Source of the DNA: a virus
Virus record (IMG/VR): IMGVR_UViG_3300019763_000006
Span: 1-64,000 of that record
Strand: one strand, 5' to 3'
Length of the DNA stretch: 64,000 bases
Shown: positions 1-64,000 of the stretch, one piece after another
Position numbering within the stretch: position 1 is the first letter of the stretch
How the letters are laid out: the number at the start of each line of letters is the position of its first letter
Translations under genes and position numbers: made by a program
The notes under the pieces: generated by a model
Seen by the model: the letters and a program-made list of their open reading frames with translations, nothing else
Told to the model about the DNA's origin: nothing
Database searches by the model: none

Positions 1-1416
1 ATCATCTTTTGATGCTGTCTCTTGGTCGCCGTTATAGGTAGCGGAAAGAGTTTTTGCAAACCCCATTCGCTCCTCTGTATTTTTCGCATACCATAATTTT
101 TTAGGTCTTGACCATCTAAAACCATTAGCTTTTAATTTTTTTCTGATTTCTTCTGAAGGCTTGCTGTTAAAACTTAACTCTATACCGTTTTTCTCTTCGT
201 TGTAATTTACTTGGCAAGTTATCGTTTGTTCGCTGTTATATGATGTTTTATTTTTTGCTGTTTGTTTCTTCTCTTGTTTTGGTTCTGTTGGTGCTTTGTA
301 GTCGTCTTTTACTAGTGTGGTGTACTCTTCGACCTCTTTAACCTCTTGAATATCTACCGCAATTATAGCACCTTTAACCAACCATTTGTTAAGGCTGTCA
401 ATATTAGCGGTGAAGTGGTTCGCCGTGTTTGATGTTCCCGTCAATGTCTTTGTAAGCTTTCCATTTAATCTTTCAGACTGTCCCCATTTACTAGCCCCGA
501 TTTTGTAAATATAACCTTTTCTACATCCATAATTAAAATCAACTTTCAACATAAAATATTTAGCATTCATCATATCATTAACTTTTGTAAGTTCTATAAT
601 TTTCATAACTTTTTTAACTCTTGTCTTAATTACTTTTTTATATCCTCTTGTTTTTCCTTCTTCTTCGGTTTTTGATGTCCCATCCCCTATTGTTATGGTT
701 TTAAATTCTTTTGCGTGTTTTTCTACTTCTTTTATAATCTTGTTTAACAATTTAATAGCTTTTTCTTGGTTCTCATTTGGCGTATAAAATTCTTTTATTT
801 TTTCATCTGTGAATATCTTTACACTTTCGCCCGTAGCATAATCCGTTTCCCACTGTTTATATCTTTCGTGGTATGTATAATTTACTGTTAAAGTATCTAA
901 ATCATACCAATCTGGTAAATAGTACAGTGTAAATAAATTAGCCCCTTTTGCTAAAATAATCCCGTCTTTTTCTAGATGCCATAAAGTACGTTTTGTAGGG
1001 TGTTGACTATACGCTGGTATAGTATATAATAGTTTTTTAGATGCTTCTATTTTTTTAGATTCTTTGTTTAATTTATCATTTAAATTTTCTATCATATTTC
1101 TAGCGGCTGCCTTTTCGCCTTCTGTCGCTCCTCTTTCTGCTAATGTTTTTACCTTTTCTATTTTTTCATAAATATCACTGTTAACTGGTGTATATTCTGT
1201 TTTATATACTTCTTTTGCTTCTGTTGTTTTATTACTGTAATTATCAACGACAAGTGTTAAACCGTTTTTACTTGCAATTCCGTCCCAATATGCAGGACTG
1301 TAATAATCTGTCATACTGTCGCTTTTATCCGCTTTATATCCATAACATGTCCATCCCTTAGCTATTAGTGCATGATATAAATTAACTTTTGCTTTTCTTT
1401 TATCTCCGTAATACAT
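1..1416 (-). CDS. Large early 'polyvalent'-type protein, 3' end beyond window edge (>=472 aa; absent from ORF track)
   Basis: ATG at 1416 with RBS AAGGGTGG; open to position 1. Translates MYYGDKRKAKVNLYHAL...SDSMTDYYSPAYWDG...; has a DUF2786-like segment (KIEKVKTLAERGATEGEKAAARNMI) and an NEEKNGIELSF-KP-EEIRKKLKANGFRWSR-KLWYAK module typical of phage/plasmid polyvalent proteins. Confidence 0.75.
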   Translation of the reverse strand, partial: MYYGDKRKAKVNLYHALIAKGWTCYGYKADKSDSMTDYYSPAYWDGIASKNGLTLVVDNYSNKTTEAKEVYKTEYTPVNSDIYEKIEKVKTLAERGATEGEKAAARNMIENLNDKLNKESKKIEASKKLLYTIPAYSQHPTKRTLWHLEKDGIILAKGANLFTLYYLPDWYDLDTLTVNYTYHERYKQWETDYATGESVKIFTDEKIKEFYTPNENQEKAIKLLNKIIKEVEKHAKEFKTITIGDGTSKTEEEGKTRGYKKVIKTRVKKVMKIIELTKVNDMMNAKYFMLKVDFNYGCRKGYIYKIGASKWGQSERLNGKLTKTLTGTSNTANHFTANIDSLNKWLVKGAIIAVDIQEVKEVEEYTTLVKDDYKAPTEPKQEKKQTAKNKTSYNSEQTITCQVNYNEEKNGIELSFNSKPSEEIRKKLKANGFRWSRPKKLWYAKNTEERMGFAKTLSATYNGDQETASKDD

Positions 1417-1474
1417 AATATTCCACCCTTCTTAACTTTTGTATTTTAATTATTAGTTTTATATAGAAACTTAA

Positions 1475-1531
1475 ATATTCTTAACTTCTGCTCTAGTATA
1501 CCATATTAGATATACTAGAGTCAAGAAGTTT
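1475..1531 (-). other. Long intergenic stem-loop (processing site or terminator)
   Basis: AACTTCT-GCTCTAGTATA...TATACTAGAG-TCA-AGAAGTT inverted repeat between two co-oriented genes. Confidence 0.5.
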
Positions 1532-1533
1532 TT

Positions 1534-1752
1534 TTAATAATGCAAACCTTGGCATTCCAACCATCTTGGACACCTTGAACCTTCGCAAAATCCTGTATTA
1601 TCACAAAATAGATTTTCATAAAAACTATCGTCTTGATGCTCTTCATAGATAATATTTTCATCATCTAATTTTTTAATTTTATTTGTTAAATTTGGTTCAA
1701 AATCTCTTGCTAATTCTTTTAATTCATTTTTCATTTTATCATCTTCTTTCAT
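1534..1752 (-). CDS. Small protein with C-terminal Cys cluster
   Basis: 72 aa, C-x5-C-x4-C-x5-C; upstream TTGTAA-17-TAATAT. Confidence 0.6.
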   Translation of the reverse strand: MKEDDKMKNELKELARDFEPNLTNKIKKLDDENIIYEEHQDDSFYENLFCDNTGFCEGSRCPRWLECQGLHY

Positions 1753-1912
1753 TTTTTAGTACTTGCCCTTGACTTACTTATATATTATCACACTTTATTA
1801 TATATTACAAGTAATATTTTAATAAAATTATAAAAACTTTTAACCATTATTTACCATTTAAAAAAATGCACCTTGGATGTTTTTGACCGATTATCCCTCA
1901 ACTCCTATCTAT

Positions 1913-1941
1913 ATTATATATGAAAATTTTTATCCTGTCAA
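1913..1941 (-). promoter_or_regulatory. Consensus sigma-A promoter
   Basis: TTGACA-17 bp-TATAAT on minus strand. Confidence 0.8.
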
Positions 1942-1980
1942 TAGTTTTTAATATTTTTTTTAAATAAGTTATCAAGCAAC

Positions 1981-2007
1981 AAAAAAAAGAAGGGATTAGC
2001 CTTCTTT
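1981..2007 (-). terminator. Rho-independent terminator
   Basis: AAGAAGG stem plus T8 just after the 236-aa ORF stop; near-identical copy at 2861-2890. Confidence 0.7.
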
Positions 2008-2012
2008 AATTT

Positions 2013-2723
2013 TTAAAATGGTATTTTCTCATTATTTAATTTGTTATTATTTTCAATTTTAATATTTTTAATTTGATATATCTGTTTTAATAGAAACTCA
2101 TCGCAGCGGATAGGGAGTAATAATCCACGTCCATTTTCATTATCTATTACGAGTGAGTTTATATTATTTTTAACATATATTATAGATTTTTCAAAATCTA
2201 ATATGTCACTTATAATTTTTAAATATTCTATATTAAATATCATATATTCTTTTTTATCGCTATTTGATATATTAATAAAAAAATATCCTTTATTTTTTAT
2301 TGTTTTTTCTTTTTCTTTACTTGCCTTATAAATTTTATAATTGTAATTTATTTCTTTTTTCAAGTTTTTTATTTTATCTATTGTTTTATGTGTTGTTTTA
2401 TAATCTCCAAAAAAATCATATTTAGGTGATTTTTCAAGGTGTTCTGCTTTATCACAAATAATATTAATATCATTTAATTCGATTAGCATATAGGTATTTG
2501 TTGCACAAAGTTTATTATTAAATATATACGCTCCATCAATTCCTATTCGTGTTTTATTTTTTTTGCATTTCTTACAAAACTTTTGAAATGCTTCAATTCT
2601 TTGTTTGTCTGTTTTCTTAACCTTCAATTGTTTGTATATTTCTAGTTTAACATATTTTTCGATATTTTTTATATCATTATTTTTTACCATTTCTAAAATT
2701 TGATTTTCATTAATTTTAATCAT
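2013..2723 (-). CDS. Hypothetical early protein, C-terminal part reminiscent of sliding-clamp (DnaN) fold
   Basis: ATNTYML and FNIEYLKIISDILD...GRGLLLPIR resemble beta-clamp motifs; RBS AAGGA; promoter TTGTGT-17-TAATAT at 2786-2814. Confidence 0.55.
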   Translation of the reverse strand: MIKINENQILEMVKNNDIKNIEKYVKLEIYKQLKVKKTDKQRIEAFQKFCKKCKKNKTRIGIDGAYIFNNKLCATNTYMLIELNDINIICDKAEHLEKSPKYDFFGDYKTTHKTIDKIKNLKKEINYNYKIYKASKEKEKTIKNKGYFFINISNSDKKEYMIFNIEYLKIISDILDFEKSIIYVKNNINSLVIDNENGRGLLLPIRCDEFLLKQIYQIKNIKIENNNKLNNEKIPF

Positions 2724-2860
2724 TTTTTATTCCTTCTTTCGTTTTTTATATTAGTGACTTGAAATATTATCTTTTAACTATCTTTATATTATCACATATA
2801 ATGATAAAACACAAGTGTTATTTTAATATTTTTATAAAAATTTATCTAATATCTGGCAAC

Positions 2861-2890
2861 AAAAAAAAGAAGGGCTTAAAACCCTTCTTT
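2861..2890 (-). terminator. Rho-independent terminator
   Basis: AAGAAGGG stem plus T8 after the 102-aa ORF. Confidence 0.7.
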
Positions 2891-2922
2891 TAATTACTCT
2901 ATTTATTTAAAACTCTATTATT

Positions 2923-3231
2923 CTATTGATTTAAATAATCATGTACTAGCATTTCAAAATCTGAGTAATAACTTTCAACTGATGATTTTAAATTATTTTC
3001 TTTTATATCATCTATTAAAAAATCGCTATTGTCAAATGATATTATTTCATCATAGGTATTATTATATACGTTTTCGTTAATCCCTTGTCCTTTATAGCTT
3101 ATAAAATAATTGATTTTATCATTTTTTATATAAGCCCCAAAACAGTCTACTTGCCAATCAAAAGGCGAATATTTTACATTTCTCAATAAATTTCTTACGT
3201 CTTTTTTAGTTACTCTTAAATTATTTTTCAT
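2923..3231 (-). CDS. Hypothetical early protein
   Basis: 102 aa, RBS AGGAGG. Confidence 0.75.
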   Translation of the reverse strand: MKNNLRVTKKDVRNLLRNVKYSPFDWQVDCFGAYIKNDKINYFISYKGQGINENVYNNTYDEIISFDNSDFLIDDIKENNLKSSVESYYSDFEMLVHDYLNQ

Positions 3232-3293
3232 TTTTGAATCCTCCTGGTTTATGTAATATATGCGACCTGAAACTTTTCCTTAACTTCTACTTT

Positions 3294-3322
3294 ATTATAT
3301 ATCAACCAACTTTAATTGTCAA
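3294..3322 (-). promoter_or_regulatory. Consensus sigma-A promoter
   Basis: TTGACA-17-TATAAT. Confidence 0.8.
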
Positions 3323-3368
3323 CACTTTTTTAAAATATTTTTAATTAGTTAGCGATAAAATAAAGCTT

Positions 3369-3533
3369 TTAAAAACTATAATAGCTGCTTAGATCACTTT
3401 CTAGCTTTGTAATTCTTGAATTAATCTCTTCGACCAATTCTAAGTTATTTTGATTATTAAATTTATTTTGATTGAGTCTTGATAATTCAATTAAAATAAA
3501 ATCAATATCATTTTTATTTTGAAAATCTTTCAT
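3369..3533 (-). CDS. Small hypothetical protein (54 aa, not in track)
   Basis: MKDFQNKNDIDFILIELSRL..., RBS AGGAGGTG. Confidence 0.6.
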   Translation of the reverse strand: MKDFQNKNDIDFILIELSRLNQNKFNNQNNLELVEEINSRITKLESDLSSYYSF

Positions 3534-3536
3534 TTT

Positions 3537-3671
3537 TTACACCTCCTGTTTTATATTAATATTATTTTTAATATTATAACTATCTAAAAAGGTTTTAAAA
3601 TCTTTTAATGTTAATTTTTTATGATAGCACAAACAATAGTCTTTATAAATTTCCAATAATTTTAAATCCAT
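3537..3671 (-). CDS. Small hypothetical protein (44 aa, not in track)
   Basis: MDLKLLEIYKDYCLCYHKK..., RBS AAGGAGG, promoter TTGCAA-17-TATAAT at 3709-3737. Confidence 0.55.
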   Translation of the reverse strand: MDLKLLEIYKDYCLCYHKKLTLKDFKTFLDSYNIKNNINIKQEV

Positions 3672-3902
3672 TTTTACGCCTCCTTTTTTTGTTTTACTTC
3701 TTGAGTCTATTATATATCATAATTTTATAAATTGCAAGGTTTATTTTAAAAACTTTTAAAAATGATTAATTATTTTTAGATCTATTTTTAACGTTTCAAA
3801 TCCTGCTTATTTTAATTTTTTATTTTGCAATGCTATTATATCCAACATTGATAAAAATTAAAAACAAAGACTCTATACAATGTATAAAGTCTATTAATTG
3901 TT

Positions 3903-4481
3903 TTATAAAATTTTTAAATCTAATGATTTTTTACAATGTGGGCAAATGTAATTGGTTCGTAAACTTCTTAAATTCATGTATTTAGTTTTTCTTTTAAAAT
4001 TATAAGTATATTCACATTTTTTACATTCAATTTTATATTTATATTTTTCGTTACTTTTTGTTAAGTTTTTAGTTTGCGTATCTACTTCATAGCAGCGCTG
4101 GATAGTGCCATAATTATTACTAATTGATGAATAATTGATAATATTAGCTGCTGCTTTCCATTTTCCCCTATGTCCTGCGCCAGGGTACATGGCGTGCAGA
4201 AACTCATGCAATAATGTATTCTTAATTTCTTTTTTAATATCTATATTTTTATTTTGCAGGTTATCACTGCAATTACTAATTGAAATTGTTTTGTTTTTAT
4301 AATGACATAATCCAGCTTGCTTTTTTGAACTGGTTATTTTCAAAGTGTAATTTTTAACTACACCCTGTATTAGTTTTTTATTAAAACTAATTTTATTTAA
4401 ATCTGTAATAATTTCTAGCATATAGCTATTTAATATTTCTTGATTTAAATTGATTGTTTTTCTTTCAAAATTTTTATTCAT
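3903..4481 (-). CDS. SprT-like zinc metalloprotease
   Basis: AGLC, LLHEFLHA (HExxH), GHRGKWK, C-terminal CxxC...CPHC zinc ribbon; promoter TTGCAA-17-TATTAT at 4521-4549. Confidence 0.85.
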   Translation of the reverse strand: MNKNFERKTINLNQEILNSYMLEIITDLNKISFNKKLIQGVVKNYTLKITSSKKQAGLCHYKNKTISISNCSDNLQNKNIDIKKEIKNTLLHEFLHAMYPGAGHRGKWKAAANIINYSSISNNYGTIQRCYEVDTQTKNLTKSNEKYKYKIECKKCEYTYNFKRKTKYMNLRSLRTNYICPHCKKSLDLKIL

Positions 4482-4675
4482 TATAACCGCTCCTTTTATA
4501 TGTATTTTCTAACTACCTATATAATATCATATATTAATATAGATTGCAAGTATTATTTCTAAAAAATATTAATAGAGGTATAAAATTTTCTTATATTATA
4601 ATAATACTATATTTGAATAATACGATATATAATATAAATAAAAAGCAGCTGGTAAGAGCTACTTATTATTAATTA

Positions 4676-5380
4676 TTATTTATTCAGTTCTTTTAACTCT
4701 TTTAAAAACTCTTTGTTGATTTTATTGAAATAATCATCAATTTTCAAATAGCTATTATATGTTAGATCTAATTCGTTTATAGATATTTTGTCATATTTAT
4801 TATTATATATATTAGATATAATCTCCTCATCTTCTCCCTCATTTTCGCTTTTTAACCATGAATATTTTTCTATCAATTTTTTAGTTTTATTAATTAATAT
4901 TTGCTTATTATCGTTATTTTTAAAATAATTTTGTTCTTTAATCTTTAGATTATAGATAATTTCATTAAATAAATTTTCTATAATTTTATTTTTTAATTTT
5001 TCATCCATGTTATATGTTATATAAATACTATCACTATATCTACTACATATATCTATCCTGCCATGATAATAATTTTTATCAATTTCCCCTCTATTATCAT
5101 TTTTATTTATCCATGACTTTAGAGAATTTGTGTTATAATCTATATAAGATATATCATATAAATTATTTTTATTATTAATTTTTATTATGTTATTATCGCT
5201 ATCATTCTTAAATTTTTTAAATAAATTAATAATATAGTTATATAAATTATTATCATATTTATTAATAATTTGTATTTTTTGTTCTTGTGGCAAATATTGT
5301 ATATTTTTTGTGTTATGTGTTATAACCATTTCTGACTCATTATGATTAAATATTGCATCAAATAATTTTTTATTATTCAT
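4676..5380 (-). CDS. Hypothetical early protein
   Basis: 234 aa, RBS AGGAGG, promoter TTGACT-17-TATTAT at 5438-5466. Confidence 0.75.
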   Translation of the reverse strand: MNNKKLFDAIFNHNESEMVITHNTKNIQYLPQEQKIQIINKYDNNLYNYIINLFKKFKNDSDNNIIKINNKNNLYDISYIDYNTNSLKSWINKNDNRGEIDKNYYHGRIDICSRYSDSIYITYNMDEKLKNKIIENLFNEIIYNLKIKEQNYFKNNDNKQILINKTKKLIEKYSWLKSENEGEDEEIISNIYNNKYDKISINELDLTYNSYLKIDDYFNKINKEFLKELKELNK

Positions 5381-5638
5381 CTTGTACCTCCTAAAAATTT
5401 TTGCTGGTGACTTGAAATATATTTTTTAATTAACTATATAATATCATAGTATAATTATATAGTCAATAACTTTTTAAAACTTTTTATATTATTTTAATTG
5501 TACTTAAAATAAACATTTTATAGCTGCCGTGTTATGAATTTTACGCTGTTATGCGTGTTGCATAATTTAATCTGTTACGCCGTGTTGCCGAACTTTTTCT
5601 GTTACCGTGTTATCAAACTTTTTCTGTTATGCTACTTT

Positions 5639-5740
5639 TGTAATAATCCCAAAGTTGTAATGACTCCAAAGTTGTAATGATTATAAGGTTGTAATAATTC
5701 CAAAATTACAATGATTTCAAAATTACAATGATTACAAGGT
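5639..5740. repeat. Six tandem degenerate 17-bp repeats
   Basis: TGTAATAATCCCAAAGT / TGTAATGACTCCAAAGT / TGTAATGATTATAAGGT / TGTAATAATTCCAAAAT / TACAATGATTTCAAAAT / TACAATGATTACAAGGT. Confidence 0.85.
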
Positions 5741-6264
5741 TATATCTTTACAGGATAATGCAATATTACAATATTTAATATAAAGCTTTAGAATGTAGTT
5801 ATTTTAATTTTATAATGTTATAATACAATAGCATTAACGCTTGATTTAAAACTAAAATAAGCTATATTTGAGACGTTGTTTTTTGTGTATAATGGTTTGA
5901 TATATGCTATTTTATTATGCATTGCTTATTAAATATATCAGATAATATATTGTTTAATATTAATGCGATATATTAGATAGTATATTAGATAATATTAATG
6001 TGATATATTAGATAATATATAAGTTAATATATCAGCTGCTTATATGTGATAACGCATTATTTTTTGATACATTATAAAACGCATTAAAACACCGTTATTT
6101 TAATTATATTAATCAATAGTATAGTAGTACTATAATAAAATTAAACACGTTAAAAAGCTATTTTAAGCATTTAAAAATAATCATAGTTATACATAAAATT
6201 TTATAAGTATGCATGAATGTTTATACATCAAAATGTATTATTATACATAATAAAAAAGGGTATA

Positions 6265-6486
6265 TTATACCCTTAAATGTAAATAATTTGAAAACAGGTC
6301 ACTTTTAATCAATATTATTGTGTGATTAGTATTTTTTATGTTTACTATCTTAACGCCTGTTACATTATCAATATTTAACAAAAAGTCTATTAATTCATAG
6401 TCTGAACCATAGTCACTTTCAATTGTTAAATTTTGGTAACACTCTTTTAAAATTTTATTAGCTAACGATTTTTTAATATCGTTCAT
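6265..6486 (-). CDS. Hypothetical protein
   Basis: 73 aa, RBS AAGGAAGTG, coupled to the upstream ORF. Confidence 0.65.
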   Translation of the reverse strand: MNDIKKSLANKILKECYQNLTIESDYGSDYELIDFLLNIDNVTGVKIVNIKNTNHTIILIKSDLFSNYLHLRV

Positions 6487-6647
6487 TATTTCACTTCCTT
6501 GATTAATCCCATATTTTGTAAATCGTAAATATAAGACTCAAAGTTTGTGCCGTTCTCTTTTTGATAATCGTTATCATTTGAGTTAAAAATTTCTCTCAGT
6601 TCTGATTTTGATATAATTTCTTGAGTTTCTGTTAATAAAAATTTCAT
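6486..6647 (-). CDS. Small hypothetical protein (53 aa, not in track)
   Basis: MKFLLTETQEIISKSELREIF..., RBS AGAAGGT, TAATG overlap with next gene. Confidence 0.6.
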   Translation of the reverse strand: MKFLLTETQEIISKSELREIFNSNDNDYQKENGTNFESYIYDLQNMGLIKEVK

Positions 6648-6724
6648 TTTATACCTTCTTTCTTTTTTTTATTTATAATCTCTATAATATGCATACTATA
6701 AAAAATAGTATACATATAAACAGA

Positions 6725-7054
6725 TTATAAAACAGTATTTTCCAATTCATTAATGGTAAAAGTTGGAATATCTTGTAAATCTAAATGAGAATTATTATCA
6801 ATAACTTCATTAATTAAATCAATTTTTTGTGGATATACTACTTTTAAATCATTGATAATTTTATCCATTTTTTCAAAATCTGATATAACTTTTTTGTAAA
6901 AATTATAATCTGATAATGTCATTATTGTAATACCATCTTTGTTTATGTCAAAATTTTGATATAGATTGATAAAATCTTGTGTGATGTCTTGCATGTCGCT
7001 AGATAGATAGATTAAGTCTTTAACCTGTTGCGTTGTTTGAATAATTACTTTCAT
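6725..7054 (-). CDS. Hypothetical protein
   Basis: 109 aa, RBS AAGGTGG. Confidence 0.7.
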   Translation of the reverse strand: MKVIIQTTQQVKDLIYLSSDMQDITQDFINLYQNFDINKDGITIMTLSDYNFYKKVISDFEKMDKIINDLKVVYPQKIDLINEVIDNNSHLDLQDIPTFTINELENTVL

Positions 7055-7142
7055 TTTATAACCACCTTTTCATTTTTTTTTGAGATTTTTATAATCTCTA
7101 TAATGCATACTATAAAATAATATGCATCAACAGACTATAAAA

Positions 7143-7373
7143 CTAAAATTCTCTTTTTAAAGGTTCGTAATAGTCTACAATTGTTGCCCCTCGTGATTCC
7201 ATGTAGTCCTCATAATTGACAAATTCGCCATTTGATAAATTATAAGCCAAGTTGTCCTGTCTTTGATAAAAACACTCTTCACATAATTCCATTTCTTTTC
7301 CTTCAATAATTGTAGTTTTCATTTCTTTAACGTTATGATAACTGTTACAGATTGCACATTTAAAATATCTCAT
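7143..7373 (-). CDS. Small zinc-finger protein
   Basis: CAIC...LCEEC; RBS AGGAGG. Confidence 0.7.
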   Translation of the reverse strand: MRYFKCAICNSYHNVKEMKTTIIEGKEMELCEECFYQRQDNLAYNLSNGEFVNYEDYMESRGATIVDYYEPLKREF

Positions 7374-7391
7374 TTTTATAACCTCCTAGAA

Positions 7392-7407
7392 TGTTTCACG
7401 TGAAACA
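7392..7407. promoter_or_regulatory. parS: parS (host ParB/Spo0J binding site)
   Basis: Perfect 16-bp palindrome TGTTTCACGTGAAACA matching the bacterial chromosomal parS consensus. Confidence 0.9.
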
Positions 7408-7811
7408 TTTATTTTATTGTATAGTGTTTTGTAAGCTACAATTAAGCATTATGCTTAACTCGTTTATTGTTGATAATTCTTTGTTGATAATACTTTTTAG
7501 TTTTTTAATAATATTCATTTTGTAAACCCCTTTCAAACCCTTTCTTTCATTATCTATATTATACTACCAACGCAATTATAATACAAACTTTAAAAATATT
7601 AATATATTTAATTATATTATTTATTATATTTACATTATATATAATGATATTTATATTATCTTATTAAAATATTAATATAATTAATTTATTTATTAAAATA
7701 ATTTAAAAATCATAAAATTATTACATTTATGCTACAATTGAATACTTTTTATAATTCTTTTTTAATCAAATATTACATTTTGTAATTCTTTTGTAACTAT
7801 TGATAGATTTA

Positions 7812-8854
7812 TAAAAGATTGATATTTTTTGTTAATTAATAGCTATAAATGCGATGAAATACACATTTTGATTTAAAATTGTTTTAGGTGCAATGGTATG
7901 GGTAAAAGCTAAAATCAAAATAACGGCGTTTTGAAGCGTTTGATAATGTTTTGAATTTTCTTGACATAATAAAGTTATTTTAGTATAATTAAAGGTTTAG
8001 TGTTTATCTATGACATGTTATGATTGTAAAATTGTAATTGTAATAAATTTATATATATTATTATTTTGTGTTTGATATAAGATTGTATTTATTTTTATAT
8101 TGTAATTATTATAAAATTATATTTAGTATAATATTATAATTAATGCAACTTTATAATTGAAGTATAATTGTAATAGTTTTATATTGTAATAAGTATAAAG
8201 AAGTTATTTATATAAATATATAATTAATTTAAAATGTTTTTATTATAAAATTGTAATGATTGTAAAAATTAAATCCTGTGCAGGTGTATTGTAATATTTA
8301 AATAATACAATATAAGAAGTAAAAAAAAGAAGTAACTAAAAAGCTACTTCAATATCTAATATTTTTAACATTCGTTTTGTCGTACGTTTGTTCCGTTTGT
8401 AGAATTTTTTATTATCAATTAATTGATTGATATAATAATTATAATTATCGTAACGTGTAATAATATATGATTTTCTATTATCGTACTTGTCATTTACTAC
8501 TATTGTTCTTTTCATTTTACAACTTCCCTTCTCTTAACTTCTGAGTTCTTGAAACGTATTTCTTTACACTCTTATTATATCAAAATGCACTATATAATAC
8601 AATCTTTTTACTATTAAATATCTTTATGTATTTATAAAAATATTTTATGCTATGTTTGGAAATTGTAAAGATTGATATAAATTGTTTATTAATGCTTATA
8701 AATGTGATGAAATACACATTTTGATTTAAAATAAGATTATGTATAATTATATGACTTAAAGCTAAAATTGATTTAAACGCATTCTAAAGCGTTTGACACA
8801 CTATTAATAAAACTTGACAAAATGAAAAAAGTATGATAGATAATTGCTTTAGTG
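7812..8854 (+). repeat. Two diverged ~190-bp direct repeats (7812-8003, 8666-8854), each ending in a plus-strand promoter-like sequence
   Basis: Shared TATAAATGYGATGAAATACACATTTTGATTTAAAA...AAAGCTAAAAT...AGCGTTTGA...CTTGACA; TTGACA-17-TATAAT at 7961-7989. Confidence 0.75.
8336..8515 (-). CDS. Small basic hypothetical protein (59 aa, not in track)
   Basis: MKRTIVVNDKYDNRKSY..., RBS AAGGGAAG, promoter TTGTAT-17-TATAAT at 8574-8602, terminator-like hairpin near 8320-8350. Confidence 0.6.
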   Translation of the reverse strand: MKRTIVVNDKYDNRKSYIITRYDNYNYYINQLIDNKKFYKRNKRTTKRMLKILDIEVAF

Positions 8855-8961
8855 TACTAATACACTAGTACAGTAAGTTTAGGCATGATTGAATTATAGT
8901 ATACTTAGTATACAATAATATACTATGTTATGCATAGTATAAGATTATATATAGTATATTG

Positions 8962-9025
8962 TATATTATATATTGTGTATTATATATTGTGTATTATATA
9001 TTGTATATTGTGTATAGTATATTGT
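8962..9025. repeat. Short 14-bp tandem repeat
   Basis: (TATTATATATTGTG)n-like array. Confidence 0.7.
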
Positions 9026-10370
9026 CAAGATTACTACTGTAAAAATTTTTCTGTTATAGTGCCGAATTTTAGGCACTATCTATAAACGTGTATTTTATCA
9101 CATATAAGATATACATCTAATAACTAATAATACCAATAATTACTATTATTTTACATTTAATTGTTTGATAATTGTATCAATATAGCATAATATACTATAA
9201 TTATAACTGATTATCTCTTAAAATATGTTATAATGCGTTCCATTCTATTTATAATCAATATGTATACTATCTAATACATAAACATTACCTAGCATTTTAA
9301 ATCAAAATAAGCCTATTTTAAGTCTACCATTTTATACCATTTAGCAGCTTTTACTACCAATTTCTTACATTGTCTTATAATACTCTATTATATGACATTT
9401 TAACAATAGCTATAAACGTGTAAATATCAACGTTTGAAAGCTTTTTGTAAATCATTTCCATATAGTAGGGGTACTTTAAAAATATCAACCCCTCCTTTTT
9501 TTACCATATCGGTTAGAGTACATCATCATCCACACCTCAACAAAAATTACACTTTCCACAAAAATTCCTCATCAATTTTTTTCTTATCTCCATTCCCACA
9601 TTATCCCACATCAAATTTTTTTCATCTTTTTTTTATTCATAAAAATTAGTTTTTTGTAAAATGATAAAAAAATAATCTTTTCTATTTTTTTATTTCCTTA
9701 GATTAAACCAATAATAAGTAAACTAAACCATATATCGTATTTTCATTCAACACAAACTAAATCATCCTAATTTTACTTAAACATAAAACAATCTTTACAT
9801 AAATATACAATATTATATTTTTAATAAACTACTATTTTTCAACATTTAAACCATTTTACATCAACAAAAAATCACACATCTTAAAAAAATTTCAACATCA
9901 CAAAAATATCCACTCATAAAAATTTTATCTCAAAATTCACAAAATTTCACATATCATTTTTATAACATCCCCATTGTCGTGCAAAATCCCATATCCTCAT
10001 ACCTGAACAAACTTTTTACCAAAAAATATTTTATATTTTAAAAATCATACAAAATTCTTAGCAGAGCAAAATCTCCATAATCCATCAAAAAATTACATGC
10101 TGTCCAAAAAATCATATCACTCAAAAACTCACTTGCTTCCCAGAATTTAAACATTTTAAAAGATTCTCTGCGACAATAATTAAATCAATATTTTTCAATT
10201 TATTATAAAACCAATTCGCTGTGCAAAAATCCAATTACCCTGCAAAATTCATTAAAAGTTCACAAAATAATAAAAAATCATAAAAACGACACCCCACAAA
10301 AAATTTTCATTATATCATAAATTATAAAATTATACAACAACAAAATTAAAAAATATTTTATAAAATAATA

Positions 10371-10399
10371 TTGACTTTTAATAAAAATAATGATATTCT
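10371..10399 (+). promoter_or_regulatory. Sigma-A promoter of helicase-like gene
   Basis: TTGACT-17-TATTCT with TG extension. Confidence 0.6.
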
Positions 10400-10426
10400 A
10401 AAAATAAAAACGGAGGAGCAAAAATT

Positions 10427-11626
10427 ATGTGCAAAATTAAAGTAGTGGATTCAATTATGGGGAGTGGTAAAACTGGAAGCATGATAAACTATATAAACAA
10501 TAATCCAGATGAAAATTTTATTTTTATCACTCCATACCTAAATGAAATTAAGCGTGTAAAAAATGCTACAAAAGAAAAAAATAAAATGTATGAACCCAAT
10601 TTTTTTAATAAAACAAGTAAAAAAGATGATTTTCATAAATTACTATCTGAAGGAAAGAGTGTCTGCTCAACTCATGCATTATTTAGAAAAGCAGATGATG
10701 TTACAAGATTATCATTAAAAGCAAATGATTATATTCTAATACTTGATGAGGTTATGAATATTGTTGAGGAAATTTCTTTTTCAGAAAAAGATATGGAAAT
10801 ATTATTCAGTAATAATTTTGTTTATGTAGAAGATGATTTTTTAAAGTGGAATAAAGAAAAAATAGATTATAATGGGAAATTTAATGAAATTAAAAATATG
10901 GCGTTAAATAATAATTTGATTTATGTAGCAAATAAACTTATATTCTGGAATTTTCCAGTTGATATTTTTAAATATTTTAAAGAAGTTTATATTCTAACAT
11001 ATATGTTCGACTGCCAAATACAACGATATTATTATGATTTTCATAATATAGAATATAATAAATTTCAGATAGATGATAATCATAAGATGGTAGAATATAA
11101 TAATAAACTATATTCTAAAAGAAGAAATGAATTAAAATCATTAATAAGTATTTATGAAGGTAAATATAATTTAATAGGAGATGAAAAATTTGCTTTATCA
11201 AAATCATGGTTTGAGAAATATAAAGATGATTTAGTTCCTATACTAAAGAAAAATTTATATAATTATTTTAATAACAAAGGAATAAAGAGTAAATTTAAAT
11301 TATGGACAACATTTAAAAAATATAGAAGTTTATTATCAAGCAAAGGATATACTAAAAGTTTTATACCCCTAAATACAAGAGCAACAAATTTATATCAAGA
11401 TAGTTACCAAATAGCATATTGTTGTAATAAATATGTAAGACCCACTATAAAAACCTTTTTTAGTAAAAGACAAATATCTATAAACGAAGATGATTATGCA
11501 TTATCTGAAATGTTACAATGGATTTGGAGAAGTAGAGTTAGACAAAATCAAAAAATTAATATATATATTCCATCAAAACGTATGAGAAATTTATTAATAA
11601 AATGGCTACATGATGAGAGTAAATAA
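10427..11626 (+). CDS. SF2-helicase-like P-loop protein
   Basis: Walker A MGSGKT, Walker B ILDEV, C-terminal QWIWRSRVR; RBS GGAGG. Confidence 0.75.
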   Translation: MCKIKVVDSIMGSGKTGSMINYINNNPDENFIFITPYLNEIKRVKNATKEKNKMYEPNFFNKTSKKDDFHKLLSEGKSVCSTHALFRKADDVTRLSLKANDYILILDEVMNIVEEISFSEKDMEILFSNNFVYVEDDFLKWNKEKIDYNGKFNEIKNMALNNNLIYVANKLIFWNFPVDIFKYFKEVYILTYMFDCQIQRYYYDFHNIEYNKFQIDDNHKMVEYNNKLYSKRRNELKSLISIYEGKYNLIGDEKFALSKSWFEKYKDDLVPILKKNLYNYFNNKGIKSKFKLWTTFKKYRSLLSSKGYTKSFIPLNTRATNLYQDSYQIAYCCNKYVRPTIKTFFSKRQISINEDDYALSEMLQWIWRSRVRQNQKINIYIPSKRMRNLLIKWLHDESK

Positions 11627-12601
11627 AACACCTAAAAATATGATTTTAGAACATTTTTGAAAATATTTTTACTAAAATTGATTTTTCAACCTCTGTAACC
11701 GTTGTAATCACTTGCTTTCATTTTTAGCCCCTTAAAGAAAAAGAATATTTATTTACTAAAGATAAAAAGAGTCTAAAAAATAATAAAATAAAGGATTGTG
11801 CTTGCACAAGACTAGAATGGGTAAACATCTTTTTGTTTACTCATTTAATGTTTTGACCTTTATTTTGATTTTCTAAATTATATTATGTTTATTTTGTATA
11901 TTTAATTTGTATTTAAATTATCTAAAAATAATTAAAAATTACTCAAGTAAATTTTACTACTTTTTTTCGTAGAAAAGTTCAAAGCCACCGAAATAAGCAA
12001 AAAATAGAATGGCTTGATTTCAACGTTTGTTTAGTGTTGAAAAATTTAAAAAAGTATTTAAAAGTAGTAAAACAAAAAACTAAATGTGTATTTTGCAAGG
12101 CTTTAGCTAAAATCCCTTAAAAAGAAGTATATTATTAGTAGTAAAAAGGAATAAAAGTAATAAATTAATTAAAAGATAGAAAGCAAATGAAAAAGATATT
12201 TGCTTAACGTTTGTGTTTAAAAACACAACCGTATATTTGTCTCTTTTTTCTTTATTTAAAAAACAAAAACATATCTTTACAAGAATTAATGTAAATGTGT
12301 ATTATTTTATTATACAATGTTTTATTTTTATATAAAGTTTACTAATTATACAATACTCATCATCCTCAATAAATATAATTATGTCTAAGAAGTCTTTTAA
12401 TCTTTTCATTATTCATGAACTTGCAAATGACCTAACATCTAAAGCTTTAAAATAGTCCTATTTTTAATTCTAATTTTCTATCAATAAATCTATCGACTAT
12501 ATAATAAAAATCAAAATAACGTCAATCTCGAAGCTCTCATGTCATACCATACATTTTTACATAAAAAGAAACTATAAATTAATATAGTTTCATAATTTTG
12601 T

Positions 12602-13189
12602 CTAAGATATGTTTTTCATAAACCATAAATTATAATTATTACCAGCCACATCTTGATGCATTAATAAAATACTTTCATCAAAAAACAATTTTAATTTATT
12701 CACAACTTTATTTGTTGAGCTTATAAATAAATATTTTGCTTTTGACAGTTCATTAATTTCAAGATTTTCTTGTTCTTCATTTGAAAAATATCCTATACTC
12801 ATACAAGAAATAACTGTTTTATCATGTAAATCAATATTTGTATCTTGAGGAAATCTCCCTTGTATAAATTTGTGTGCTATCTCATCAGTCTTGAACCAAT
12901 TTATATGACAAAAATCTATTCCTATATACTCCATATCTTTAAATAAATATGATTGTATACCCAATTCACATCCTATATCTATCACAGAATTAACATTCAA
13001 TTTTAAAATTTCTTTACAGATTGTTAGATATTTATCTTCAAAAAATAAGAAACTCTCTGGAAAAGGTAATTCCTCACATTTATAACAAGACAACTTATCT
13101 TTTACAAAAGGATATATGACAGACCTATTCCCATCATATTGTTCTAACAACGCATTAATTTCTTCTTCGCAAAATCTCACTTCAATCAC
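12602..13189 (-). CDS. Class I SAM-dependent methyltransferase-like protein
   Basis: VIDIGCELG motif I, YIGID motif II. Confidence 0.7.
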   Translation of the reverse strand: MIEVRFCEEEINALLEQYDGNRSVIYPFVKDKLSCYKCEELPFPESFLFFEDKYLTICKEILKLNVNSVIDIGCELGIQSYLFKDMEYIGIDFCHINWFKTDEIAHKFIQGRFPQDTNIDLHDKTVISCMSIGYFSNEEQENLEINELSKAKYLFISSTNKVVNKLKLFFDESILLMHQDVAGNNYNLWFMKNIS

Positions 13190-13355
13190 TCCTATTTAAT
13201 TATTATTGTCCAAGACATCTTTTAGCTACTTTTCTAAGCATCCAATCTAAGGCTTTAAAATAGCCCTAATTTTGATTTTAATTTTCAATCGATAGATTAT
13301 ACCTATTTTATATAAAAACTAAAAATAAGTATATTTAAATCAATCTGATAATATT

Positions 13356-13703
13356 TTAGTTGCCATTTCTATTTTTAATATTGTTATTAATAAAAATTTC
13401 ATATCTAATGCTGAGCAACTTTAATATATCACTTGTAGCAAAATAATTTATCATTATTAATATTCCAAGAATCAAAACAGAAAATATTCTTTTAAAAATT
13501 ATTATCTTTGTATCACAAAACAAATTTCTGACATCCTCATAATTAATAATATTACAACAAAAATAATATAACAATACCAAAATCATGACATTTATTAATA
13601 TCATTATAAAACTCAACAATATTAATTTTAAATCATCCACATCTTGTTTAGCCATTTCGATTAAATTTTTCCTGTATTCATAAAATTTTTTCATATCATT
13701 CAC
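13356..13703 (-). CDS. Small membrane protein (2 TM)
   Basis: Two hydrophobic segments; RBS AAGGAG. Confidence 0.65.
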   Translation of the reverse strand: MNDMKKFYEYRKNLIEMAKQDVDDLKLILLSFIMILINVMILVLLYYFCCNIINYEDVRNLFCDTKIIIFKRIFSVLILGILIMINYFATSDILKLLSIRYEIFINNNIKNRNGN

Positions 13704-14164
13704 TCCTTATACTACAATAATAACATACAAATTAATTATTGTAAAGATATTTTTTAAAAATGTCTGTAAAACATAGATATGCTTTCTAAGGCTTTAAAAT
13801 AGCTCTAAAATCAATTTTAATATTTAGCCAATGAATTATACTACTTTATAATAAAAATCAAATGCATGTATCAAATTTTTATTCTGAATATATAATATAG
13901 TATTTTCTTATAATATTTATGAATTTTATAAAATAATTAGTTAAAATTTAAAAAATAAACAAAAATATCAAAATAAATTAATATGCGTTTAGAGGCTTTA
14001 AAATGTGCCTAATTTTGATTTTAATATCTTTAGGTAAAATGTATAGGCGTAGCAAAATGTAATTAAATAAAATAGCATATATTAATCTGTGTCATATTTT
14101 TTTATTACTTCATTATATAACAAAATTTAATTTATATTATCAAAGAAATGTTTTAGATTTTAAA

Positions 14165-14272
14165 TTGACAAAAATAAAATAATATGATAATCTAAAGTTG
14201 TTGAAGTGTTTCCAGAATAAAATGATAAATTTGATAAAACCTATTGATTTTTGTTTAGAAATATGATATAGT
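14165..14272 (+). promoter_or_regulatory. Tandem sigma-A promoters of the RNAP operon
   Basis: TTGACA-17-TAATCT (14165-14193) and TTGATT-17-TATAGT (14244-14272), both with TG extension. Confidence 0.65.
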
Positions 14273-14304
14273 GGATGTATAGAAAAAATAAAAAGGAGGT
14301 CAAA

Positions 14305-14610
14305 ATGGATAAAACGGCATTAGCAATATTGTATAAAAAATTTAGAATAGGTAGAGTGATTATTTATGGGAATAAAATTAAACATATAAAAAATGATTTT
14401 TATAAATGTATTAATGAATTATTTTTAAGTGTTTTACAAATAATTATTACGCCATTTAGATTATTAAAAATTATTTACGATTTATTACCAAAAATTAGAA
14501 TATGTACAGAAGATATAGACACAATTAAAAAATTAGAAAATATTCATATTCAAAAAGTAAAAGAATTAGAAAAATCTGGAATTCTCAAAAAGTTTAAAAA
14601 AGAAAAATAA
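14305..14610 (+). CDS. Hypothetical protein
   Basis: Track ORF 14275-14610; likely start ATG 14305 after AAGGAGG. Confidence 0.6.
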   Translation: MDKTALAILYKKFRIGRVIIYGNKIKHIKNDFYKCINELFLSVLQIIITPFRLLKIIYDLLPKIRICTEDIDTIKKLENIHIQKVKELEKSGILKKFKKEK

Positions 14611-14633
14611 CAAGTATAAATGGAGGGGTATAA

Positions 14634-14975
14634 ATGAGTAAAAGTTTTAAAGCATGCGGTAAAATTCAATTTGGTAAAGATTATTTTATGAATAATGGAT
14701 TTGGTGAAACTAAAAAAATACTTTCTACAGATATTGGAATAATAACAGCTAATGGGAACGTAGTGGTTCAAACTGGAGAATTGAAAGGTAAAATATTACC
14801 TGCTTCGATGGGTGGTTTTGAAATTGAAGGTGTTGATACTGAAGTTTTATCAACTTTAGTATTAGAAAAATTAAAAAACACCTTACCACGCTTTAGTGAA
14901 TATCTTGATGAAAATGAAGTTAAAGAAGATGATTTATTAGATAATCTATGGGATATTTTAAGTGATTATTTATAA
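14634..14975 (+). CDS. Hypothetical protein
   Basis: 113 aa, RBS GGAGG. Confidence 0.7.
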   Translation: MSKSFKACGKIQFGKDYFMNNGFGETKKILSTDIGIITANGNVVVQTGELKGKILPASMGGFEIEGVDTEVLSTLVLEKLKNTLPRFSEYLDENEVKEDDLLDNLWDILSDYL

Positions 14976-14999
14976 TTTTATAAAAAAGAGGTGAAATAA

Positions 15000-15302
15000 A
15001 TGTATAATAAATTCAATATTGGATTATTTGATAAAAACGGAATAGAGTTTAAAATAAATGATAAGGTATTATTTTTAGGAGAAGAAGGCGAAATTTGTTA
15101 TGAATGTGGAGCGTTTGGCATTGCATTTGAAAATCATATTAACTATAATAAAATAGAAAAAGAATTATGCAATATGGATATATATAATTTAACAAGATTT
15201 TATGGAGTTTTCAATGATAATTTTATTTCATTTTGGGAAATTTATTGGAATTTTGATTGTGAAGATAATTATATGTATAATATAGAAATCATTAAAAAAT
15301 AA
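15000..15302 (+). CDS. YopX-like protein
   Basis: IGLFDKNGIEF-INDKV...GAFG...NIEII pattern of the YopX family. Confidence 0.6.
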   Translation: MYNKFNIGLFDKNGIEFKINDKVLFLGEEGEICYECGAFGIAFENHINYNKIEKELCNMDIYNLTRFYGVFNDNFISFWEIYWNFDCEDNYMYNIEIIKK

Positions 15303-15374
15303 AAAGGGTGTGAATATTATAAGAATAAATACTATTAAACAATTATTTTTAAAAGAAAGGAGTATTAAGAGATA

Positions 15375-15617
15375 ATGACATATGAGCAAAATTACAAAAA
15401 ATATTTAGATTATATATTTGAACAAAAAGAAAAAAATAAAGAAAATTATATAGAAAAATTAAATAGATATGATTATTTAGATGATTATATTAACCATGTT
15501 CTTTGTGGATATACTAAAATAGAATATGGTTGGAAAAAGGAATTGAAATCCTGTGAATGTGGGGGGTGTATTATAAATGGTATATGTAATTACTGTGGAA
15601 AAGAAATTATAAAATAA
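15375..15617 (+). CDS. Small zinc-ribbon protein
   Basis: CECGG...CNYCG. Confidence 0.65.
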   Translation: MTYEQNYKKYLDYIFEQKEKNKENYIEKLNRYDYLDDYINHVLCGYTKIEYGWKKELKSCECGGCIINGICNYCGKEIIK

Positions 15618-15666
15618 TTATATTATGAAATTTTATAAAAATAAAACATAAAGGAGATGACAAAAT

Positions 15667-18246
15667 TTGGCGTTAGATAAACAAATTCATGTATATAGTG
15701 TTGATACTTCTGCATTTTATAACCAATATGAACAAAGAATTGCAAAACTAATGAGTAAATATTATCATAGAAGATATAATTTGATTAATAAGAAAACAAA
15801 TACAGATAATGAAAAAAAAGAAATATATGAATGTAATAAAAAAATAAAAAAATATAAAAAACTTTTAAAAAAAATAATAAAGAAAAATTATAAATTTGGA
15901 TTAGCTTTAAATGATGATAGTATACGAAGATTTAATCTAAAACATAAAAGAGATTCAAATATAGTATCTGTTTTTGATTCATTTTTAACAAGAACAATAG
16001 GAGCAGAAATTGGCAAGATAACCGATGATATTATTATAGTGCAGACTTACTTTTATGAAATTTTTGAAGATATTGTAAATAATGGATTTTATATGAACAA
16101 TGAAAAATATAAAATATTCACAGCCTCTGCTGGGCAAATAAGAACTAAAAAAACTGTTTTTATTAAAGAATCAGTTTGGAATAAATATAAAAATACTCTT
16201 ACTTGTGGACTATCAATAGATAAAATAAATAAATTAGGTGGCACAAATGTTAATAAATATTTAGCTTATTTAGCTTTAACTAATAGTGCTACTGATTTAT
16301 GGGATGACTTTAATATTGATAAATGTATTGTAGTAGATGATTTTGAAACAAATATTATTACAAATGTAGATTATATAGATGAAAAAACTTATAATATTGA
16401 ACAAAACAAAAGAATGGAAGTTCCTATTCCACATATGGATGGATGTGGAATTTATATTGGACATTCTGCGTTTATGATAAGAATCCCATGGATAAAAGGA
16501 TTATTAGTCCCTTATGATTATGTTATGTTTATTAATGAAAATATAAAAAAATTCCCAAAATGCAATATTATAAAAGATATTTATGGTAAAAAATGGGATA
16601 TAATTAAAGATGATATACAAGTAATATTTACAAAATCACAATTTAAAATGTGGAAATTTTATAATTCATGGGAAGATTATAAAAATAACTTCAAAAAATA
16701 TAAATGTACTGCTGGAAAATGTAATGAAGAACCTGAATATAGAAAAGATGCAAAAGTAAATTATCAAATGATGCAAACATTAGTAGATATTAGTGAGTCC
16801 GAGTTAAAAAAACTTGCAAAGCCATTAAATGATAAAATTGATAAAATAACACATAATAAAGATAGTATGTTAAAAGTTCTTGGTGTTGATAAATATAATA
16901 AAAACAAGAATAATCTACAAAAAGCACTAGAATTATATCCACAATTATTAAAAGATGAACATTGTAAAAATCTATTAAGACAATTAAGAAATAAATTAAT
17001 AAAAGAAGGTAAATCTGGGAAATTACCAATGTCTGCAAAGTATACTTTTTTAATACCTGACTTATATGCTTTTAGTGAATGGTTGTTTTTAAAGAAAGAA
17101 AACCCTAAAGGATTATTAGAAAATGGAGAAGTTTCATGTAGATTATTTAATAATAATAAAAAATTAGATGTTTTAAGGTCACCACATTTATATTTTGAAC
17201 ATTGTATTAGGAAGAATAAAGTTAATACTTTATTAAATAAATGGTTTATATGTGATGGAATTTATACTAGTTGTCATGATGCAATATCAAAAGTACTGAT
17301 GTTCGATAATGATGGAGATCAGGCTCTTGTCAATGAAAATAATACATGGGTATCTATCTCTGAAAGAAATTTTAATGCAATTCAACCTAAGCCACTATAT
17401 TATGAAATGAAAAAAGCAAATGGGCATAATTTATCAAATAAGACATTTTATGAAGGTATGATGAACGCTTATTCTGGTGGAAATATTGGGATTTATTCTA
17501 ATGACATCTCAAAAGTATTAAATAGTGATAATGTTAATTGGGATGTTATAAAATATTTATGTATGGAGAATAATTTTGTAATTGATTATGCTAAAACATT
17601 ATATAAACCTAAAAGACCTTCTACAATTAATAACTTAATCAAAAAATATACTAAAAATAAAACGCCTTATTTTTTTAAATATGCAAAAGATAAAAATGAT
17701 AATCAAGTTGAAAAAATTAACCAATCTACGGTAAATAAATTAAATAATATAATAAAAAATAAAAGAATATCATTTAATTCAAAGGGATTTGGAAGATTTA
17801 ACTATAAAGACTTAATGAGTGATAAGGATGTATTAATAAATGATGAAATTATAGACACGTATAAGAAAGTATGTCGTAGTAGAGGAAGGATAATGCAAAA
17901 TTCTACTTACAATAGTGATATAAGTTATAATTATCTATATCAAGTTATAAGAGAAAAAATATTAGAAGTAAATAATGATGAAGTATATGTAACAGATGTT
18001 TTAGTAAAATATCTTTTTTCAAAAAAAACAAAAGATAAAACAATATTATGGAACTCTTTTGGAGATATTATAGTAAAAAATATAGAAAATAATATAGCTA
18101 ATTTAATGGAAAAAGGATATAAAGGATGTACTATTTGTGGTAAATTATATAAATCAAAATCAAACCGCACAAAATACTGTGAAAAATGTGCAAGGGAAAT
18201 TCAATTAGAGCATGCAAGGAATTATAAAGATAAAATAAGATGTTAA
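15667..18246 (+). CDS. yonO: YonO-like single-subunit two-barrel DNA-dependent RNA polymerase
   Basis: Catalytic MFDNDGD (DxDGD), upstream RSPH, SAGQIR and DGCG motifs, IDYAK, C-terminal zinc finger; 859 aa; lies before the late operon as in SPbeta. Confidence 0.92.
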   Translation: MALDKQIHVYSVDTSAFYNQYEQRIAKLMSKYYHRRYNLINKKTNTDNEKKEIYECNKKIKKYKKLLKKIIKKNYKFGLALNDDSIRRFNLKHKRDSNIVSVFDSFLTRTIGAEIGKITDDIIIVQTYFYEIFEDIVNNGFYMNNEKYKIFTASAGQIRTKKTVFIKESVWNKYKNTLTCGLSIDKINKLGGTNVNKYLAYLALTNSATDLWDDFNIDKCIVVDDFETNIITNVDYIDEKTYNIEQNKRMEVPIPHMDGCGIYIGHSAFMIRIPWIKGLLVPYDYVMFINENIKKFPKCNIIKDIYGKKWDIIKDDIQVIFTKSQFKMWKFYNSWEDYKNNFKKYKCTAGKCNEEPEYRKDAKVNYQMMQTLVDISESELKKLAKPLNDKIDKITHNKDSMLKVLGVDKYNKNKNNLQKALELYPQLLKDEHCKNLLRQLRNKLIKEGKSGKLPMSAKYTFLIPDLYAFSEWLFLKKENPKGLLENGEVSCRLFNNNKKLDVLRSPHLYFEHCIRKNKVNTLLNKWFICDGIYTSCHDAISKVLMFDNDGDQALVNENNTWVSISERNFNAIQPKPLYYEMKKANGHNLSNKTFYEGMMNAYSGGNIGIYSNDISKVLNSDNVNWDVIKYLCMENNFVIDYAKTLYKPKRPSTINNLIKKYTKNKTPYFFKYAKDKNDNQVEKINQSTVNKLNNIIKNKRISFNSKGFGRFNYKDLMSDKDVLINDEIIDTYKKVCRSRGRIMQNSTYNSDISYNYLYQVIREKILEVNNDEVYVTDVLVKYLFSKKTKDKTILWNSFGDIIVKNIENNIANLMEKGYKGCTICGKLYKSKSNRTKYCEKCAREIQLEHARNYKDKIRC

Positions 18247-18433
18247 ATATTTTGGACAGTATTAGAAACCACCTTCAAACCATTGGAATCATCATATTTA
18301 TAAAGGTTTTTAAAAAAATAGGATTTTATAAAATAACGCTTTAAAACGTTGAAATATCAACAGTTGTAGAGGTTTTTATGAAAATGACATTTAGGGGAAT
18401 AAGACAATACTACAAAAATAATGCATTCCCTGT

Positions 18434-18460
18434 AGGGTAGATTAATCTACCCTTTTTTTT
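18434..18460 (+). terminator. Rho-independent terminator
   Basis: AGGGTAGA-TTAA-TCTACCCT followed by T-run. Confidence 0.8.
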
Positions 18461-18809
18461 AATAAAATTAATTAAGATATTTTTTATTAATAATTATAAT
18501 TTAAAATTAATAGAATTTTAATTTAATTACATAGTGAGATTCTGTAGTAGAATTGAGCTACCCATGACGCCTATTAATACAGAAGTGGTAGGAAGAGGTT
18601 GATAGTTATATCAATGGAATTTTATTCGGTAGATTGCATCGAAATCTTTAGGTTATATAGCCGTCAAAATGTGGTCTTAATTTAATAATAATATCTTATA
18701 TAAATGCTTCACAATGAGCAATAATCATTGATGATACAAATACGCCTCGCAATGAGCGACAAAAATTCATTGCAGAAATTCAAAACTAATAAGAAGTACT
18801 TGCACAGAA

Positions 18810-20264
18810 ATGAAAGCGAGGGAGAGATTAATAATTATGGGAGCTAAAAAGAATAAAAAGTATAAAACTTTAATTCAGTTTACAGGTAATAATTATGACG
18901 ATGTAACAGGAAGTAGTACATTAGTAGATTATAGAAAAGATAGATTTTTAGTAGATTTTGGTTTTATACAACATTCTAATAAAAAAGACCAATATCTTAT
19001 GAATAAAAAATCAATGGGTTTTGGTGTAAAATCTCTTAAAAATGTTTTAATTACACATTTCGGTCATGTAGACCATGCAGGAATGTTGCCTGCTTTATTT
19101 AACAATGGATTTAATGGTAAAATTTATACTCCACCAAATTCAAAAGAATATGCAAAAATTACATTTAAAGATAATTTAAAAATTTTAAATAAAGATATAG
19201 AATATTTAAAAAAATCTTATAATAAAGATTATAAACCATTTTACGAGCAAGAAGATGTGGATAAAATGATTGACCATATTATAGAATGTGATTTTTATAA
19301 AGAATATAAAATTAGTGAATATACAACAATTAAATTTTTACCAAATTATCATATAATGAATAGTGCATCTATAATTGTGAATATAGAAGATAAGCCTAAA
19401 AACTATCATAAAACAATTGCTTTTACTGGAGATATAGGTAATATCTCTATACCTAATAAACCATTTTTAGATGGGTTTGAAGCGATTAAGAGATGTGATG
19501 TATTAATTCCTGAAACTACATATGCTATGAATAATAAGCATAACGGGATTAAAACTAGAGAAAAAGAAGAATTAAAAATTAGAGAAACAATTATAGAAAC
19601 TATAAAAAATAATGCAAGAATGATATTCTGTGTTTTTGCTAATCAACGCACAGAGGAGATTTTATATACTTTATACAAAAATAGAGATATTATAACCGTA
19701 CCAGTAGTTATTGATTCGCCTCTTGCAGTAAAATTATTAAAATTTTATAGTGAAACTATGACTGGCGAAAATAAAAAAATGATAGATGAAATAATTTCTT
19801 GGGATAAATTAACTCTAATAGAAGATTATAACAAATCTGTGGCATTTATGAATAGTAATCAATCAGCTTTAATTTGTGCTTGTAGTGGATTTTTATGTGC
19901 TGGAAGGGTATTGAATTATCTTAAAAAAGAATTACCAAAAAAGGATTCTTATGTTATTTTTACAGGATATAATGGTGGCGAGGGTAGTTTAGGATATAAG
20001 ATTATGAATAATTCTCAAGTTGAAATTGATAATCGTAAATATGGTAAAAAAGCTACACCAATACAATTAAAAAGTTTTTCAAGCCATATAAATCATAATT
20101 CAATGTTAAAATATTATTCAGAGATTGATTCAAGATTAATATTTTTAAACCATGGAGATAAAGAAAAACAATACCCATTTGCTGATTTATTACAAGAAAG
20201 ATTAGATAAAAAAGGTTATGGTAAAGTATTTATTCCACAAAGGAATGATACTTATTATATATAA
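18810..20264 (+). CDS. MBL-fold beta-CASP ribonuclease
   Basis: VTGS, DFG, THFGHVDHAG, H-IMNS, FTGDIG, ETTY, SGF-GR, FTGY, FSSH, HG motifs; likely start ATG 18837. Confidence 0.88.
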   Translation: MKARERLIIMGAKKNKKYKTLIQFTGNNYDDVTGSSTLVDYRKDRFLVDFGFIQHSNKKDQYLMNKKSMGFGVKSLKNVLITHFGHVDHAGMLPALFNNGFNGKIYTPPNSKEYAKITFKDNLKILNKDIEYLKKSYNKDYKPFYEQEDVDKMIDHIIECDFYKEYKISEYTTIKFLPNYHIMNSASIIVNIEDKPKNYHKTIAFTGDIGNISIPNKPFLDGFEAIKRCDVLIPETTYAMNNKHNGIKTREKEELKIRETIIETIKNNARMIFCVFANQRTEEILYTLYKNRDIITVPVVIDSPLAVKLLKFYSETMTGENKKMIDEIISWDKLTLIEDYNKSVAFMNSNQSALICACSGFLCAGRVLNYLKKELPKKDSYVIFTGYNGGEGSLGYKIMNNSQVEIDNRKYGKKATPIQLKSFSSHINHNSMLKYYSEIDSRLIFLNHGDKEKQYPFADLLQERLDKKGYGKVFIPQRNDTYYI

Positions 20265-20382
20265 TTATGTATAAATATACATTAAATATGCATTATAATA
20301 AATTAATCTGCATAAAACTGTAGATTAAAATGCAGATTATTTCAAATGAACGTGTAAACACAAGGAGAGAGGTGTTGAAAAA

Positions 20383-21561
20383 ATGGAATTTATAAAAGAA
20401 AAGAATGAACATGAATATCATTTTATATGGAGGGTGTATGATTATTTCAAATCAACTGGTAGTAGCCTAGCAGAAGCAGGAGAAATCTGTAACAGAGAAT
20501 TAAAGGTAGATTATGATGAGTCAAGGCATAGGAAGATTTATGAAAATTGGCTTAAAGTTCATAATGTTGTTATTGATGAATATACAGATACGGAAGAAAA
20601 TGAAATAATTAAACAAATTAAAAATACTGAAGATGAATTATATAAAATGAAAGTTAAAACAGCTGATAAATTAAGAGAATGGAGAAGTTGTTTAAGAGAT
20701 GATGCAAGGATAGAACATTTATTAGAATATATTATAGAGGCTTCTAAACATATAGAGCCAAATATTTATAATAATGTTAAACCGATTGAATTTGGTAGTA
20801 ATACAGGCATACTAAAAATTAGCGATTGGCATATCGGTAAAGATTTTAAAAATTATATTAATGAATATAATTCAAAAATCTCAAAACAAAGAATAGATAA
20901 ATTGATTGCTAAGACTTTAAAACATTGCAAGATGATGAATATAGGCGAATTGTATATTGCAAATATTGGAGATATTATAGATGGTTCTATTAGAGTAACT
21001 GCAAGGATTACGCAAGAAGAAGATTCTATAAATCAAGTTTTAAAAGCATACCAAATGATAAAATATTTAATTGAAGTTTTACATGATAGTGGATTAAAAA
21101 TAAGATATTTGTCAACTTTAGATAATCATTCAAGAGTTACATCAAATTGGAAAGAGCATATAGAAAAGGAAAATTTTGGAAAGCTAATTGATTATTTTTT
21201 GATTGAAAACTTATCTGACAAAGTAGATTTTATAGAAAATAAAATAGATGATAATATAGGTATGATTGAAATTAATGGAAAAGTACATGTGTTTGCACAT
21301 GGTCATTTAAAGGCACATAATATTTCATCTGTATTAAAAAATATGAGTACTGTGATTGGTAAGAGGGTAGATTATGTTCATTTAGGTCATTGGCATAGTG
21401 AAAAAGGAATTACAGATGCTTTTTCAAAGATTTATATCAACGGAAGTTTAGTTGGGGTTGATGAATTTGCATTTAATCAAGGATATTTTGCAAATCCTAG
21501 CCAATCAATATTTGTTTGTTCAGATAATGATAATATAAACATAGAAATGATTTTAAAATAA
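20383..21561 (+). CDS. Calcineurin-like metallophosphoesterase (YonJ-like)
   Basis: SDWH, GDIIDG, DNH, HGH, GHWH, NGSLVGVDEFA motifs. Confidence 0.85.
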   Translation: MEFIKEKNEHEYHFIWRVYDYFKSTGSSLAEAGEICNRELKVDYDESRHRKIYENWLKVHNVVIDEYTDTEENEIIKQIKNTEDELYKMKVKTADKLREWRSCLRDDARIEHLLEYIIEASKHIEPNIYNNVKPIEFGSNTGILKISDWHIGKDFKNYINEYNSKISKQRIDKLIAKTLKHCKMMNIGELYIANIGDIIDGSIRVTARITQEEDSINQVLKAYQMIKYLIEVLHDSGLKIRYLSTLDNHSRVTSNWKEHIEKENFGKLIDYFLIENLSDKVDFIENKIDDNIGMIEINGKVHVFAHGHLKAHNISSVLKNMSTVIGKRVDYVHLGHWHSEKGITDAFSKIYINGSLVGVDEFAFNQGYFANPSQSIFVCSDNDNINIEMILK

Positions 21562-21590
21562 AAATAAAATATCATAAAGGAGAGAATGAT

Positions 21591-22187
21591 ATGGAGTTTG
21601 CAAATAATAAAGACATGATAATAGAAGAAATGAAATTAAAAATGGCTTTGCGAGATAGGATTGTAACATTATCTGAATCAATAGATAGTAATTCGATTTT
21701 TAAAGTAAAGTATTTAATTGAAAGAATTATAATGATAGATGCTGAGAATAAAATATCTTATAAAGATGCAAAACCAATAACTTTAAGAATAGATTCTACT
21801 GGTGGAGAAGTAGATGCTACAATGTATTTAGTGTCATATATAGAAGAATTGAAAGATAAGGGCATGATTATAAATACGGAAGCCTGTAGTGTATGTATGA
21901 GTGGTGGTTTTAAGTTATTAATAGTAGGAAGTAATAGGGTGTCACATAGATATTCTAATATTATGGTACATCAACCGCTTTCTTTTGAATATGGGTATAA
22001 AACATTTAAAGACCAAGAAATAGAATATAAGAGAACTAAATCTGTATGGGATAGATTGAAAAAATATATATGTAGATATACTAAAATAAAAGAAAGCCAG
22101 TTAAATAAATATGTTAAAGAAAATCAAGATTGGTATATGACACCAGAGAAAGCACTAGAACTTGGCGTAATAGATGAAATTCTATAA
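21591..22187 (+). CDS. clpP: ClpP-family protease
   Basis: IDSTGGEV, CMSGG (Ser), IMVHQP (His), DWYMTPEKALELGVIDEI. Confidence 0.85.
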   Translation: MEFANNKDMIIEEMKLKMALRDRIVTLSESIDSNSIFKVKYLIERIIMIDAENKISYKDAKPITLRIDSTGGEVDATMYLVSYIEELKDKGMIINTEACSVCMSGGFKLLIVGSNRVSHRYSNIMVHQPLSFEYGYKTFKDQEIEYKRTKSVWDRLKKYICRYTKIKESQLNKYVKENQDWYMTPEKALELGVIDEIL

Positions 22188-22204
22188 GTAAGGAGAGATA
22201 CTAT

Positions 22205-22567
22205 ATGGAAGATAATATTAAAAAAATAGAAGAACAAGAATTTGTAAATGTTGAAAATATGCAAGATATAAAAGAAGTTCTTGATAATGTTTCGTCATCT
22301 GAATTTGAATTTGTAAAAGATATTTGTAATATTGATGATAATGAATTAGAAAAAATTATGCATGAAGATGAATTTAAAAATGGTTTTAAAATTGGTATTG
22401 AATTAGCTGGGGTCTATACAGCATTATTAAATTTTGGAGTAGATATAAAAACTACTTCTGATGCGGTAATTAACTATCAAACATTAAAACATAATTTAGA
22501 ATTACAAAAAATTGTAAATGAAGGGGCAAAATATCAGAATGAAGTATTGAAAAGTCAAAGTTTATAA
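22205..22567 (+). CDS. Hypothetical late protein
   Basis: 120 aa, RBS AAGGAGAG. Confidence 0.7.
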   Translation: MEDNIKKIEEQEFVNVENMQDIKEVLDNVSSSEFEFVKDICNIDDNELEKIMHEDEFKNGFKIGIELAGVYTALLNFGVDIKTTSDAVINYQTLKHNLELQKIVNEGAKYQNEVLKSQSL

Positions 22568-22596
22568 TTTTTATTTATTTTTATATTTTTTAAATT

Positions 22597-22620
22597 TGGG
22601 GAGTTAATCCTCCCCATTTT
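22597..22620 (+). terminator. Rho-independent terminator
   Basis: TGGGGAG-TTAATC-CTCCCCA-TTTT. Confidence 0.7.
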
Positions 22621-22806
22621 ATTATAATATAAGTTTAATTAAAATGCAAATTTTATCGTTATTTTTAGGCTACTGATAGAGAACTCTCTCCGACATAGGT
22701 GAAAATCTATGTTTTCTCTTGATGTAGTCAGTAGTCTAAACATAATTATAAAATGTATTTATATACAATTATATTTATAAATATATAAAAAGGGAGAGGA
22801 TATTTA

Positions 22807-23817
22807 ATGCCACATGCATATGGAGCAAAAGCTGGAGAAAAAACTAAAGTTAAAGAATTAGAAAAATTAGGATACACAGTAATACCAGAAAATATGATAA
22901 GATGTGTGGAATGTGGTGGTATTTATAGTGTTGACCAACATAAATATTGGCAGAGCACTAGTTCTATTCATAAAAATAATAAAGCTTTAACAAAAGTAAA
23001 AATAGATGGTAAAAATGCAAGACAATTAAGAAGTTATATCCCATATTGTAAAACATGTTTACTTAAAGATTTTGATATAAATAATATGTCTGATGTGATT
23101 AATTTATTATATAGAATAGATATTCCATATAAATCTAATAAATGGAATACTATTATTAATAATTATAATAGTGGTAAAACAAAAACCATAGAAGGAGCAA
23201 TTGGGTGCTATAAAAAAGATATTGAATTAAATTATAAAGATGAAAGATTTTCCGATGGGGATAATACTGATATTGAAATAAAAATAGATGAAGAAGATAT
23301 TAAAGATGGTTCTTTTTTAAAGAAAAGAGAAAGAAAAGAAGCTATTGGAAGATGGGGTTTAAAATGGTCAGAGTTTGAATTAATGAAATTAGAAGAATTT
23401 TATCATAATATGATGACAGCAAATAAAATAGAGACACCTCAAGATATAGATTACTTAAAAAAATTAGCCAGACTTTCTGTAAAAATAGATTCTGCATTAG
23501 ATGATGATGAAGGTACTAAAGCAAAACAATTAGGCGATTTATATTCAAAATATATGAGTGATTCTAAATTTAGGGCACAAGATATGACTGATGCAGATAA
23601 ACAAGGTGGCATTAGAACCTTTTCACAAATATATAGTGAAGTTGAAAGTCCAGATTTTATACCTCCATGGGAAAAATATGCAAAAAAATTAAATATAAAG
23701 CAAGATATTATAGATAAAGTAATTATGCATATAGAAAATTTTACATTGAAATTTAATAGTGCTGAAAAAATGGTTGAACCTCCACGAGATACACCAAAAA
23801 TTGAAGAAGGTGATTAA
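22807..23817 (+). CDS. Putative terminase small subunit (YonG-like)
   Basis: CxxC...CxxC, RWG, position directly before large terminase. Confidence 0.55.
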   Translation: MPHAYGAKAGEKTKVKELEKLGYTVIPENMIRCVECGGIYSVDQHKYWQSTSSIHKNNKALTKVKIDGKNARQLRSYIPYCKTCLLKDFDINNMSDVINLLYRIDIPYKSNKWNTIINNYNSGKTKTIEGAIGCYKKDIELNYKDERFSDGDNTDIEIKIDEEDIKDGSFLKKRERKEAIGRWGLKWSEFELMKLEEFYHNMMTANKIETPQDIDYLKKLARLSVKIDSALDDDEGTKAKQLGDLYSKYMSDSKFRAQDMTDADKQGGIRTFSQIYSEVESPDFIPPWEKYAKKLNIKQDIIDKVIMHIENFTLKFNSAEKMVEPPRDTPKIEEGD

Positions 23818-25597
23818 CATAAGCAGTTTTTTAAATTATTCTAAAAAAAGTAGAGGAGTATTAGATAGCGATTATAATTTAAATCCTCAAAATAAAGAAT
23901 CTAGAAATACGAATAATAATCAAAAAGAGGGGTTTAATAAAGTTAGAGATAAATGGACTATGTTATGTAGTTATTTTAGAAGATATCCAGACCATTTTAT
24001 AGATTTTATACAGACAGATGACCCAAAAATTAATTTATTATTCTATCAAAGAATTTATTTGAGAATTATTTTTAGATATAGAAAAGTTTTTATAACCGCT
24101 ACAAGAGGTACATCAAAATCATTTACTATGAATTTAGCTTTTGTCTTATTATGCATTATGTATCCAAATAATAAATTATTTATAACCGCCCCAGGAAAGC
24201 AACAAGCTGCAAAAATTACACAAGAATGTTTAGATGATATTTTTGATTTTTTCCCATTATTAAGATTTGAGGTTAAAAAATATACAGATAATAAAGATTA
24301 TACGAAACTTGTATTTTATAACGGTAGTAAGTATGATGTAGTGCAGATGAAAGATTCATCAAGAGGTGGAAGAAGATTTGGTGGTGGAATTGAAGAAATT
24401 GCAGATAAAAAATTTGATGGAGATATATTAAATTCAGTTGTTATTCCTTTGATGGCTGGTAATAGATTATCTACTAAAAATGGTAAAATAGACCCAAATG
24501 AAATTCATAAGAGAGAAATATATATAACAACAGCTGGAACAAAACAACAGTTTGCATATGAAAAATGTTCAGAAATTATGACAGATATGCTTAATAGAAA
24601 ATCTAGCTTCTGTATAGGTAATTCATATGAACTTCCTGTGATGTTTGATAGGCTAGATGAAGACTTTATTGAAGAGAAAAGAGAATCTCCAACTTATAGT
24701 ATCTTAGATTTTATGAGGGAATACGAAAGTATATATACGGGTTCTAATTCAGATAGTTTAGTATCAGATGAGAAGTTAAGAAAGTCAAGAGTAGTAAAAT
24801 ATGCAGAATGGGAACATTGTGGAGATAAAGATGTAGACTATGTTTTAGCTTATGATGTATCAAGAAACCAAGGAGATGAAAATGCATTATGTGCTCTTGT
24901 GGTTATAAAAATAACAAGAGATGGAAATAAATATATTAAAGAAGTTGTGAATATTTTTTCATTAGAAGGTCAACATGATACTTGGCAAGCTAAATTTTTA
25001 AAAGATAAAGTAAGAGAATTTCAATCTAAAATTTTAGTAATAGATGCAAACGGATTAGGTTCTGGGGTGGTAGACCAATTGGTATTAGATTTAGATGATG
25101 GTAATCCTCCATATAAAGTAGTAAATGATAAAAAATTACAATGGAGAAAATATGAGTTGCCAGAAGGAATACCAATGGTATTCGCTTTAAAATCATCTAA
25201 TGTAGACACTAAAAATAGTGATATGATTAATCATTTTATGAAATTATTTAATAAATTAGACGTAGGATTATTAGTTTCTCCATATGAAGGATTAAAATAT
25301 CTAGAAAAAAAAAGAAAAAGAAAATTTTCAAAAGATGATAGTGAAGAACAAGTAATTGCGGAAATACCATATGTGAATACTAATAATTTAGTTGACGAAA
25401 TAATGAATTTAAGATACAAAGCTAAGGGTAACAATACAGAAGTTGAAAGAATATCTAGAAGTATACAGAAGGATAAATATTCTGCTTTATTGTATGGATT
25501 GTATTGGATATTTTTAGAAGAGCAAAAATTAAGAATTAGAAAATCAGCAGTTGATATATCTAAGTTTAAATCATGTGCCACTGCGGTTTCTTTTTAA
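23759..25597 (+). CDS. Terminase large subunit
   Basis: ATRGTSKSF Walker A variant, RGGR-IEE, ITTAG, nuclease LAYDVSR, IDANGLG, KDKYSA; true start probably near 23819. Confidence 0.9.
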   Translation: MLKKWLNLHEIHQKLKKVINISSFLNYSKKSRGVLDSDYNLNPQNKESRNTNNNQKEGFNKVRDKWTMLCSYFRRYPDHFIDFIQTDDPKINLLFYQRIYLRIIFRYRKVFITATRGTSKSFTMNLAFVLLCIMYPNNKLFITAPGKQQAAKITQECLDDIFDFFPLLRFEVKKYTDNKDYTKLVFYNGSKYDVVQMKDSSRGGRRFGGGIEEIADKKFDGDILNSVVIPLMAGNRLSTKNGKIDPNEIHKREIYITTAGTKQQFAYEKCSEIMTDMLNRKSSFCIGNSYELPVMFDRLDEDFIEEKRESPTYSILDFMREYESIYTGSNSDSLVSDEKLRKSRVVKYAEWEHCGDKDVDYVLAYDVSRNQGDENALCALVVIKITRDGNKYIKEVVNIFSLEGQHDTWQAKFLKDKVREFQSKILVIDANGLGSGVVDQLVLDLDDGNPPYKVVNDKKLQWRKYELPEGIPMVFALKSSNVDTKNSDMINHFMKLFNKLDVGLLVSPYEGLKYLEKKRKRKFSKDDSEEQVIAEIPYVNTNNLVDEIMNLRYKAKGNNTEVERISRSIQKDKYSALLYGLYWIFLEEQKLRIRKSAVDISKFKSCATAVSF

Positions 25598-25623
25598 AAA
25601 TATAAAAACGGGAGGAGAGAAAA

Positions 25624-27282
25624 ATGTCTGATAAAAAGAAAACAATTATAAATGAAAAGGAAGATTTTATTGTAGAAATAGTTGAAGATGTTAAAGATGA
25701 AGAGTCTATTTTAATAACCAGTTCGCAAGAAATGACAAATAGTTTATTAAAAAATGCTATTTCTAGCTATGCGGGCAATCAAAGAACATATTCTAAAAAT
25801 ATAGATGAATATTCTTTAATGCGTACAACTTTAACAGAATCTAAACTTGAAAGTTTGGCATTTTTACCTCAAGATAATTTATATAAAGTTCAAGAAATTA
25901 ATAGTTATGTTGATTTATATTTAAATAAAGATGATATTATTGGAAGAACCTATGAAATAATTGAAGCGAATACAAATGCAGACTATCAATTAAAATACCC
26001 AGAAGTTAAGAATAAAACCATCTTAAAAAAAGTACAGAATATAATTGATAATTTTAATAAACAAATAGAATTAGAAAAATTAATTATAGAAACAATCCCA
26101 TATGCGTACGCTAATGGCAATAGAATATTATATCTTAGAAAAACAAAATATGGAAAATATCAAGTAGAAAGATATCCTTTAGGTATGGTTCAAATTAGTT
26201 CGTATAAGATTAATAATGAGCCAATAGTATTATTTAATTTAACAAATTTATTACAAAGAATTACTGGAAGTGATTTAACGTTTTCACCATTGAATGGTAC
26301 TAGCTTAGATAATTATGATTTACAAATGTTTCCAAATATAGAAGATGAAATTAAAGAAAATTTTCCAAAAGAAGTATATAATGAATTTTTAAATAAAAAT
26401 TTAACGGTAGCTAAGCTAAATACAGATTTAACAGCGGTTATTAGAGTAAATAATAGAGGTAAAAAATATGGGGTGTCTCCAATTTTTAAAGCTCTTAATC
26501 CTGCTTTAAAATTAGAAGTGCAAGAAAAAAGTGATACTTCAAATTCTAAAGCAAGAGGTAAAAAGATTATTTTTCAAAAAATATCTGATAAATTATTAGG
26601 AGAGGATGGAAGTATAACCGATATTGCTCCTTCCGCATATTCACATAATGAGTTGATAAAGGCATGGGGAAATGAAGTTGTAGTTTATACTGGAGCTCCT
26701 TGGGTGGAATCTATTAGTTATGTTGAACCTAAAACAGATTTAGAACATTCTAATACATTAAATTATTATAAAACTAAAGTTTTATCTGCATTAGGAATAT
26801 CTTTTTTAAGTGGGGATTCAAAGTCTGGAATGGTAGTTTCGGAATTAAATTTTCAAGAATTACTAAGAATTATAGATAAGATTGGAAAACAATTATCTGA
26901 TAATATTGTAAAATGGTATAAATATATATTAAATGAAGCAGGGTTACCAGTAGAATATGCTCCTAATATAGAAGTATTAAATTCTGAATTATTAGAAATG
27001 AATCTAAGAATGCAATTAGCAGATAATTTATTTAATAAGTATGGCATGAGTTTTGAGTCAACATATCAGATGCTAGGAAAAGATTTTGAGTCAGAAAAGG
27101 AAAAAAGAATAAAAGAAAATGACGAAAAATTAGATAGTGATATTTTTTATGCTAGGCAAACCGCATTTACATTTAGTGCAAAGGGTGATGAAGATTATAA
27201 TAATTCACCTACAGATAATATAGATAATAAAGATAAACAAAACCAAACAATTAAAGATGAAGTTAATAAAGATAAAAAATAA
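25624..27282 (+). CDS. Portal protein
   Basis: 552 aa after terminase; YGVSPI motif; synteny. Confidence 0.8.
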   Translation: MSDKKKTIINEKEDFIVEIVEDVKDEESILITSSQEMTNSLLKNAISSYAGNQRTYSKNIDEYSLMRTTLTESKLESLAFLPQDNLYKVQEINSYVDLYLNKDDIIGRTYEIIEANTNADYQLKYPEVKNKTILKKVQNIIDNFNKQIELEKLIIETIPYAYANGNRILYLRKTKYGKYQVERYPLGMVQISSYKINNEPIVLFNLTNLLQRITGSDLTFSPLNGTSLDNYDLQMFPNIEDEIKENFPKEVYNEFLNKNLTVAKLNTDLTAVIRVNNRGKKYGVSPIFKALNPALKLEVQEKSDTSNSKARGKKIIFQKISDKLLGEDGSITDIAPSAYSHNELIKAWGNEVVVYTGAPWVESISYVEPKTDLEHSNTLNYYKTKVLSALGISFLSGDSKSGMVVSELNFQELLRIIDKIGKQLSDNIVKWYKYILNEAGLPVEYAPNIEVLNSELLEMNLRMQLADNLFNKYGMSFESTYQMLGKDFESEKEKRIKENDEKLDSDIFYARQTAFTFSAKGDEDYNNSPTDNIDNKDKQNQTIKDEVNKDKK

Positions 27283-27299
27283 TTATAGGAGGTATAAAA

Positions 27300-27481
27300 T
27301 GGATTATAAGATTTTATCATCAAATGATAATTCTTTTTCTTATTTGGCTACTATAAGTAAAACTCCATATATTATTAAAATTTCTACAAATGGAGAATTA
27401 ATAGATATTAAGCCTTATCAAGATAATAAATGTAAAACAACAATAACTTCTAATAAAAATAGAAGTATTGAGTTAGGCTAG
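27300..27481 (+). CDS. Small hypothetical protein
   Basis: Track ORF 27257-27481; ATG 27300 after AGGAGG is the more likely start. Confidence 0.5.
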
Positions 27482-27492
27482 GAGGTGAAATA

Positions 27493-28758
27493 TTGGATAA
27501 TAAGAAAGAATTAAGTTCAAGTAGAATAATACAGCTATCAGAAACTAATGATGGATTATACCTAGAATTAACAGGACAATTGTGTTATTTAGAAGATTAT
27601 AATTTAAATGGATTAAGACTTTTAAAAGGTGAGAATTTTGAAGAAAATTTAAAATCTTTAATTGACACTCCAGTTGTAGCAAAATATGTATGGAATGAAG
27701 ATAATGGTTCTGATTTTTCTGGACACGAAGCTTATAGAGATTGGTATACTGGAAATATTATGTTTGACACAGATGCTATAGGTGTACATCAAGATGTCTG
27801 GGTTGAAAACAAAGCTGTAAAACCAGTTTTTTCAGAAGAAGAAAAAGAATTACCTGTTATTATGTATAAAGCTAGAATATGGGCAGAAAGATTTCCAAAT
27901 TTTGCAAAAGTAATTAAAAAATTATATAGTGAAAATAATTTAGGTACTTCTTGGGAATTAATTCCAAATAAAATAACTGAAGAAACAAGTAATATTATAG
28001 GTATTACTAATCCTAGAAGTTCTGATGATTATGAATTTGTAGGGAATTGTTTATTAGGTTCTGATGTGATAGGTGCATACGAAGGGACGTCTAAAGTAAC
28101 TAATGTTGCGTCTGCAAATTTAGCACAGAAACAATTATCAGAAGCTTTAAATAAAGATTTGAAAAATAATTCAAAGAAAGAAAAAGAAATATCTCAAATT
28201 AAAGAAGGGAGCAAGGATATGGATAAAAAAATACAAGAATTAGAATCTAAACTTGCAGAAGCGGTTGCTAAACTACAGGAATATGAAGAAGCAGGTAAGG
28301 ATAAACAAATTTCAGAATTGGAAACTAAAGTTAAAGCTTTAGAAATTGAAAAATCTGAAACCGAAGAAAAATTTGTAAAAGCAACAGAAAATTTAGAAAC
28401 AGTTACTGCTGAACTAGAAGAATTAAAACCTTATAAAGCTCAAGTCGAGGCTATTAATTTAGAAAAAGCAGAGCATGAAAAGAAAGAAAAAATAATTGAA
28501 TTAACAGAGATGGTTAAAAAGGGTGGGTATATCACAGATAAAGATATTGAAACATCTGAAGAAATCAAAAAATTAATTCAAGATTGTAATGAAGATGCAT
28601 TAAAAGTTCTTAGAGCAGAAAAAATTATTGAAAAGCATGAATCAGAGCAATCACAACACGAAACAGAAACTTCAGAAGCAAAAACTAAATTACCAAAACA
28701 AGATTTTGCAGAGGAAACAAAAGTATCAAAAAATGCAATGGACACATTTTTAGTTTAA
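27493..28758 (+). CDS. Prohead protease-scaffold fusion
   Basis: N-terminal protease-like domain (FSGH, TSWE, GNCLLG) plus C-terminal acidic coiled coil; synteny. Confidence 0.8.
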   Translation: MDNKKELSSSRIIQLSETNDGLYLELTGQLCYLEDYNLNGLRLLKGENFEENLKSLIDTPVVAKYVWNEDNGSDFSGHEAYRDWYTGNIMFDTDAIGVHQDVWVENKAVKPVFSEEEKELPVIMYKARIWAERFPNFAKVIKKLYSENNLGTSWELIPNKITEETSNIIGITNPRSSDDYEFVGNCLLGSDVIGAYEGTSKVTNVASANLAQKQLSEALNKDLKNNSKKEKEISQIKEGSKDMDKKIQELESKLAEAVAKLQEYEEAGKDKQISELETKVKALEIEKSETEEKFVKATENLETVTAELEELKPYKAQVEAINLEKAEHEKKEKIIELTEMVKKGGYITDKDIETSEEIKKLIQDCNEDALKVLRAEKIIEKHESEQSQHETETSEAKTKLPKQDFAEETKVSKNAMDTFLV

Positions 28759-28775
28759 TAAGGAGGACTTAAGTT

Positions 28776-29240
28776 ATGTATAGACGATTAAAAGTAAATT
28801 CAGGAAAAAACAAAGATGCAACTTTTACAGCAGGTGAAGTTATGAAGAAAGGTATGTTTGTAGTTAAAGATTATGCAAATGGTGAAGTTAATCTTCCAGC
28901 AACTGCTACAGGTACAAATGTATTTATTGTAGATTTTGACCCAGATTATGTTGATTTTTTATCAGTTAGAACAAATGTTTCTGATTATGAAGATGTAATG
29001 AATGATATTGCAGACGGAGCAAAAGTAAGCTTGGAATTATTAGAAGTAGGAGAAGAATATGCAACAGACCAATTCGTGGCAACAGATATAGTAGTTGGTT
29101 CTGCTTTATCAGTAAATGATGCAGGTAAATTGGTTAAAAAAGCAACAGGTACATCTCCATTAGTAGCTACAGATATTGCTTATAACGATGCAGGACATAC
29201 TCTATTAGCATTTACTGTTACAGAGAATCCATTCGCATAA
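28776..29240 (+). CDS. Head decoration/cement protein
   Basis: 154 aa beta-rich protein between scaffold and MCP. Confidence 0.65.
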   Translation: MYRRLKVNSGKNKDATFTAGEVMKKGMFVVKDYANGEVNLPATATGTNVFIVDFDPDYVDFLSVRTNVSDYEDVMNDIADGAKVSLELLEVGEEYATDQFVATDIVVGSALSVNDAGKLVKKATGTSPLVATDIAYNDAGHTLLAFTVTENPFA

Positions 29241-29267
29241 TAAATAGAATAATAGGAGGAATAATAT

Positions 29268-30266
29268 ATGTTGGAATTAGCAGAAGTAATGGAAAAAGAA
29301 GGAAGAATGATTGCATGGGCTCAAGCAGTCGAAAGACAAAGAAAAAATCCAGTATTGCAATTATCAGAAGAGGATAAACTTATTAGTGCAGAAATAGATA
29401 AATGGGCAAAAGAAATTGCAGATGGTAAAAGGTCAACTCGTGAATTATCGGCTTATTTTGTTAAAGTTATTCAACCTGAAGTTTATAATACACCAATGGA
29501 TATTTTAAATCGTGTATTAGAAGAACAACCATCAATTGGTGAGTTTGATGATTGGGAAATTGATAAAGCTCCAAAAAATACATTAAAAGCATATGAAGCT
29601 GCTAAAAATGGTAATGTTCAAAAATCTTATATTGATTTTGAGAAAATTACACCTGTAAATACTCATTTGCAAATTGAAACTGAAATCAAAATGGTAGATT
29701 TAAGAAAAAATGGATTTAAAACAATTGCAAGAATGACACAATATGCTATAGATGCACTAAGAAATAAGATGTTCTTTTCTATTTTTAATACTATAGATGC
29801 ATCAATTACAGCAGGAGACCAAACAGCAACTGCAACTACAAATCCAGACAAGACAACTATGGATAAATTGGCAAAATATGTAAGAGGTCATTTAGTATCA
29901 GGTACTCCAATTACATTATCTAACTCTGATAGAGCTTATGAAATCTCAGAAGTTCCAGGAGCAACTTTATTATCAGATACTATGAGAGACCAAATGAATA
30001 ATAATGGTGTTTTAGCAACTTTCAGACAATTACAAATTCTTGAAATTGCAGCATCTAGAGAAACTGGAAATGGAGAAAAATTAATTAACCCTAATAGAGT
30101 TTACGGATTAGCTGGAGCAATTGGCGAAAGAGCAATGAAGGGCGAGTTAAGAGTTTTATCTCAAGAAGATATTAATAATGAAGTAATCTCATTAAAATTC
30201 ACTGGTTTTGAGTTTACTTATGCTATTACTTATCCAGATAGAATTTTTAAATTAACAATTAATTAG
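29268..30266 (+). CDS. Major capsid protein
   Basis: 332 aa, strong RBS, biased codons, followed by a terminator; synteny. Confidence 0.85.
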   Translation: MLELAEVMEKEGRMIAWAQAVERQRKNPVLQLSEEDKLISAEIDKWAKEIADGKRSTRELSAYFVKVIQPEVYNTPMDILNRVLEEQPSIGEFDDWEIDKAPKNTLKAYEAAKNGNVQKSYIDFEKITPVNTHLQIETEIKMVDLRKNGFKTIARMTQYAIDALRNKMFFSIFNTIDASITAGDQTATATTNPDKTTMDKLAKYVRGHLVSGTPITLSNSDRAYEISEVPGATLLSDTMRDQMNNNGVLATFRQLQILEIAASRETGNGEKLINPNRVYGLAGAIGERAMKGELRVLSQEDINNEVISLKFTGFEFTYAITYPDRIFKLTIN

Positions 30267-30279
30267 AAATAAACTTTTT

Positions 30280-30320
30280 ATTGTGTTGGTTATTTATTTG
30301 AGTAGCCAACACAATTTTTA
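30280..30320 (+). terminator. Terminator after MCP
   Basis: ATTGTGTTGGTTA...TAGCCAACACAAT-TTTT. Confidence 0.75.
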
Positions 30321-30362
30321 TATTTAAAAATAAAAAGAAAATATATAATAAGGAGAGATATT

Positions 30363-31064
30363 ATGAATAAAAAATATAATGTTAATAATTACCATAATTT
30401 TATTAGTTTACCTACAGAGGATGATAAAAGACCTTTAAGTTTAGAAGAAGGGAATTTAAACGAATTAAAGCCATTTTCAAAAATGTTAACTCTTGAACAG
30501 ATTGAATATATTTCTAAAATGACAGATTTATTTTCAACTGGTAGAGTTGAATTTGATAAAGACGACGAAGATGAATTATTTCAATATTTAGGGATAGATA
30601 ATGTTAGTGAATGTTTTAGAGCTAGAGATATTATAGATATAATTAAAAACCCAACAAAAGAAAAATTGGAAAGAATAATATCAATTAATAACTTAAATAC
30701 AATTGATTTATTTAGAGGTATTGTAGTTTCATTTAGAAACTTAAATTCTGAAGATGTTTCTAATAGGGTTATGACTATAATTAATAAAAGAAGAGATGAA
30801 ATTTATAAAAGTCCATCTACTGAAAGTACAATAGTTGTAAAGAAAACAAATACTGAAATTGAGTCAGAGAAGAGAGCAAATGAAAACGCAAAAATCATGG
30901 AAGAAATTAAGATTAAAGAAAATGATTTTAAAATTAAAGAAGAAAATTATAAAAATGAATTAAAAGAAATGAAAGAAAAGATTAAAAAAATGGAAGATGA
31001 ATTAAAAAAGTCTAAAAAAGATTCTACAAAGAAAAAAGAATCTAGTAAAAAAGAAAATAAATAG
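30363..31064 (+). CDS. Head-associated protein (YonA-like position)
   Basis: Follows MCP; Lys/Glu-rich C-terminus. Confidence 0.6.
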   Translation: MNKKYNVNNYHNFISLPTEDDKRPLSLEEGNLNELKPFSKMLTLEQIEYISKMTDLFSTGRVEFDKDDEDELFQYLGIDNVSECFRARDIIDIIKNPTKEKLERIISINNLNTIDLFRGIVVSFRNLNSEDVSNRVMTIINKRRDEIYKSPSTESTIVVKKTNTEIESEKRANENAKIMEEIKIKENDFKIKEENYKNELKEMKEKIKKMEDELKKSKKDSTKKKESSKKENK

Positions 31065-31081
31065 TTTGGAGGAGTATAATC

Positions 31082-31558
31082 ATGGCAACTTTATTTTCAA
31101 CAATTAATGACTTATTTTATAAAAGAGTATTGAAAGACCCTGATTTTTTCAAATACACAAATGTTTCAGAATCTGAAGTTTTAGAATTGATGGAAACAAG
31201 TGCATATGATTATATGATAGAATCTATTTCAACAATAAAATTATATTCAGAACCAAGTGTAGATTTTGATGATTATGATGATGTGCAATTTAATTTTGAC
31301 ATGACTAAAACAGAATTACAAATTATAGTAAATCTAATGTTTGAAAAATTTTTATCTAGAGATAGAGCAAAATTAAAAATTTATAATAAATATTTTACTA
31401 CTCAAGAAGTGAATTTATTTTCTCCAGCTGCTGAAAGAGATAGTTTTATAAAAATGCTTAATAATTTTGAAGAAAAAAATAAAGCAGAAATAAAATCTTA
31501 TAATTCAAGAGATAGATTGACTGGTAGTATAAAATCCTATAATGGGGCAGTGATATAA
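31082..31558 (+). CDS. Head-tail adaptor
   Basis: 158 aa helical protein, FSPA motif, synteny. Confidence 0.6.
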   Translation: MATLFSTINDLFYKRVLKDPDFFKYTNVSESEVLELMETSAYDYMIESISTIKLYSEPSVDFDDYDDVQFNFDMTKTELQIIVNLMFEKFLSRDRAKLKIYNKYFTTQEVNLFSPAAERDSFIKMLNNFEEKNKAEIKSYNSRDRLTGSIKSYNGAVI

Positions 31559-31559
31559 T

Positions 31560-32855
31560 ATGATAGATTTAGATAAATATCGGAAATTAGCTGGAACATA
31601 TCAAGTTAATAGCTCTCAAGATAATGCAATAAATAATTTTGTATATCAATCTAATAAAATATGGGATAATACATTAAGTACCTATGACTTACTAGCTCCC
31701 TCAAAACGTGGAGATGATATTAAGCTTACTAATAGTGATGGCATTTTATTAGATAGCAGAGGAGTTTTTAATTATAACAAGAGATTTACAAAAACAAAAA
31801 TGGCTGAAGGACAAGAACGATGTTTTTTACAAAAAGACTCTGCAAACATTGGAGATTATGTAGAAAAAATCAGAACAAATGAGATTTATTTAATAGAATA
31901 TATAAATAGAGATAAATTTAATTTTATAGATTCTTTTGTTAGAAAAATAAATGCATATATTAATTATATAGATACAAATGGGATAATTCAATCAATTCCT
32001 TGTATTTATAGGGTTTCATCAAAACTTTCTACCAATACAGAGGAAAATAAACATATAGAAATATTAGATGGTGATGCTAGTGTAAGATTACAATCTAATA
32101 CACATACTAGAGAGATTAAAATTGGAGATAAGTTTATATTTTCAAAAACAGAATCTTATTCTGTTAAGAATATTTATACTGAATTAGAAGAAGGTATAAT
32201 TACTTTAAAAATGAAACAATATGAAATTAATAAAGATTTAGATAAAGAAATTGATTATCAAGGTAAAAAAATATGGATTGCAAATTATGTAAACAGACCT
32301 AAATTTACAATTAATTTTAATATTCAAGATAGTGAATTTCAGATTGGTGAAGATATTACATTAGATTATACATTATTGGATAATGAAGGTAATATTTCTG
32401 ATAAACCTGTGATTTTTAGTAGTAGTGATGATAATATAGTTTCTATTACAAATAATATTGCAACTGCTATTAGCCTAGGTTCTGTTATTATTAAAGTAGA
32501 AATGGAAAATAATAGGGATGTATTTGACGAGATTACATTAGAAGTTGTAAATATTCCAATTGAAAATATTTCATATGAACTTAATCCAGATATTTCTGTT
32601 TTATTAAGACAACAATCACAAAACTTTGATATTGTAAAGAAAAATAATGGAGTGGTTGAAAGTGAAACATTTACCATATCTGTAGATTCAAGTAGTACAG
32701 TAATAGAAGATTATGACTTTAATGTGATTAATAGTAATTCATTTAATATTGTAAATAACGGTGTTAGTGGAAATTTAGTAATAAAAATTATACCAGATTC
32801 AAAACCAAGTGATATATTTACTAAAAGTTTTGAATTAAAAAATAGCTTTTGGTAG
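31560..32855 (+). CDS. Head-closure protein with C-terminal Ig-like domains
   Basis: VIFSSSDDNIVSI...ATAISLGSVIIKV Big_2-like motif; synteny. Confidence 0.6.
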   Translation: MIDLDKYRKLAGTYQVNSSQDNAINNFVYQSNKIWDNTLSTYDLLAPSKRGDDIKLTNSDGILLDSRGVFNYNKRFTKTKMAEGQERCFLQKDSANIGDYVEKIRTNEIYLIEYINRDKFNFIDSFVRKINAYINYIDTNGIIQSIPCIYRVSSKLSTNTEENKHIEILDGDASVRLQSNTHTREIKIGDKFIFSKTESYSVKNIYTELEEGIITLKMKQYEINKDLDKEIDYQGKKIWIANYVNRPKFTINFNIQDSEFQIGEDITLDYTLLDNEGNISDKPVIFSSSDDNIVSITNNIATAISLGSVIIKVEMENNRDVFDEITLEVVNIPIENISYELNPDISVLLRQQSQNFDIVKKNNGVVESETFTISVDSSSTVIEDYDFNVINSNSFNIVNNGVSGNLVIKIIPDSKPSDIFTKSFELKNSFW

Positions 32856-32865
32856 GAGGGATTAA

Positions 32866-33363
32866 ATGGCTGTTTATAAAAAGGTAAATGAAAATATTAG
32901 AAGTATTATTGATTTTATTAGTAAAAATTCAGATTTAAAAAAATTGATAGCCTATGATAATGGGAATCCTCTTGCTGAAAGTGAGCCTTTTATTCACAAT
33001 TTAATTAATGATAGAGTGTATCTTAGTATGAAGATTGTGACACCAGATACAAATGCTAAAAGCTATATTAGTATTTATAAAAATTATAGTAATATTGGCA
33101 GGAAAAATGATATATATAATAGAAATGTTTTTATTAATATTGATGTTGTATGTCATGAAACATTATGGCTTTTAGATAGTGGAGATATTAGACCGTTATT
33201 AATATTGGATGAAATAGATAGTAAATTGACTGATATTTCAATAGATAGTATAAGAGGCAATTTAGTTTTTAAAGATTGCAAACATTTAATAATAAATGAT
33301 AAGTTTTCAGGATATAGGTTTATTTATGAATTGACTAATTTTTCAAAAGATTGTGATAGTTAA
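32866..33363 (+). CDS. Tail terminator/completion protein
   Basis: IDVVCH, RP-I-DEID pattern; synteny. Confidence 0.55.
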   Translation: MAVYKKVNENIRSIIDFISKNSDLKKLIAYDNGNPLAESEPFIHNLINDRVYLSMKIVTPDTNAKSYISIYKNYSNIGRKNDIYNRNVFINIDVVCHETLWLLDSGDIRPLLILDEIDSKLTDISIDSIRGNLVFKDCKHLIINDKFSGYRFIYELTNFSKDCDS

Positions 33364-33374
33364 GAGGTATTAAT

Positions 33375-34094
33375 ATGAGAAAAGAAAATATTTTAAGAGG
33401 AGATTCATTAATTTTTACAAATGGTTTTGAAATAAGACAACCAACTGTAAGTGATATTATGGATTTAGGATTTGAAGAATATAGTTGGTTTAAAAACTGT
33501 ATATGTAGTAATATCTCTGATATGATAGTACCTTTATGGGGTATGGGATATGATTTTGAAAAAATAGAAGAAAAAGATTTATTAAAAATATTAGTAGGTC
33601 AAAATAAAGCTATATTTTGTGAAATTTTTAAATATTTTACTAATGCAGAAAAAATAGATTTTATTATAGATAATAATAAAGAAAAGTTAGTAGGTCAAAT
33701 TAATAACAAACATTTTCATATAGATGAAAAAATATTATTCTTAATTAAAGATTTTTTTTGTAAAATAAATAAAATAAAACATAGTAGAATGAGAAAATTT
33801 ATCGGTGAAAAAACTAAAAAAAGTATTTTAGATGAAGATTATGAAGAATATTTGTTTGAATTAAAAGAAAATAAAGAAAAGAATGAAGATTATTTCGGTA
33901 ATTTATTATCAGATTTAGTGATTATAAATAAAAGAGATTGGAATTTTGTTTATAGTCTTTATTTATCTCAATTATATGAGGAGATTTATAAAACAAGTAA
34001 AAAATCTAAAATAGATTTAACACTACAAGGAATCTATTGTGGTAATATAGATGGAGGTAAAATTCCAAGCAGTAGCTTAGACCTGAATAATTGA
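33375..34094 (+). CDS. Tail-region protein
   Basis: 239 aa, QPTVSDI...GIYCGNID; synteny. Confidence 0.55.
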   Translation: MRKENILRGDSLIFTNGFEIRQPTVSDIMDLGFEEYSWFKNCICSNISDMIVPLWGMGYDFEKIEEKDLLKILVGQNKAIFCEIFKYFTNAEKIDFIIDNNKEKLVGQINNKHFHIDEKILFLIKDFFCKINKIKHSRMRKFIGEKTKKSILDEDYEEYLFELKENKEKNEDYFGNLLSDLVIINKRDWNFVYSLYLSQLYEEIYKTSKKSKIDLTLQGIYCGNIDGGKIPSSSLDLNN

Positions 34095-34116
34095 TAAATA
34101 ATAGGAGGAATATATC

Positions 34117-34914
34117 ATGGCAGAAAGTTTTGATTTAAGTATTCAAAAAGTACCATATGTTATTGGAAGAGACAAAGTAACTAAAGAACCTAAAATTACG
34201 TTATCTAGACTAAAAGATTTAACATTCACAAATGGTGCAGAAACAGTAGCTTTAACAGCTGGGGGTACACCTTTAGCACATTTTGGACACTCAAAAACAT
34301 TTGGTATGAGTGGTACTAATGCAACAATTAATGGAAGTTTAATGGCTTTACAATTAGGAACAAATGTTGTAGCAGTAGCATCAAGTACGGAAATAAGAAT
34401 TAATGAAATTGTAACTGTGGATGTAGCAGATACTGCAACATTATCTTATGTACCAACTGGAACAGCTGGTGAAGAATTATTATGGGCAGAAATTATTGAT
34501 TCTACTAATACTCCAACTGCTACATTACAACAAGCAGCGGCAGTCGCAGCAGGTAAATTTACAGTTACAGCTAAAGCTTTAGCTTTTGAAACAGGAGAAG
34601 CTCCAGTAGGGACTAGAATCAGAGTGAGCTATTATCCAACAGCTTCAAATGTTAAGAAAATTAAAAATATGGCAACTGAATACAGCACGACATTAGATTG
34701 GGATGTTCATTGTAGATTTTTAAATGTTTGTACTAAAGAAGAGGTAAAAGGTTATATGCATGTACCATCTGGATTTTTAGAAGGTAGTTTTGAATGGGCA
34801 ACTGGAGAGACTTCTGACCCCGCAATAGTTGCCTTTAGTTTAATGGCCGAACAGGGTTGCCTAGATTCAGAATTATACACATTACACATATATTCAGAAG
34901 ATGATTTAGTATAA
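34117..34914 (+). CDS. Major tail tube protein
   Basis: 265 aa Ala/Thr-rich beta protein, strong RBS, synteny. Confidence 0.75.
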   Translation: MAESFDLSIQKVPYVIGRDKVTKEPKITLSRLKDLTFTNGAETVALTAGGTPLAHFGHSKTFGMSGTNATINGSLMALQLGTNVVAVASSTEIRINEIVTVDVADTATLSYVPTGTAGEELLWAEIIDSTNTPTATLQQAAAVAAGKFTVTAKALAFETGEAPVGTRIRVSYYPTASNVKKIKNMATEYSTTLDWDVHCRFLNVCTKEEVKGYMHVPSGFLEGSFEWATGETSDPAIVAFSLMAEQGCLDSELYTLHIYSEDDLV

Positions 34915-34928
34915 GGATGTGAATAGTA

Positions 34929-35147
34929 ATGAAATATAAATTTCGTGGTCAATTGAATGATGGCACAATGGTAGATATTTTTGATTTTGAAAATGATTTT
35001 GCAAAATGCGACCATAAAAAAGGAAATATTTATATTGATGAATTTAATTCGATTATTATTCCAAGAGATACTTTTAAAAAGGAATTTTTAAAAAAAGAGA
35101 TTGAAGAAGTAAAATTTGAAAAGATGGTATCTAAAAAGTCAAAATGA
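34929..35147 (+). CDS. Hypothetical protein
   Basis: 72 aa, RBS AAGGATG. Confidence 0.6.
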   Translation: MKYKFRGQLNDGTMVDIFDFENDFAKCDHKKGNIYIDEFNSIIIPRDTFKKEFLKKEIEEVKFEKMVSKKSK

Positions 35148-35196
35148 TGTTAATGTGATTTGTAGTTAACATTTAAAGTGTTAAATTTAGAATAAA

Positions 35197-35254
35197 TAAT
35201 AAGGAGTCATAAGAGAAGTGTTTAGACACAGATTTTGTGTCTCCTTATTTTTTT
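35197..35254 (+). terminator. Terminator-like hairpin
   Basis: AATAAGGAG...CTCCTTATT followed by T-run. Confidence 0.6.
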
Positions 35255-35391
35255 ATTTTTAAAATATGTATTTTAATTATATTTTATTTAAAAATATTAA
35301 TAAATAATACAAAATAATTAAGTATATAATATATTTATATAAATTTATTACTATAGAACAAAAAATAATAAAATTGGAAGGATGATTAAAA

Positions 35392-35685
35392 ATGGTAAAA
35401 AGACCTTATTTCAACACGATATCAACTACAACAGCAGGTGGTTCAGTATCTCTACCATCAGGATTAAAAATCTTGTATATTACTAATGATGATGATACTA
35501 ATTTTACAAAAATATCAATTAATGCAGCAATTGGTACTGCAAATAATGATGAAGCTACTATTTTAGCAACAAAATCATTAGATTTTACAAATTCATGTGA
35601 GCAAATCGGAGGAAATAATTTAACGCTTTACTTTAAAGCAGATACTGCGGCTGTAGCGGTAACTATTATTGGATATATTTCATAA
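35392..35685 (+). CDS. Small beta-sandwich protein, probably virion-associated
   Basis: 97 aa Thr/Ala-rich; hairpin at 35703-35729 downstream. Confidence 0.55.
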   Translation: MVKRPYFNTISTTTAGGSVSLPSGLKILYITNDDDTNFTKISINAAIGTANNDEATILATKSLDFTNSCEQIGGNNLTLYFKADTAAVAVTIIGYIS

Positions 35686-35760
35686 TAATTAGCATTATGT
35701 ATAGAGAGGAGTGTAAAACGCTTCTCTTTATACTTAAATATATAAAAAGAAGGTGAAAAT

Positions 35761-36111
35761 ATGGGTTTAGGTGAATTAAGTGCAAGCGGAATAGTAACAA
35801 ATTATCATTTGTCGATACCTAATAATATATGGTACACAACCACAGAAGAAAATGAAGTTATTCCTTTAGTTGATGAAATGAATGGCTATTTAAGACTAAT
35901 TAATGATATACAAATATTTGCAAAAGATACTAGTATTATTTATAGACTATGTAGAATAGATAATAAAGTAGATAAAAATATAGGATATTATACAGATGTT
36001 ATATTCGTTGATAGTAATTCTATAGATAGTACAGTTGGTGTTTCAATAAACGCAATACAGATATTAGGATTGGCTGGACAATCTTTTAGATTTAAAGGTA
36101 GTCTATATTAG
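35761..36111 (+). CDS. Hypothetical protein
   Basis: 116 aa, RBS AAGGTG. Confidence 0.65.
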   Translation: MGLGELSASGIVTNYHLSIPNNIWYTTTEENEVIPLVDEMNGYLRLINDIQIFAKDTSIIYRLCRIDNKVDKNIGYYTDVIFVDSNSIDSTVGVSINAIQILGLAGQSFRFKGSLY

Positions 36112-36122
36112 GAGGTGAAAAA

Positions 36123-37403
36123 ATGTCAAATGATTATAAAAGAATTACATCTAACGCAGGCACAAATATAGATGGTGCAGGATTATCACAATCTAATACA
36201 GTATTTGGTGATGGAATTATTGGTAGCAGAGTACCTACAGGATTAGGACAATTCTTTTATGGAATAGATGATAGATTCGCAGATTCGACTATTACAAACG
36301 GTGGAAGTATAACAATTACTGGAGGCGTTGGATATGAAAATTTATTAACGGTTTCAACATCTACAACACCAAATTCAAGTGCTATTACTCAAAATACAGA
36401 ATATTTAAGATATGTTCCAAGTTATGAGTTTGGTATGTTTTTTACAATGTTAGCAAATAAGCCAAATGGGGATGGATATATTAAAGGTGGTTTATTTGAT
36501 GGCGATAATGGGTTTTGGATAGGTTATAAGGAAATAGATGGAATCCAAGAATTTGGAATATGTAGAGTAAAAGATGGATTAGAATATTTTATAAAACAAG
36601 AAGAATTTAATATAGATACTTTGGATGGAAATGGTAGAAGTGGTATGGTATTAAATCCATCATTTGGTAATATTTATAGAATAAGAGGTGGATATTTAGG
36701 ATTTGCAGAGATACTTTTTGAGATTATATCTCCTAAAGGTGAAATAATATTGTTTCATAGAATAGAGTATCCAAATTCAAGTTTTGAAACTCATGTATCA
36801 AATACCAATCTTTTAGCAAGGATAGAAGTTTTTAATGGTACAACCGCAGAAGATGTAGTAGCTAAATTTGGCTCATATTGTACTTATGTAGTAGATGGAA
36901 ATAGTGCAGATAAAAATAACAGAAATTTTTCATTAGGTATTGCAAATTTAGAATTAAGCGCAGTTACTTCATACAATAGAGATACTATTATTTCATTCAG
37001 AAGTGCTAAAACATTTCAAGGGAATTTAATGCCTACAGCCAAGCCGAATAAGATTTTTTCGTTACTTAATTTTTTCTCATTATCTTTAAATGGACAAAAT
37101 AAAACAGGACTTATAGAATTAATAAAAATTAGTTCTGACAATAATCTAACTGGAACTTTTACATCAAAAGACTCTGGAAATTCTACAATCTCATATTCAA
37201 CAAATGCTACTTATGATTTTGATGGTAGTGAAGAAGTTGTATTTTCAACATCCTTTAAAAGTACTGATGATATAATTAGTTTATTAGTTCAAGAATTAAA
37301 TCTAATTTTAAAACCAGGAGAAGATATGGTTTTTGCAATTACAAGTTCTACAACTTTAGATATAGATAGTACATTTTCAATAGCTTGGAGTGAATTATTT
37401 TAA
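36123..37403 (+). CDS. Putative virion structural protein (beta-rich)
   Basis: LRYVPS, GLFDGDNGF, FNIDTLDGNGRSG, YLG motifs; ends WSELF. Confidence 0.55.
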   Translation: MSNDYKRITSNAGTNIDGAGLSQSNTVFGDGIIGSRVPTGLGQFFYGIDDRFADSTITNGGSITITGGVGYENLLTVSTSTTPNSSAITQNTEYLRYVPSYEFGMFFTMLANKPNGDGYIKGGLFDGDNGFWIGYKEIDGIQEFGICRVKDGLEYFIKQEEFNIDTLDGNGRSGMVLNPSFGNIYRIRGGYLGFAEILFEIISPKGEIILFHRIEYPNSSFETHVSNTNLLARIEVFNGTTAEDVVAKFGSYCTYVVDGNSADKNNRNFSLGIANLELSAVTSYNRDTIISFRSAKTFQGNLMPTAKPNKIFSLLNFFSLSLNGQNKTGLIELIKISSDNNLTGTFTSKDSGNSTISYSTNATYDFDGSEEVVFSTSFKSTDDIISLLVQELNLILKPGEDMVFAITSSTTLDIDSTFSIAWSELF

Positions 37404-37474
37404 TGTAGATAAAATGGCGATTTTAAATAATCGTCATTTACATAATAAAAATATTTTTATAAGGAGAGATAAAA

Positions 37475-37864
37475 ATGAAAAGTAATATAATAGGCATAGT
37501 TATGGGAATTATATTAACAATAGGAGGGATTTTTGGATTTTACGTTATAGAAAAAGAAGTAGAATTATATAAACCACCAATTGAGGAATTGCAAGATAAT
37601 TTAGATGCAATTCAAGGAGTAGGAGATACCCTAAAAATTAGAATAGGCAACGGATTATATATATGGATTGATGAAATAAATGAAATAAATGAGGATAGAT
37701 TAAATAAAATTGACAAATATAACATGTTTATGTTAATATTTAGTATAATAGGATTACTATTTATTATTTTTAATTTATTAATGATATTAATAAGGACAAG
37801 TGAATTACATTTAATTAAAGAACATAGAGCAACACAAGAAATCATTTTAACAGAAGAAAAGTAG
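37475..37864 (+). CDS. Membrane protein (2 TM)
   Basis: N- and C-terminal hydrophobic helices. Confidence 0.65.
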   Translation: MKSNIIGIVMGIILTIGGIFGFYVIEKEVELYKPPIEELQDNLDAIQGVGDTLKIRIGNGLYIWIDEINEINEDRLNKIDKYNMFMLIFSIIGLLFIIFNLLMILIRTSELHLIKEHRATQEIILTEEK

Positions 37865-38269
37865 GTGTTTTATATGAATAGTTTAAAGGAGAGTTTGAAT
37901 GGTTTATATGAAATTAATAAAATCAATAATAATAAAGATATAATTGAAAAAATAATAAAAAGGTTTATTCCTAAATTATATGAAAGACATGGCTATCATT
38001 ATACGGTAAATTGTTATGGAGATGAGGATTTATATATAAATTATAATGGTAAAAATTTATTTTTTAAAGTAGATAAAAATGGTATTATTGTATTGTATGA
38101 TTTGAATTGTTCTGTAAATTATAAAAGAAAGCATAAATACCATAAACAAAAAAGTTTTAGAAGCTGGATAAATGCAATAAGCTATTTGAAAACTTTGCAT
38201 CTTCCTAAAAATATGAATAAAAAGAGAATGAAAAGTTCAATTGATAGAATGTTTGATAAAATTAAATAA
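37865..38269 (+). CDS. Hypothetical basic protein
   Basis: 134 aa ORF; ATG 37874 after AGGTG is an alternative start. Confidence 0.65.
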   Translation: MFYMNSLKESLNGLYEINKINNNKDIIEKIIKRFIPKLYERHGYHYTVNCYGDEDLYINYNGKNLFFKVDKNGIIVLYDLNCSVNYKRKHKYHKQKSFRSWINAISYLKTLHLPKNMNKKRMKSSIDRMFDKIK

Positions 38270-38307
38270 AGAAAGGAGGATTGAGAAGAAAGGAAAGGTG
38301 ATATAAT

Positions 38308-39321
38308 ATGGCAAATAATAACGTAAAAATGAATACATTAAGGAATAGAGCTACTAAATCAGATGATATAACAGAAGAAATGTGGAATAAAGTAAATGAA
38401 TCAAGTAGATATTTTTATGATGAATATTTTAAATTGAATTCTAATTTAAGCCCAGATACATTGATACAATATAAAAGTGCATTAAGAATATTCTTTTATT
38501 ATATTTATGAAAATTGTAAAAATAAAAATATATGGAAGATAAAAAAGACAGATTTTATAAAATATGTTAATTTTTTAGAAAATAATGGGCTATCTTCAAG
38601 TGCGATTAAAGTTAAAAGATATGCTGTGAGTAGTTTTTGTAATACGATGGAAATTATATCAGAGGAAATAGAAGAAGACGATGATTATCCAGATATGTGT
38701 ACTTTTAGACATTTTGCAAGAGTCAAAATTGAGGTTGCGAAAAATCAAACTTACGAAAAAATTCCAATCACAAGAGCAGAATATGAAAAGGTTATGGAAA
38801 AATTAAAAGAAGATAATGATATATTAGCAATTGCTTATTGGGGAATAGCTTTTAATATTGGAGCAAGAAGAAGTGAAATGTTACAATTAAAAAGTGATTT
38901 AAGTATTAGGGAGAAACAAGATGGTAAATCTTTTTATTTAAGTGATAATATAAGATTAAAAGGTAAAGGTAAAACGGGTAAGGTTGAAAAATATATGATA
39001 AATGATGAAGCCATGGAGTATATTAAATTTGCAGTTGATAATAAAGGATATGATAGTGAATACATTTTTCAAAATAAAAATGGCAAACCTTTAAGTAGAG
39101 CATGGGTGAATAAAATGTTTAAAGATAAAATTTCACCGATATTAGGTAGAAGAAGTACTTCACATAATATGAAAAATAGTTGTGCTACTTATTTATTAGA
39201 AAACGGGTTCGATATCAAACTTGTAAGTAAATATGTTTGTCATCATGAGAGTGTAGATGTTACTATGAAGTTTTATGATTTAAGGAATAATGATGAAGAA
39301 ATAAATGAAATGTTTAAATAA
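38308..39321 (+). CDS. Tyrosine recombinase (integrase family, YomM-like position)
   Basis: SAM-like N-domain; GARRSE (R), KGKG (K), SHNMKNS (HxxK), HHES (H), KFYD (Y). Confidence 0.9.
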   Translation: MANNNVKMNTLRNRATKSDDITEEMWNKVNESSRYFYDEYFKLNSNLSPDTLIQYKSALRIFFYYIYENCKNKNIWKIKKTDFIKYVNFLENNGLSSSAIKVKRYAVSSFCNTMEIISEEIEEDDDYPDMCTFRHFARVKIEVAKNQTYEKIPITRAEYEKVMEKLKEDNDILAIAYWGIAFNIGARRSEMLQLKSDLSIREKQDGKSFYLSDNIRLKGKGKTGKVEKYMINDEAMEYIKFAVDNKGYDSEYIFQNKNGKPLSRAWVNKMFKDKISPILGRRSTSHNMKNSCATYLLENGFDIKLVSKYVCHHESVDVTMKFYDLRNNDEEINEMFK

Positions 39322-39632
39322 TTCAAGATATTCTATATTTGTGATAAGATTCAATGAAAATAATGATTAATTTAAAGATTTTAATTAAATAAAAAAAATT
39401 TTAATTAAAACTATTGACTTTGATATTTAAAGTATGATATAGTGAAGTTAAGTTAAATAACTCTTTAATGGAGAAATTTATTTAACTCGACATCCTTTAT
39501 CGACAAGAGTTTAGTCATTCTATATAAAAATGGCTAATTAAAAAATAAAAAGTATTGACATCATTATATTGTATATGATAATATTAAATAGTATCAAGTA
39601 GCAAATATTAGATTATTAAAGGAGATTGAATT

Positions 39633-39851
39633 ATGGAAAAATATGAAGAGAGAGCGAGAGAACGTTTTGAAAAATTTAAAGAGGATTATAAATATGATAA
39701 TCTTGATGAATTCAGATGGGAACAAAAATTTCTATTAGAAGAAGAATTTAAAACTATTCCAATTACAGAAACACGAAGGAGAAATGATGTATTAAAACTT
39801 ATTAATGATATGACTGGTAGGATAATACAAGATAGTTTTGTAAAAAGATAA
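39633..39851 (+). CDS. Hypothetical protein with own promoter
   Basis: 72 aa, RBS AAGGAG, TTGACA at 39555 with TGATAAT downstream. Confidence 0.65.
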   Translation: MEKYEERARERFEKFKEDYKYDNLDEFRWEQKFLLEEEFKTIPITETRRRNDVLKLINDMTGRIIQDSFVKR

Positions 39852-40236
39852 TAGCATGATAAATATATATTAATCAAGATTGTTATTTTATGACGAATTA
39901 ATTTATGGGGTCAACTTATAATCGTCAGCGGTTATAGGTAAGAATTATAATATATGTCATATGGCATGGTTGCTATAAACATAAACAAATTATAGTACTT
40001 TAAAAAATAGGTGTTTGTAACTTCAAAACAAACAGGTGAGGCACTTCATCTAGATAGTGAGAAATCTCAAGTGCCAAAATACATATTAAAAATATTTTTA
40101 AAAAAGCATTGACAATAATATGTGAATTATGACATACTTGAATAGAAAGTTATTTAAAATATTTTTTATAATTTTGTTTGATAATATAAACTTTGGATAG
40201 TCACTAATTATTAAACTAAAAAATATTATAAAAGTA

Positions 40237-40265
40237 TTGACAAAATTAATTTAATAATATATACT
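40237..40265 (+). promoter_or_regulatory. Sigma-A promoter
   Basis: TTGACA-17-TATACT upstream of the 208-aa gene. Confidence 0.75.
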
Positions 40266-40309
40266 AAAATAGTAAAGATTAAAAATTAAATTTTAAAGGA
40301 GAGAGCAAA

Positions 40310-40936
40310 ATGGAAAAAATGACATTACACAAAGCATTAGGAGAATTAAAAATATTAGATTCAAGGATTGAAAAATCAATTAATAATGGAGTATTTATCA
40401 CATCAAATAAGAACTCTAATGAAAAAATTGATGGAATGAGCATTAAAGATTATGAAGATAAAATTATTAAATCTTCATATGATAAAGTAACTGATTTGAT
40501 TAGTAGAAGAAGAAAAATCAAAGATGCATTGACTCATAAAAATTCAGAAATTGAATTTGAAGTGAATAATGAAAAATTTACAATCGCAACTGCTATTGAT
40601 AGAAAAAATAATCTAAATAAAGAGAAATTGTTTTTAAATCAATTAAAAAATCAATATTCAAATACGACAAGTATGGTTAATAGAGTTAATTTGCACTTAG
40701 AAGAAGAAGCTTTAAATGAAGCTCAACGCTTTTTTGAAAACAAAGATAATGTAGATGTTAAAAAAGTAAAAGCTTTACAAGATGATTATATAGAAAATAG
40801 AAAAATGAATCTAATAGACCCATTAGGAATTAGAGAAAAAATTGAAGAATTAGAATTAAGTATCCAAGTTTTTGAAAGAGAAATTGATTATAAATTATCT
40901 GAATTAAATGCAATAAATTTTATTGAAATAGAATAA
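40310..40936 (+). CDS. Coiled-coil protein (possibly DIP1984-like) linked to a downstream structured RNA
   Basis: MTLHKALGELKILDSRIEK...TIATAIDRK...LIDPLG...IDYKLSELNAINFIEI; mostly helical heptad pattern. Confidence 0.75.
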   Translation: MEKMTLHKALGELKILDSRIEKSINNGVFITSNKNSNEKIDGMSIKDYEDKIIKSSYDKVTDLISRRRKIKDALTHKNSEIEFEVNNEKFTIATAIDRKNNLNKEKLFLNQLKNQYSNTTSMVNRVNLHLEEEALNEAQRFFENKDNVDVKKVKALQDDYIENRKMNLIDPLGIREKIEELELSIQVFEREIDYKLSELNAINFIEIE

Positions 40937-40946
40937 AACAATTAAT

Positions 40947-41298
40947 AAGATTATATCCATCATTAAACGAAACCATAAACAATATACATTTAGATTGGTT
41001 TTATGCAATTACTAACTAAATTAAAAAATAAAAGAAATTGCATACTATGCTTATAGTAAACATTAATAAAAAACAAAAATATTTGGTATAATACCATTTG
41101 GTATAATACCATAAGTATAAAAGTTTAAAACTGTAAAAATAAAAGTTTAAAATTGTAAAAATAAAAGTTTAAATTGTGTAAAGATTAAATTGTAAAAATT
41201 AATGTTATAAAAATATATAAAATCTTACACCTACAGTTTGTAGTATGTATATTTTGACTCATGGGTTTCTGGTAAGCTGTTTAGTGGTGGATAATCTT
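40947..41298 (+). ncRNA. Predicted ~350-nt structured RNA with internal UAAA repeat array
   Basis: Nested long-range stems 40947-40968/41279-41298, 40969-40976/41261-41269, 40981-40989/41245-41253; internal helices; G.U wobbles; no ORF. Confidence 0.7.
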
Positions 41299-41309
41299 TT
41301 AAGTAATAT

Positions 41310-41385
41310 AAGGGTGTAGTTCAGAGAGTAGAACATCGGTCTCCAAAATCGAATGTCGTAGGTTAAAGTCCTACCACCCTTGCCA
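41310..41385 (+). tRNA. trnW: tRNA-Trp(CCA)
   Basis: Acceptor AAGGGTG/CACCCTT, discriminator G, encoded CCA; anticodon loop CTCCAAA; T-arm GTAGG-TTAAAGT-CCTAC. Confidence 0.9.
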
Positions 41386-41835
41386 AAATTAAATTATGGC
41401 ATTCTAAAAGATGTAAGTCCATTTATAAAAATATATCACATGAATTACAACAAAGAACTTAGAACAAAAATGTTATGTTAGAATTGTCTACATTTCCTTG
41501 AGCAAGAAGTGTAGCGTACATAAAAGTTAAATTTTATTGATAAAATTAGATTTTTAGATGTTGAAATTTCAACGTTTATAAAAATGATAAAATTAAATAT
41601 TTGGTTTGCAGACATATAAACACTATGTTTATGCAAGGGCGGTGTAGATATGGGTTATGAAAGTATATTGTAAGATATAATGAGTAATAATGGCAATATT
41701 GAGGTAGGATTAATTTTAGATGTAGAGATAGGTTGAGAAGTCATGAGCTTAACTGACAAGGTGTCAACTTTCGAGGCATTTTCTCTATATTTATCTTGGT
41801 GAGAAGTAGATATACGGAAGGTATGTGATTTTATA

Positions 41836-43362
41836 GTGTGTGAAGACAAGAAAAAATTAATAAAATTTGAGGATATTAATAATATTGATTTAAGCAAATT
41901 TCCAAAATGGAATATACAACAAGTAGAAGAATTAAAAGATTTTATAATAAAAGATTCTGAACATATTGAAAAAGTTTGCGATATTATAAATAAAACACCA
42001 AGAGAAGTAGCATTTTTAATAAGTGATTTAGTATTAAATTTAAAATCATCAAATTTTAGAGTTAGATTTAATTTAAAATGTGATATTTGTGGCAAGATAG
42101 TAAATCGAACTGTTTTTAGAGTAAAGAGGTCTAAAAATATATATTGTAGTAGTGAATGTTCAACTAAAAGTCATATGAATGGTCGATATGTAAAATGTAT
42201 GAATTGCGGAAAAATGGTTTATAAAAATCCTACAAATCAAGCAAAATCTAAAAATTTATTTTGTAGCAAAAAATGTGCAGATATTTATAATTCAAAACAA
42301 AAAATAACTAGAGTTACCCTTATTTGTAAATTTTGTGGGAAAGAATATGAAGTTAGTAAATACAAAGAATTTACATCTAAATATTGTTCTAATGAATGTA
42401 GACATAAATATGAATCAAAATATAATATTGGGATTAATAATAAAAGATTTAGTTCAGAAATGGTAAAATGTGACTATTGTGGAGAATATCATTTGAAATC
42501 TCAATGCCATTTAAAAGAAGGTAAAAAGAATTTTTGTAGTAATATATGTAGACAAAAATGGTTTAGTGAAGTATATTCGCAAAATGAAGATTATAAAGAA
42601 TATAGACGTAAAAATGCAGTAAAAATACTAGAAGATGGACTGATTCCACAAGTAAATACATCTATACAATTAAAAATAAATAAATTACTATCTGATTTAA
42701 ATATAAACTATATTAATGAGAAAGGGTTTAAATATTATTCAATTGATAATTATTTATACGAGTATAACTTATGTATAGAGGTTATGGGAACATATTGGCA
42801 TACTGACCATAGAAAATATAAAGAAATTAATTATTCAAAACAAGTTGATAGAATAATTAAAGATAAGGCAAAACAATCTTATATAACAAACCATTATAAT
42901 ACTCATATTTTATATTTATGGGAATATGATATAGATAATTATTATAATGAATGCAAGAAATTAATTTTGGAATTTGTTAAAAATAAAGGTATTTTAAATA
43001 AATATCATAGCTTTAATTATACAAATGATATAAACGGTGTAGCATATATGAATATGGAGATAAAAAGTGTTAATAAAATAGTCAATACTACTGTTAAAAA
43101 AGAGAGATGTAAAAAAGATGAATCAAAATGGATAAAATATAAATGTGATTATTGTGGTAAAGAATGTGAAGAATTAATATCACATTATAAAAAGAAAGAT
43201 AATCATTGTTGTTCAAGAAATTGTGCATATAAACTTAAAACTTTTAATCATTCTATAAGAACTAAATGTTCAAAATGTGGTAGGACAATTTTTATTAAAG
43301 AAAAACAATATAAAACATACAAAAAATATGTTTGTAAAGATAATATTTTTAATAAAAATTAA
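41836..43362 (+). CDS. Free-standing homing-type endonuclease: multiple zinc fingers plus Vsr/DUF559-like nuclease domain
   Basis: About six CxxC...(Y/F/C)CSxxC-type repeats; YSIDNY...IEVMGTYWH...DKAK...LYLWEYDI. Confidence 0.8.
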   Translation: MCEDKKKLIKFEDINNIDLSKFPKWNIQQVEELKDFIIKDSEHIEKVCDIINKTPREVAFLISDLVLNLKSSNFRVRFNLKCDICGKIVNRTVFRVKRSKNIYCSSECSTKSHMNGRYVKCMNCGKMVYKNPTNQAKSKNLFCSKKCADIYNSKQKITRVTLICKFCGKEYEVSKYKEFTSKYCSNECRHKYESKYNIGINNKRFSSEMVKCDYCGEYHLKSQCHLKEGKKNFCSNICRQKWFSEVYSQNEDYKEYRRKNAVKILEDGLIPQVNTSIQLKINKLLSDLNINYINEKGFKYYSIDNYLYEYNLCIEVMGTYWHTDHRKYKEINYSKQVDRIIKDKAKQSYITNHYNTHILYLWEYDIDNYYNECKKLILEFVKNKGILNKYHSFNYTNDINGVAYMNMEIKSVNKIVNTTVKKERCKKDESKWIKYKCDYCGKECEELISHYKKKDNHCCSRNCAYKLKTFNHSIRTKCSKCGRTIFIKEKQYKTYKKYVCKDNIFNKN

Positions 43363-43376
43363 AGGAGAGAATAATA

Positions 43377-43532
43377 ATGAAAAAAGGGAATAATAATATA
43401 ATAGCAATAATATTAATAATACTATCAACTGTACTTGCGGTAAAATATCCATTTATATTAGGGTTGTTAGTAGTTATAAGTGTTATAAAAATATTTGGAA
43501 TGGTATTAAATAAAAATAAAAAGGAGAAATAA
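43377..43532 (+). CDS. Small membrane protein (51 aa, not in track)
   Basis: MKKGNNNIIAIILIILSTVLAVKYPFILGLLVVISVIKIFG..., RBS AAGGAGAG. Confidence 0.55.
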   Translation: MKKGNNNIIAIILIILSTVLAVKYPFILGLLVVISVIKIFGMVLNKNKKEK

Positions 43533-43535
43533 TTT

Positions 43536-44015
43536 ATGAAAATATTAAAAAAAAATAAGTCAAAAGGTATTAAAGTAAATAAAAATATTAGCACTTCTAA
43601 GAAATATTGTTTTATTAATGATATGATAGAATCAATGGATGGTAAATTTAATTCAGTAATGTTTAAAATACATTATGATATTAATTTATTATTATTTTAT
43701 GCAAATATAGATATATATGAAGAATTAAAAGAAGATGAATTATTATTAGATAAATATGAAGAATATTTAGACATTATTCAAAATATTAAGAAAAAGATAG
43801 ATAAAAAAGATTTAATTTTATTAAATGAATTATTAGAAAAACAAGTTGATTTTAATTTTAGTTATAAAAATTTAATTTCAAAAGTTTTAAAATTTACAGA
43901 AATAGGAAATGTAAAAGAGATTGTAAAAGATTTGAAAGATTTAGATTTTTCAAATATTGAGAAGGTAAATAAAATTAAGGAATTTGTTAATAAACCAACA
44001 AGTGTAAAAAAATAA
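43536..44015 (+). CDS. Putative tail assembly chaperone
   Basis: 159 aa, two genes upstream of tape measure. Confidence 0.5.
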   Translation: MKILKKNKSKGIKVNKNISTSKKYCFINDMIESMDGKFNSVMFKIHYDINLLLFYANIDIYEELKEDELLLDKYEEYLDIIQNIKKKIDKKDLILLNELLEKQVDFNFSYKNLISKVLKFTEIGNVKEIVKDLKDLDFSNIEKVNKIKEFVNKPTSVKK

Positions 44016-44476
44016 TGGCTACAGTTGAACAAGTAATGAAACAAAAAATCAGAATGTTGCAAAAGGATTTAGAAGATATTGCAAGACATGATATACCCAA
44101 CTTAGTTGACAATGAGTTGAGAAATGCTATAGATGATACAGTATATAGTGTTCCAGAGAGTGATTATTATGATAGAACTTATGGATTAAGAAATTCTGTA
44201 ATAGCAAAAACGAATAAAATTAATAACAGCTCTTATGAAATCACTGGGTTTGTAGATGCGAATCAGATGTCATATGAACCATATACAGAACATTCAAGTT
44301 GGGTTACTGGGTATGATATGAGGGATTTAATAGATTATTGGATGAATTATGGGCATCATGGAATAGTGGATTATACCCCTGCATATTTCATTCAATTGGC
44401 TCAAAAAAATGTTGATATGAAAGTTAAGAAGTTAATAAATTTTAAAATGTCAAAGAAAGGCTATAATATAAAGTAG
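44015..44476 (+). CDS. Tail completion/HK97-gp10-like protein or chaperone extension
   Basis: VYS...YDRTYGLRNS motif; directly before tape measure. Confidence 0.5.
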   Translation: MATVEQVMKQKIRMLQKDLEDIARHDIPNLVDNELRNAIDDTVYSVPESDYYDRTYGLRNSVIAKTNKINNSSYEITGFVDANQMSYEPYTEHSSWVTGYDMRDLIDYWMNYGHHGIVDYTPAYFIQLAQKNVDMKVKKLINFKMSKKGYNIK

Positions 44477-44516
44477 CCTTTCTTTTTATATGTAGAAAAA
44501 GGTAGGTGATTGTATT

Positions 44517-47500
44517 TTGGCTGATGAAAAGATAGATGTTAAAGTCAAACTTGGACTTGATAGTACATCGGAACAACAGGTAAAAAAAGATGTTTCAAGA
44601 GTTACAAAAGAATTAGAAAATCAAGTTAATTATGAAAAACAAAGAAAACAAGTAATTAACAATATCGCAAAAGAATTGAACACTACATCTTCAATCATAG
44701 AAAAATCTTTAAAATTAACAGAAAGAGAAAGAAAAGAACACGAAAAGGTTTTACAATTATCAAAAAAAAATGAAATATCTGAAAAGAAGCAATTAGAAGA
44801 TTTAGAGTTAAAAATAAGATTATTTAAAGAGTTACAAACTAGAAATATTACCTCTTTACAATCAGGTAATTTAAAAGGATTATATGATAAAAGTGCTTTA
44901 GATTCTTTTCAAAAATCTTTATCTGAATTAAGTATAAATACTCCAGATTTAGAAAAGAAAATGAAATTATTAGGTTCTGAATTTAAAAATATAAAAAATG
45001 GAGCTCAAAATAGTTCAAAAGCCATATCAGTTGCTAGTAAAGAAACTGCTTCGTTTGCAACTGGTATTAAAGATGCTGCAATTAAATTTGGATTATGGTC
45101 TGCGGTAACTGTTGCTTATTATGGAGCTATAAGAGCAATAGGCGAAGGTATAGATACTATTAGAGAATTAGATACCGCTCTGGTTGAATTAAAAAAAGTT
45201 ACTGATGAGACAGATGTTACTTATCAAAAATTTACTGATACTGCATTTCAAATGGCAGAAGCGACAGGAAGTTCTGGTGTAGATGCTATTAAGGCAACAA
45301 GTGCATTTGCTAGAATGAATTTTACATTAGAAGAGTCTATTAAATTAGGCGAAAAGGCTTTAATTTTACAAAATATTGGTGATGGTATAAATACCATAGA
45401 AGAAGCAACGACAAGTTTGGTTGCAATAATGAAAGGATTTGAGCTTCAAGCAAAAGATTCTGAACATGTTATAGATGGATTGAATGAAGTATCAAATAGA
45501 TTTGCGGTAAATACAAGTCAATTATCAAATGGTTTAATGAGAATATCTGCAACATCTAATCAATCTAATAATAGTTTAGATGAAACGATTGGTTTAATGA
45601 CTGGTGCGGTTGAAATCTTACAAAATTGGGAGAAGGCATCTTCTGGAATAAATGTTTTAACGCAAAGGATTAGAGGGGTAAGTGAAGAAGGAGAAAATCT
45701 ACTCCCAACACTACAGAAAACATTTGATAGTTTGAAATTAATTAGTGGGGAAACAGTTAGAATACCTATAGAAGACGCTAATGGAGATTTAAGAAGTACT
45801 TATGAAATTTTGCAAGATTTAAGTAAAATATACCCAAATTTAGAATCTAAAACAAAACAATATGTAGGCTCTTTAGTTGCTGGAAAAAGACAAATTACAG
45901 TATTAGAAGCAATATTGCAAAATTTTGAGAATGTAGAAAAAGCGACCCAAGCAAGCATAGACTCAGCTGGAAGTGCTAGAGTAGAACAAGAGAAGTATTT
46001 AGATAGTATCGAAGGTAAAATGAAAATTTTAGATAAAACAACACAAGAATTTTGGAGTCATTTTATTAGTTCTGATACTGTAAAAAGTACTATAGAAGCT
46101 TTTACTAAATTTATTGAAATATTTGATAGATTAACACAATCAATTGGAGAAACAAATACGGTTTTATTGGCATTAACATTAGCAATATTAATTTTTAAAA
46201 AAGAAGCTTTGATAGGTGGTATAAAGGCTTTATATAATTTTTCTTTAAATTTATTAGGTATTGCAACAAGTGCAGAGATTGCGGCTGGGGCTGTAAATGG
46301 ATTTAATTTATCTGCTAGTGGATTAACATTTGGTTTAAGTTTATTAATACCAATGATATTACAAATAATAGATTCTAATAAAAAATTAGAAACAAGTTTG
46401 CAAGACACGAATACAGAAATTGAAAAACAAATAGATAATTTTGATAATTTAACAGAGAAAGAAAAAGAATTATTAGAATTAAGATTAAGAAATAAATTAA
46501 TTGATGAGGGTTACAGTAATAAGTCAGATGTTGAAAAAAGAATTGATGATATCAACCAGGAGTTAATAAGATTTGAAAAAATATCACAAAAGTTTAGCAA
46601 GATTGGAGAAACAGGTAAAGAGTCAGAATATAATCGTAGGATTGAAAATAGACAAAAAGAGTTAGATAAACTCCATGAAATAATGAAAACTTTTGAATTA
46701 TTAGAAAAAGTGGAGATGCATGAATCTAATAAATTAACTAATGCTTACACTAATCAAAGAGATGCTTTAAATTCTTTAAAAGATAAAGTTAGTGATACAT
46801 CAGATGAGATAGAAGAACTTACAGACAAAGAAAAAGAACATCAAGAAATGATGCAATTCTCTATAGAACAATTAGATACTCTTGCTCAAAAATACCCTGA
46901 ATATTCTGAAAAAGTTATAGAATATCAAATTAAAGAAACTGAAGCTGTAATTATTGAAGCTCAAAAAAGATTAAGTGCAATGGAAATTGAGTCTTCTGCT
47001 ATAGATAGAGTTATGCAAAAATACTATGGCATGAAAGGTGTTGCGGACGATGCTACTCTTAATATGAGTAGGGCGATTTTGAATACAATAAATAGTGGTA
47101 CATTTAAAGACGTTATTGATACTAGTGCATTAGATGGGGCAAAAAAAGATTTACAAGATTTACTAGACCTTCAAGAAAAATATTTTGGTAAAGACAAAAA
47201 ATCATCATCTAAAACTAAAGAAGCAACTGCATACTATAAAGAGCTTGCAAAAATTGCTGAAATAGAGAATAAAATTGCTATTTTAAAGACGAAGCAATCT
47301 TTGACTGATAATGAGCGTGAAAAGATAAAATTAATCAGACAACAAGTTGAAGAAACTAAAAATCTACAAGAGGCACAACATGTGTTAAATGAAGCTAGAA
47401 GAAGAGATTTAGCTAATCTTAAAGTGGGTAGCGAGGAATATACTAAACTTGAAAAGTCTATAGAGTCTACTTCTGGTGCATGGTGGACAGCTCAAAAGGC

Positions 47501-50500
47501 TATTCAAGATTATAATAAAGAAATTGATAATTTAATTAAAGAAATTAGAGATGATATAAAAGAAACAGATAAAGAATTAGCAAAAATCATTGAAGAACGT
47601 AGAATTGAAAATTTTAATAATCAAATCAAAATTACTGTTGAAAATATTAAAGATTTTGCGGATGAATTAAATAATGCTAGTAAATATGCTGATAATTTAT
47701 TAAGTGTGGGAGATTTAGAAGGTGGTTTTGAGGCGTTAACAAAACAATTAAATTCTCAATTACAAGTCACAAACGAATTAAATAGAGAATACGCTACACT
47801 ACAAACTTTAATACAACAAGCACAATCTTCAGAAGAAAAATCAAAACTAGCAGATAATATGGAAAAAGTTAGTGATTCTATCACTACTGCACAATTAAAT
47901 GCACAAAAATTAGTAACAGAAATTGGAAAATTAAAAATTGATGTTATTTCAAAACATTTTGGAGATATTACTTCTGAAATTGAAGAACAAATTAATTTAT
48001 TAGATTCTCAATTAGTACCACTTATGGAAGGGTTTTTAAGTGGATTAGATATTGATTTAGGTGAAAATTTTATTGGAAATCAATTAGATTTTGGTGGATT
48101 ACAAGATGCATTTAAAAATATTTTTGACAATGAAAAAAATAGAATTGAAGAAATAAATAGTTTAAGAAGAGAAGCTAATAGTCAAGAAATTAGCGAAACT
48201 AAAGCTAGTTATAATAAAGAAATACAAGATTTAATGAATCACAGGGCGGATTTAGAACGTAGATTAATGTTATCTTATGGAGCAGAAGAAAACTTAGCTA
48301 CTCAACACTATCAAAAAATGTTGGACTTTGTTGTACAATTCGCAAATGGTAGTGAAGAAGCTTTACAATCAATGTTGTCTGCGACTGGGAATTTAGGTGG
48401 TTCGGTATCTAGTGGTAATTATAGTTCTGCAAATCAAAATGTTTTAAATGATTATTACCAAAGATTCCCAAATAGTTTAATTCCTCCAGAAATTATTTTA
48501 CAAGCAAATACTAATTCTATGCAACCAAAAGGCATGCAATTAAATGTCCCATCTCAATTAAAAAGCACAAGTTCTGACATTAATGATTACATGGATGAAA
48601 CTGGGGCAGTAATATTTGAAAAAATAATGGAATTAGTTGAAAAACATGGTATAGACGATAAATTTTACGAAAAAATATTTGGATATTCTGGAACTGAAAC
48701 TAATCCTTTTGTAGATTTTGATGATGATGCTTTAGAAGGCGATTTTTATGCAATAGCTAAAAATATTCAATCTTATCTAGTTAATTCTACATCTAAAAAT
48801 CTCGAAGAAACAATTAATAATTGGATAGATAATATATTCAAAACAAATCTATTTACAGGTGTGAGTCATAATAGATTAGATAAAGATTATCTTGTAAAAA
48901 GGCTTTTTGGGGAAAGAGTGGATAAAGGGACTGGTGGAGAAGTATTAGAAAGTAAAGGCTTGTCTGCTGTTCAAGGTAAATTAGCAAGTGAATATGGTTT
49001 TAGTGTAGAATCTGCTAAAAATTTATTGGGTACTGATTTTAGAGAAATTGAAGATGTTGGAGATTTATTAAGGAATTTTACTGCATGGACAAAATCAATA
49101 CAAGACTTATCTATTGATGAGCGTGTGGCGGAATTAAATTTAGCAAAACAAACTACAGGTGAGATTGTAAACGAAATGCAACAACTACAGATGAATTTGC
49201 CTAAATTTGAATTTGATTTTGACATGAAAGAATATCAATCCAATATTAAAGATATTCAAGATGGATTACAAAATACATTTGAAGAAATCAGAGTATCTGG
49301 AAAATCAGTCGAAGAACAATTATTAGCTATTAATGAAGTGAGTAAAAATGCAAGTATTAAAATATCTGAACAACAAATTGAACTAAATCAAGCATTAATA
49401 AATAGTCAAAATGAATATATTAAAGCTCTTGAAGAAGAATATTTAGCAAATGAAGATAATGCCGAATTACAGGCAATTATTCAATCTAAATTAAATGATG
49501 CTTATAATCAAAGATTATCTTATGAACAACAATTAAGGAATTCAATTAAACAGAGATATGAAACTGAATTTAAGTTTATGGATAAAGAATTAAGTATGAT
49601 AGAAAGTACAAATTCTTTAAGGGAAAAAGAATTAAAACTTGCAGAGTTACGAGGGGAAACAGCTGATTTAGATAGTAATACTTTAGCGAATGAAAAAGAA
49701 AAACAAAATCTTTTAAAAGAGAATGTTGAAACTTTAGAGAGCCAAATGGCACAATTAGAAGTAGGTTCTTTTGAGTGGAATTTATTAAATGAACAATTAT
49801 TAAAATATAAAAATTCTTTATTGGATTCAGAAATTGCTGTAGAAGAAATTAATAATAAATTAAAAGAACAAGAAATAGACAGAATTAATGATGAATTAGA
49901 TGAAGAATTAAGAATATATAAAGAACTAAAAAATGCTCAAATTAAAAGACTAGAAGCAATGAAAAAAGGTAATACTGAAGCTGATAAAGAAGCTGAATTT
50001 ATTGAAAAAATAGCAGATGCGGAGCAAAAGGTTTTAAATATTCGTGAAAAATTAGCTAATTTAAGAAAAGAAAGAAATATTAAAGTATTTACAGGTAAAG
50101 GTTTTGAATTTCAAGCAAATCAAAAAGAAATTAAAAATACTACTCTTGAATTGCAAGAAGCAAATAAAGATTTGTCGGAAAGTAGAAAAGAATTTGACAC
50201 GTATAAATTTAATAGAGATATTGATTTAAGAATTCAAGCTATAGAAAAAGAAATTCAAAAAGAAGAGAATAATGTTCTAGCTCTTAAAAAACTAGCAGAA
50301 GTGGGAAAAATTACTAATGATATGTATAAAGAAGGGGCGGAAATTATTACAGGAAATCTAGTGCCTGCTAATGAACTTTTGATTGATACATTAGAATTAA
50401 CTGGACAAAAATTATTAGATAATATTGAGAAATTTAAAGATATGGAGAATATCTTTGGTAGAATCGGTAATTTATCTGATATATCAATAAGCAATAGTCC

Positions 50501-50660
50501 AGCAGTAATACCAATTCCTAGTAGAATTGGTGGAAGTGAAGGGATGTATAAAGGTGATAATATTGTTATTAAAAATATTGATGTTAAGCATCCTAATGCA
50601 GATTTTAATGATGTTATCAAAGAAGTTCATAATAAAGTAACAATTTATAAACATAAATAA
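44517..50660 (+). CDS. Tail tape measure protein
   Basis: 2047 aa helical; TP901-type core (ELDTALVELKKVT, IDGLNEVSNRFA, LRSTYEIL). Confidence 0.92.
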   Translation: MADEKIDVKVKLGLDSTSEQQVKKDVSRVTKELENQVNYEKQRKQVINNIAKELNTTSSIIEKSLKLTERERKEHEKVLQLSKKNEISEKKQLEDLELKIRLFKELQTRNITSLQSGNLKGLYDKSALDSFQKSLSELSINTPDLEKKMKLLGSEFKNIKNGAQNSSKAISVASKETASFATGIKDAAIKFGLWSAVTVAYYGAIRAIGEGIDTIRELDTALVELKKVTDETDVTYQKFTDTAFQMAEATGSSGVDAIKATSAFARMNFTLEESIKLGEKALILQNIGDGINTIEEATTSLVAIMKGFELQAKDSEHVIDGLNEVSNRFAVNTSQLSNGLMRISATSNQSNNSLDETIGLMTGAVEILQNWEKASSGINVLTQRIRGVSEEGENLLPTLQKTFDSLKLISGETVRIPIEDANGDLRSTYEILQDLSKIYPNLESKTKQYVGSLVAGKRQITVLEAILQNFENVEKATQASIDSAGSARVEQEKYLDSIEGKMKILDKTTQEFWSHFISSDTVKSTIEAFTKFIEIFDRLTQSIGETNTVLLALTLAILIFKKEALIGGIKALYNFSLNLLGIATSAEIAAGAVNGFNLSASGLTFGLSLLIPMILQIIDSNKKLETSLQDTNTEIEKQIDNFDNLTEKEKELLELRLRNKLIDEGYSNKSDVEKRIDDINQELIRFEKISQKFSKIGETGKESEYNRRIENRQKELDKLHEIMKTFELLEKVEMHESNKLTNAYTNQRDALNSLKDKVSDTSDEIEELTDKEKEHQEMMQFSIEQLDTLAQKYPEYSEKVIEYQIKETEAVIIEAQKRLSAMEIESSAIDRVMQKYYGMKGVADDATLNMSRAILNTINSGTFKDVIDTSALDGAKKDLQDLLDLQEKYFGKDKKSSSKTKEATAYYKELAKIAEIENKIAILKTKQSLTDNEREKIKLIRQQVEETKNLQEAQHVLNEARRRDLANLKVGSEEYTKLEKSIESTSGAWWTAQKAIQDYNKEIDNLIKEIRDDIKETDKELAKIIEERRIENFNNQIKITVENIKDFADELNNASKYADNLLSVGDLEGGFEALTKQLNSQLQVTNELNREYATLQTLIQQAQSSEEKSKLADNMEKVSDSITTAQLNAQKLVTEIGKLKIDVISKHFGDITSEIEEQINLLDSQLVPLMEGFLSGLDIDLGENFIGNQLDFGGLQDAFKNIFDNEKNRIEEINSLRREANSQEISETKASYNKEIQDLMNHRADLERRLMLSYGAEENLATQHYQKMLDFVVQFANGSEEALQSMLSATGNLGGSVSSGNYSSANQNVLNDYYQRFPNSLIPPEIILQANTNSMQPKGMQLNVPSQLKSTSSDINDYMDETGAVIFEKIMELVEKHGIDDKFYEKIFGYSGTETNPFVDFDDDALEGDFYAIAKNIQSYLVNSTSKNLEETINNWIDNIFKTNLFTGVSHNRLDKDYLVKRLFGERVDKGTGGEVLESKGLSAVQGKLASEYGFSVESAKNLLGTDFREIEDVGDLLRNFTAWTKSIQDLSIDERVAELNLAKQTTGEIVNEMQQLQMNLPKFEFDFDMKEYQSNIKDIQDGLQNTFEEIRVSGKSVEEQLLAINEVSKNASIKISEQQIELNQALINSQNEYIKALEEEYLANEDNAELQAIIQSKLNDAYNQRLSYEQQLRNSIKQRYETEFKFMDKELSMIESTNSLREKELKLAELRGETADLDSNTLANEKEKQNLLKENVETLESQMAQLEVGSFEWNLLNEQLLKYKNSLLDSEIAVEEINNKLKEQEIDRINDELDEELRIYKELKNAQIKRLEAMKKGNTEADKEAEFIEKIADAEQKVLNIREKLANLRKERNIKVFTGKGFEFQANQKEIKNTTLELQEANKDLSESRKEFDTYKFNRDIDLRIQAIEKEIQKEENNVLALKKLAEVGKITNDMYKEGAEIITGNLVPANELLIDTLELTGQKLLDNIEKFKDMENIFGRIGNLSDISISNSPAVIPIPSRIGGSEGMYKGDNIVIKNIDVKHPNADFNDVIKEVHNKVTIYKHK

Positions 50661-50726
50661 TATAAGGGTTGTTGTTTGAATTTATTTTGAGCAACAACTC
50701 TATAAAAATAAAGGTGGTGAAATATT

Positions 50727-52688
50727 TTGGCTACAATTTATGGAGCAAGAGATTTATCTCCTGAAGGGGTTTTAGATACAACACAAGACATAACATTAAA
50801 ATGGGTTGCAAACGGAAGTCCACAGACAGATTTCCAATTAATAATTAGAAGAGTTGATAATAATACAATTGTGTATGATAGCACAAAAATTACTTCGGCA
50901 GTTAGTCAACACATTGTAACTAGCGGAACTTTATCTACAAATATAGCTTTAAAATGGATGGTTACAACATGGAATGGTAGTGATAGTGCAGATAGTTCTT
51001 TTATATCTATTATATTAAATAATAAACCTACAATTACATTATCTAATATTATAGAAGGACAAACTTTGACTACTCAAGATTATGAGTTCACTTCAACATA
51101 TAGTCAACTCGAAGGTAGTACTATAAAATTTTTTGGATACAGGTTATTTGATAATAATGGTAATTTAATCGAAGATACTGGACAATTATTTCCATTTGAT
51201 TATCCAAATTCTAAATATACTTTTAAAAATATGGTAAATGGAGAGAGTTTTAAAGTACAATCTTATGTAGCGGCGCAAAATAATTTAAGTAATGAGAGTG
51301 CCATTGTCGGATTTAATATATCTTATACTAATCCAGATACAACAGCAGAAGTTATTGCAACAGCAAATAATAGTGAGGGAATAATTACGATAGATTATGC
51401 AGATATTAAACAAGTTTTAGGTACGGTAAGCGGTACTTTTAGTTACCAACCTGCAAAATTTAATAATGGGGTTGATTTAGATAGCGGAGCTTATTTAGAA
51501 TATACTGAACCAATTAACCAAGATGATTTTACATTAACATGGTATCAGAAAATATCTCATGATTACGATGGTAAAATACTTGAAATCCAAGATGATACAG
51601 GAACTATTGAATTTGGATATGGGAGAAATATTAATAACGAAGGAGTATTTTATTTTATAGATAGCGAAGGGAATAGACAAGAAACAAATTATGTAACACC
51701 ATTTGAAACAAATGATTTTTTAAATGACCCAATTGGAAATTTTTTAACTCAAACTATTTTTAATATGGATAGTAATAATATTGGAAATTTTATGTTTGTG
51801 CAACTAACTAAAGATAGAGCTTTTATTCGCTTAGATAGTCCAACCGAAAGTATTGTGATTAATGAGGTTATTGATTTAAAACCTACAAGTGAGCATGATT
51901 CATTAAGATTGTATGGAGATAGTTTAGTAGACCATTTGCATGTTTATACAAAACAATTTACTGAAACAGAAATGTTGAATCAAGATGTGAATACAATTAC
52001 AAATTGGGGTGTAAATACTGATTATAGGGCTACTTTAGATAATACTTTAGGCGCAGGGAATGTAATTATAGGAATTCCAATTATTGGATGGAGGATTAGA
52101 AGAAGAGTAGTAGGTGAAACTACTGGTGTATTAATTGCTGACAATTTACCAAAAACACAGTTGCAATTTTTAGATACTATAGCTACTAATAATACAAGTT
52201 ATATTTATACAGTTTCAGCTATAACATCAAGTGGAGAAGGATTAGGGGTAGATAGTAATAGTATTTCATTAGATTTTTGGGGTTGGATTTTAACAGATGG
52301 GATAGAAAGTTATCATTTTTTTGCTGATAATAGTACTTCTGAAATTTCAGTAAATAAAAAATCTTATATATACGAAACTTATACAGATTATCCAATCGTA
52401 TCTCATTCAGTAGGTAAAGGGCAGAGAATGTCTATTACTACAAAACCATTTGAATGTGTTAATAATAATTTAGTCTTAGATTTAGCTAGATATAATAATA
52501 TTAAAAATTTTATAAATAATAATAAACCTAAAATATTAAAAGATTCTACAGGAGATATTATGATGGTAGAAACTTTAAATATAAATAAAAAATTTATGGA
52601 CATTATAGGAGTACAACCTTATGATATTAGTTTTGATATTATACAGACAGGAGATGAGGGTGCATGGCTAACGCTACAAGCAACTTAG
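50727..52688 (+). CDS. Distal tail/baseplate protein with FN3- and LamG-like domains
   Basis: Follows TMP; beta-rich; FLDT...YIYTVSAI FN3 pattern. Confidence 0.7.
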   Translation: MATIYGARDLSPEGVLDTTQDITLKWVANGSPQTDFQLIIRRVDNNTIVYDSTKITSAVSQHIVTSGTLSTNIALKWMVTTWNGSDSADSSFISIILNNKPTITLSNIIEGQTLTTQDYEFTSTYSQLEGSTIKFFGYRLFDNNGNLIEDTGQLFPFDYPNSKYTFKNMVNGESFKVQSYVAAQNNLSNESAIVGFNISYTNPDTTAEVIATANNSEGIITIDYADIKQVLGTVSGTFSYQPAKFNNGVDLDSGAYLEYTEPINQDDFTLTWYQKISHDYDGKILEIQDDTGTIEFGYGRNINNEGVFYFIDSEGNRQETNYVTPFETNDFLNDPIGNFLTQTIFNMDSNNIGNFMFVQLTKDRAFIRLDSPTESIVINEVIDLKPTSEHDSLRLYGDSLVDHLHVYTKQFTETEMLNQDVNTITNWGVNTDYRATLDNTLGAGNVIIGIPIIGWRIRRRVVGETTGVLIADNLPKTQLQFLDTIATNNTSYIYTVSAITSSGEGLGVDSNSISLDFWGWILTDGIESYHFFADNSTSEISVNKKSYIYETYTDYPIVSHSVGKGQRMSITTKPFECVNNNLVLDLARYNNIKNFINNNKPKILKDSTGDIMMVETLNINKKFMDIIGVQPYDISFDIIQTGDEGAWLTLQAT

Positions 52689-53830
52689 TATTATATAGAA
52701 ATGCATTAAAAGCAAAAAATAGATTTCCTATTGCTCAAATAGAATGGACAGATGAAAATTCTAATGTTATAAGACAAGTCATTGGAGATGTAATAAGTGG
52801 AAATATTTCAATGTCATATAAAAATGGTATTAGAAGGACTATTAATCTAACTCTTCAAAATATTACAGGAGATTATATCCCAAAAGGAAGATATGGATTA
52901 ATTTGGTATAATAATGGATTTAAACTTAGAACAGGATTAAGAATTGACGGGACGGATTATTTTGTTAATCAAGGTGTTTACGTTTTAGGTAATCCAACAT
53001 TAGAACATGATTTTGCAAATAATACAATTTCTTTTACAGCCTATGATAAATTTGCTACACTAGACGGAACAACAAATGGTGCTTTAATAGATATTTACTC
53101 TTTTCCTGTAGGTTCAAATTTTTCAACATTAATTAGACAAATATTTTTAGATGCTGGAATAACCACTCCTGTAAATATTAATCCTTATTTTGATAGCGTT
53201 ACAACTCCTTACACTATTACTGTAGATTGGAATAGCACATATGGTACAATGTTAGTAGATAAATTATGTACTCCATTTTCACAAATGGTTTATTTTGATA
53301 GAAATGGGATACCTACTTTGAATAATCCAGTTTTACAAAATTCAGCTCCTGTGGTATGGGATTTTCGTGCAAATAAAAAAGATGAAACTTTATATATTAA
53401 AGGAAAAGTAACTTATGATTTTGCAGGCACTTATAATTATGTAAAAGTAATAGGAGATACTGAAAACGGAGATACTTTCATAGGAATAGCACAAGATGAT
53501 GACCCACTATCAGATACTTATGTTAATAATATTGGGTTAAAACCTATGCCAGTATTAAGAGATGAAAATATTTACAATAATAATTTAGCAAATTTAAGAG
53601 CTACACATGAATTAAATAAAGCTAAACAAACATATAAAACTATTGTAATAGAATGTGTGCCAATTGATTTACTACAAGAAGGAGATATAATCACAGTTAC
53701 AGATGAAAAATTAGATTTGGATAATGAACGTTGTATTATAAATCAAATAGATTCTCCTTTAACACACGACGGAATTATGACAATCAATTGTACTGCTACT
53801 AGAAATAATGTAGATATAGTTTTATTATAA
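52664..53830 (+). CDS. Baseplate hub/tail protein
   Basis: IRRTINLTL, GVY, YFDRNG, YNYVKVIG patterns; synteny. Confidence 0.7.
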   Translation: MANATSNLVLYRNALKAKNRFPIAQIEWTDENSNVIRQVIGDVISGNISMSYKNGIRRTINLTLQNITGDYIPKGRYGLIWYNNGFKLRTGLRIDGTDYFVNQGVYVLGNPTLEHDFANNTISFTAYDKFATLDGTTNGALIDIYSFPVGSNFSTLIRQIFLDAGITTPVNINPYFDSVTTPYTITVDWNSTYGTMLVDKLCTPFSQMVYFDRNGIPTLNNPVLQNSAPVVWDFRANKKDETLYIKGKVTYDFAGTYNYVKVIGDTENGDTFIGIAQDDDPLSDTYVNNIGLKPMPVLRDENIYNNNLANLRATHELNKAKQTYKTIVIECVPIDLLQEGDIITVTDEKLDLDNERCIINQIDSPLTHDGIMTINCTATRNNVDIVLL

Positions 53831-53846
53831 AATGAGGTGATGATAT

Positions 53847-54119
53847 ATGCCAAAATCAATCGCTACAGAGCTTGTGAATTCATTAGTCGAATCTATGAAA
53901 GAATCAACTAATAATGTAATTAGTAATGCTATAAAAACAGAATATAGAAAAGCGGAAGTAACCGCTGTAAGTGGAAGTGTCGCAAGTATAAAATTCGATA
54001 CAAATATTTTAACGAATGTAACTATTTTACAAGGAGTATCAATAGTGGTAGGAGATAAAGTAAATGTTGTAATTACAAATGGTAATTTAGATAGATGTGA
54101 AATAAATAGAAAATTATAG
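53847..54119 (+). CDS. Small OB-fold-like baseplate/spike protein
   Basis: AEVTAVSG...VGDKVNV. Confidence 0.55.
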   Translation: MPKSIATELVNSLVESMKESTNNVISNAIKTEYRKAEVTAVSGSVASIKFDTNILTNVTILQGVSIVVGDKVNVVITNGNLDRCEINRKL

Positions 54120-54141
54120 TTAATGAAAGGAGTGACATATA

Positions 54142-54807
54142 TTGGCAACAACAAATTATAATCTTGATAAATATAATGCAAGTGATGTTCATAGTTTGAT
54201 TATCTCTAAACAGCAAGATAATATGGATAAAATAGATACTCAAATGAAGGTAAATGCAGATGCAGTTGTGACTGAAGCAAGTCTTAGACAAGATGGAGAT
54301 AATACATTACAAAATGGATTAGATTCAACAAATGCAACAGTAGCAGCTTTATCTGGTTCAATAGTTGGGGGTACTACTGAAATTAGATATAATGTATTTA
54401 CAATCGTACATGCGGATAATGGTGATAATACTTTCACATATAAAGATACAAATGATGTAGAGTATACAAAACCATTATCAGTAGAAGGATACCAGAACTT
54501 TGATTTGATAGATGGTGTAGAATATGAAGTTAATAATAATAGAATAGAAGCTATTATTAATGATACCTTAATTAGAAGCAAAGCTAGTGGTGGACTAGAT
54601 GAGGTTTCTAGTACTCGTATTGCATTAACAATTCCAGAAACAGATGGAACTGAAATAACTTTTAAAGTTTTTGTAAAATTAGGTTTGATTGGACAACATG
54701 GTATAACACATGAAGTAGATGGGGTAGATGAAGTTGAAGGTTTGGCTTATGTGAGCGAAACTCGTCCAGTTAATAATAAAGCTGTTTGGTTTAAAATTAT
54801 ACCTTAG
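54142..54807 (+). CDS. Tail fibre/baseplate-associated protein
   Basis: MATTNYNL...NMDKID N-terminus; HGITH-DG-D and VWFK C-terminus. Confidence 0.6.
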   Translation: MATTNYNLDKYNASDVHSLIISKQQDNMDKIDTQMKVNADAVVTEASLRQDGDNTLQNGLDSTNATVAALSGSIVGGTTEIRYNVFTIVHADNGDNTFTYKDTNDVEYTKPLSVEGYQNFDLIDGVEYEVNNNRIEAIINDTLIRSKASGGLDEVSSTRIALTIPETDGTEITFKVFVKLGLIGQHGITHEVDGVDEVEGLAYVSETRPVNNKAVWFKIIP

Positions 54808-54821
54808 GAGATGATTTTTAA

Positions 54822-56657
54822 ATGGCAGTTTGGGGAAATGAAATTATTAATGAAAAGAAAAAAGAAAAAAATAAATGTAAACATATTGATAAACATTTAT
54901 TAGGTGATTCATTAAAAGAAGAAATAGATAATAAAAGAAATAAAACAGATAAAATAGAATATAGTGATGTTGTAAATGTAAATATATCTTTAAGTGATTT
55001 AGGTGTAGATATTAATAATTTATTACAGATTATGCAAAATAAAATTAATAGTAATTCTAAATTAAATTATAATAATATAACGAATAAAAATATTATTTAT
55101 AATGATTTAGCTGAAACATTAAAATCTTTAATAAATTCAAAATTAGACAGCGATTCACAGTTAAATTTTAATAATATTGTAGGAATAAATATTACAAAAG
55201 AAAAATTAAGTTTAAGTTTGCAAAATGAATTGGATAACAAATTAGACGGTAATTCAACATTACCATATAGTCAAATTACAGATATTTCTATCACAAAAGA
55301 TGATTTAAATAGTAGTTTAAAAAATGAAATAGATAATAAATTAACAAATGAGTCAATTATTAGTTGGGAAAATATTTCTGGAAAACCTCAATTAGCTGAT
55401 GGAAGTTGGAAACCTCCTGTAGAAAATTTTTCTGATTTGCCTTTAAATAATAATCAAGATGGAGATTTAAGAATTGTTCTGTCTCAAAATATCGTTTATA
55501 CATGGACAGATAAAGACACTGGAGTTTTTCATTGGGAAGAAATTGGTGCAAATGATACAAATGTTGAATGGACACATATTCAGAATAAACCTAGTACATT
55601 TACACCATCTAATCATAGCCATAATGATTTATATTATACAGAAAGTGAAATACAATCATTATATTATAATAAAACCTATTTGAATGAATATTTACATCAG
55701 CATAGCAATAAAAATATTTTAGATACTATTGATTCTTCTAAAATAAATAATTGGGATAAAGTAACTTTAAAAGCAAATGCTATAGATTTAGGGAATCATA
55801 TAGGTAATGCAACTATGCATACTACTTTTAGTGATAAAACAAAATGGAATCAGGTTGTAAATAAAGTTGATAAAATTAGCGGTAAAAGTTTATCAACGGA
55901 GGATTTTACTACTAATTTAAAAGATAAATTAGAAGCATTATCAGAGTCAGCCAGTATTGATTATACAAATATGCATAATGATTTAGAAAGTCATATTACT
56001 AATAGTAGTGTGCATGTTACTAGTATAGAAAAACAAAAATGGGATGATGTATTAAATAAAGTTAATCAAGAGGTGTTTGAAAACCATTCTAATAATTCTA
56101 ATATCCATGTTACTAGTACAGAAAAGAATTTAATAAATCAGATAACTTCTAAAGCATCAAATGTGACATTAAATAATCATATTAATAATGAGGATGTCCA
56201 CGTTACTAGTATAGAAAAAACAAAGTGGAATAATATGATTCCGTTAAGTGGTACAACAGAACTAGAAGGGGATATAATACCAAATAATGGTGGATGTAAT
56301 TTAGGAAATGGTAGTAGAAGATTTTCACGTATTTATGGGAGTTTTGGATTTTTTTCATTTTTATATAATTTATCTTATTTTTATTGTTCTCCAACTTTCC
56401 CTGATAACTATTATTTAAGTTTTGGAAGTGGAAAAGATTTAAGATTCTATCACAAGTCATCAAATGACATATCATACATCTCTACCCAACAAAATCATGA
56501 CACAATCTTTTCAGCAAATCCAACTGGTTCAGCTGAAATACCTATGTTGACGATGAAAAGTGATGGAAGTAAATTAGTAGCAGATGTTGAAATTGAGAAT
56601 GTTGTGACGGTAGGAGCTAATCAACCAAAATGTGGCTTATGGTTAAAAGTAGTATAG
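54822..56657 (+). CDS. Tail fibre protein with HxxNxxxHxT repeats
   Basis: HIGNATMHTT, HITNSSVHVT, HSNNSNIHVT, HINNEDVHVT; NKPSTFTPSNHSH; KVDKISGKSLSTEDFT. Confidence 0.75.
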   Translation: MAVWGNEIINEKKKEKNKCKHIDKHLLGDSLKEEIDNKRNKTDKIEYSDVVNVNISLSDLGVDINNLLQIMQNKINSNSKLNYNNITNKNIIYNDLAETLKSLINSKLDSDSQLNFNNIVGINITKEKLSLSLQNELDNKLDGNSTLPYSQITDISITKDDLNSSLKNEIDNKLTNESIISWENISGKPQLADGSWKPPVENFSDLPLNNNQDGDLRIVLSQNIVYTWTDKDTGVFHWEEIGANDTNVEWTHIQNKPSTFTPSNHSHNDLYYTESEIQSLYYNKTYLNEYLHQHSNKNILDTIDSSKINNWDKVTLKANAIDLGNHIGNATMHTTFSDKTKWNQVVNKVDKISGKSLSTEDFTTNLKDKLEALSESASIDYTNMHNDLESHITNSSVHVTSIEKQKWDDVLNKVNQEVFENHSNNSNIHVTSTEKNLINQITSKASNVTLNNHINNEDVHVTSIEKTKWNNMIPLSGTTELEGDIIPNNGGCNLGNGSRRFSRIYGSFGFFSFLYNLSYFYCSPTFPDNYYLSFGSGKDLRFYHKSSNDISYISTQQNHDTIFSANPTGSAEIPMLTMKSDGSKLVADVEIENVVTVGANQPKCGLWLKVV

Positions 56658-56699
56658 CAGTAAATAAAAGTAAGGTTTTAATGACTTTTTGAAAATTTA

Positions 56700-56721
56700 A
56701 AACGTTGAAATTTCAACGTTT
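56700..56721. promoter_or_regulatory. Perfect 22-bp palindrome, member of a dispersed family
   Basis: AAACGTTGAAATTTCAACGTTT; variants at 9414, 12007, 18344, 41556. Confidence 0.7.
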
Positions 56722-56769
56722 GTAAGCATGGTAAAAATTGTAAAAAGTTAATTTTAATAATAGAAAGGT

Positions 56770-57600
56770 GTGATTTTTTATATGGCTATAAAAAATGTAG
56801 AAATCAGAGACCCAAACAGTAATTATACTGATATTTTACACCCAATTACAGGTGCGGATGTAGTTTTAAGTACTGATGGGACAGAAGATAGTTTAGATAC
56901 AGCTATTGGAGTAAGAAGTAATTTAAATACTACAGATAAAAGTAGTATAGTTAATGCAATAAATGAAGTAAACGACAATACGGGCTCACCTCTTACAACA
57001 AATGGTGATATACTTATTTATAATAATGGAGATACAAGATTACCAAAAGGGACAGACGGACAAGTTTTAAAATTAGATAGCGGTTTACCTAGTTGGCAAG
57101 ATGAACAAGGCGGAGCGTGGGAAACGGTATCTAGTGTTGTTTTAGTAAGTAATACCTCACAGATAAATTTTGAAAACTTAAATTTATCTACTTATAAAAT
57201 TTTAAAATTAATTATAAAAGCTAAATCTAATGGACTCTATCAATTTAATGTAAGATTTAATAATTTAACTTCAAATTACAGGAGTTCATTAATTTATGGG
57301 GACGCACCTTCTACGCCTAGATATTCTGGAAGTACATCTAATGGAGGTTCGATAGATATACCTAGGGGAATATCATCATTATTTACAAGCGATGGGTTTA
57401 CAGGAGTAGAAATTGATATACTTCCTTATGGAGAAATGCGAAATTTAGGATTAAATTATAAATGTTATAGTACGAGCGTATTTATAGGTCATGGATGTTT
57501 ATTTGAACAATCAGTAACTTTGTCTAGTATTCAATTGTTTTTGCAAAGTCCTGGAGAATTTGCAACAGGTTCAGCATTTACATTATTGGGGGTGAAATAA
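56770..57600 (+). CDS. Short tail fibre/receptor-binding protein
   Basis: LNTTDKSSIVNAINEV, TTNGDILIY...RLPKGTDGQVL fibre motifs, beta-rich tip; likely start ATG 56782. Confidence 0.75.
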   Translation: MIFYMAIKNVEIRDPNSNYTDILHPITGADVVLSTDGTEDSLDTAIGVRSNLNTTDKSSIVNAINEVNDNTGSPLTTNGDILIYNNGDTRLPKGTDGQVLKLDSGLPSWQDEQGGAWETVSSVVLVSNTSQINFENLNLSTYKILKLIIKAKSNGLYQFNVRFNNLTSNYRSSLIYGDAPSTPRYSGSTSNGGSIDIPRGISSLFTSDGFTGVEIDILPYGEMRNLGLNYKCYSTSVFIGHGCLFEQSVTLSSIQLFLQSPGEFATGSAFTLLGVK

Positions 57601-58118
57601 TGGCAGATAAATTAATAATCTCTAATGATGGAGTGCAAGAAGTTGCATTTACACAAGAAGAAATAGCACAAAGACAATTAGAATTAGAACAAAAAAATCT
57701 ACAAGATGCTCAAAATGAAACAATTATTAAGCAACATTCTAATACGGTAGTAACAAATAATATTTCATCAATTATAGAGCCTACAAGAATGTCTATAACA
57801 CAAATAGAGAGTTGTTGGTGTATTACATTATGTAAAATAGAAAAAACAGAAATTATTCAAGTAAATGGAGTAGATACAACAAATTACGTTTATGATAAAA
57901 TTGAAATTCAAAGAGTAGTTGAAGATAGTCAAACATTACAAGAAATCACAGGATATTATGATGTATTATTTGATAAAATGTTTAAAGATAGTTTAAATCC
58001 AGAAATTGAAAAATTAGAAAAAATTACAAGTGATATACAAATGACAACTGTGATTACAGACTTGATGAAAAAGAATGCAGAGTTAGAACAAAGAATAGCC
58101 GTATTGGAAGGAGTGTAG
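57600..58118 (+). CDS. Fibre assembly/XkdW-like protein
   Basis: Follows fibre; C-terminal coiled coil ELEQRIAVLEG. Confidence 0.5.
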   Translation: MADKLIISNDGVQEVAFTQEEIAQRQLELEQKNLQDAQNETIIKQHSNTVVTNNISSIIEPTRMSITQIESCWCITLCKIEKTEIIQVNGVDTTNYVYDKIEIQRVVEDSQTLQEITGYYDVLFDKMFKDSLNPEIEKLEKITSDIQMTTVITDLMKKNAELEQRIAVLEGV

Positions 58119-58121
58119 ACT

Positions 58122-58307
58122 ATGAAGATAAATGAATTCGGTTTAAATAGTTCATTATATAACACAATTTCTTATGATATTCAATTAAGTAGTAAAACAA
58201 AAACATATTATATAGATATGGTGAACACATGGTTCGATGGGAATTATATAGATTTAGATGAAAAAAATAAATGTCTTGCTTTAATAAATGAAAAATTCCC
58301 AGATTAA
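58122..58307 (+). CDS. Small XkdX-like protein
   Basis: 61 aa, position after fibre module. Confidence 0.45.
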   Translation: MKINEFGLNSSLYNTISYDIQLSSKTKTYYIDMVNTWFDGNYIDLDEKNKCLALINEKFPD

Positions 58308-58319
58308 GGAGTTGAAAGT

Positions 58320-58691
58320 ATGAATTTGTTTACGATTAATAAACATAAACATCTTCATATGGTAGACAAATATAATTCTAAAGAATTGCTTGAAATAAGT
58401 TTGTATAATAGAGTGGGAATGTTCTTTCTCACTCTTATTTTAATACTTGTCTTTTGTATGTTTTTTAATTTATTTATACCTGAACAGAAAATAAATATCA
58501 ATACTTGTAAAAAAGAAGTATTGATGACAGAATTATATAGCACAGGTGAAGTAAAAGCAAATAGAATTATCGAAAATCGACCTTATGATAGTGTATATGA
58601 TTTATTAGAAAATAAAATTATGACAGAGCAATGGTTACAGATGAATGTAGATAAAATAAAAGTTGGGAGTGAAGTAAATGACAAAAAATAA
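58320..58691 (+). CDS. Membrane-anchored ComEA-like helix-hairpin-helix protein
   Basis: TM then KININTCKKEVL...TGEVKANRIIENRPYDSVYDLL. Confidence 0.7.
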   Translation: MNLFTINKHKHLHMVDKYNSKELLEISLYNRVGMFFLTLILILVFCMFFNLFIPEQKININTCKKEVLMTELYSTGEVKANRIIENRPYDSVYDLLENKIMTEQWLQMNVDKIKVGSEVNDKK

Positions 58692-58707
58692 AGGAGATGG
58701 ATAATAT

Positions 58708-59733
58708 ATGTATAGGAAAATATTTGTAAGTTTTTTATTAATAATATTTTTAGGATTTTCAATAACGTTTGCTAGTAATTCATTTTTATATATTGATAAT
58801 ATAAAGATTGATTTGAATTATGCTATGAATTATCAACAAGATTTTAATGAATTGTTAGCAAATTTTATAAGAACAGATGGAGATTTAAGTAAGTTAGGAT
58901 TTTATATTAATGGGGAACAAAAGGATATTTATGGAAATCATGATTATAAAGATTTATTTTTAAATAATTATGAATCAAACAAAGATTATACTCAAATTAA
59001 TTTTTTAAATCTTCAAAATGGTAATTATATATATAAATATAATAAAGATTTATATTATCATAATAGTAATGATAATGGATATTTATATAAAAACGAAGAA
59101 TTATTATATAATCATGAAGTATGGAATTTATTTGTTTATAAAGATATTTTATATTTTAATGACTTAACAGATGAAAAATTAAGGAGTATAAATTTAAACA
59201 CAAAAGAAATTGATATTATTTTTGATGGTAATACAGATTTAATTTATGCTTATGATGACATACTTTATTTTAAAGATATTGATTTTGAAACATGGGAATA
59301 TAAAATCAAAGAAGGAGTATTAAAACATAAGATAGGTTCTGTAGACTATTATATGATTTATCAAGATGATTATGTTAATTTAAGTATTACTAACAAAAGT
59401 GTTTACTATATTAAGAATAGAAAGATTTATGAGTATGAAAAGAATGTAGAAACTTGTAGTTATATCAATGATAAATTATATTTTATTATAGATAATTATT
59501 TGTATAAAGATAACGTTATATTCTTAGAAGATGTAATTAATTATGCGATTTGTGGCAATAAAATATATTATATAAATACAAACAACGAATTATTTTTATA
59601 TGATAATTATTTAAAGGAAATTAATATTTTAAGCAATGAAGAATGTATACACTTAATTTTGTGTGGAAGTGAATTATATTACACTTATTTTGATGAAAAT
59701 TATAAAATAAATATAGGGAGGATTGAATTATAA
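58708..59733 (+). CDS. Secreted beta-propeller protein (DUF5050-like)
   Basis: Signal peptide; repeated (I/L)Y(F/Y) blades (GYLYK, DILYFND, DKLYF, NKIYY, SELYY). Confidence 0.6.
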   Translation: MYRKIFVSFLLIIFLGFSITFASNSFLYIDNIKIDLNYAMNYQQDFNELLANFIRTDGDLSKLGFYINGEQKDIYGNHDYKDLFLNNYESNKDYTQINFLNLQNGNYIYKYNKDLYYHNSNDNGYLYKNEELLYNHEVWNLFVYKDILYFNDLTDEKLRSINLNTKEIDIIFDGNTDLIYAYDDILYFKDIDFETWEYKIKEGVLKHKIGSVDYYMIYQDDYVNLSITNKSVYYIKNRKIYEYEKNVETCSYINDKLYFIIDNYLYKDNVIFLEDVINYAICGNKIYYINTNNELFLYDNYLKEINILSNEECIHLILCGSELYYTYFDENYKINIGRIEL

Positions 59734-60677
59734 TGATAGATAAGTTTAAACTTAATGGCTGTATAAAATCACCTTTTGATGCTAATGATTATATTTGTAA
59801 AGATATTATACCAAATAATTTAATTGTCCCTAAAAATTATAAGAGTGAATACAATAAAGTATTACACCAAGGACATGTAAATAGTTGCGTGGCTCATACT
59901 TGTGCAAATATCACACATATAACGACTTATAAAGAAGAAAATATTTTTAAAGATTTTTCTGTCGGTTTTGTATATGGTAATAGAAAAAATGGATATTGGC
60001 AAGGCGAAGGTATGATACAAAGAGAAGCTATGAAAATATTAAAAAATAATGGCATTTGTGAAAAAGAGATGTTTGATTATAATATTGAAGTGCCTAGATT
60101 ATATAAAATATTTAATGATAATATTAATAATAGTATTTTGTCAAATGCAAAAAATTATAGAATTACAAGTTATTATACTTTAAATAATGTAAATGATGTT
60201 AAAAAATCCTTATTTTTAAATGGAGCTTGTACTATTGGCGTAAAAATTAAAGGTGAGGAATTTTATCATTTAAATAAAGAAAATTATATTCTTCATGATA
60301 GTAAAAAAGGTGATAAAGTACATGGAGGTCATTGTATGACAGTTATTGGTTATACAGAGATAGATGGAAAAGTTTATTATATTGTTTTGAATTCTTGGGG
60401 TGAAAATTGGGGAAATAGTGGGGAGTTTTTAATTGCACATGATAATAATATGATATTTGAAATGTGGGGTATAACTGATAAATATTTACCTTCTAATAAT
60501 GGTAAGTGGTATTTAGCATTAAACAAAAAACCTATCAGAAGTTTTAAACAAACTAATGGTAAATCTGTTAGAAAAATAAAACAATTTTATTATGTTGTTG
60601 AAGAATTCTTTACAGATAAAAATAAAGCAGAGCAATATTGTAAAGAAAATAATTGTAAAATTTATATAGATAGGTGA
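59733..60677 (+). CDS. Papain-like (C1) cysteine peptidase
   Basis: QGHVNSCVAH (Q,C), GGHCM (H), LNSWGENWG (N). Confidence 0.9.
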   Translation: MIDKFKLNGCIKSPFDANDYICKDIIPNNLIVPKNYKSEYNKVLHQGHVNSCVAHTCANITHITTYKEENIFKDFSVGFVYGNRKNGYWQGEGMIQREAMKILKNNGICEKEMFDYNIEVPRLYKIFNDNINNSILSNAKNYRITSYYTLNNVNDVKKSLFLNGACTIGVKIKGEEFYHLNKENYILHDSKKGDKVHGGHCMTVIGYTEIDGKVYYIVLNSWGENWGNSGEFLIAHDNNMIFEMWGITDKYLPSNNGKWYLALNKKPIRSFKQTNGKSVRKIKQFYYVVEEFFTDKNKAEQYCKENNCKIYIDR

Positions 60678-60681
60678 TAAA

Positions 60682-61071
60682 ATGGAAATTTTAATGAATA
60701 ATATAGAAAAATTAACTCCATATGCAGTTGTAGTAATATTATTAATTTTAATTGTATCAAAATGGGGCGGTAAAATATTGGATAAGATACCTTCAGTAGA
60801 TAATAAAAAAAAGAAAAAATCAGATGGGGTATATATGGCTTTATCTAAAGCATTAGATGATTTAACGAAACAAACGTTACAATCTAATGAACAAATGAAT
60901 AATTTAATTACTTTAGTAGTACAAAGTATAGAAAAAACCAACGAAGATAATGAGAAAATGAGAGAAGAAATCATGGCACTTTCAAAAGAAAATCGTGATA
61001 ATATTGTACAACAAACCAATGTTTTAACTTCACTTTTACAAGCTTATTTAGGTGGTGGTAAACGTGATTAA
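60682..61071 (+). CDS. BhlA-like holin/membrane protein
   Basis: N-terminal TM plus coiled coil. Confidence 0.5.
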   Translation: MEILMNNIEKLTPYAVVVILLILIVSKWGGKILDKIPSVDNKKKKKSDGVYMALSKALDDLTKQTLQSNEQMNNLITLVVQSIEKTNEDNEKMREEIMALSKENRDNIVQQTNVLTSLLQAYLGGGKRD

Positions 61072-61327
61072 TTTTATAGGATTATTAATATTAGTAATTT
61101 TAACAATTATTCTTATATATGTAATTATTAAGACATTTGTTTGCCATTCAAAAAATAAAAAAATCAATGACAAGGTGCTATATCAATTTGCAAATTCGAT
61201 ACAAATTAATAGTGAAAAAATTAAAAAGAACAGAGAAAATTTTGAAGTTAAAAATAAAGATATCATAAAAAATATGACAATAATGTTGGGAGGAAAGACA
61301 GATGAATTTAATAGGCATAATCACTAG
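61052..61327 (+). CDS. Single-TM protein (holin-like)
   Basis: N-terminal TM plus basic tail. Confidence 0.5.
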   Translation: MVVNVINFIGLLILVILTIILIYVIIKTFVCHSKNKKINDKVLYQFANSIQINSEKIKKNRENFEVKNKDIIKNMTIMLGGKTDEFNRHNH

Positions 61328-61979
61328 TTTGGTTTTTATTATATGCTGTGTATATATTGGTATTCCTTCTATACTGTCATGGAAGAAAGCAAAAGAGAAT
61401 CATGAATTTATATTTAATTTTGGAGTTAGTTTTATTATTCTTGCATTTACATTTGTAATATATTTTACTAGTGAATTTACAGATATGAGTAGTTTTGTTT
61501 TAACAATTCATTTATTAGATACTTTTGTATTTTTTAAACAATTACAAGCAATAGAATATATAATGCGTAAGTGTGATATTGGTAAAAATAGTAAAAAATT
61601 AAGAATAGGTACAAATATGGTTACGTTTATTTTTATATTAATGTTTGGATGTAGCTTATATGGATATGGACTAGATGGTAGCCATATTGGTATGCAAGGA
61701 TTACAAATAATTGGATATTTACCATTAGATATTTTATTTGAAGTTTGTCATACATTAATTGCATTTTATATTTTTTATAGATTAACGAATTACAATGGAT
61801 TTATATATCTAAAAATAGGTTTTTTATTTGTTGCAATGAGTGAAATTTTTCAATTATTAAATATTATTATGTATAATTATAATATGGCATTACTTTATAT
61901 TTTTGAATGGATATTAGCAAATGCAGGAATACTATTAATGTTTATTTCTACATTTTTGACTTTACGAAAGGAAGAATAA
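61302..61979 (+). CDS. Polytopic (~7 TM) membrane protein
   Basis: About seven hydrophobic segments in 225 aa; RBS GGAGG. Confidence 0.7.
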   Translation: MNLIGIITSLVFIICCVYIGIPSILSWKKAKENHEFIFNFGVSFIILAFTFVIYFTSEFTDMSSFVLTIHLLDTFVFFKQLQAIEYIMRKCDIGKNSKKLRIGTNMVTFIFILMFGCSLYGYGLDGSHIGMQGLQIIGYLPLDILFEVCHTLIAFYIFYRLTNYNGFIYLKIGFLFVAMSEIFQLLNIIMYNYNMALLYIFEWILANAGILLMFISTFLTLRKEE

Positions 61980-61980
61980 T

Positions 61981-62301
61981 ATGAAACCAAAATCTAATAA
62001 ATGTGCAATAACTTTATTAATTGTATTAATAATAGTAATATCTTTTACATTTTTGTTTTTTGGATTGCATTTAAATAAAAAAAATATTCATAATGCTACA
62101 AGAGAAGAAATAAGAGCTGCTCTATATAGTGAAAATTATGATGGATTAGTAGATGAAATAGTTATATATTTATCTAATAATAAAAATTGTAATATAGATA
62201 ATTTAAAAGTAATCAATGGAATTGGAGATGAAAAAGTTAAAGAATTAAAATTAGTTTTTAGAGATAATATTAGTTTTAAACATTTTTATGAATATGAGTA
62301 A
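61981..62301 (+). CDS. Second membrane-anchored ComEA-like HhH protein
   Basis: TM then NIHNATREEI...IDNLKVINGIGDEKVKELK. Confidence 0.7.
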   Translation: MKPKSNKCAITLLIVLIIVISFTFLFFGLHLNKKNIHNATREEIRAALYSENYDGLVDEIVIYLSNNKNCNIDNLKVINGIGDEKVKELKLVFRDNISFKHFYEYE

Positions 62302-62318
62302 AAAGGGGAGAAATACTG

Positions 62319-63278
62319 ATGAATTTACAACAAATAGGAATGTCTATATTAAAAAAATGGTATCATAAAAATAATTTAGTAATGGATTCAATAAATGGTG
62401 AAAAAAATGTGGCGCTATTTGTTGAAGGATTAGGAAGTTATAAAGGTACTAAGAATAAATATCATCCAAATGGAAGATTAGGTGCTTGTGTATTCGTGTT
62501 TCATGGGAACGAATTAGTTTATTATTCACAAAATGCTAGTACATTACCTGATAAACCACAAGATTTAGATAATAAATTAAAAAAATACAATGGTGGCACT
62601 CCAATACCTACTACTATGATTGGTTCAAATAAACTATATACTAAATATCATGGTAAAAGTAAACCTGAAACTGCTTGTGAGTTAGAATATAGAAATGGTA
62701 GAGTTAATGTGATTAGAAATAGTGGTATAAGCTATTCAACAGGAATAAATATACATCATAGAACTTCAGCATATGATAATTCAAGATATTCATGGTCTAC
62801 TGGATGTTTAACTATATTACATGATAAAAAGCAAAATATGAGTGATTATAGTAAGTTTAGAGAAGGTATTGGTATTACTAAAAACGGTAAATATATAGGA
62901 AATGAAAAAAATATAGGCATTTCTATTATTGATAGAAGTATGATAAGTGAAGATTTAATTAGTCTTTATATGGATATTTATGGCGAATATTTTGATAAAG
63001 CATTTAATATTCAAGATAAAATAAATACAAATACTACTATTCCAATTAATAAATCTAAAGACAAATTAAATTTAATTATTAACGATAATTTTGAACAATT
63101 AGATGGATTTATCAAGGATGGAAAATCTTATATTGAATTTACAGATTTTCTAAAATCTATTAATTTAGATTATTTAGTTAAAAATGGGAAACATTTTGTT
63201 GAATTAAGAAATTCTTATGAAACTATGGGTAAAAAAGTTTCATGGGATAATAAAAATAAAATAATTAAAATAGATTAA
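62319..63278 (+). CDS. Putative endolysin: L,D-transpeptidase-like catalytic domain plus amine-oxidase-N-type C-terminal domain
   Basis: GINIHH...WSTGCLTI (His...S-x-GC); C-terminal IKDGKSYI...VELR...GKKVSWD. Confidence 0.6.
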   Translation: MNLQQIGMSILKKWYHKNNLVMDSINGEKNVALFVEGLGSYKGTKNKYHPNGRLGACVFVFHGNELVYYSQNASTLPDKPQDLDNKLKKYNGGTPIPTTMIGSNKLYTKYHGKSKPETACELEYRNGRVNVIRNSGISYSTGINIHHRTSAYDNSRYSWSTGCLTILHDKKQNMSDYSKFREGIGITKNGKYIGNEKNIGISIIDRSMISEDLISLYMDIYGEYFDKAFNIQDKINTNTTIPINKSKDKLNLIINDNFEQLDGFIKDGKSYIEFTDFLKSINLDYLVKNGKHFVELRNSYETMGKKVSWDNKNKIIKID

Positions 63279-63291
63279 AGGAGAGAAATCT

Positions 63292-63618
63292 ATGGATAAA
63301 AAAGTAAATATAGATAAAAATAATCAAATTAAATTTCAGAATACAATGACCAGGAAAAAATATGAATTTTCAAAAATATTTACAATTATAACTTTTATTA
63401 CTATGGTAGTTCATTTAATTTGTACTATAGCTTTTAAAATTAAAGATGTAGATATATTACCTATTTTTACAACTATGATACCAATTTATTTAACTATATT
63501 TGGTGGATATTTTGGTAAAAGTGGTTTTGAAAATCATGCAAAAATCAAAATGAATACTTATGATAGTTATAGCGATAACGATGGTTTTGAAATAAATGAT
63601 GATGGAGAAATACAATGA
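63292..63618 (+). CDS. Holin-like 2-TM protein
   Basis: EFSKI-TM-TM-GGYFGKSGFEN. Confidence 0.6.
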   Translation: MDKKVNIDKNNQIKFQNTMTRKKYEFSKIFTIITFITMVVHLICTIAFKIKDVDILPIFTTMIPIYLTIFGGYFGKSGFENHAKIKMNTYDSYSDNDGFEINDDGEIQ

Positions 63619-63770
63619 ATCAAGAAGAATTAAAATTAATTGGAGAACTAGATAATATACTTTCTATAATGAAATGTAAAGCAACTACTCCAGTTTTTAA
63701 AAATTTAATTAAATTATTTCAAAGAGAACTTGCGAAACATCTAATACAATAATAGAGAAGGAGAGATATT

Positions 63771-64000
63771 ATGGATATAAGTATGGTTTATGTATTGATT
63801 ATTATGGTAATTACAATTTTATTATCAATAGGTGTAAATTGGTTAGTTAAGAAAAAATATATTGATGAAAGTAGTATCGTACTAGTTGCACAAATTCTTG
63901 GAGTTGCAAGTGGTATAGTTTCAGAAATGGGATTTAAAGACCCTAAAATAGTTAAAATTTCTGAAATAGTTAAAACTGCAATAGATGGAATTTTACAAGA
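63771..64000 (+). CDS. Holin-like membrane protein, runs off window
   Basis: RBS AAGGAGAG; MDISMVYVLIIMVITILLSIGVNWLVKKK... Confidence 0.55.
   Translation, partial: MDISMVYVLIIMVITILLSIGVNWLVKKKYIDESSIVLVAQILGVASGIVSEMGFKDPKIVKISEIVKTAIDGILQ

What the first reader, a model, noticed from the sequence alone, without database searches (positions are those of the whole stretch)
40237..41298. Candidate new ribonucleoprotein system: coiled-coil protein plus a closed structured RNA displaying a UAAA repeat array
Seen: own sigma-A promoter, 208-aa coiled-coil gene, then 10 nt after the stop a ~350-nt ORF-less region whose ends pair in three nested helices: AAGATTAT-AT-CCATCATTAAAC with GTTTAGTGGTGGATAATCTT (two G.U), GAAACCAT with ATGGGTTTC, and AATATACAT with ATGTATATT. 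Inside are TATGCAATT/AATTGCATA, a doubled TGGTATAATACCA hairpin, CTACA/TGTAG, and a predicted unpaired ~100-nt tract (41118-41222) of ~14 TAA(A) units spaced 6-10 nt, including a 22-nt unit TAAAAGTTTAAAA(C/T)TGTAAAAA repeated ~2.5 times. G.U pairs favour RNA-level structure, and processing of the tRNA 11 nt downstream could define the 3' end. Inference: the protein oligomerises on the repeat tract (TRAP-like ring or filament, RNA as scaffold or counter), or the pair is an RNA-antitoxin/sponge module. I do not recognise it as a described family.
Basis: partly seen in the sequence, partly recalled or inferred. Interest (0 to 1): 0.85.

Follow-up and report, generated by a model that had tools for sequence, protein, structure and literature searches.

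The report
Conserved phage RNA with partner protein
The gene-free stretch encodes a real, intricately folded RNA of about 350 bases that follows one uncharacterised 208-residue protein gene in all 160 related phage and bacterial loci examined; databases hold only its first 86 bases, and its job is unknown.

Summary
Window 40947-41298 is a diverged member of a large RNA family 340-480 nt long. Only the first 86 nt of this family are catalogued, as Rfam RAGATH-27, function unknown.

- **Structure:** on 28 full-length relatives, 43 base pairs in 7 helices are 93.8% paired, against 33-44% when partners are slid. 38 of 43 pairs show compensatory changes. G.U outnumbers A.C by 102 to 19, so the + strand RNA is the selected form.
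- **Repeats:** the "UAAA repeats" are a conserved array of 7+5 heptads (YAAAG-NN).
- **Linkage to the gene:** a model of the 3' core hits once, downstream of the protein gene, in 80 of 80 viral loci and 68 of 80 bacterial loci. The other 12 bacterial loci show the same layout by eye. These include syntenic chromosomal copies in Lysinibacillus.
- **Protein:** no Pfam family, acidic, 3,585 representative clusters.

Protein-RNA binding is not shown. The closest working analogue is the 2026 VIPR repeat-RNA system, but its defining features are not met. This scan found the same family earlier on other DNA (e1-4039112).

The parts
40237..40265 (+). Sigma-70-type promoter-like site, TTGACA-17-TATACT.
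   Evidence: 11 of 12 matches. Such sites are not enriched in this AT-rich stretch, and function is not shown.
40296..40303 (+). Ribosome-binding site, AAGGAGAG.
   Evidence: Read from the sequence. It ends 6 nt before the ATG.
40310..40936 (+). Gene for the 208-aa partner protein (phrog_1491 family; no Pfam or NCBIfam family).
   Evidence: PHROG E-value 7.9e-48 over the full length. 3,585 representative clusters at E <= 0.001.
40947..41298 (+).
   Evidence: It aligns end to end with 27 relatives.
40956..41042 (+). 5' domain, a diverged RAGATH-27 (RF03100) region.
   Evidence: 27 bits, E 0.5, model positions 1-86 of 86. Relatives score above threshold at the same place.
40956..40968 (+). P1, 5' strand. 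It pairs with 41279-41291.
   Evidence: 13 pairs, 11 with compensatory changes, 97.8% of cells paired.
40973..40974 (+). P2 core, 5' strand. It pairs with 41264-41265.
   Evidence: All 3 family pairs show compensatory changes. In the window 2 of 3 pair, plus window-specific extensions.
40981..40987 (+). P3, 5' strand. It pairs with 41247-41253.
   Evidence: 7 pairs, 6 with compensatory changes, 94.9% paired.
40988..40993 (+). Pseudoknot strand. It pairs with 41016-41021, inside the hairpin loop.
   Evidence: 9 family pairs, all with compensatory changes, 83.3% paired. Six of the nine form one run in the window.
41002..41044 (+). RAGATH-27 hairpin: a 9-bp stem (41002-41010 with 41036-41044) and a 25-nt loop ending AAAGA.
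   Evidence: for the sequence; the Rfam consensus is shown.
41045..41112 (+). Variable linker, including the doubled TGGTATAATACCA.
   Evidence: Pairwise identity is 0.47 even among the closest relatives.
41113..41222 (+). Array of A-rich heptad-type repeats, 14 units.
   Evidence: In the family it is 7 units at a 7-nt period, a 16-18 nt gap, then 5 units.
41203..41297 (+). Conserved 3' core. P4 is 41224-41228 with 41272-41276. P5 is 41234-41236 with 41269-41271. P6 is weak here. The core also carries the 3' strands of P3, P2 and P1.
   Evidence: model R1 scores 63.8 bits, E 1.5e-8.
41310..41385 (+). tRNA-Trp (anticodon CCA), 11 nt after the RNA.
   Evidence: In 28 of 51 non-redundant viral loci a tRNA starts within 100 nt after the core.

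Best explanation
The 208-aa gene and the 352 nt after it are one two-part module: a protein and a dedicated structured RNA.

**Transcription (inferred).** They are most likely made as one transcript from the promoter-like site at 40237. There is no room for a promoter and no terminator between them. RNase P cutting at the tRNA-Trp 11 nt downstream probably sets the RNA's 3' end.

**Fold (shown by covariation).**
- The 5' strand forms three long-range helices (P1, P2, P3) with the 3' core.
- These helices cross the core's own helices P4-P6, making a pseudoknot.
- A second pseudoknot ties the 5' strand to the loop of the RAGATH-27 hairpin.
- Between the two ends lie a free-to-vary linker and a length-conserved array of about 12 heptads (YAAAG plus 2 variable bases). 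RNAalifold leaves this array unpaired in the 28-sequence alignment.

**Function (inferred, not shown).** Several copies of the protein bind the heptad array, one per repeat, with the pseudoknotted core as a fixed cap. The result would be a ribonucleoprotein particle. Its cellular role is unknown. Its setting in phage tRNA islands, and as a stand-alone unit in Lysinibacillus chromosomes, points to RNA or tRNA handling, or to conflict between mobile elements.
For: **The RNA is real and on the + strand**
- 43 pairs are 93.8% paired, against 33-44% for slid partners. 38 of 43 pairs show changes on both sides. The covariation score is 0.748, against 0.08-0.17 for slid partners and 0.279 for shuffles, and 0 of 500 shuffles reach it.
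- G.U outnumbers A.C by 102 to 19 cells.
- In near-identical strains, 41287 G>A turns a U.G pair of P1 into U-A (low depth).

**Linkage to the protein gene**
- The 3'-core model R1 gives exactly one hit, on the + strand and downstream of the gene, in 80 of 80 IMG/VR loci. It gives no other hit in 914 kb searched on both strands.
- R1 hits 68 of 80 bacterial loci. The other 12 show the same layout by eye.
- All four cultured phages checked have it: phiCD211 and Bcp1 by model (E 7e-4 and 3e-3), pVp-1 and KIL1 by eye.
- In the reverse direction, 30 loci fetched by an RNA pattern and confirmed by R1 were checked. 25 have the gene 250-583 nt upstream. 4 are cut by the locus edge.

**One transcription unit**
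- In Bcp1, pVp-1, KIL1 and Lysinibacillus a terminator-like hairpin followed by a U-run comes right after the RNA (read from the sequence); none lies between gene and RNA.

**The array is constrained**
- The array segment is 109-115 nt in 21 of 28 RNAs, with a modal spacing of 7 nt.
- Constant positions stay 0.89-0.99 identical across all divergence bins, while spacer positions drift from 0.85 to 0.37.

**A precedent exists**
- In VIPR, a phage protein co-purifies with an RNA made of tandem short repeats followed by a pseudoknotted tail (bioRxiv 10.64898/2026.04.26.720920; Results read in full).
Against:
- The protein is acidic (median pI 5.67, net charge -3.5). It matches no known RNA-binding family.
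- One record, L146, carries the heptads and 3' core with no detectable protein gene. That record is 62,976 bp and estimated 49% complete.
- Adjacency could reflect co-transcription alone.
- In the window the array is partly a recent 22-nt tandem duplication, and P6 pairs at only 1 of 3 positions.
- A later check of this scan's earlier finding on the same family recorded that part of it fell. I could not see which part.
Confidence: 0.55

Rival explanations
1. The RNA works without the protein, like the ROOL and GOLLD RNAs of phage tRNA islands. It folds, and perhaps multimerises, on its own or binds a host factor through the A-rich array. The upstream gene merely shares its transcript.
For: - ROOL and GOLLD are large pseudoknotted phage RNAs, often near tRNA islands. 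No protein partner is known for ROOL, and both form RNA-only cages. tRNAs sometimes sit in the GOLLD linker (bioRxiv 10.1101/2024.12.08.627333, passages seen).
- This family also sits near tRNAs: 40 of 51 non-redundant loci hold a tRNA.
- Some members carry tRNA-like or YrlA-like inserts in the linker.
- L146 lacks the protein gene.
- The protein is acidic.
Against: - The gene-RNA pairing is seen in all 160 loci examined, across Gram-positive and Gram-negative phages and in chromosomes.
- It survives moves into quite different gene neighbourhoods.
- Shared transcription alone does not explain that.
Confidence: 0.2
2. The RNA is a cis-acting 3' untranslated region. It stabilises or autoregulates the mRNA of the upstream gene and has no function as a separate molecule.
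For: - It starts 10 nt after the stop codon.
- No promoter or terminator lies between gene and RNA.
- In several relatives a terminator-like hairpin with a U-run follows it (read from the sequence).
Against: - A stabiliser would not need 340-480 nt with two pseudoknots, invariant single-stranded blocks and a length-conserved 12-unit repeat array, kept across hosts from Clostridia to Pseudomonas.
- tRNAs that abut the 3' end imply that the RNA is cut away from downstream RNA.
Confidence: 0.1
3. It is a repeat-code guide particle of the VIPR kind. Protein subunits hold the constant YAAAG bases, and the variable bases between them read a gapped target in DNA or RNA of a competing element.
For: - The general layout matches VIPR: a small phage protein (208 aa here, 195 aa for the probable SUSP1 Vipr), then tandem short repeats with constant and variable positions, then a conserved pseudoknotted tail.
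- Spacer positions are the fastest-evolving part of the structured RNA.
- The module occurs in phages and in chromosomes.
Against: - The period is 7 nt with an A-rich constant part, not the 5-nt YNNGG unit.
- There is one RNA per locus, not several or an array.
- Spacers are 85% identical among close relatives, not hypervariable.
- In the window the spacers repeat, because the array is a 22-nt duplication.
- No sequence similarity to either SUSP1 VIPR-locus protein was found (hhalign probability 0.1%). SUSP1 also lacks this protein family.
Confidence: 0.08
4. It is a DNA-level element such as a miniature transposon with terminal inverted repeats, a replication origin with iterons, or an attachment site next to the integrase and the tRNA. 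In that case it is not an RNA at all.
For: - The ends are an inverted repeat, and both strands fold about equally well (z -3.87 and -3.68).
- There are direct repeats.
- An integrase gene lies 1.6 kb upstream and a tRNA 11 nt downstream.
Against: - No second copy exists in the 88-kb record.
- Pairs change by compensation and use G.U on the + strand only: 102 G.U against 19 A.C cells.
- The helices form pseudoknots.
- The element keeps a fixed place and direction after one gene in all 160 loci examined.
Confidence: 0.02

Closest known systems
RAGATH-27 RNA motif (Rfam RF03100, 86 nt, type sRNA, function unknown)
   Same: - It is the same RNA family. Bona fide matches lie 20-25 nt after the stop of homologues of this gene (L044, L011, L017, L016, L219).
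- The window's 40956-41042 matches the whole model weakly and shares its CGAAA block, its hairpin and its loop ending AAAGA.
   Different: - The Rfam model is only the first quarter of the RNA. It marks the first 46 nt as unpaired. Here they are shown to pair with a 3' core 250-400 nt away and with the hairpin loop.
- I saw no protein partner recorded for it. The name occurs nowhere in the main text of the 2017 paper I searched (PMC5737381), and supplements were closed.
- The window scores below the family cut-off.
VIPR systems (Vipr protein plus vrRNA; bioRxiv 10.64898/2026.04.26.720920, 2026)
   Same: - Both are mostly phage-encoded, with some chromosomal copies.
- In both, a small protein gene is flanked by long non-coding DNA.
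- In both, the RNA has 9-16 (here about 12) short tandem repeats that alternate constant and variable bases, followed by a conserved 3' tail with a pseudoknot.
   Different: - The repeat is 5 nt (YNNGG) there, and 7 nt and A-rich here.
- vrRNAs are about 100 nt and often several per locus. Here there is one RNA of 340-480 nt, with an extra 5' domain that locks onto the tail.
- The NN bases are hypervariable there and moderately conserved here.
- No sequence similarity between the proteins was detected. The fold was not testable.
ROOL and GOLLD large ornate phage RNAs
   Same: - All are large pseudoknotted RNAs of phages and prophages, often beside tRNA genes, with unknown function.
- GOLLD has a conserved 3' part, a variable part and sometimes tRNAs in its linker.
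   Different: - The window matches no ROOL or GOLLD model, even at E <= 10.
- No protein partner is known for ROOL. This RNA has a fixed neighbouring gene and a heptad array.
Bacterial Y RNAs (YrlA, RF02553) with the Ro60 orthologue Rsr
   Same: - In both, an RNA closed by pairing of its 5' and 3' ends is encoded next to its protein partner.
- Two relatives carry a YrlA-like tRNA-mimic module in the linker: L283 at 49.2 bits and L016 at 36.3 bits, both below the cut-off of 69.
   Different: - The window has no such module.
- The protein is 208 aa with no family match, not a Ro/TROVE protein of roughly 500 aa (that size is recalled).
- Y RNAs have no heptad array.
TRAP with its (G/U)AG repeat RNA; type III toxin-antitoxin RNAs (ToxIN). 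Both descriptions are recalled, not taken from a call.
   Same: In both, a repeated short RNA motif is bound by an oligomeric protein, one unit per subunit.
   Different: - No TRAP or ToxN family match was found.
- The repeat unit, its period and the gene order all differ. In ToxIN the repeats precede the toxin gene and are about 36 nt long.

Membership tests
RAGATH-27 (Rfam RF03100) | Score at or above the curated gathering cut-off (76.1 bits). | tested here: not met
   Window 40956-41042 scores 27 bits, E 0.5, over model positions 1-86 of 86. It is not listed at the gathering threshold.
RAGATH-27 (Rfam RF03100) | Conserved 5' block with CGAAAAC, followed by a hairpin whose long loop ends AAAGAA. 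| tested here: met
   The window has CGAAAC, a 9-bp hairpin (41002-41010 with 41036-41044) and a 25-nt loop ending AAAGA. It aligns column for column with members that score above threshold.
RAGATH-27 (Rfam RF03100) | Homology of the rest of the molecule to RNAs that carry a bona fide RAGATH-27. | tested here: met
   The 3'-core model R1 was built from 28 RNAs, the window's own among them. It scores 63.8 bits (E 1.5e-8) on window 41203-41297. All helices but P6 are kept in the window.
VIPR (Vipr + vrRNA) | Vipr protein with a RAMP/RRM core, G-loop and thumb. | not testable with these tools
By sequence, hhalign against the two SUSP1 locus proteins gives probability 0.1%. The authors say RAMPs share little sequence similarity, so this is not decisive.
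VIPR (Vipr + vrRNA) | vrRNA of YNNGG-type 5-nt tandem repeats (or NNNGG, YNNNG, NNNNG). | tested here: not met
   The period is 7 nt and the constant part is YAAAG.
VIPR (Vipr + vrRNA) | Variable bases hypervariable among near-identical systems. | tested here: not met
   Spacer identity is 0.85 in the 8 pairs whose 3' core is at least 90% identical.
VIPR (Vipr + vrRNA) | Conserved structured 3' tail after the repeats. | tested here: met
   A 95-nt core with P4-P6 and the pseudoknotted P2 and P3 follows the array.
ROOL / GOLLD | Match to the Rfam covariance models. | tested here: not met
   No such match was found in the window at the gathering threshold, or in 40200-41900 at E <= 10.
Y RNA (YrlA) with Rsr | A tRNA-like module, and a neighbouring Ro/TROVE gene. 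| tested here: not met
   No YrlA match was found in window 40200-41900. None of the nine proteins encoded around the site matches a Ro or TROVE Pfam family. Partial YrlA matches occur only in relatives L283 and L016.
Type III toxin-antitoxin (ToxIN-like) or other known defence system | Toxin of a known family, with a repeat array upstream of it. | tested here: not met
   PADLOC gives 0 families for the window protein and for the Lysinibacillus homologue. The repeats lie downstream of the gene and have a 7-nt period.
DIP1984 / DUF6847 (PDB 3kdq) | Significant profile match. | tested here: inconclusive
   - PDB 3kdq: E 0.011 with profile A1 and 0.11 with A4, over the most conserved motif.
- 1 of 44 members hits PF20935 (E 0.012), and 1 of 44 hits NF038048 (E 0.025).
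- The nearest Atlas cluster that has a Pfam family scores 0.87.

The most novel reading that the evidence does not exclude
The module is a new class of repeat-reading ribonucleoprotein. About twelve copies of a small protein with a possible beta-alpha-beta-beta-alpha-beta order of elements (my reading of the sequence, not a prediction) line up on a 7-nt repeat array held by a pseudoknotted cap. The particle would recognise another nucleic acid or tRNA-like substrate, as a 7-nt-period cousin of the VIPR code or a Y-RNA-like tRNA-handling particle. Phages and some Bacillales chromosomes would both use it.
Probability: 0.12. Interest if true: 0.9.

Novelty: new variant of a known kind. Interest (0 to 1): 0.78.

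Why it matters
- **A catalogued orphan turns out to be a fragment.** An 86-nt Rfam motif is the front end of a widespread RNA of 340-480 nt with two pseudoknots and a heptad array.
- **It gains a candidate partner.** The neighbouring protein family is large (3,585 representative clusters), has no Pfam family and has no known function.
- **The pair is very widely spread.** It occurs in Herelleviridae, T5-like, Pseudomonas, Klebsiella and Clostridioides phages, in gut and microbial-mat viromes, and as a syntenic chromosomal locus in Lysinibacillus. The question of what the RNA does therefore becomes testable in cultured systems.
- **It may bear on two current topics.** If the protein reads the repeats, this would be a second repeat-RNA/protein architecture beside the 2026 VIPR systems. 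It would also add a protein-linked member to the set of large phage RNAs found near tRNA islands.

Tried and rejected
- **Second copy in the same phage (transposon idea).** None was found. The next best match is 34 nt at E 0.0013.
- **Close relatives through a single-protein scan of IMG/VR.** 24 stretches matched a pattern, but none was confirmed.
- **Expression.** No RNA holder was listed for window 40200-41400. All 12 listed runs are DNA contigs from microbial-mat metagenomes. Laying four of them gave only a few strain differences at low depth.
- **Protein atlas.** It returned only unnamed viral clusters and holds no model.
- **PDB by sequence.** Only a weak hit to 3kdq.
- **Family libraries.** Pfam, NCBIfam and PADLOC gave no family.
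- **tRNA-Lys idea.** I considered that the AAAG units pair with tRNA-Lys anticodon loops. I dropped it because GC-richer relatives keep only YAA (L112).
- **Internal promoter idea.** I considered that the doubled TGGTATAAT is an internal promoter. It lies in the non-conserved linker and is absent from relatives.
- **The pattern scan was noisy.** Of the 80 loci I examined, 46 had neither an R1 hit nor the gene. Examples such as L102 are coding sequence. I examined the 80 that were listed (L093-L172), not the other 39.
- **Alignment limit.** The MAFFT alignment A2 is out of register in the RAGATH-27 hairpin. That stem was therefore not counted. It rests on the Rfam model and on the window's own perfect 9-bp stem.
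- **Literature.**
  - 'RAGATH-27' gave 0 papers.
  - 'RAGATH' + phage + tRNA gave 5 papers, none on this motif by title or abstract.
  - A four-term search on phage non-coding RNAs and tRNA clusters gave nothing on this family. It did turn up the VIPR preprint.
  - The main text of PMC5737381 contains no 'RAGATH'.
  - Supplements were closed. The original description of the motif may sit there. The VIPR tables listing 667 systems may show whether this family was counted.
Full report
**What is in the window.** The window is the first 64 kb of an 88,325-bp linear IMG/VR virus record, estimated 69% complete. It is 20-31% G+C. It encodes a tailed phage, with a terminase large subunit at 23759-25597 and a 2,047-aa tape-measure protein at 44517-50660. 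The finding sits between structural genes, in a small island:
- a tyrosine integrase at 38308-39321;
- the 208-aa ORF at 40310-40936;
- 373 nt without any ORF of 40 aa or more on the + strand;
- tRNA-Trp at 41310-41385;
- a 508-aa protein with zinc-finger motifs and HNH-like matches at 41836-43362.

A TTGACA-17-TATACT site lies at 40237-40265, and no terminator-like site lies between 39300 and 41900.

**Folding the window alone.** The + strand of 40937-41309 folds to -70.1 kcal/mol (z = -3.87; 0 of 100 shuffles fold as well). The - strand does nearly as well, at -63.2 kcal/mol and z = -3.68. On the window alone, an inverted DNA repeat could therefore not be told from an RNA. Tandem Repeats Finder confirms the 22-nt unit (2.6 copies, 97% matches, 41117-41173) and the doubled 15-nt unit at 41081-41112. 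The record holds no second copy of the element.

**The protein family.**
- The ORF matches PHROG 1491 over its full length (E 7.9e-48; labelled 'tail fiber protein', an untested label).
- It matches no Pfam, NCBIfam or PADLOC family.
- By tblastn it has relatives in 156 GenBank phage records, 147 of them covering at least 80% of the query and all below 60% identity. They include Bacillus, Pseudomonas, Klebsiella, Aeromonas, Vibrio and Clostridioides phages.
- A 44-sequence profile finds 3,585 representative clusters at E <= 0.001, of which 1,530 are at E <= 1e-30. The 150 best are 204-228 aa long.
- The proteins are acidic: median pI 5.67, and the window's is 5.64.
- Three weak signals point to the orphan DIP1984/DUF6847 family and PDB 3kdq. 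They are a lead only.

**The non-coding stretch goes with the gene.**
- In 70 of the 80 best IMG/VR loci, no ORF of 60 aa or more starts within 280 nt after the stop codon.
- In four annotated phages the annotators left gaps after the gene: 636 nt in phiCD211, 367 nt in pVp-1, 478 nt in Bcp1 and 465 nt in KIL1.
- Rfam gives RAGATH-27 (RF03100) above its cut-off about 25 nt after the stop in L044, L011 and L017, among the 15 sources searched. It does so later in L219 and L016.
- At the same relative place, window 40956-41042 gives a full-length but weak match: 27 bits, E 0.5.
- The Rfam consensus marks its first 46 nt as unpaired.

**The full RNA.** I paired the strand just before the CGAAAA block with DNA 200-520 nt downstream. 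This gave a closing helix in 74 of 80 loci and in the window; one of the 74, L022, was spurious. RNA lengths were 324-463 nt. I then aligned 28 non-redundant full-length RNAs, including the window (A2).

RNAalifold recovered the closing helix, a pseudoknot-forming helix in the 5' domain and two helices in the 3' core. 23 of its 28 pairs showed compensatory changes.

I added the two further long-range helices and one core helix by inspection, and counted all 43 pairs:
- 93.8% of cells are paired, against 33.0-44.2% when 3' partners are slid by 1-3 columns.
- 38 pairs show changes on both sides, against 19-24 for slid partners.
- The covariation score is 0.748, against 0.080-0.173 for slid partners and 0.279 +/- 0.013 for shuffles. 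0 of 500 shuffles reach it.
- Every helix has compensatory pairs: P1 11 of 13, P2 3 of 3, P3 6 of 7, the 5' pseudoknot 9 of 9, P4 4 of 5, P5 3 of 3 and P6 2 of 3.

Because part of the structure was read off these same sequences, the slid control flatters it somewhat. The size of the effect and the many pair types per column leave little doubt.

G.U or U.G cells number 102, and A.C or C.A cells 19. In P1 the counts are 48 and 2. The + strand transcript is therefore the selected form.

P2 and P3 cross P4, so the 5' strand threads into the 3' core as a pseudoknot. The window keeps every helix except P6, where 1 of 3 positions pairs. In near-identical strains from other microbial-mat samples, 41287 G>A turns a U.G pair of P1 into U-A (single low-depth contigs).

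**The repeats.** It has seven A-rich units at a 7-nt period, a 16-18 nt gap (a short hairpin in some members), then five more units. The array runs into a near-invariant AAAAUCC at the start of the core.
- The array segment is 109-115 nt in 21 of 28 RNAs. The other 7 carry one inserted hairpin.
- Constant positions stay 0.89-0.99 identical at all divergence levels.
- Spacer positions fall from 0.85 to 0.37.
- The helices fall from 0.94 to 0.44.
- The linker is 0.47 or less throughout.
- GC-richer relatives keep only YAA in each unit (L112).

**Strength of the linkage.** I built a covariance model of the 95-nt 3' core (R1).
- It hits exactly once per locus, on the + strand and downstream of the gene, in 80 of 80 IMG/VR loci and in the window (63.8 bits, E 1.5e-8).
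- It also hits phiCD211 (E 7e-4) and Bcp1 (E 3e-3).
- It gives no other hit in 914 kb searched on both strands.
- pVp-1 and KIL1 are missed, but by eye they show the same closing helix, AAAUCC...GCUG core and A-rich units.

In the reverse direction, I fetched loci with a pattern made only from the RNA core. The scan returned 119 stretches, and I examined the 80 that were listed.
- 30 of the 80 were R1-positive at E <= 0.01.
- 25 of those 30 have the gene ending 250-583 nt upstream of the core.
- 4 are cut by the edge of the held DNA. Two of these lie on contigs already known to carry the gene.
- 1 (L146) has no match to the protein anywhere in its 62,976-bp record, which is estimated 49% complete.

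In bacterial genomes, 161 of 223 candidate stretches encode a relative of the protein. Of the best 80, 68 have an R1 hit downstream at E <= 0.1. The other 12 show the same layout by eye.

Sixteen Lysinibacillus loci share the same flanking genes, DUF1963 and an MFS transporter. Twelve of these also share a tRNA(U5)-methyltransferase-like gene. No tRNA lies nearby in the two Lysinibacillus loci checked. In L250 a promoter-proximal gene is followed by the RNA and then a terminator-like hairpin with a U-run (read from the sequence). There the module is a resident chromosomal unit rather than part of an evident prophage.

**Setting.** Of 51 non-redundant viral loci, 40 hold at least one tRNA. In 28 a + strand tRNA starts within 100 nt after the core, and in 6 within 30 nt. 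The window's tRNA-Trp follows after 11 nt. Bcp1, pVp-1, KIL1 and Lysinibacillus instead have a terminator-like hairpin with a U-run right after the RNA (read from the sequence). Either arrangement would give the RNA a defined 3' end, and nothing separates it from the gene.

**What it most likely is.**
- Shown: a conserved, pseudoknotted + strand RNA, inherited together with one protein gene.
- Inferred: the two form a particle in which protein copies sit on the heptad array.

I hold that inference at about even odds. The linkage survives transfer between very different genomes and neighbourhoods, and the array's constant bases and its length are conserved while the spacers drift. That pattern fits a row of identical binding sites. 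A working precedent now exists in VIPR. Against the inference stand the acidic protein, the absence of any binding evidence, and L146.

**Comparison with VIPR.** I read the abstract, the whole Results, the type-classification paragraph and some matched passages of the preprint. In VIPR a phage protein co-purifies with RNAs of about 100 nt. These RNAs have 9-16 YNNGG repeats and a pseudoknotted 3' tail, and the NN bases read DNA by a gapped code.

I located the SUSP1 locus by its repeats at 27.6-29.3 kb. SUSP1 lacks the window's protein family. Its two locus proteins show no similarity to that family. The 7-nt A-rich unit, the single RNA per locus and the 85% spacer identity among close relatives fail VIPR's defining features. 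The window's own array is partly a 22-nt duplication, which suits a ruler or binding row better than a code. The system may work somewhat like VIPR, but I do not file it as a member.

**Novelty and prior notice.** Rfam holds only the 86-nt front end. My literature searches found no description of the full RNA or of its protein partner. Supplements that might bear on this were closed. This scan noted the same family earlier on another genome (e1-4039112), after I had already seen the RAGATH-27 link. That note's lead to bacterial chromosomes was tested here and holds. A later check of that note recorded that part of it fell, and I could not see which part. Expression remains unshown here too.

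Noticed in passing
L016:5791-5853; L283:1718-1776; L255:3213-3276; L146:1461-1530: In some relatives the variable linker of the RNA holds a tRNA-like module. L283 and L016 give partial matches to the Y-RNA-like family YrlA (49.2 and 36.3 bits; cut-off 69; model positions 23-85 of 114). L255 gives a tRNA-model match lacking the acceptor ends. L146 gives a full tRNA-model match. ARAGORN calls none of these a tRNA. A T-loop-like motif occurs in only 4 of 57 unique viral RNAs.
   Followed up: partly
L250:2486-3462 (Lysinibacillus sp. RS11 chromosome) and 15 other Lysinibacillus loci: The gene, the RNA and a terminator-like hairpin with a U-run form a stand-alone unit between an MFS transporter gene and a tRNA(U5)-methyltransferase-like gene. 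The flanks are syntenic across 16 Lysinibacillus loci. No tRNA and no evident phage gene lies in the 5.6 kb held.
   Followed up: partly
L146 (IMGVR_UViG_3300029059_000003): This locus has the heptad array and the 3' core (R1 65.6 bits) but no match to the protein family anywhere in the 62,976-bp record. A tRNA and an unrelated ORF lie where the 5' domain should be.
   Followed up: partly
window 41836-43362: A 508-aa protein with many CxxC pairs gives weak matches to HNH and homing-endonuclease PHROGs (best E 1.8e-12). It sits right after the tRNA and looks like a mobile nuclease inserted in the structural region.
   Followed up: no
window 41516-41592 and 56660-56736: A 77-nt direct repeat, 74% identical, is centred on the palindrome GTTGAAATTTCAAC. 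Each copy lies upstream of a + strand gene, so it may be a shared regulatory site.
   Followed up: no
window 38308-39321: A tyrosine integrase gene (Pfam Phage_integrase, E 3e-16) lies inside the late structural region. It is 2 kb upstream of the tRNA-Trp.
   Followed up: no
window 15667-18246: An 859-aa protein matches PHROG 8308, of unknown function, over its full length (E 3.9e-264). I did not test that.
   Followed up: no
L011:4654-4826 (- strand); L016:7714-7784 and 8424-8491: Other Rfam orphan RNAs lie in the same islands. FuFi-1 (66.7 bits) is just upstream of the gene in L011, and int-alpA RNAs (48.6 and 45.1 bits) lie downstream in L016.
   Followed up: no
L301 (SUSP1 NC_028808.2:26800-30200): YNNGG repeat tracts at record positions 27619-27969 and 29165-29239 (- strand) flank two hypothetical genes of 195 and 146 aa. 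This fits the published description of the SUSP1 VIPR locus.
   Followed up: partly
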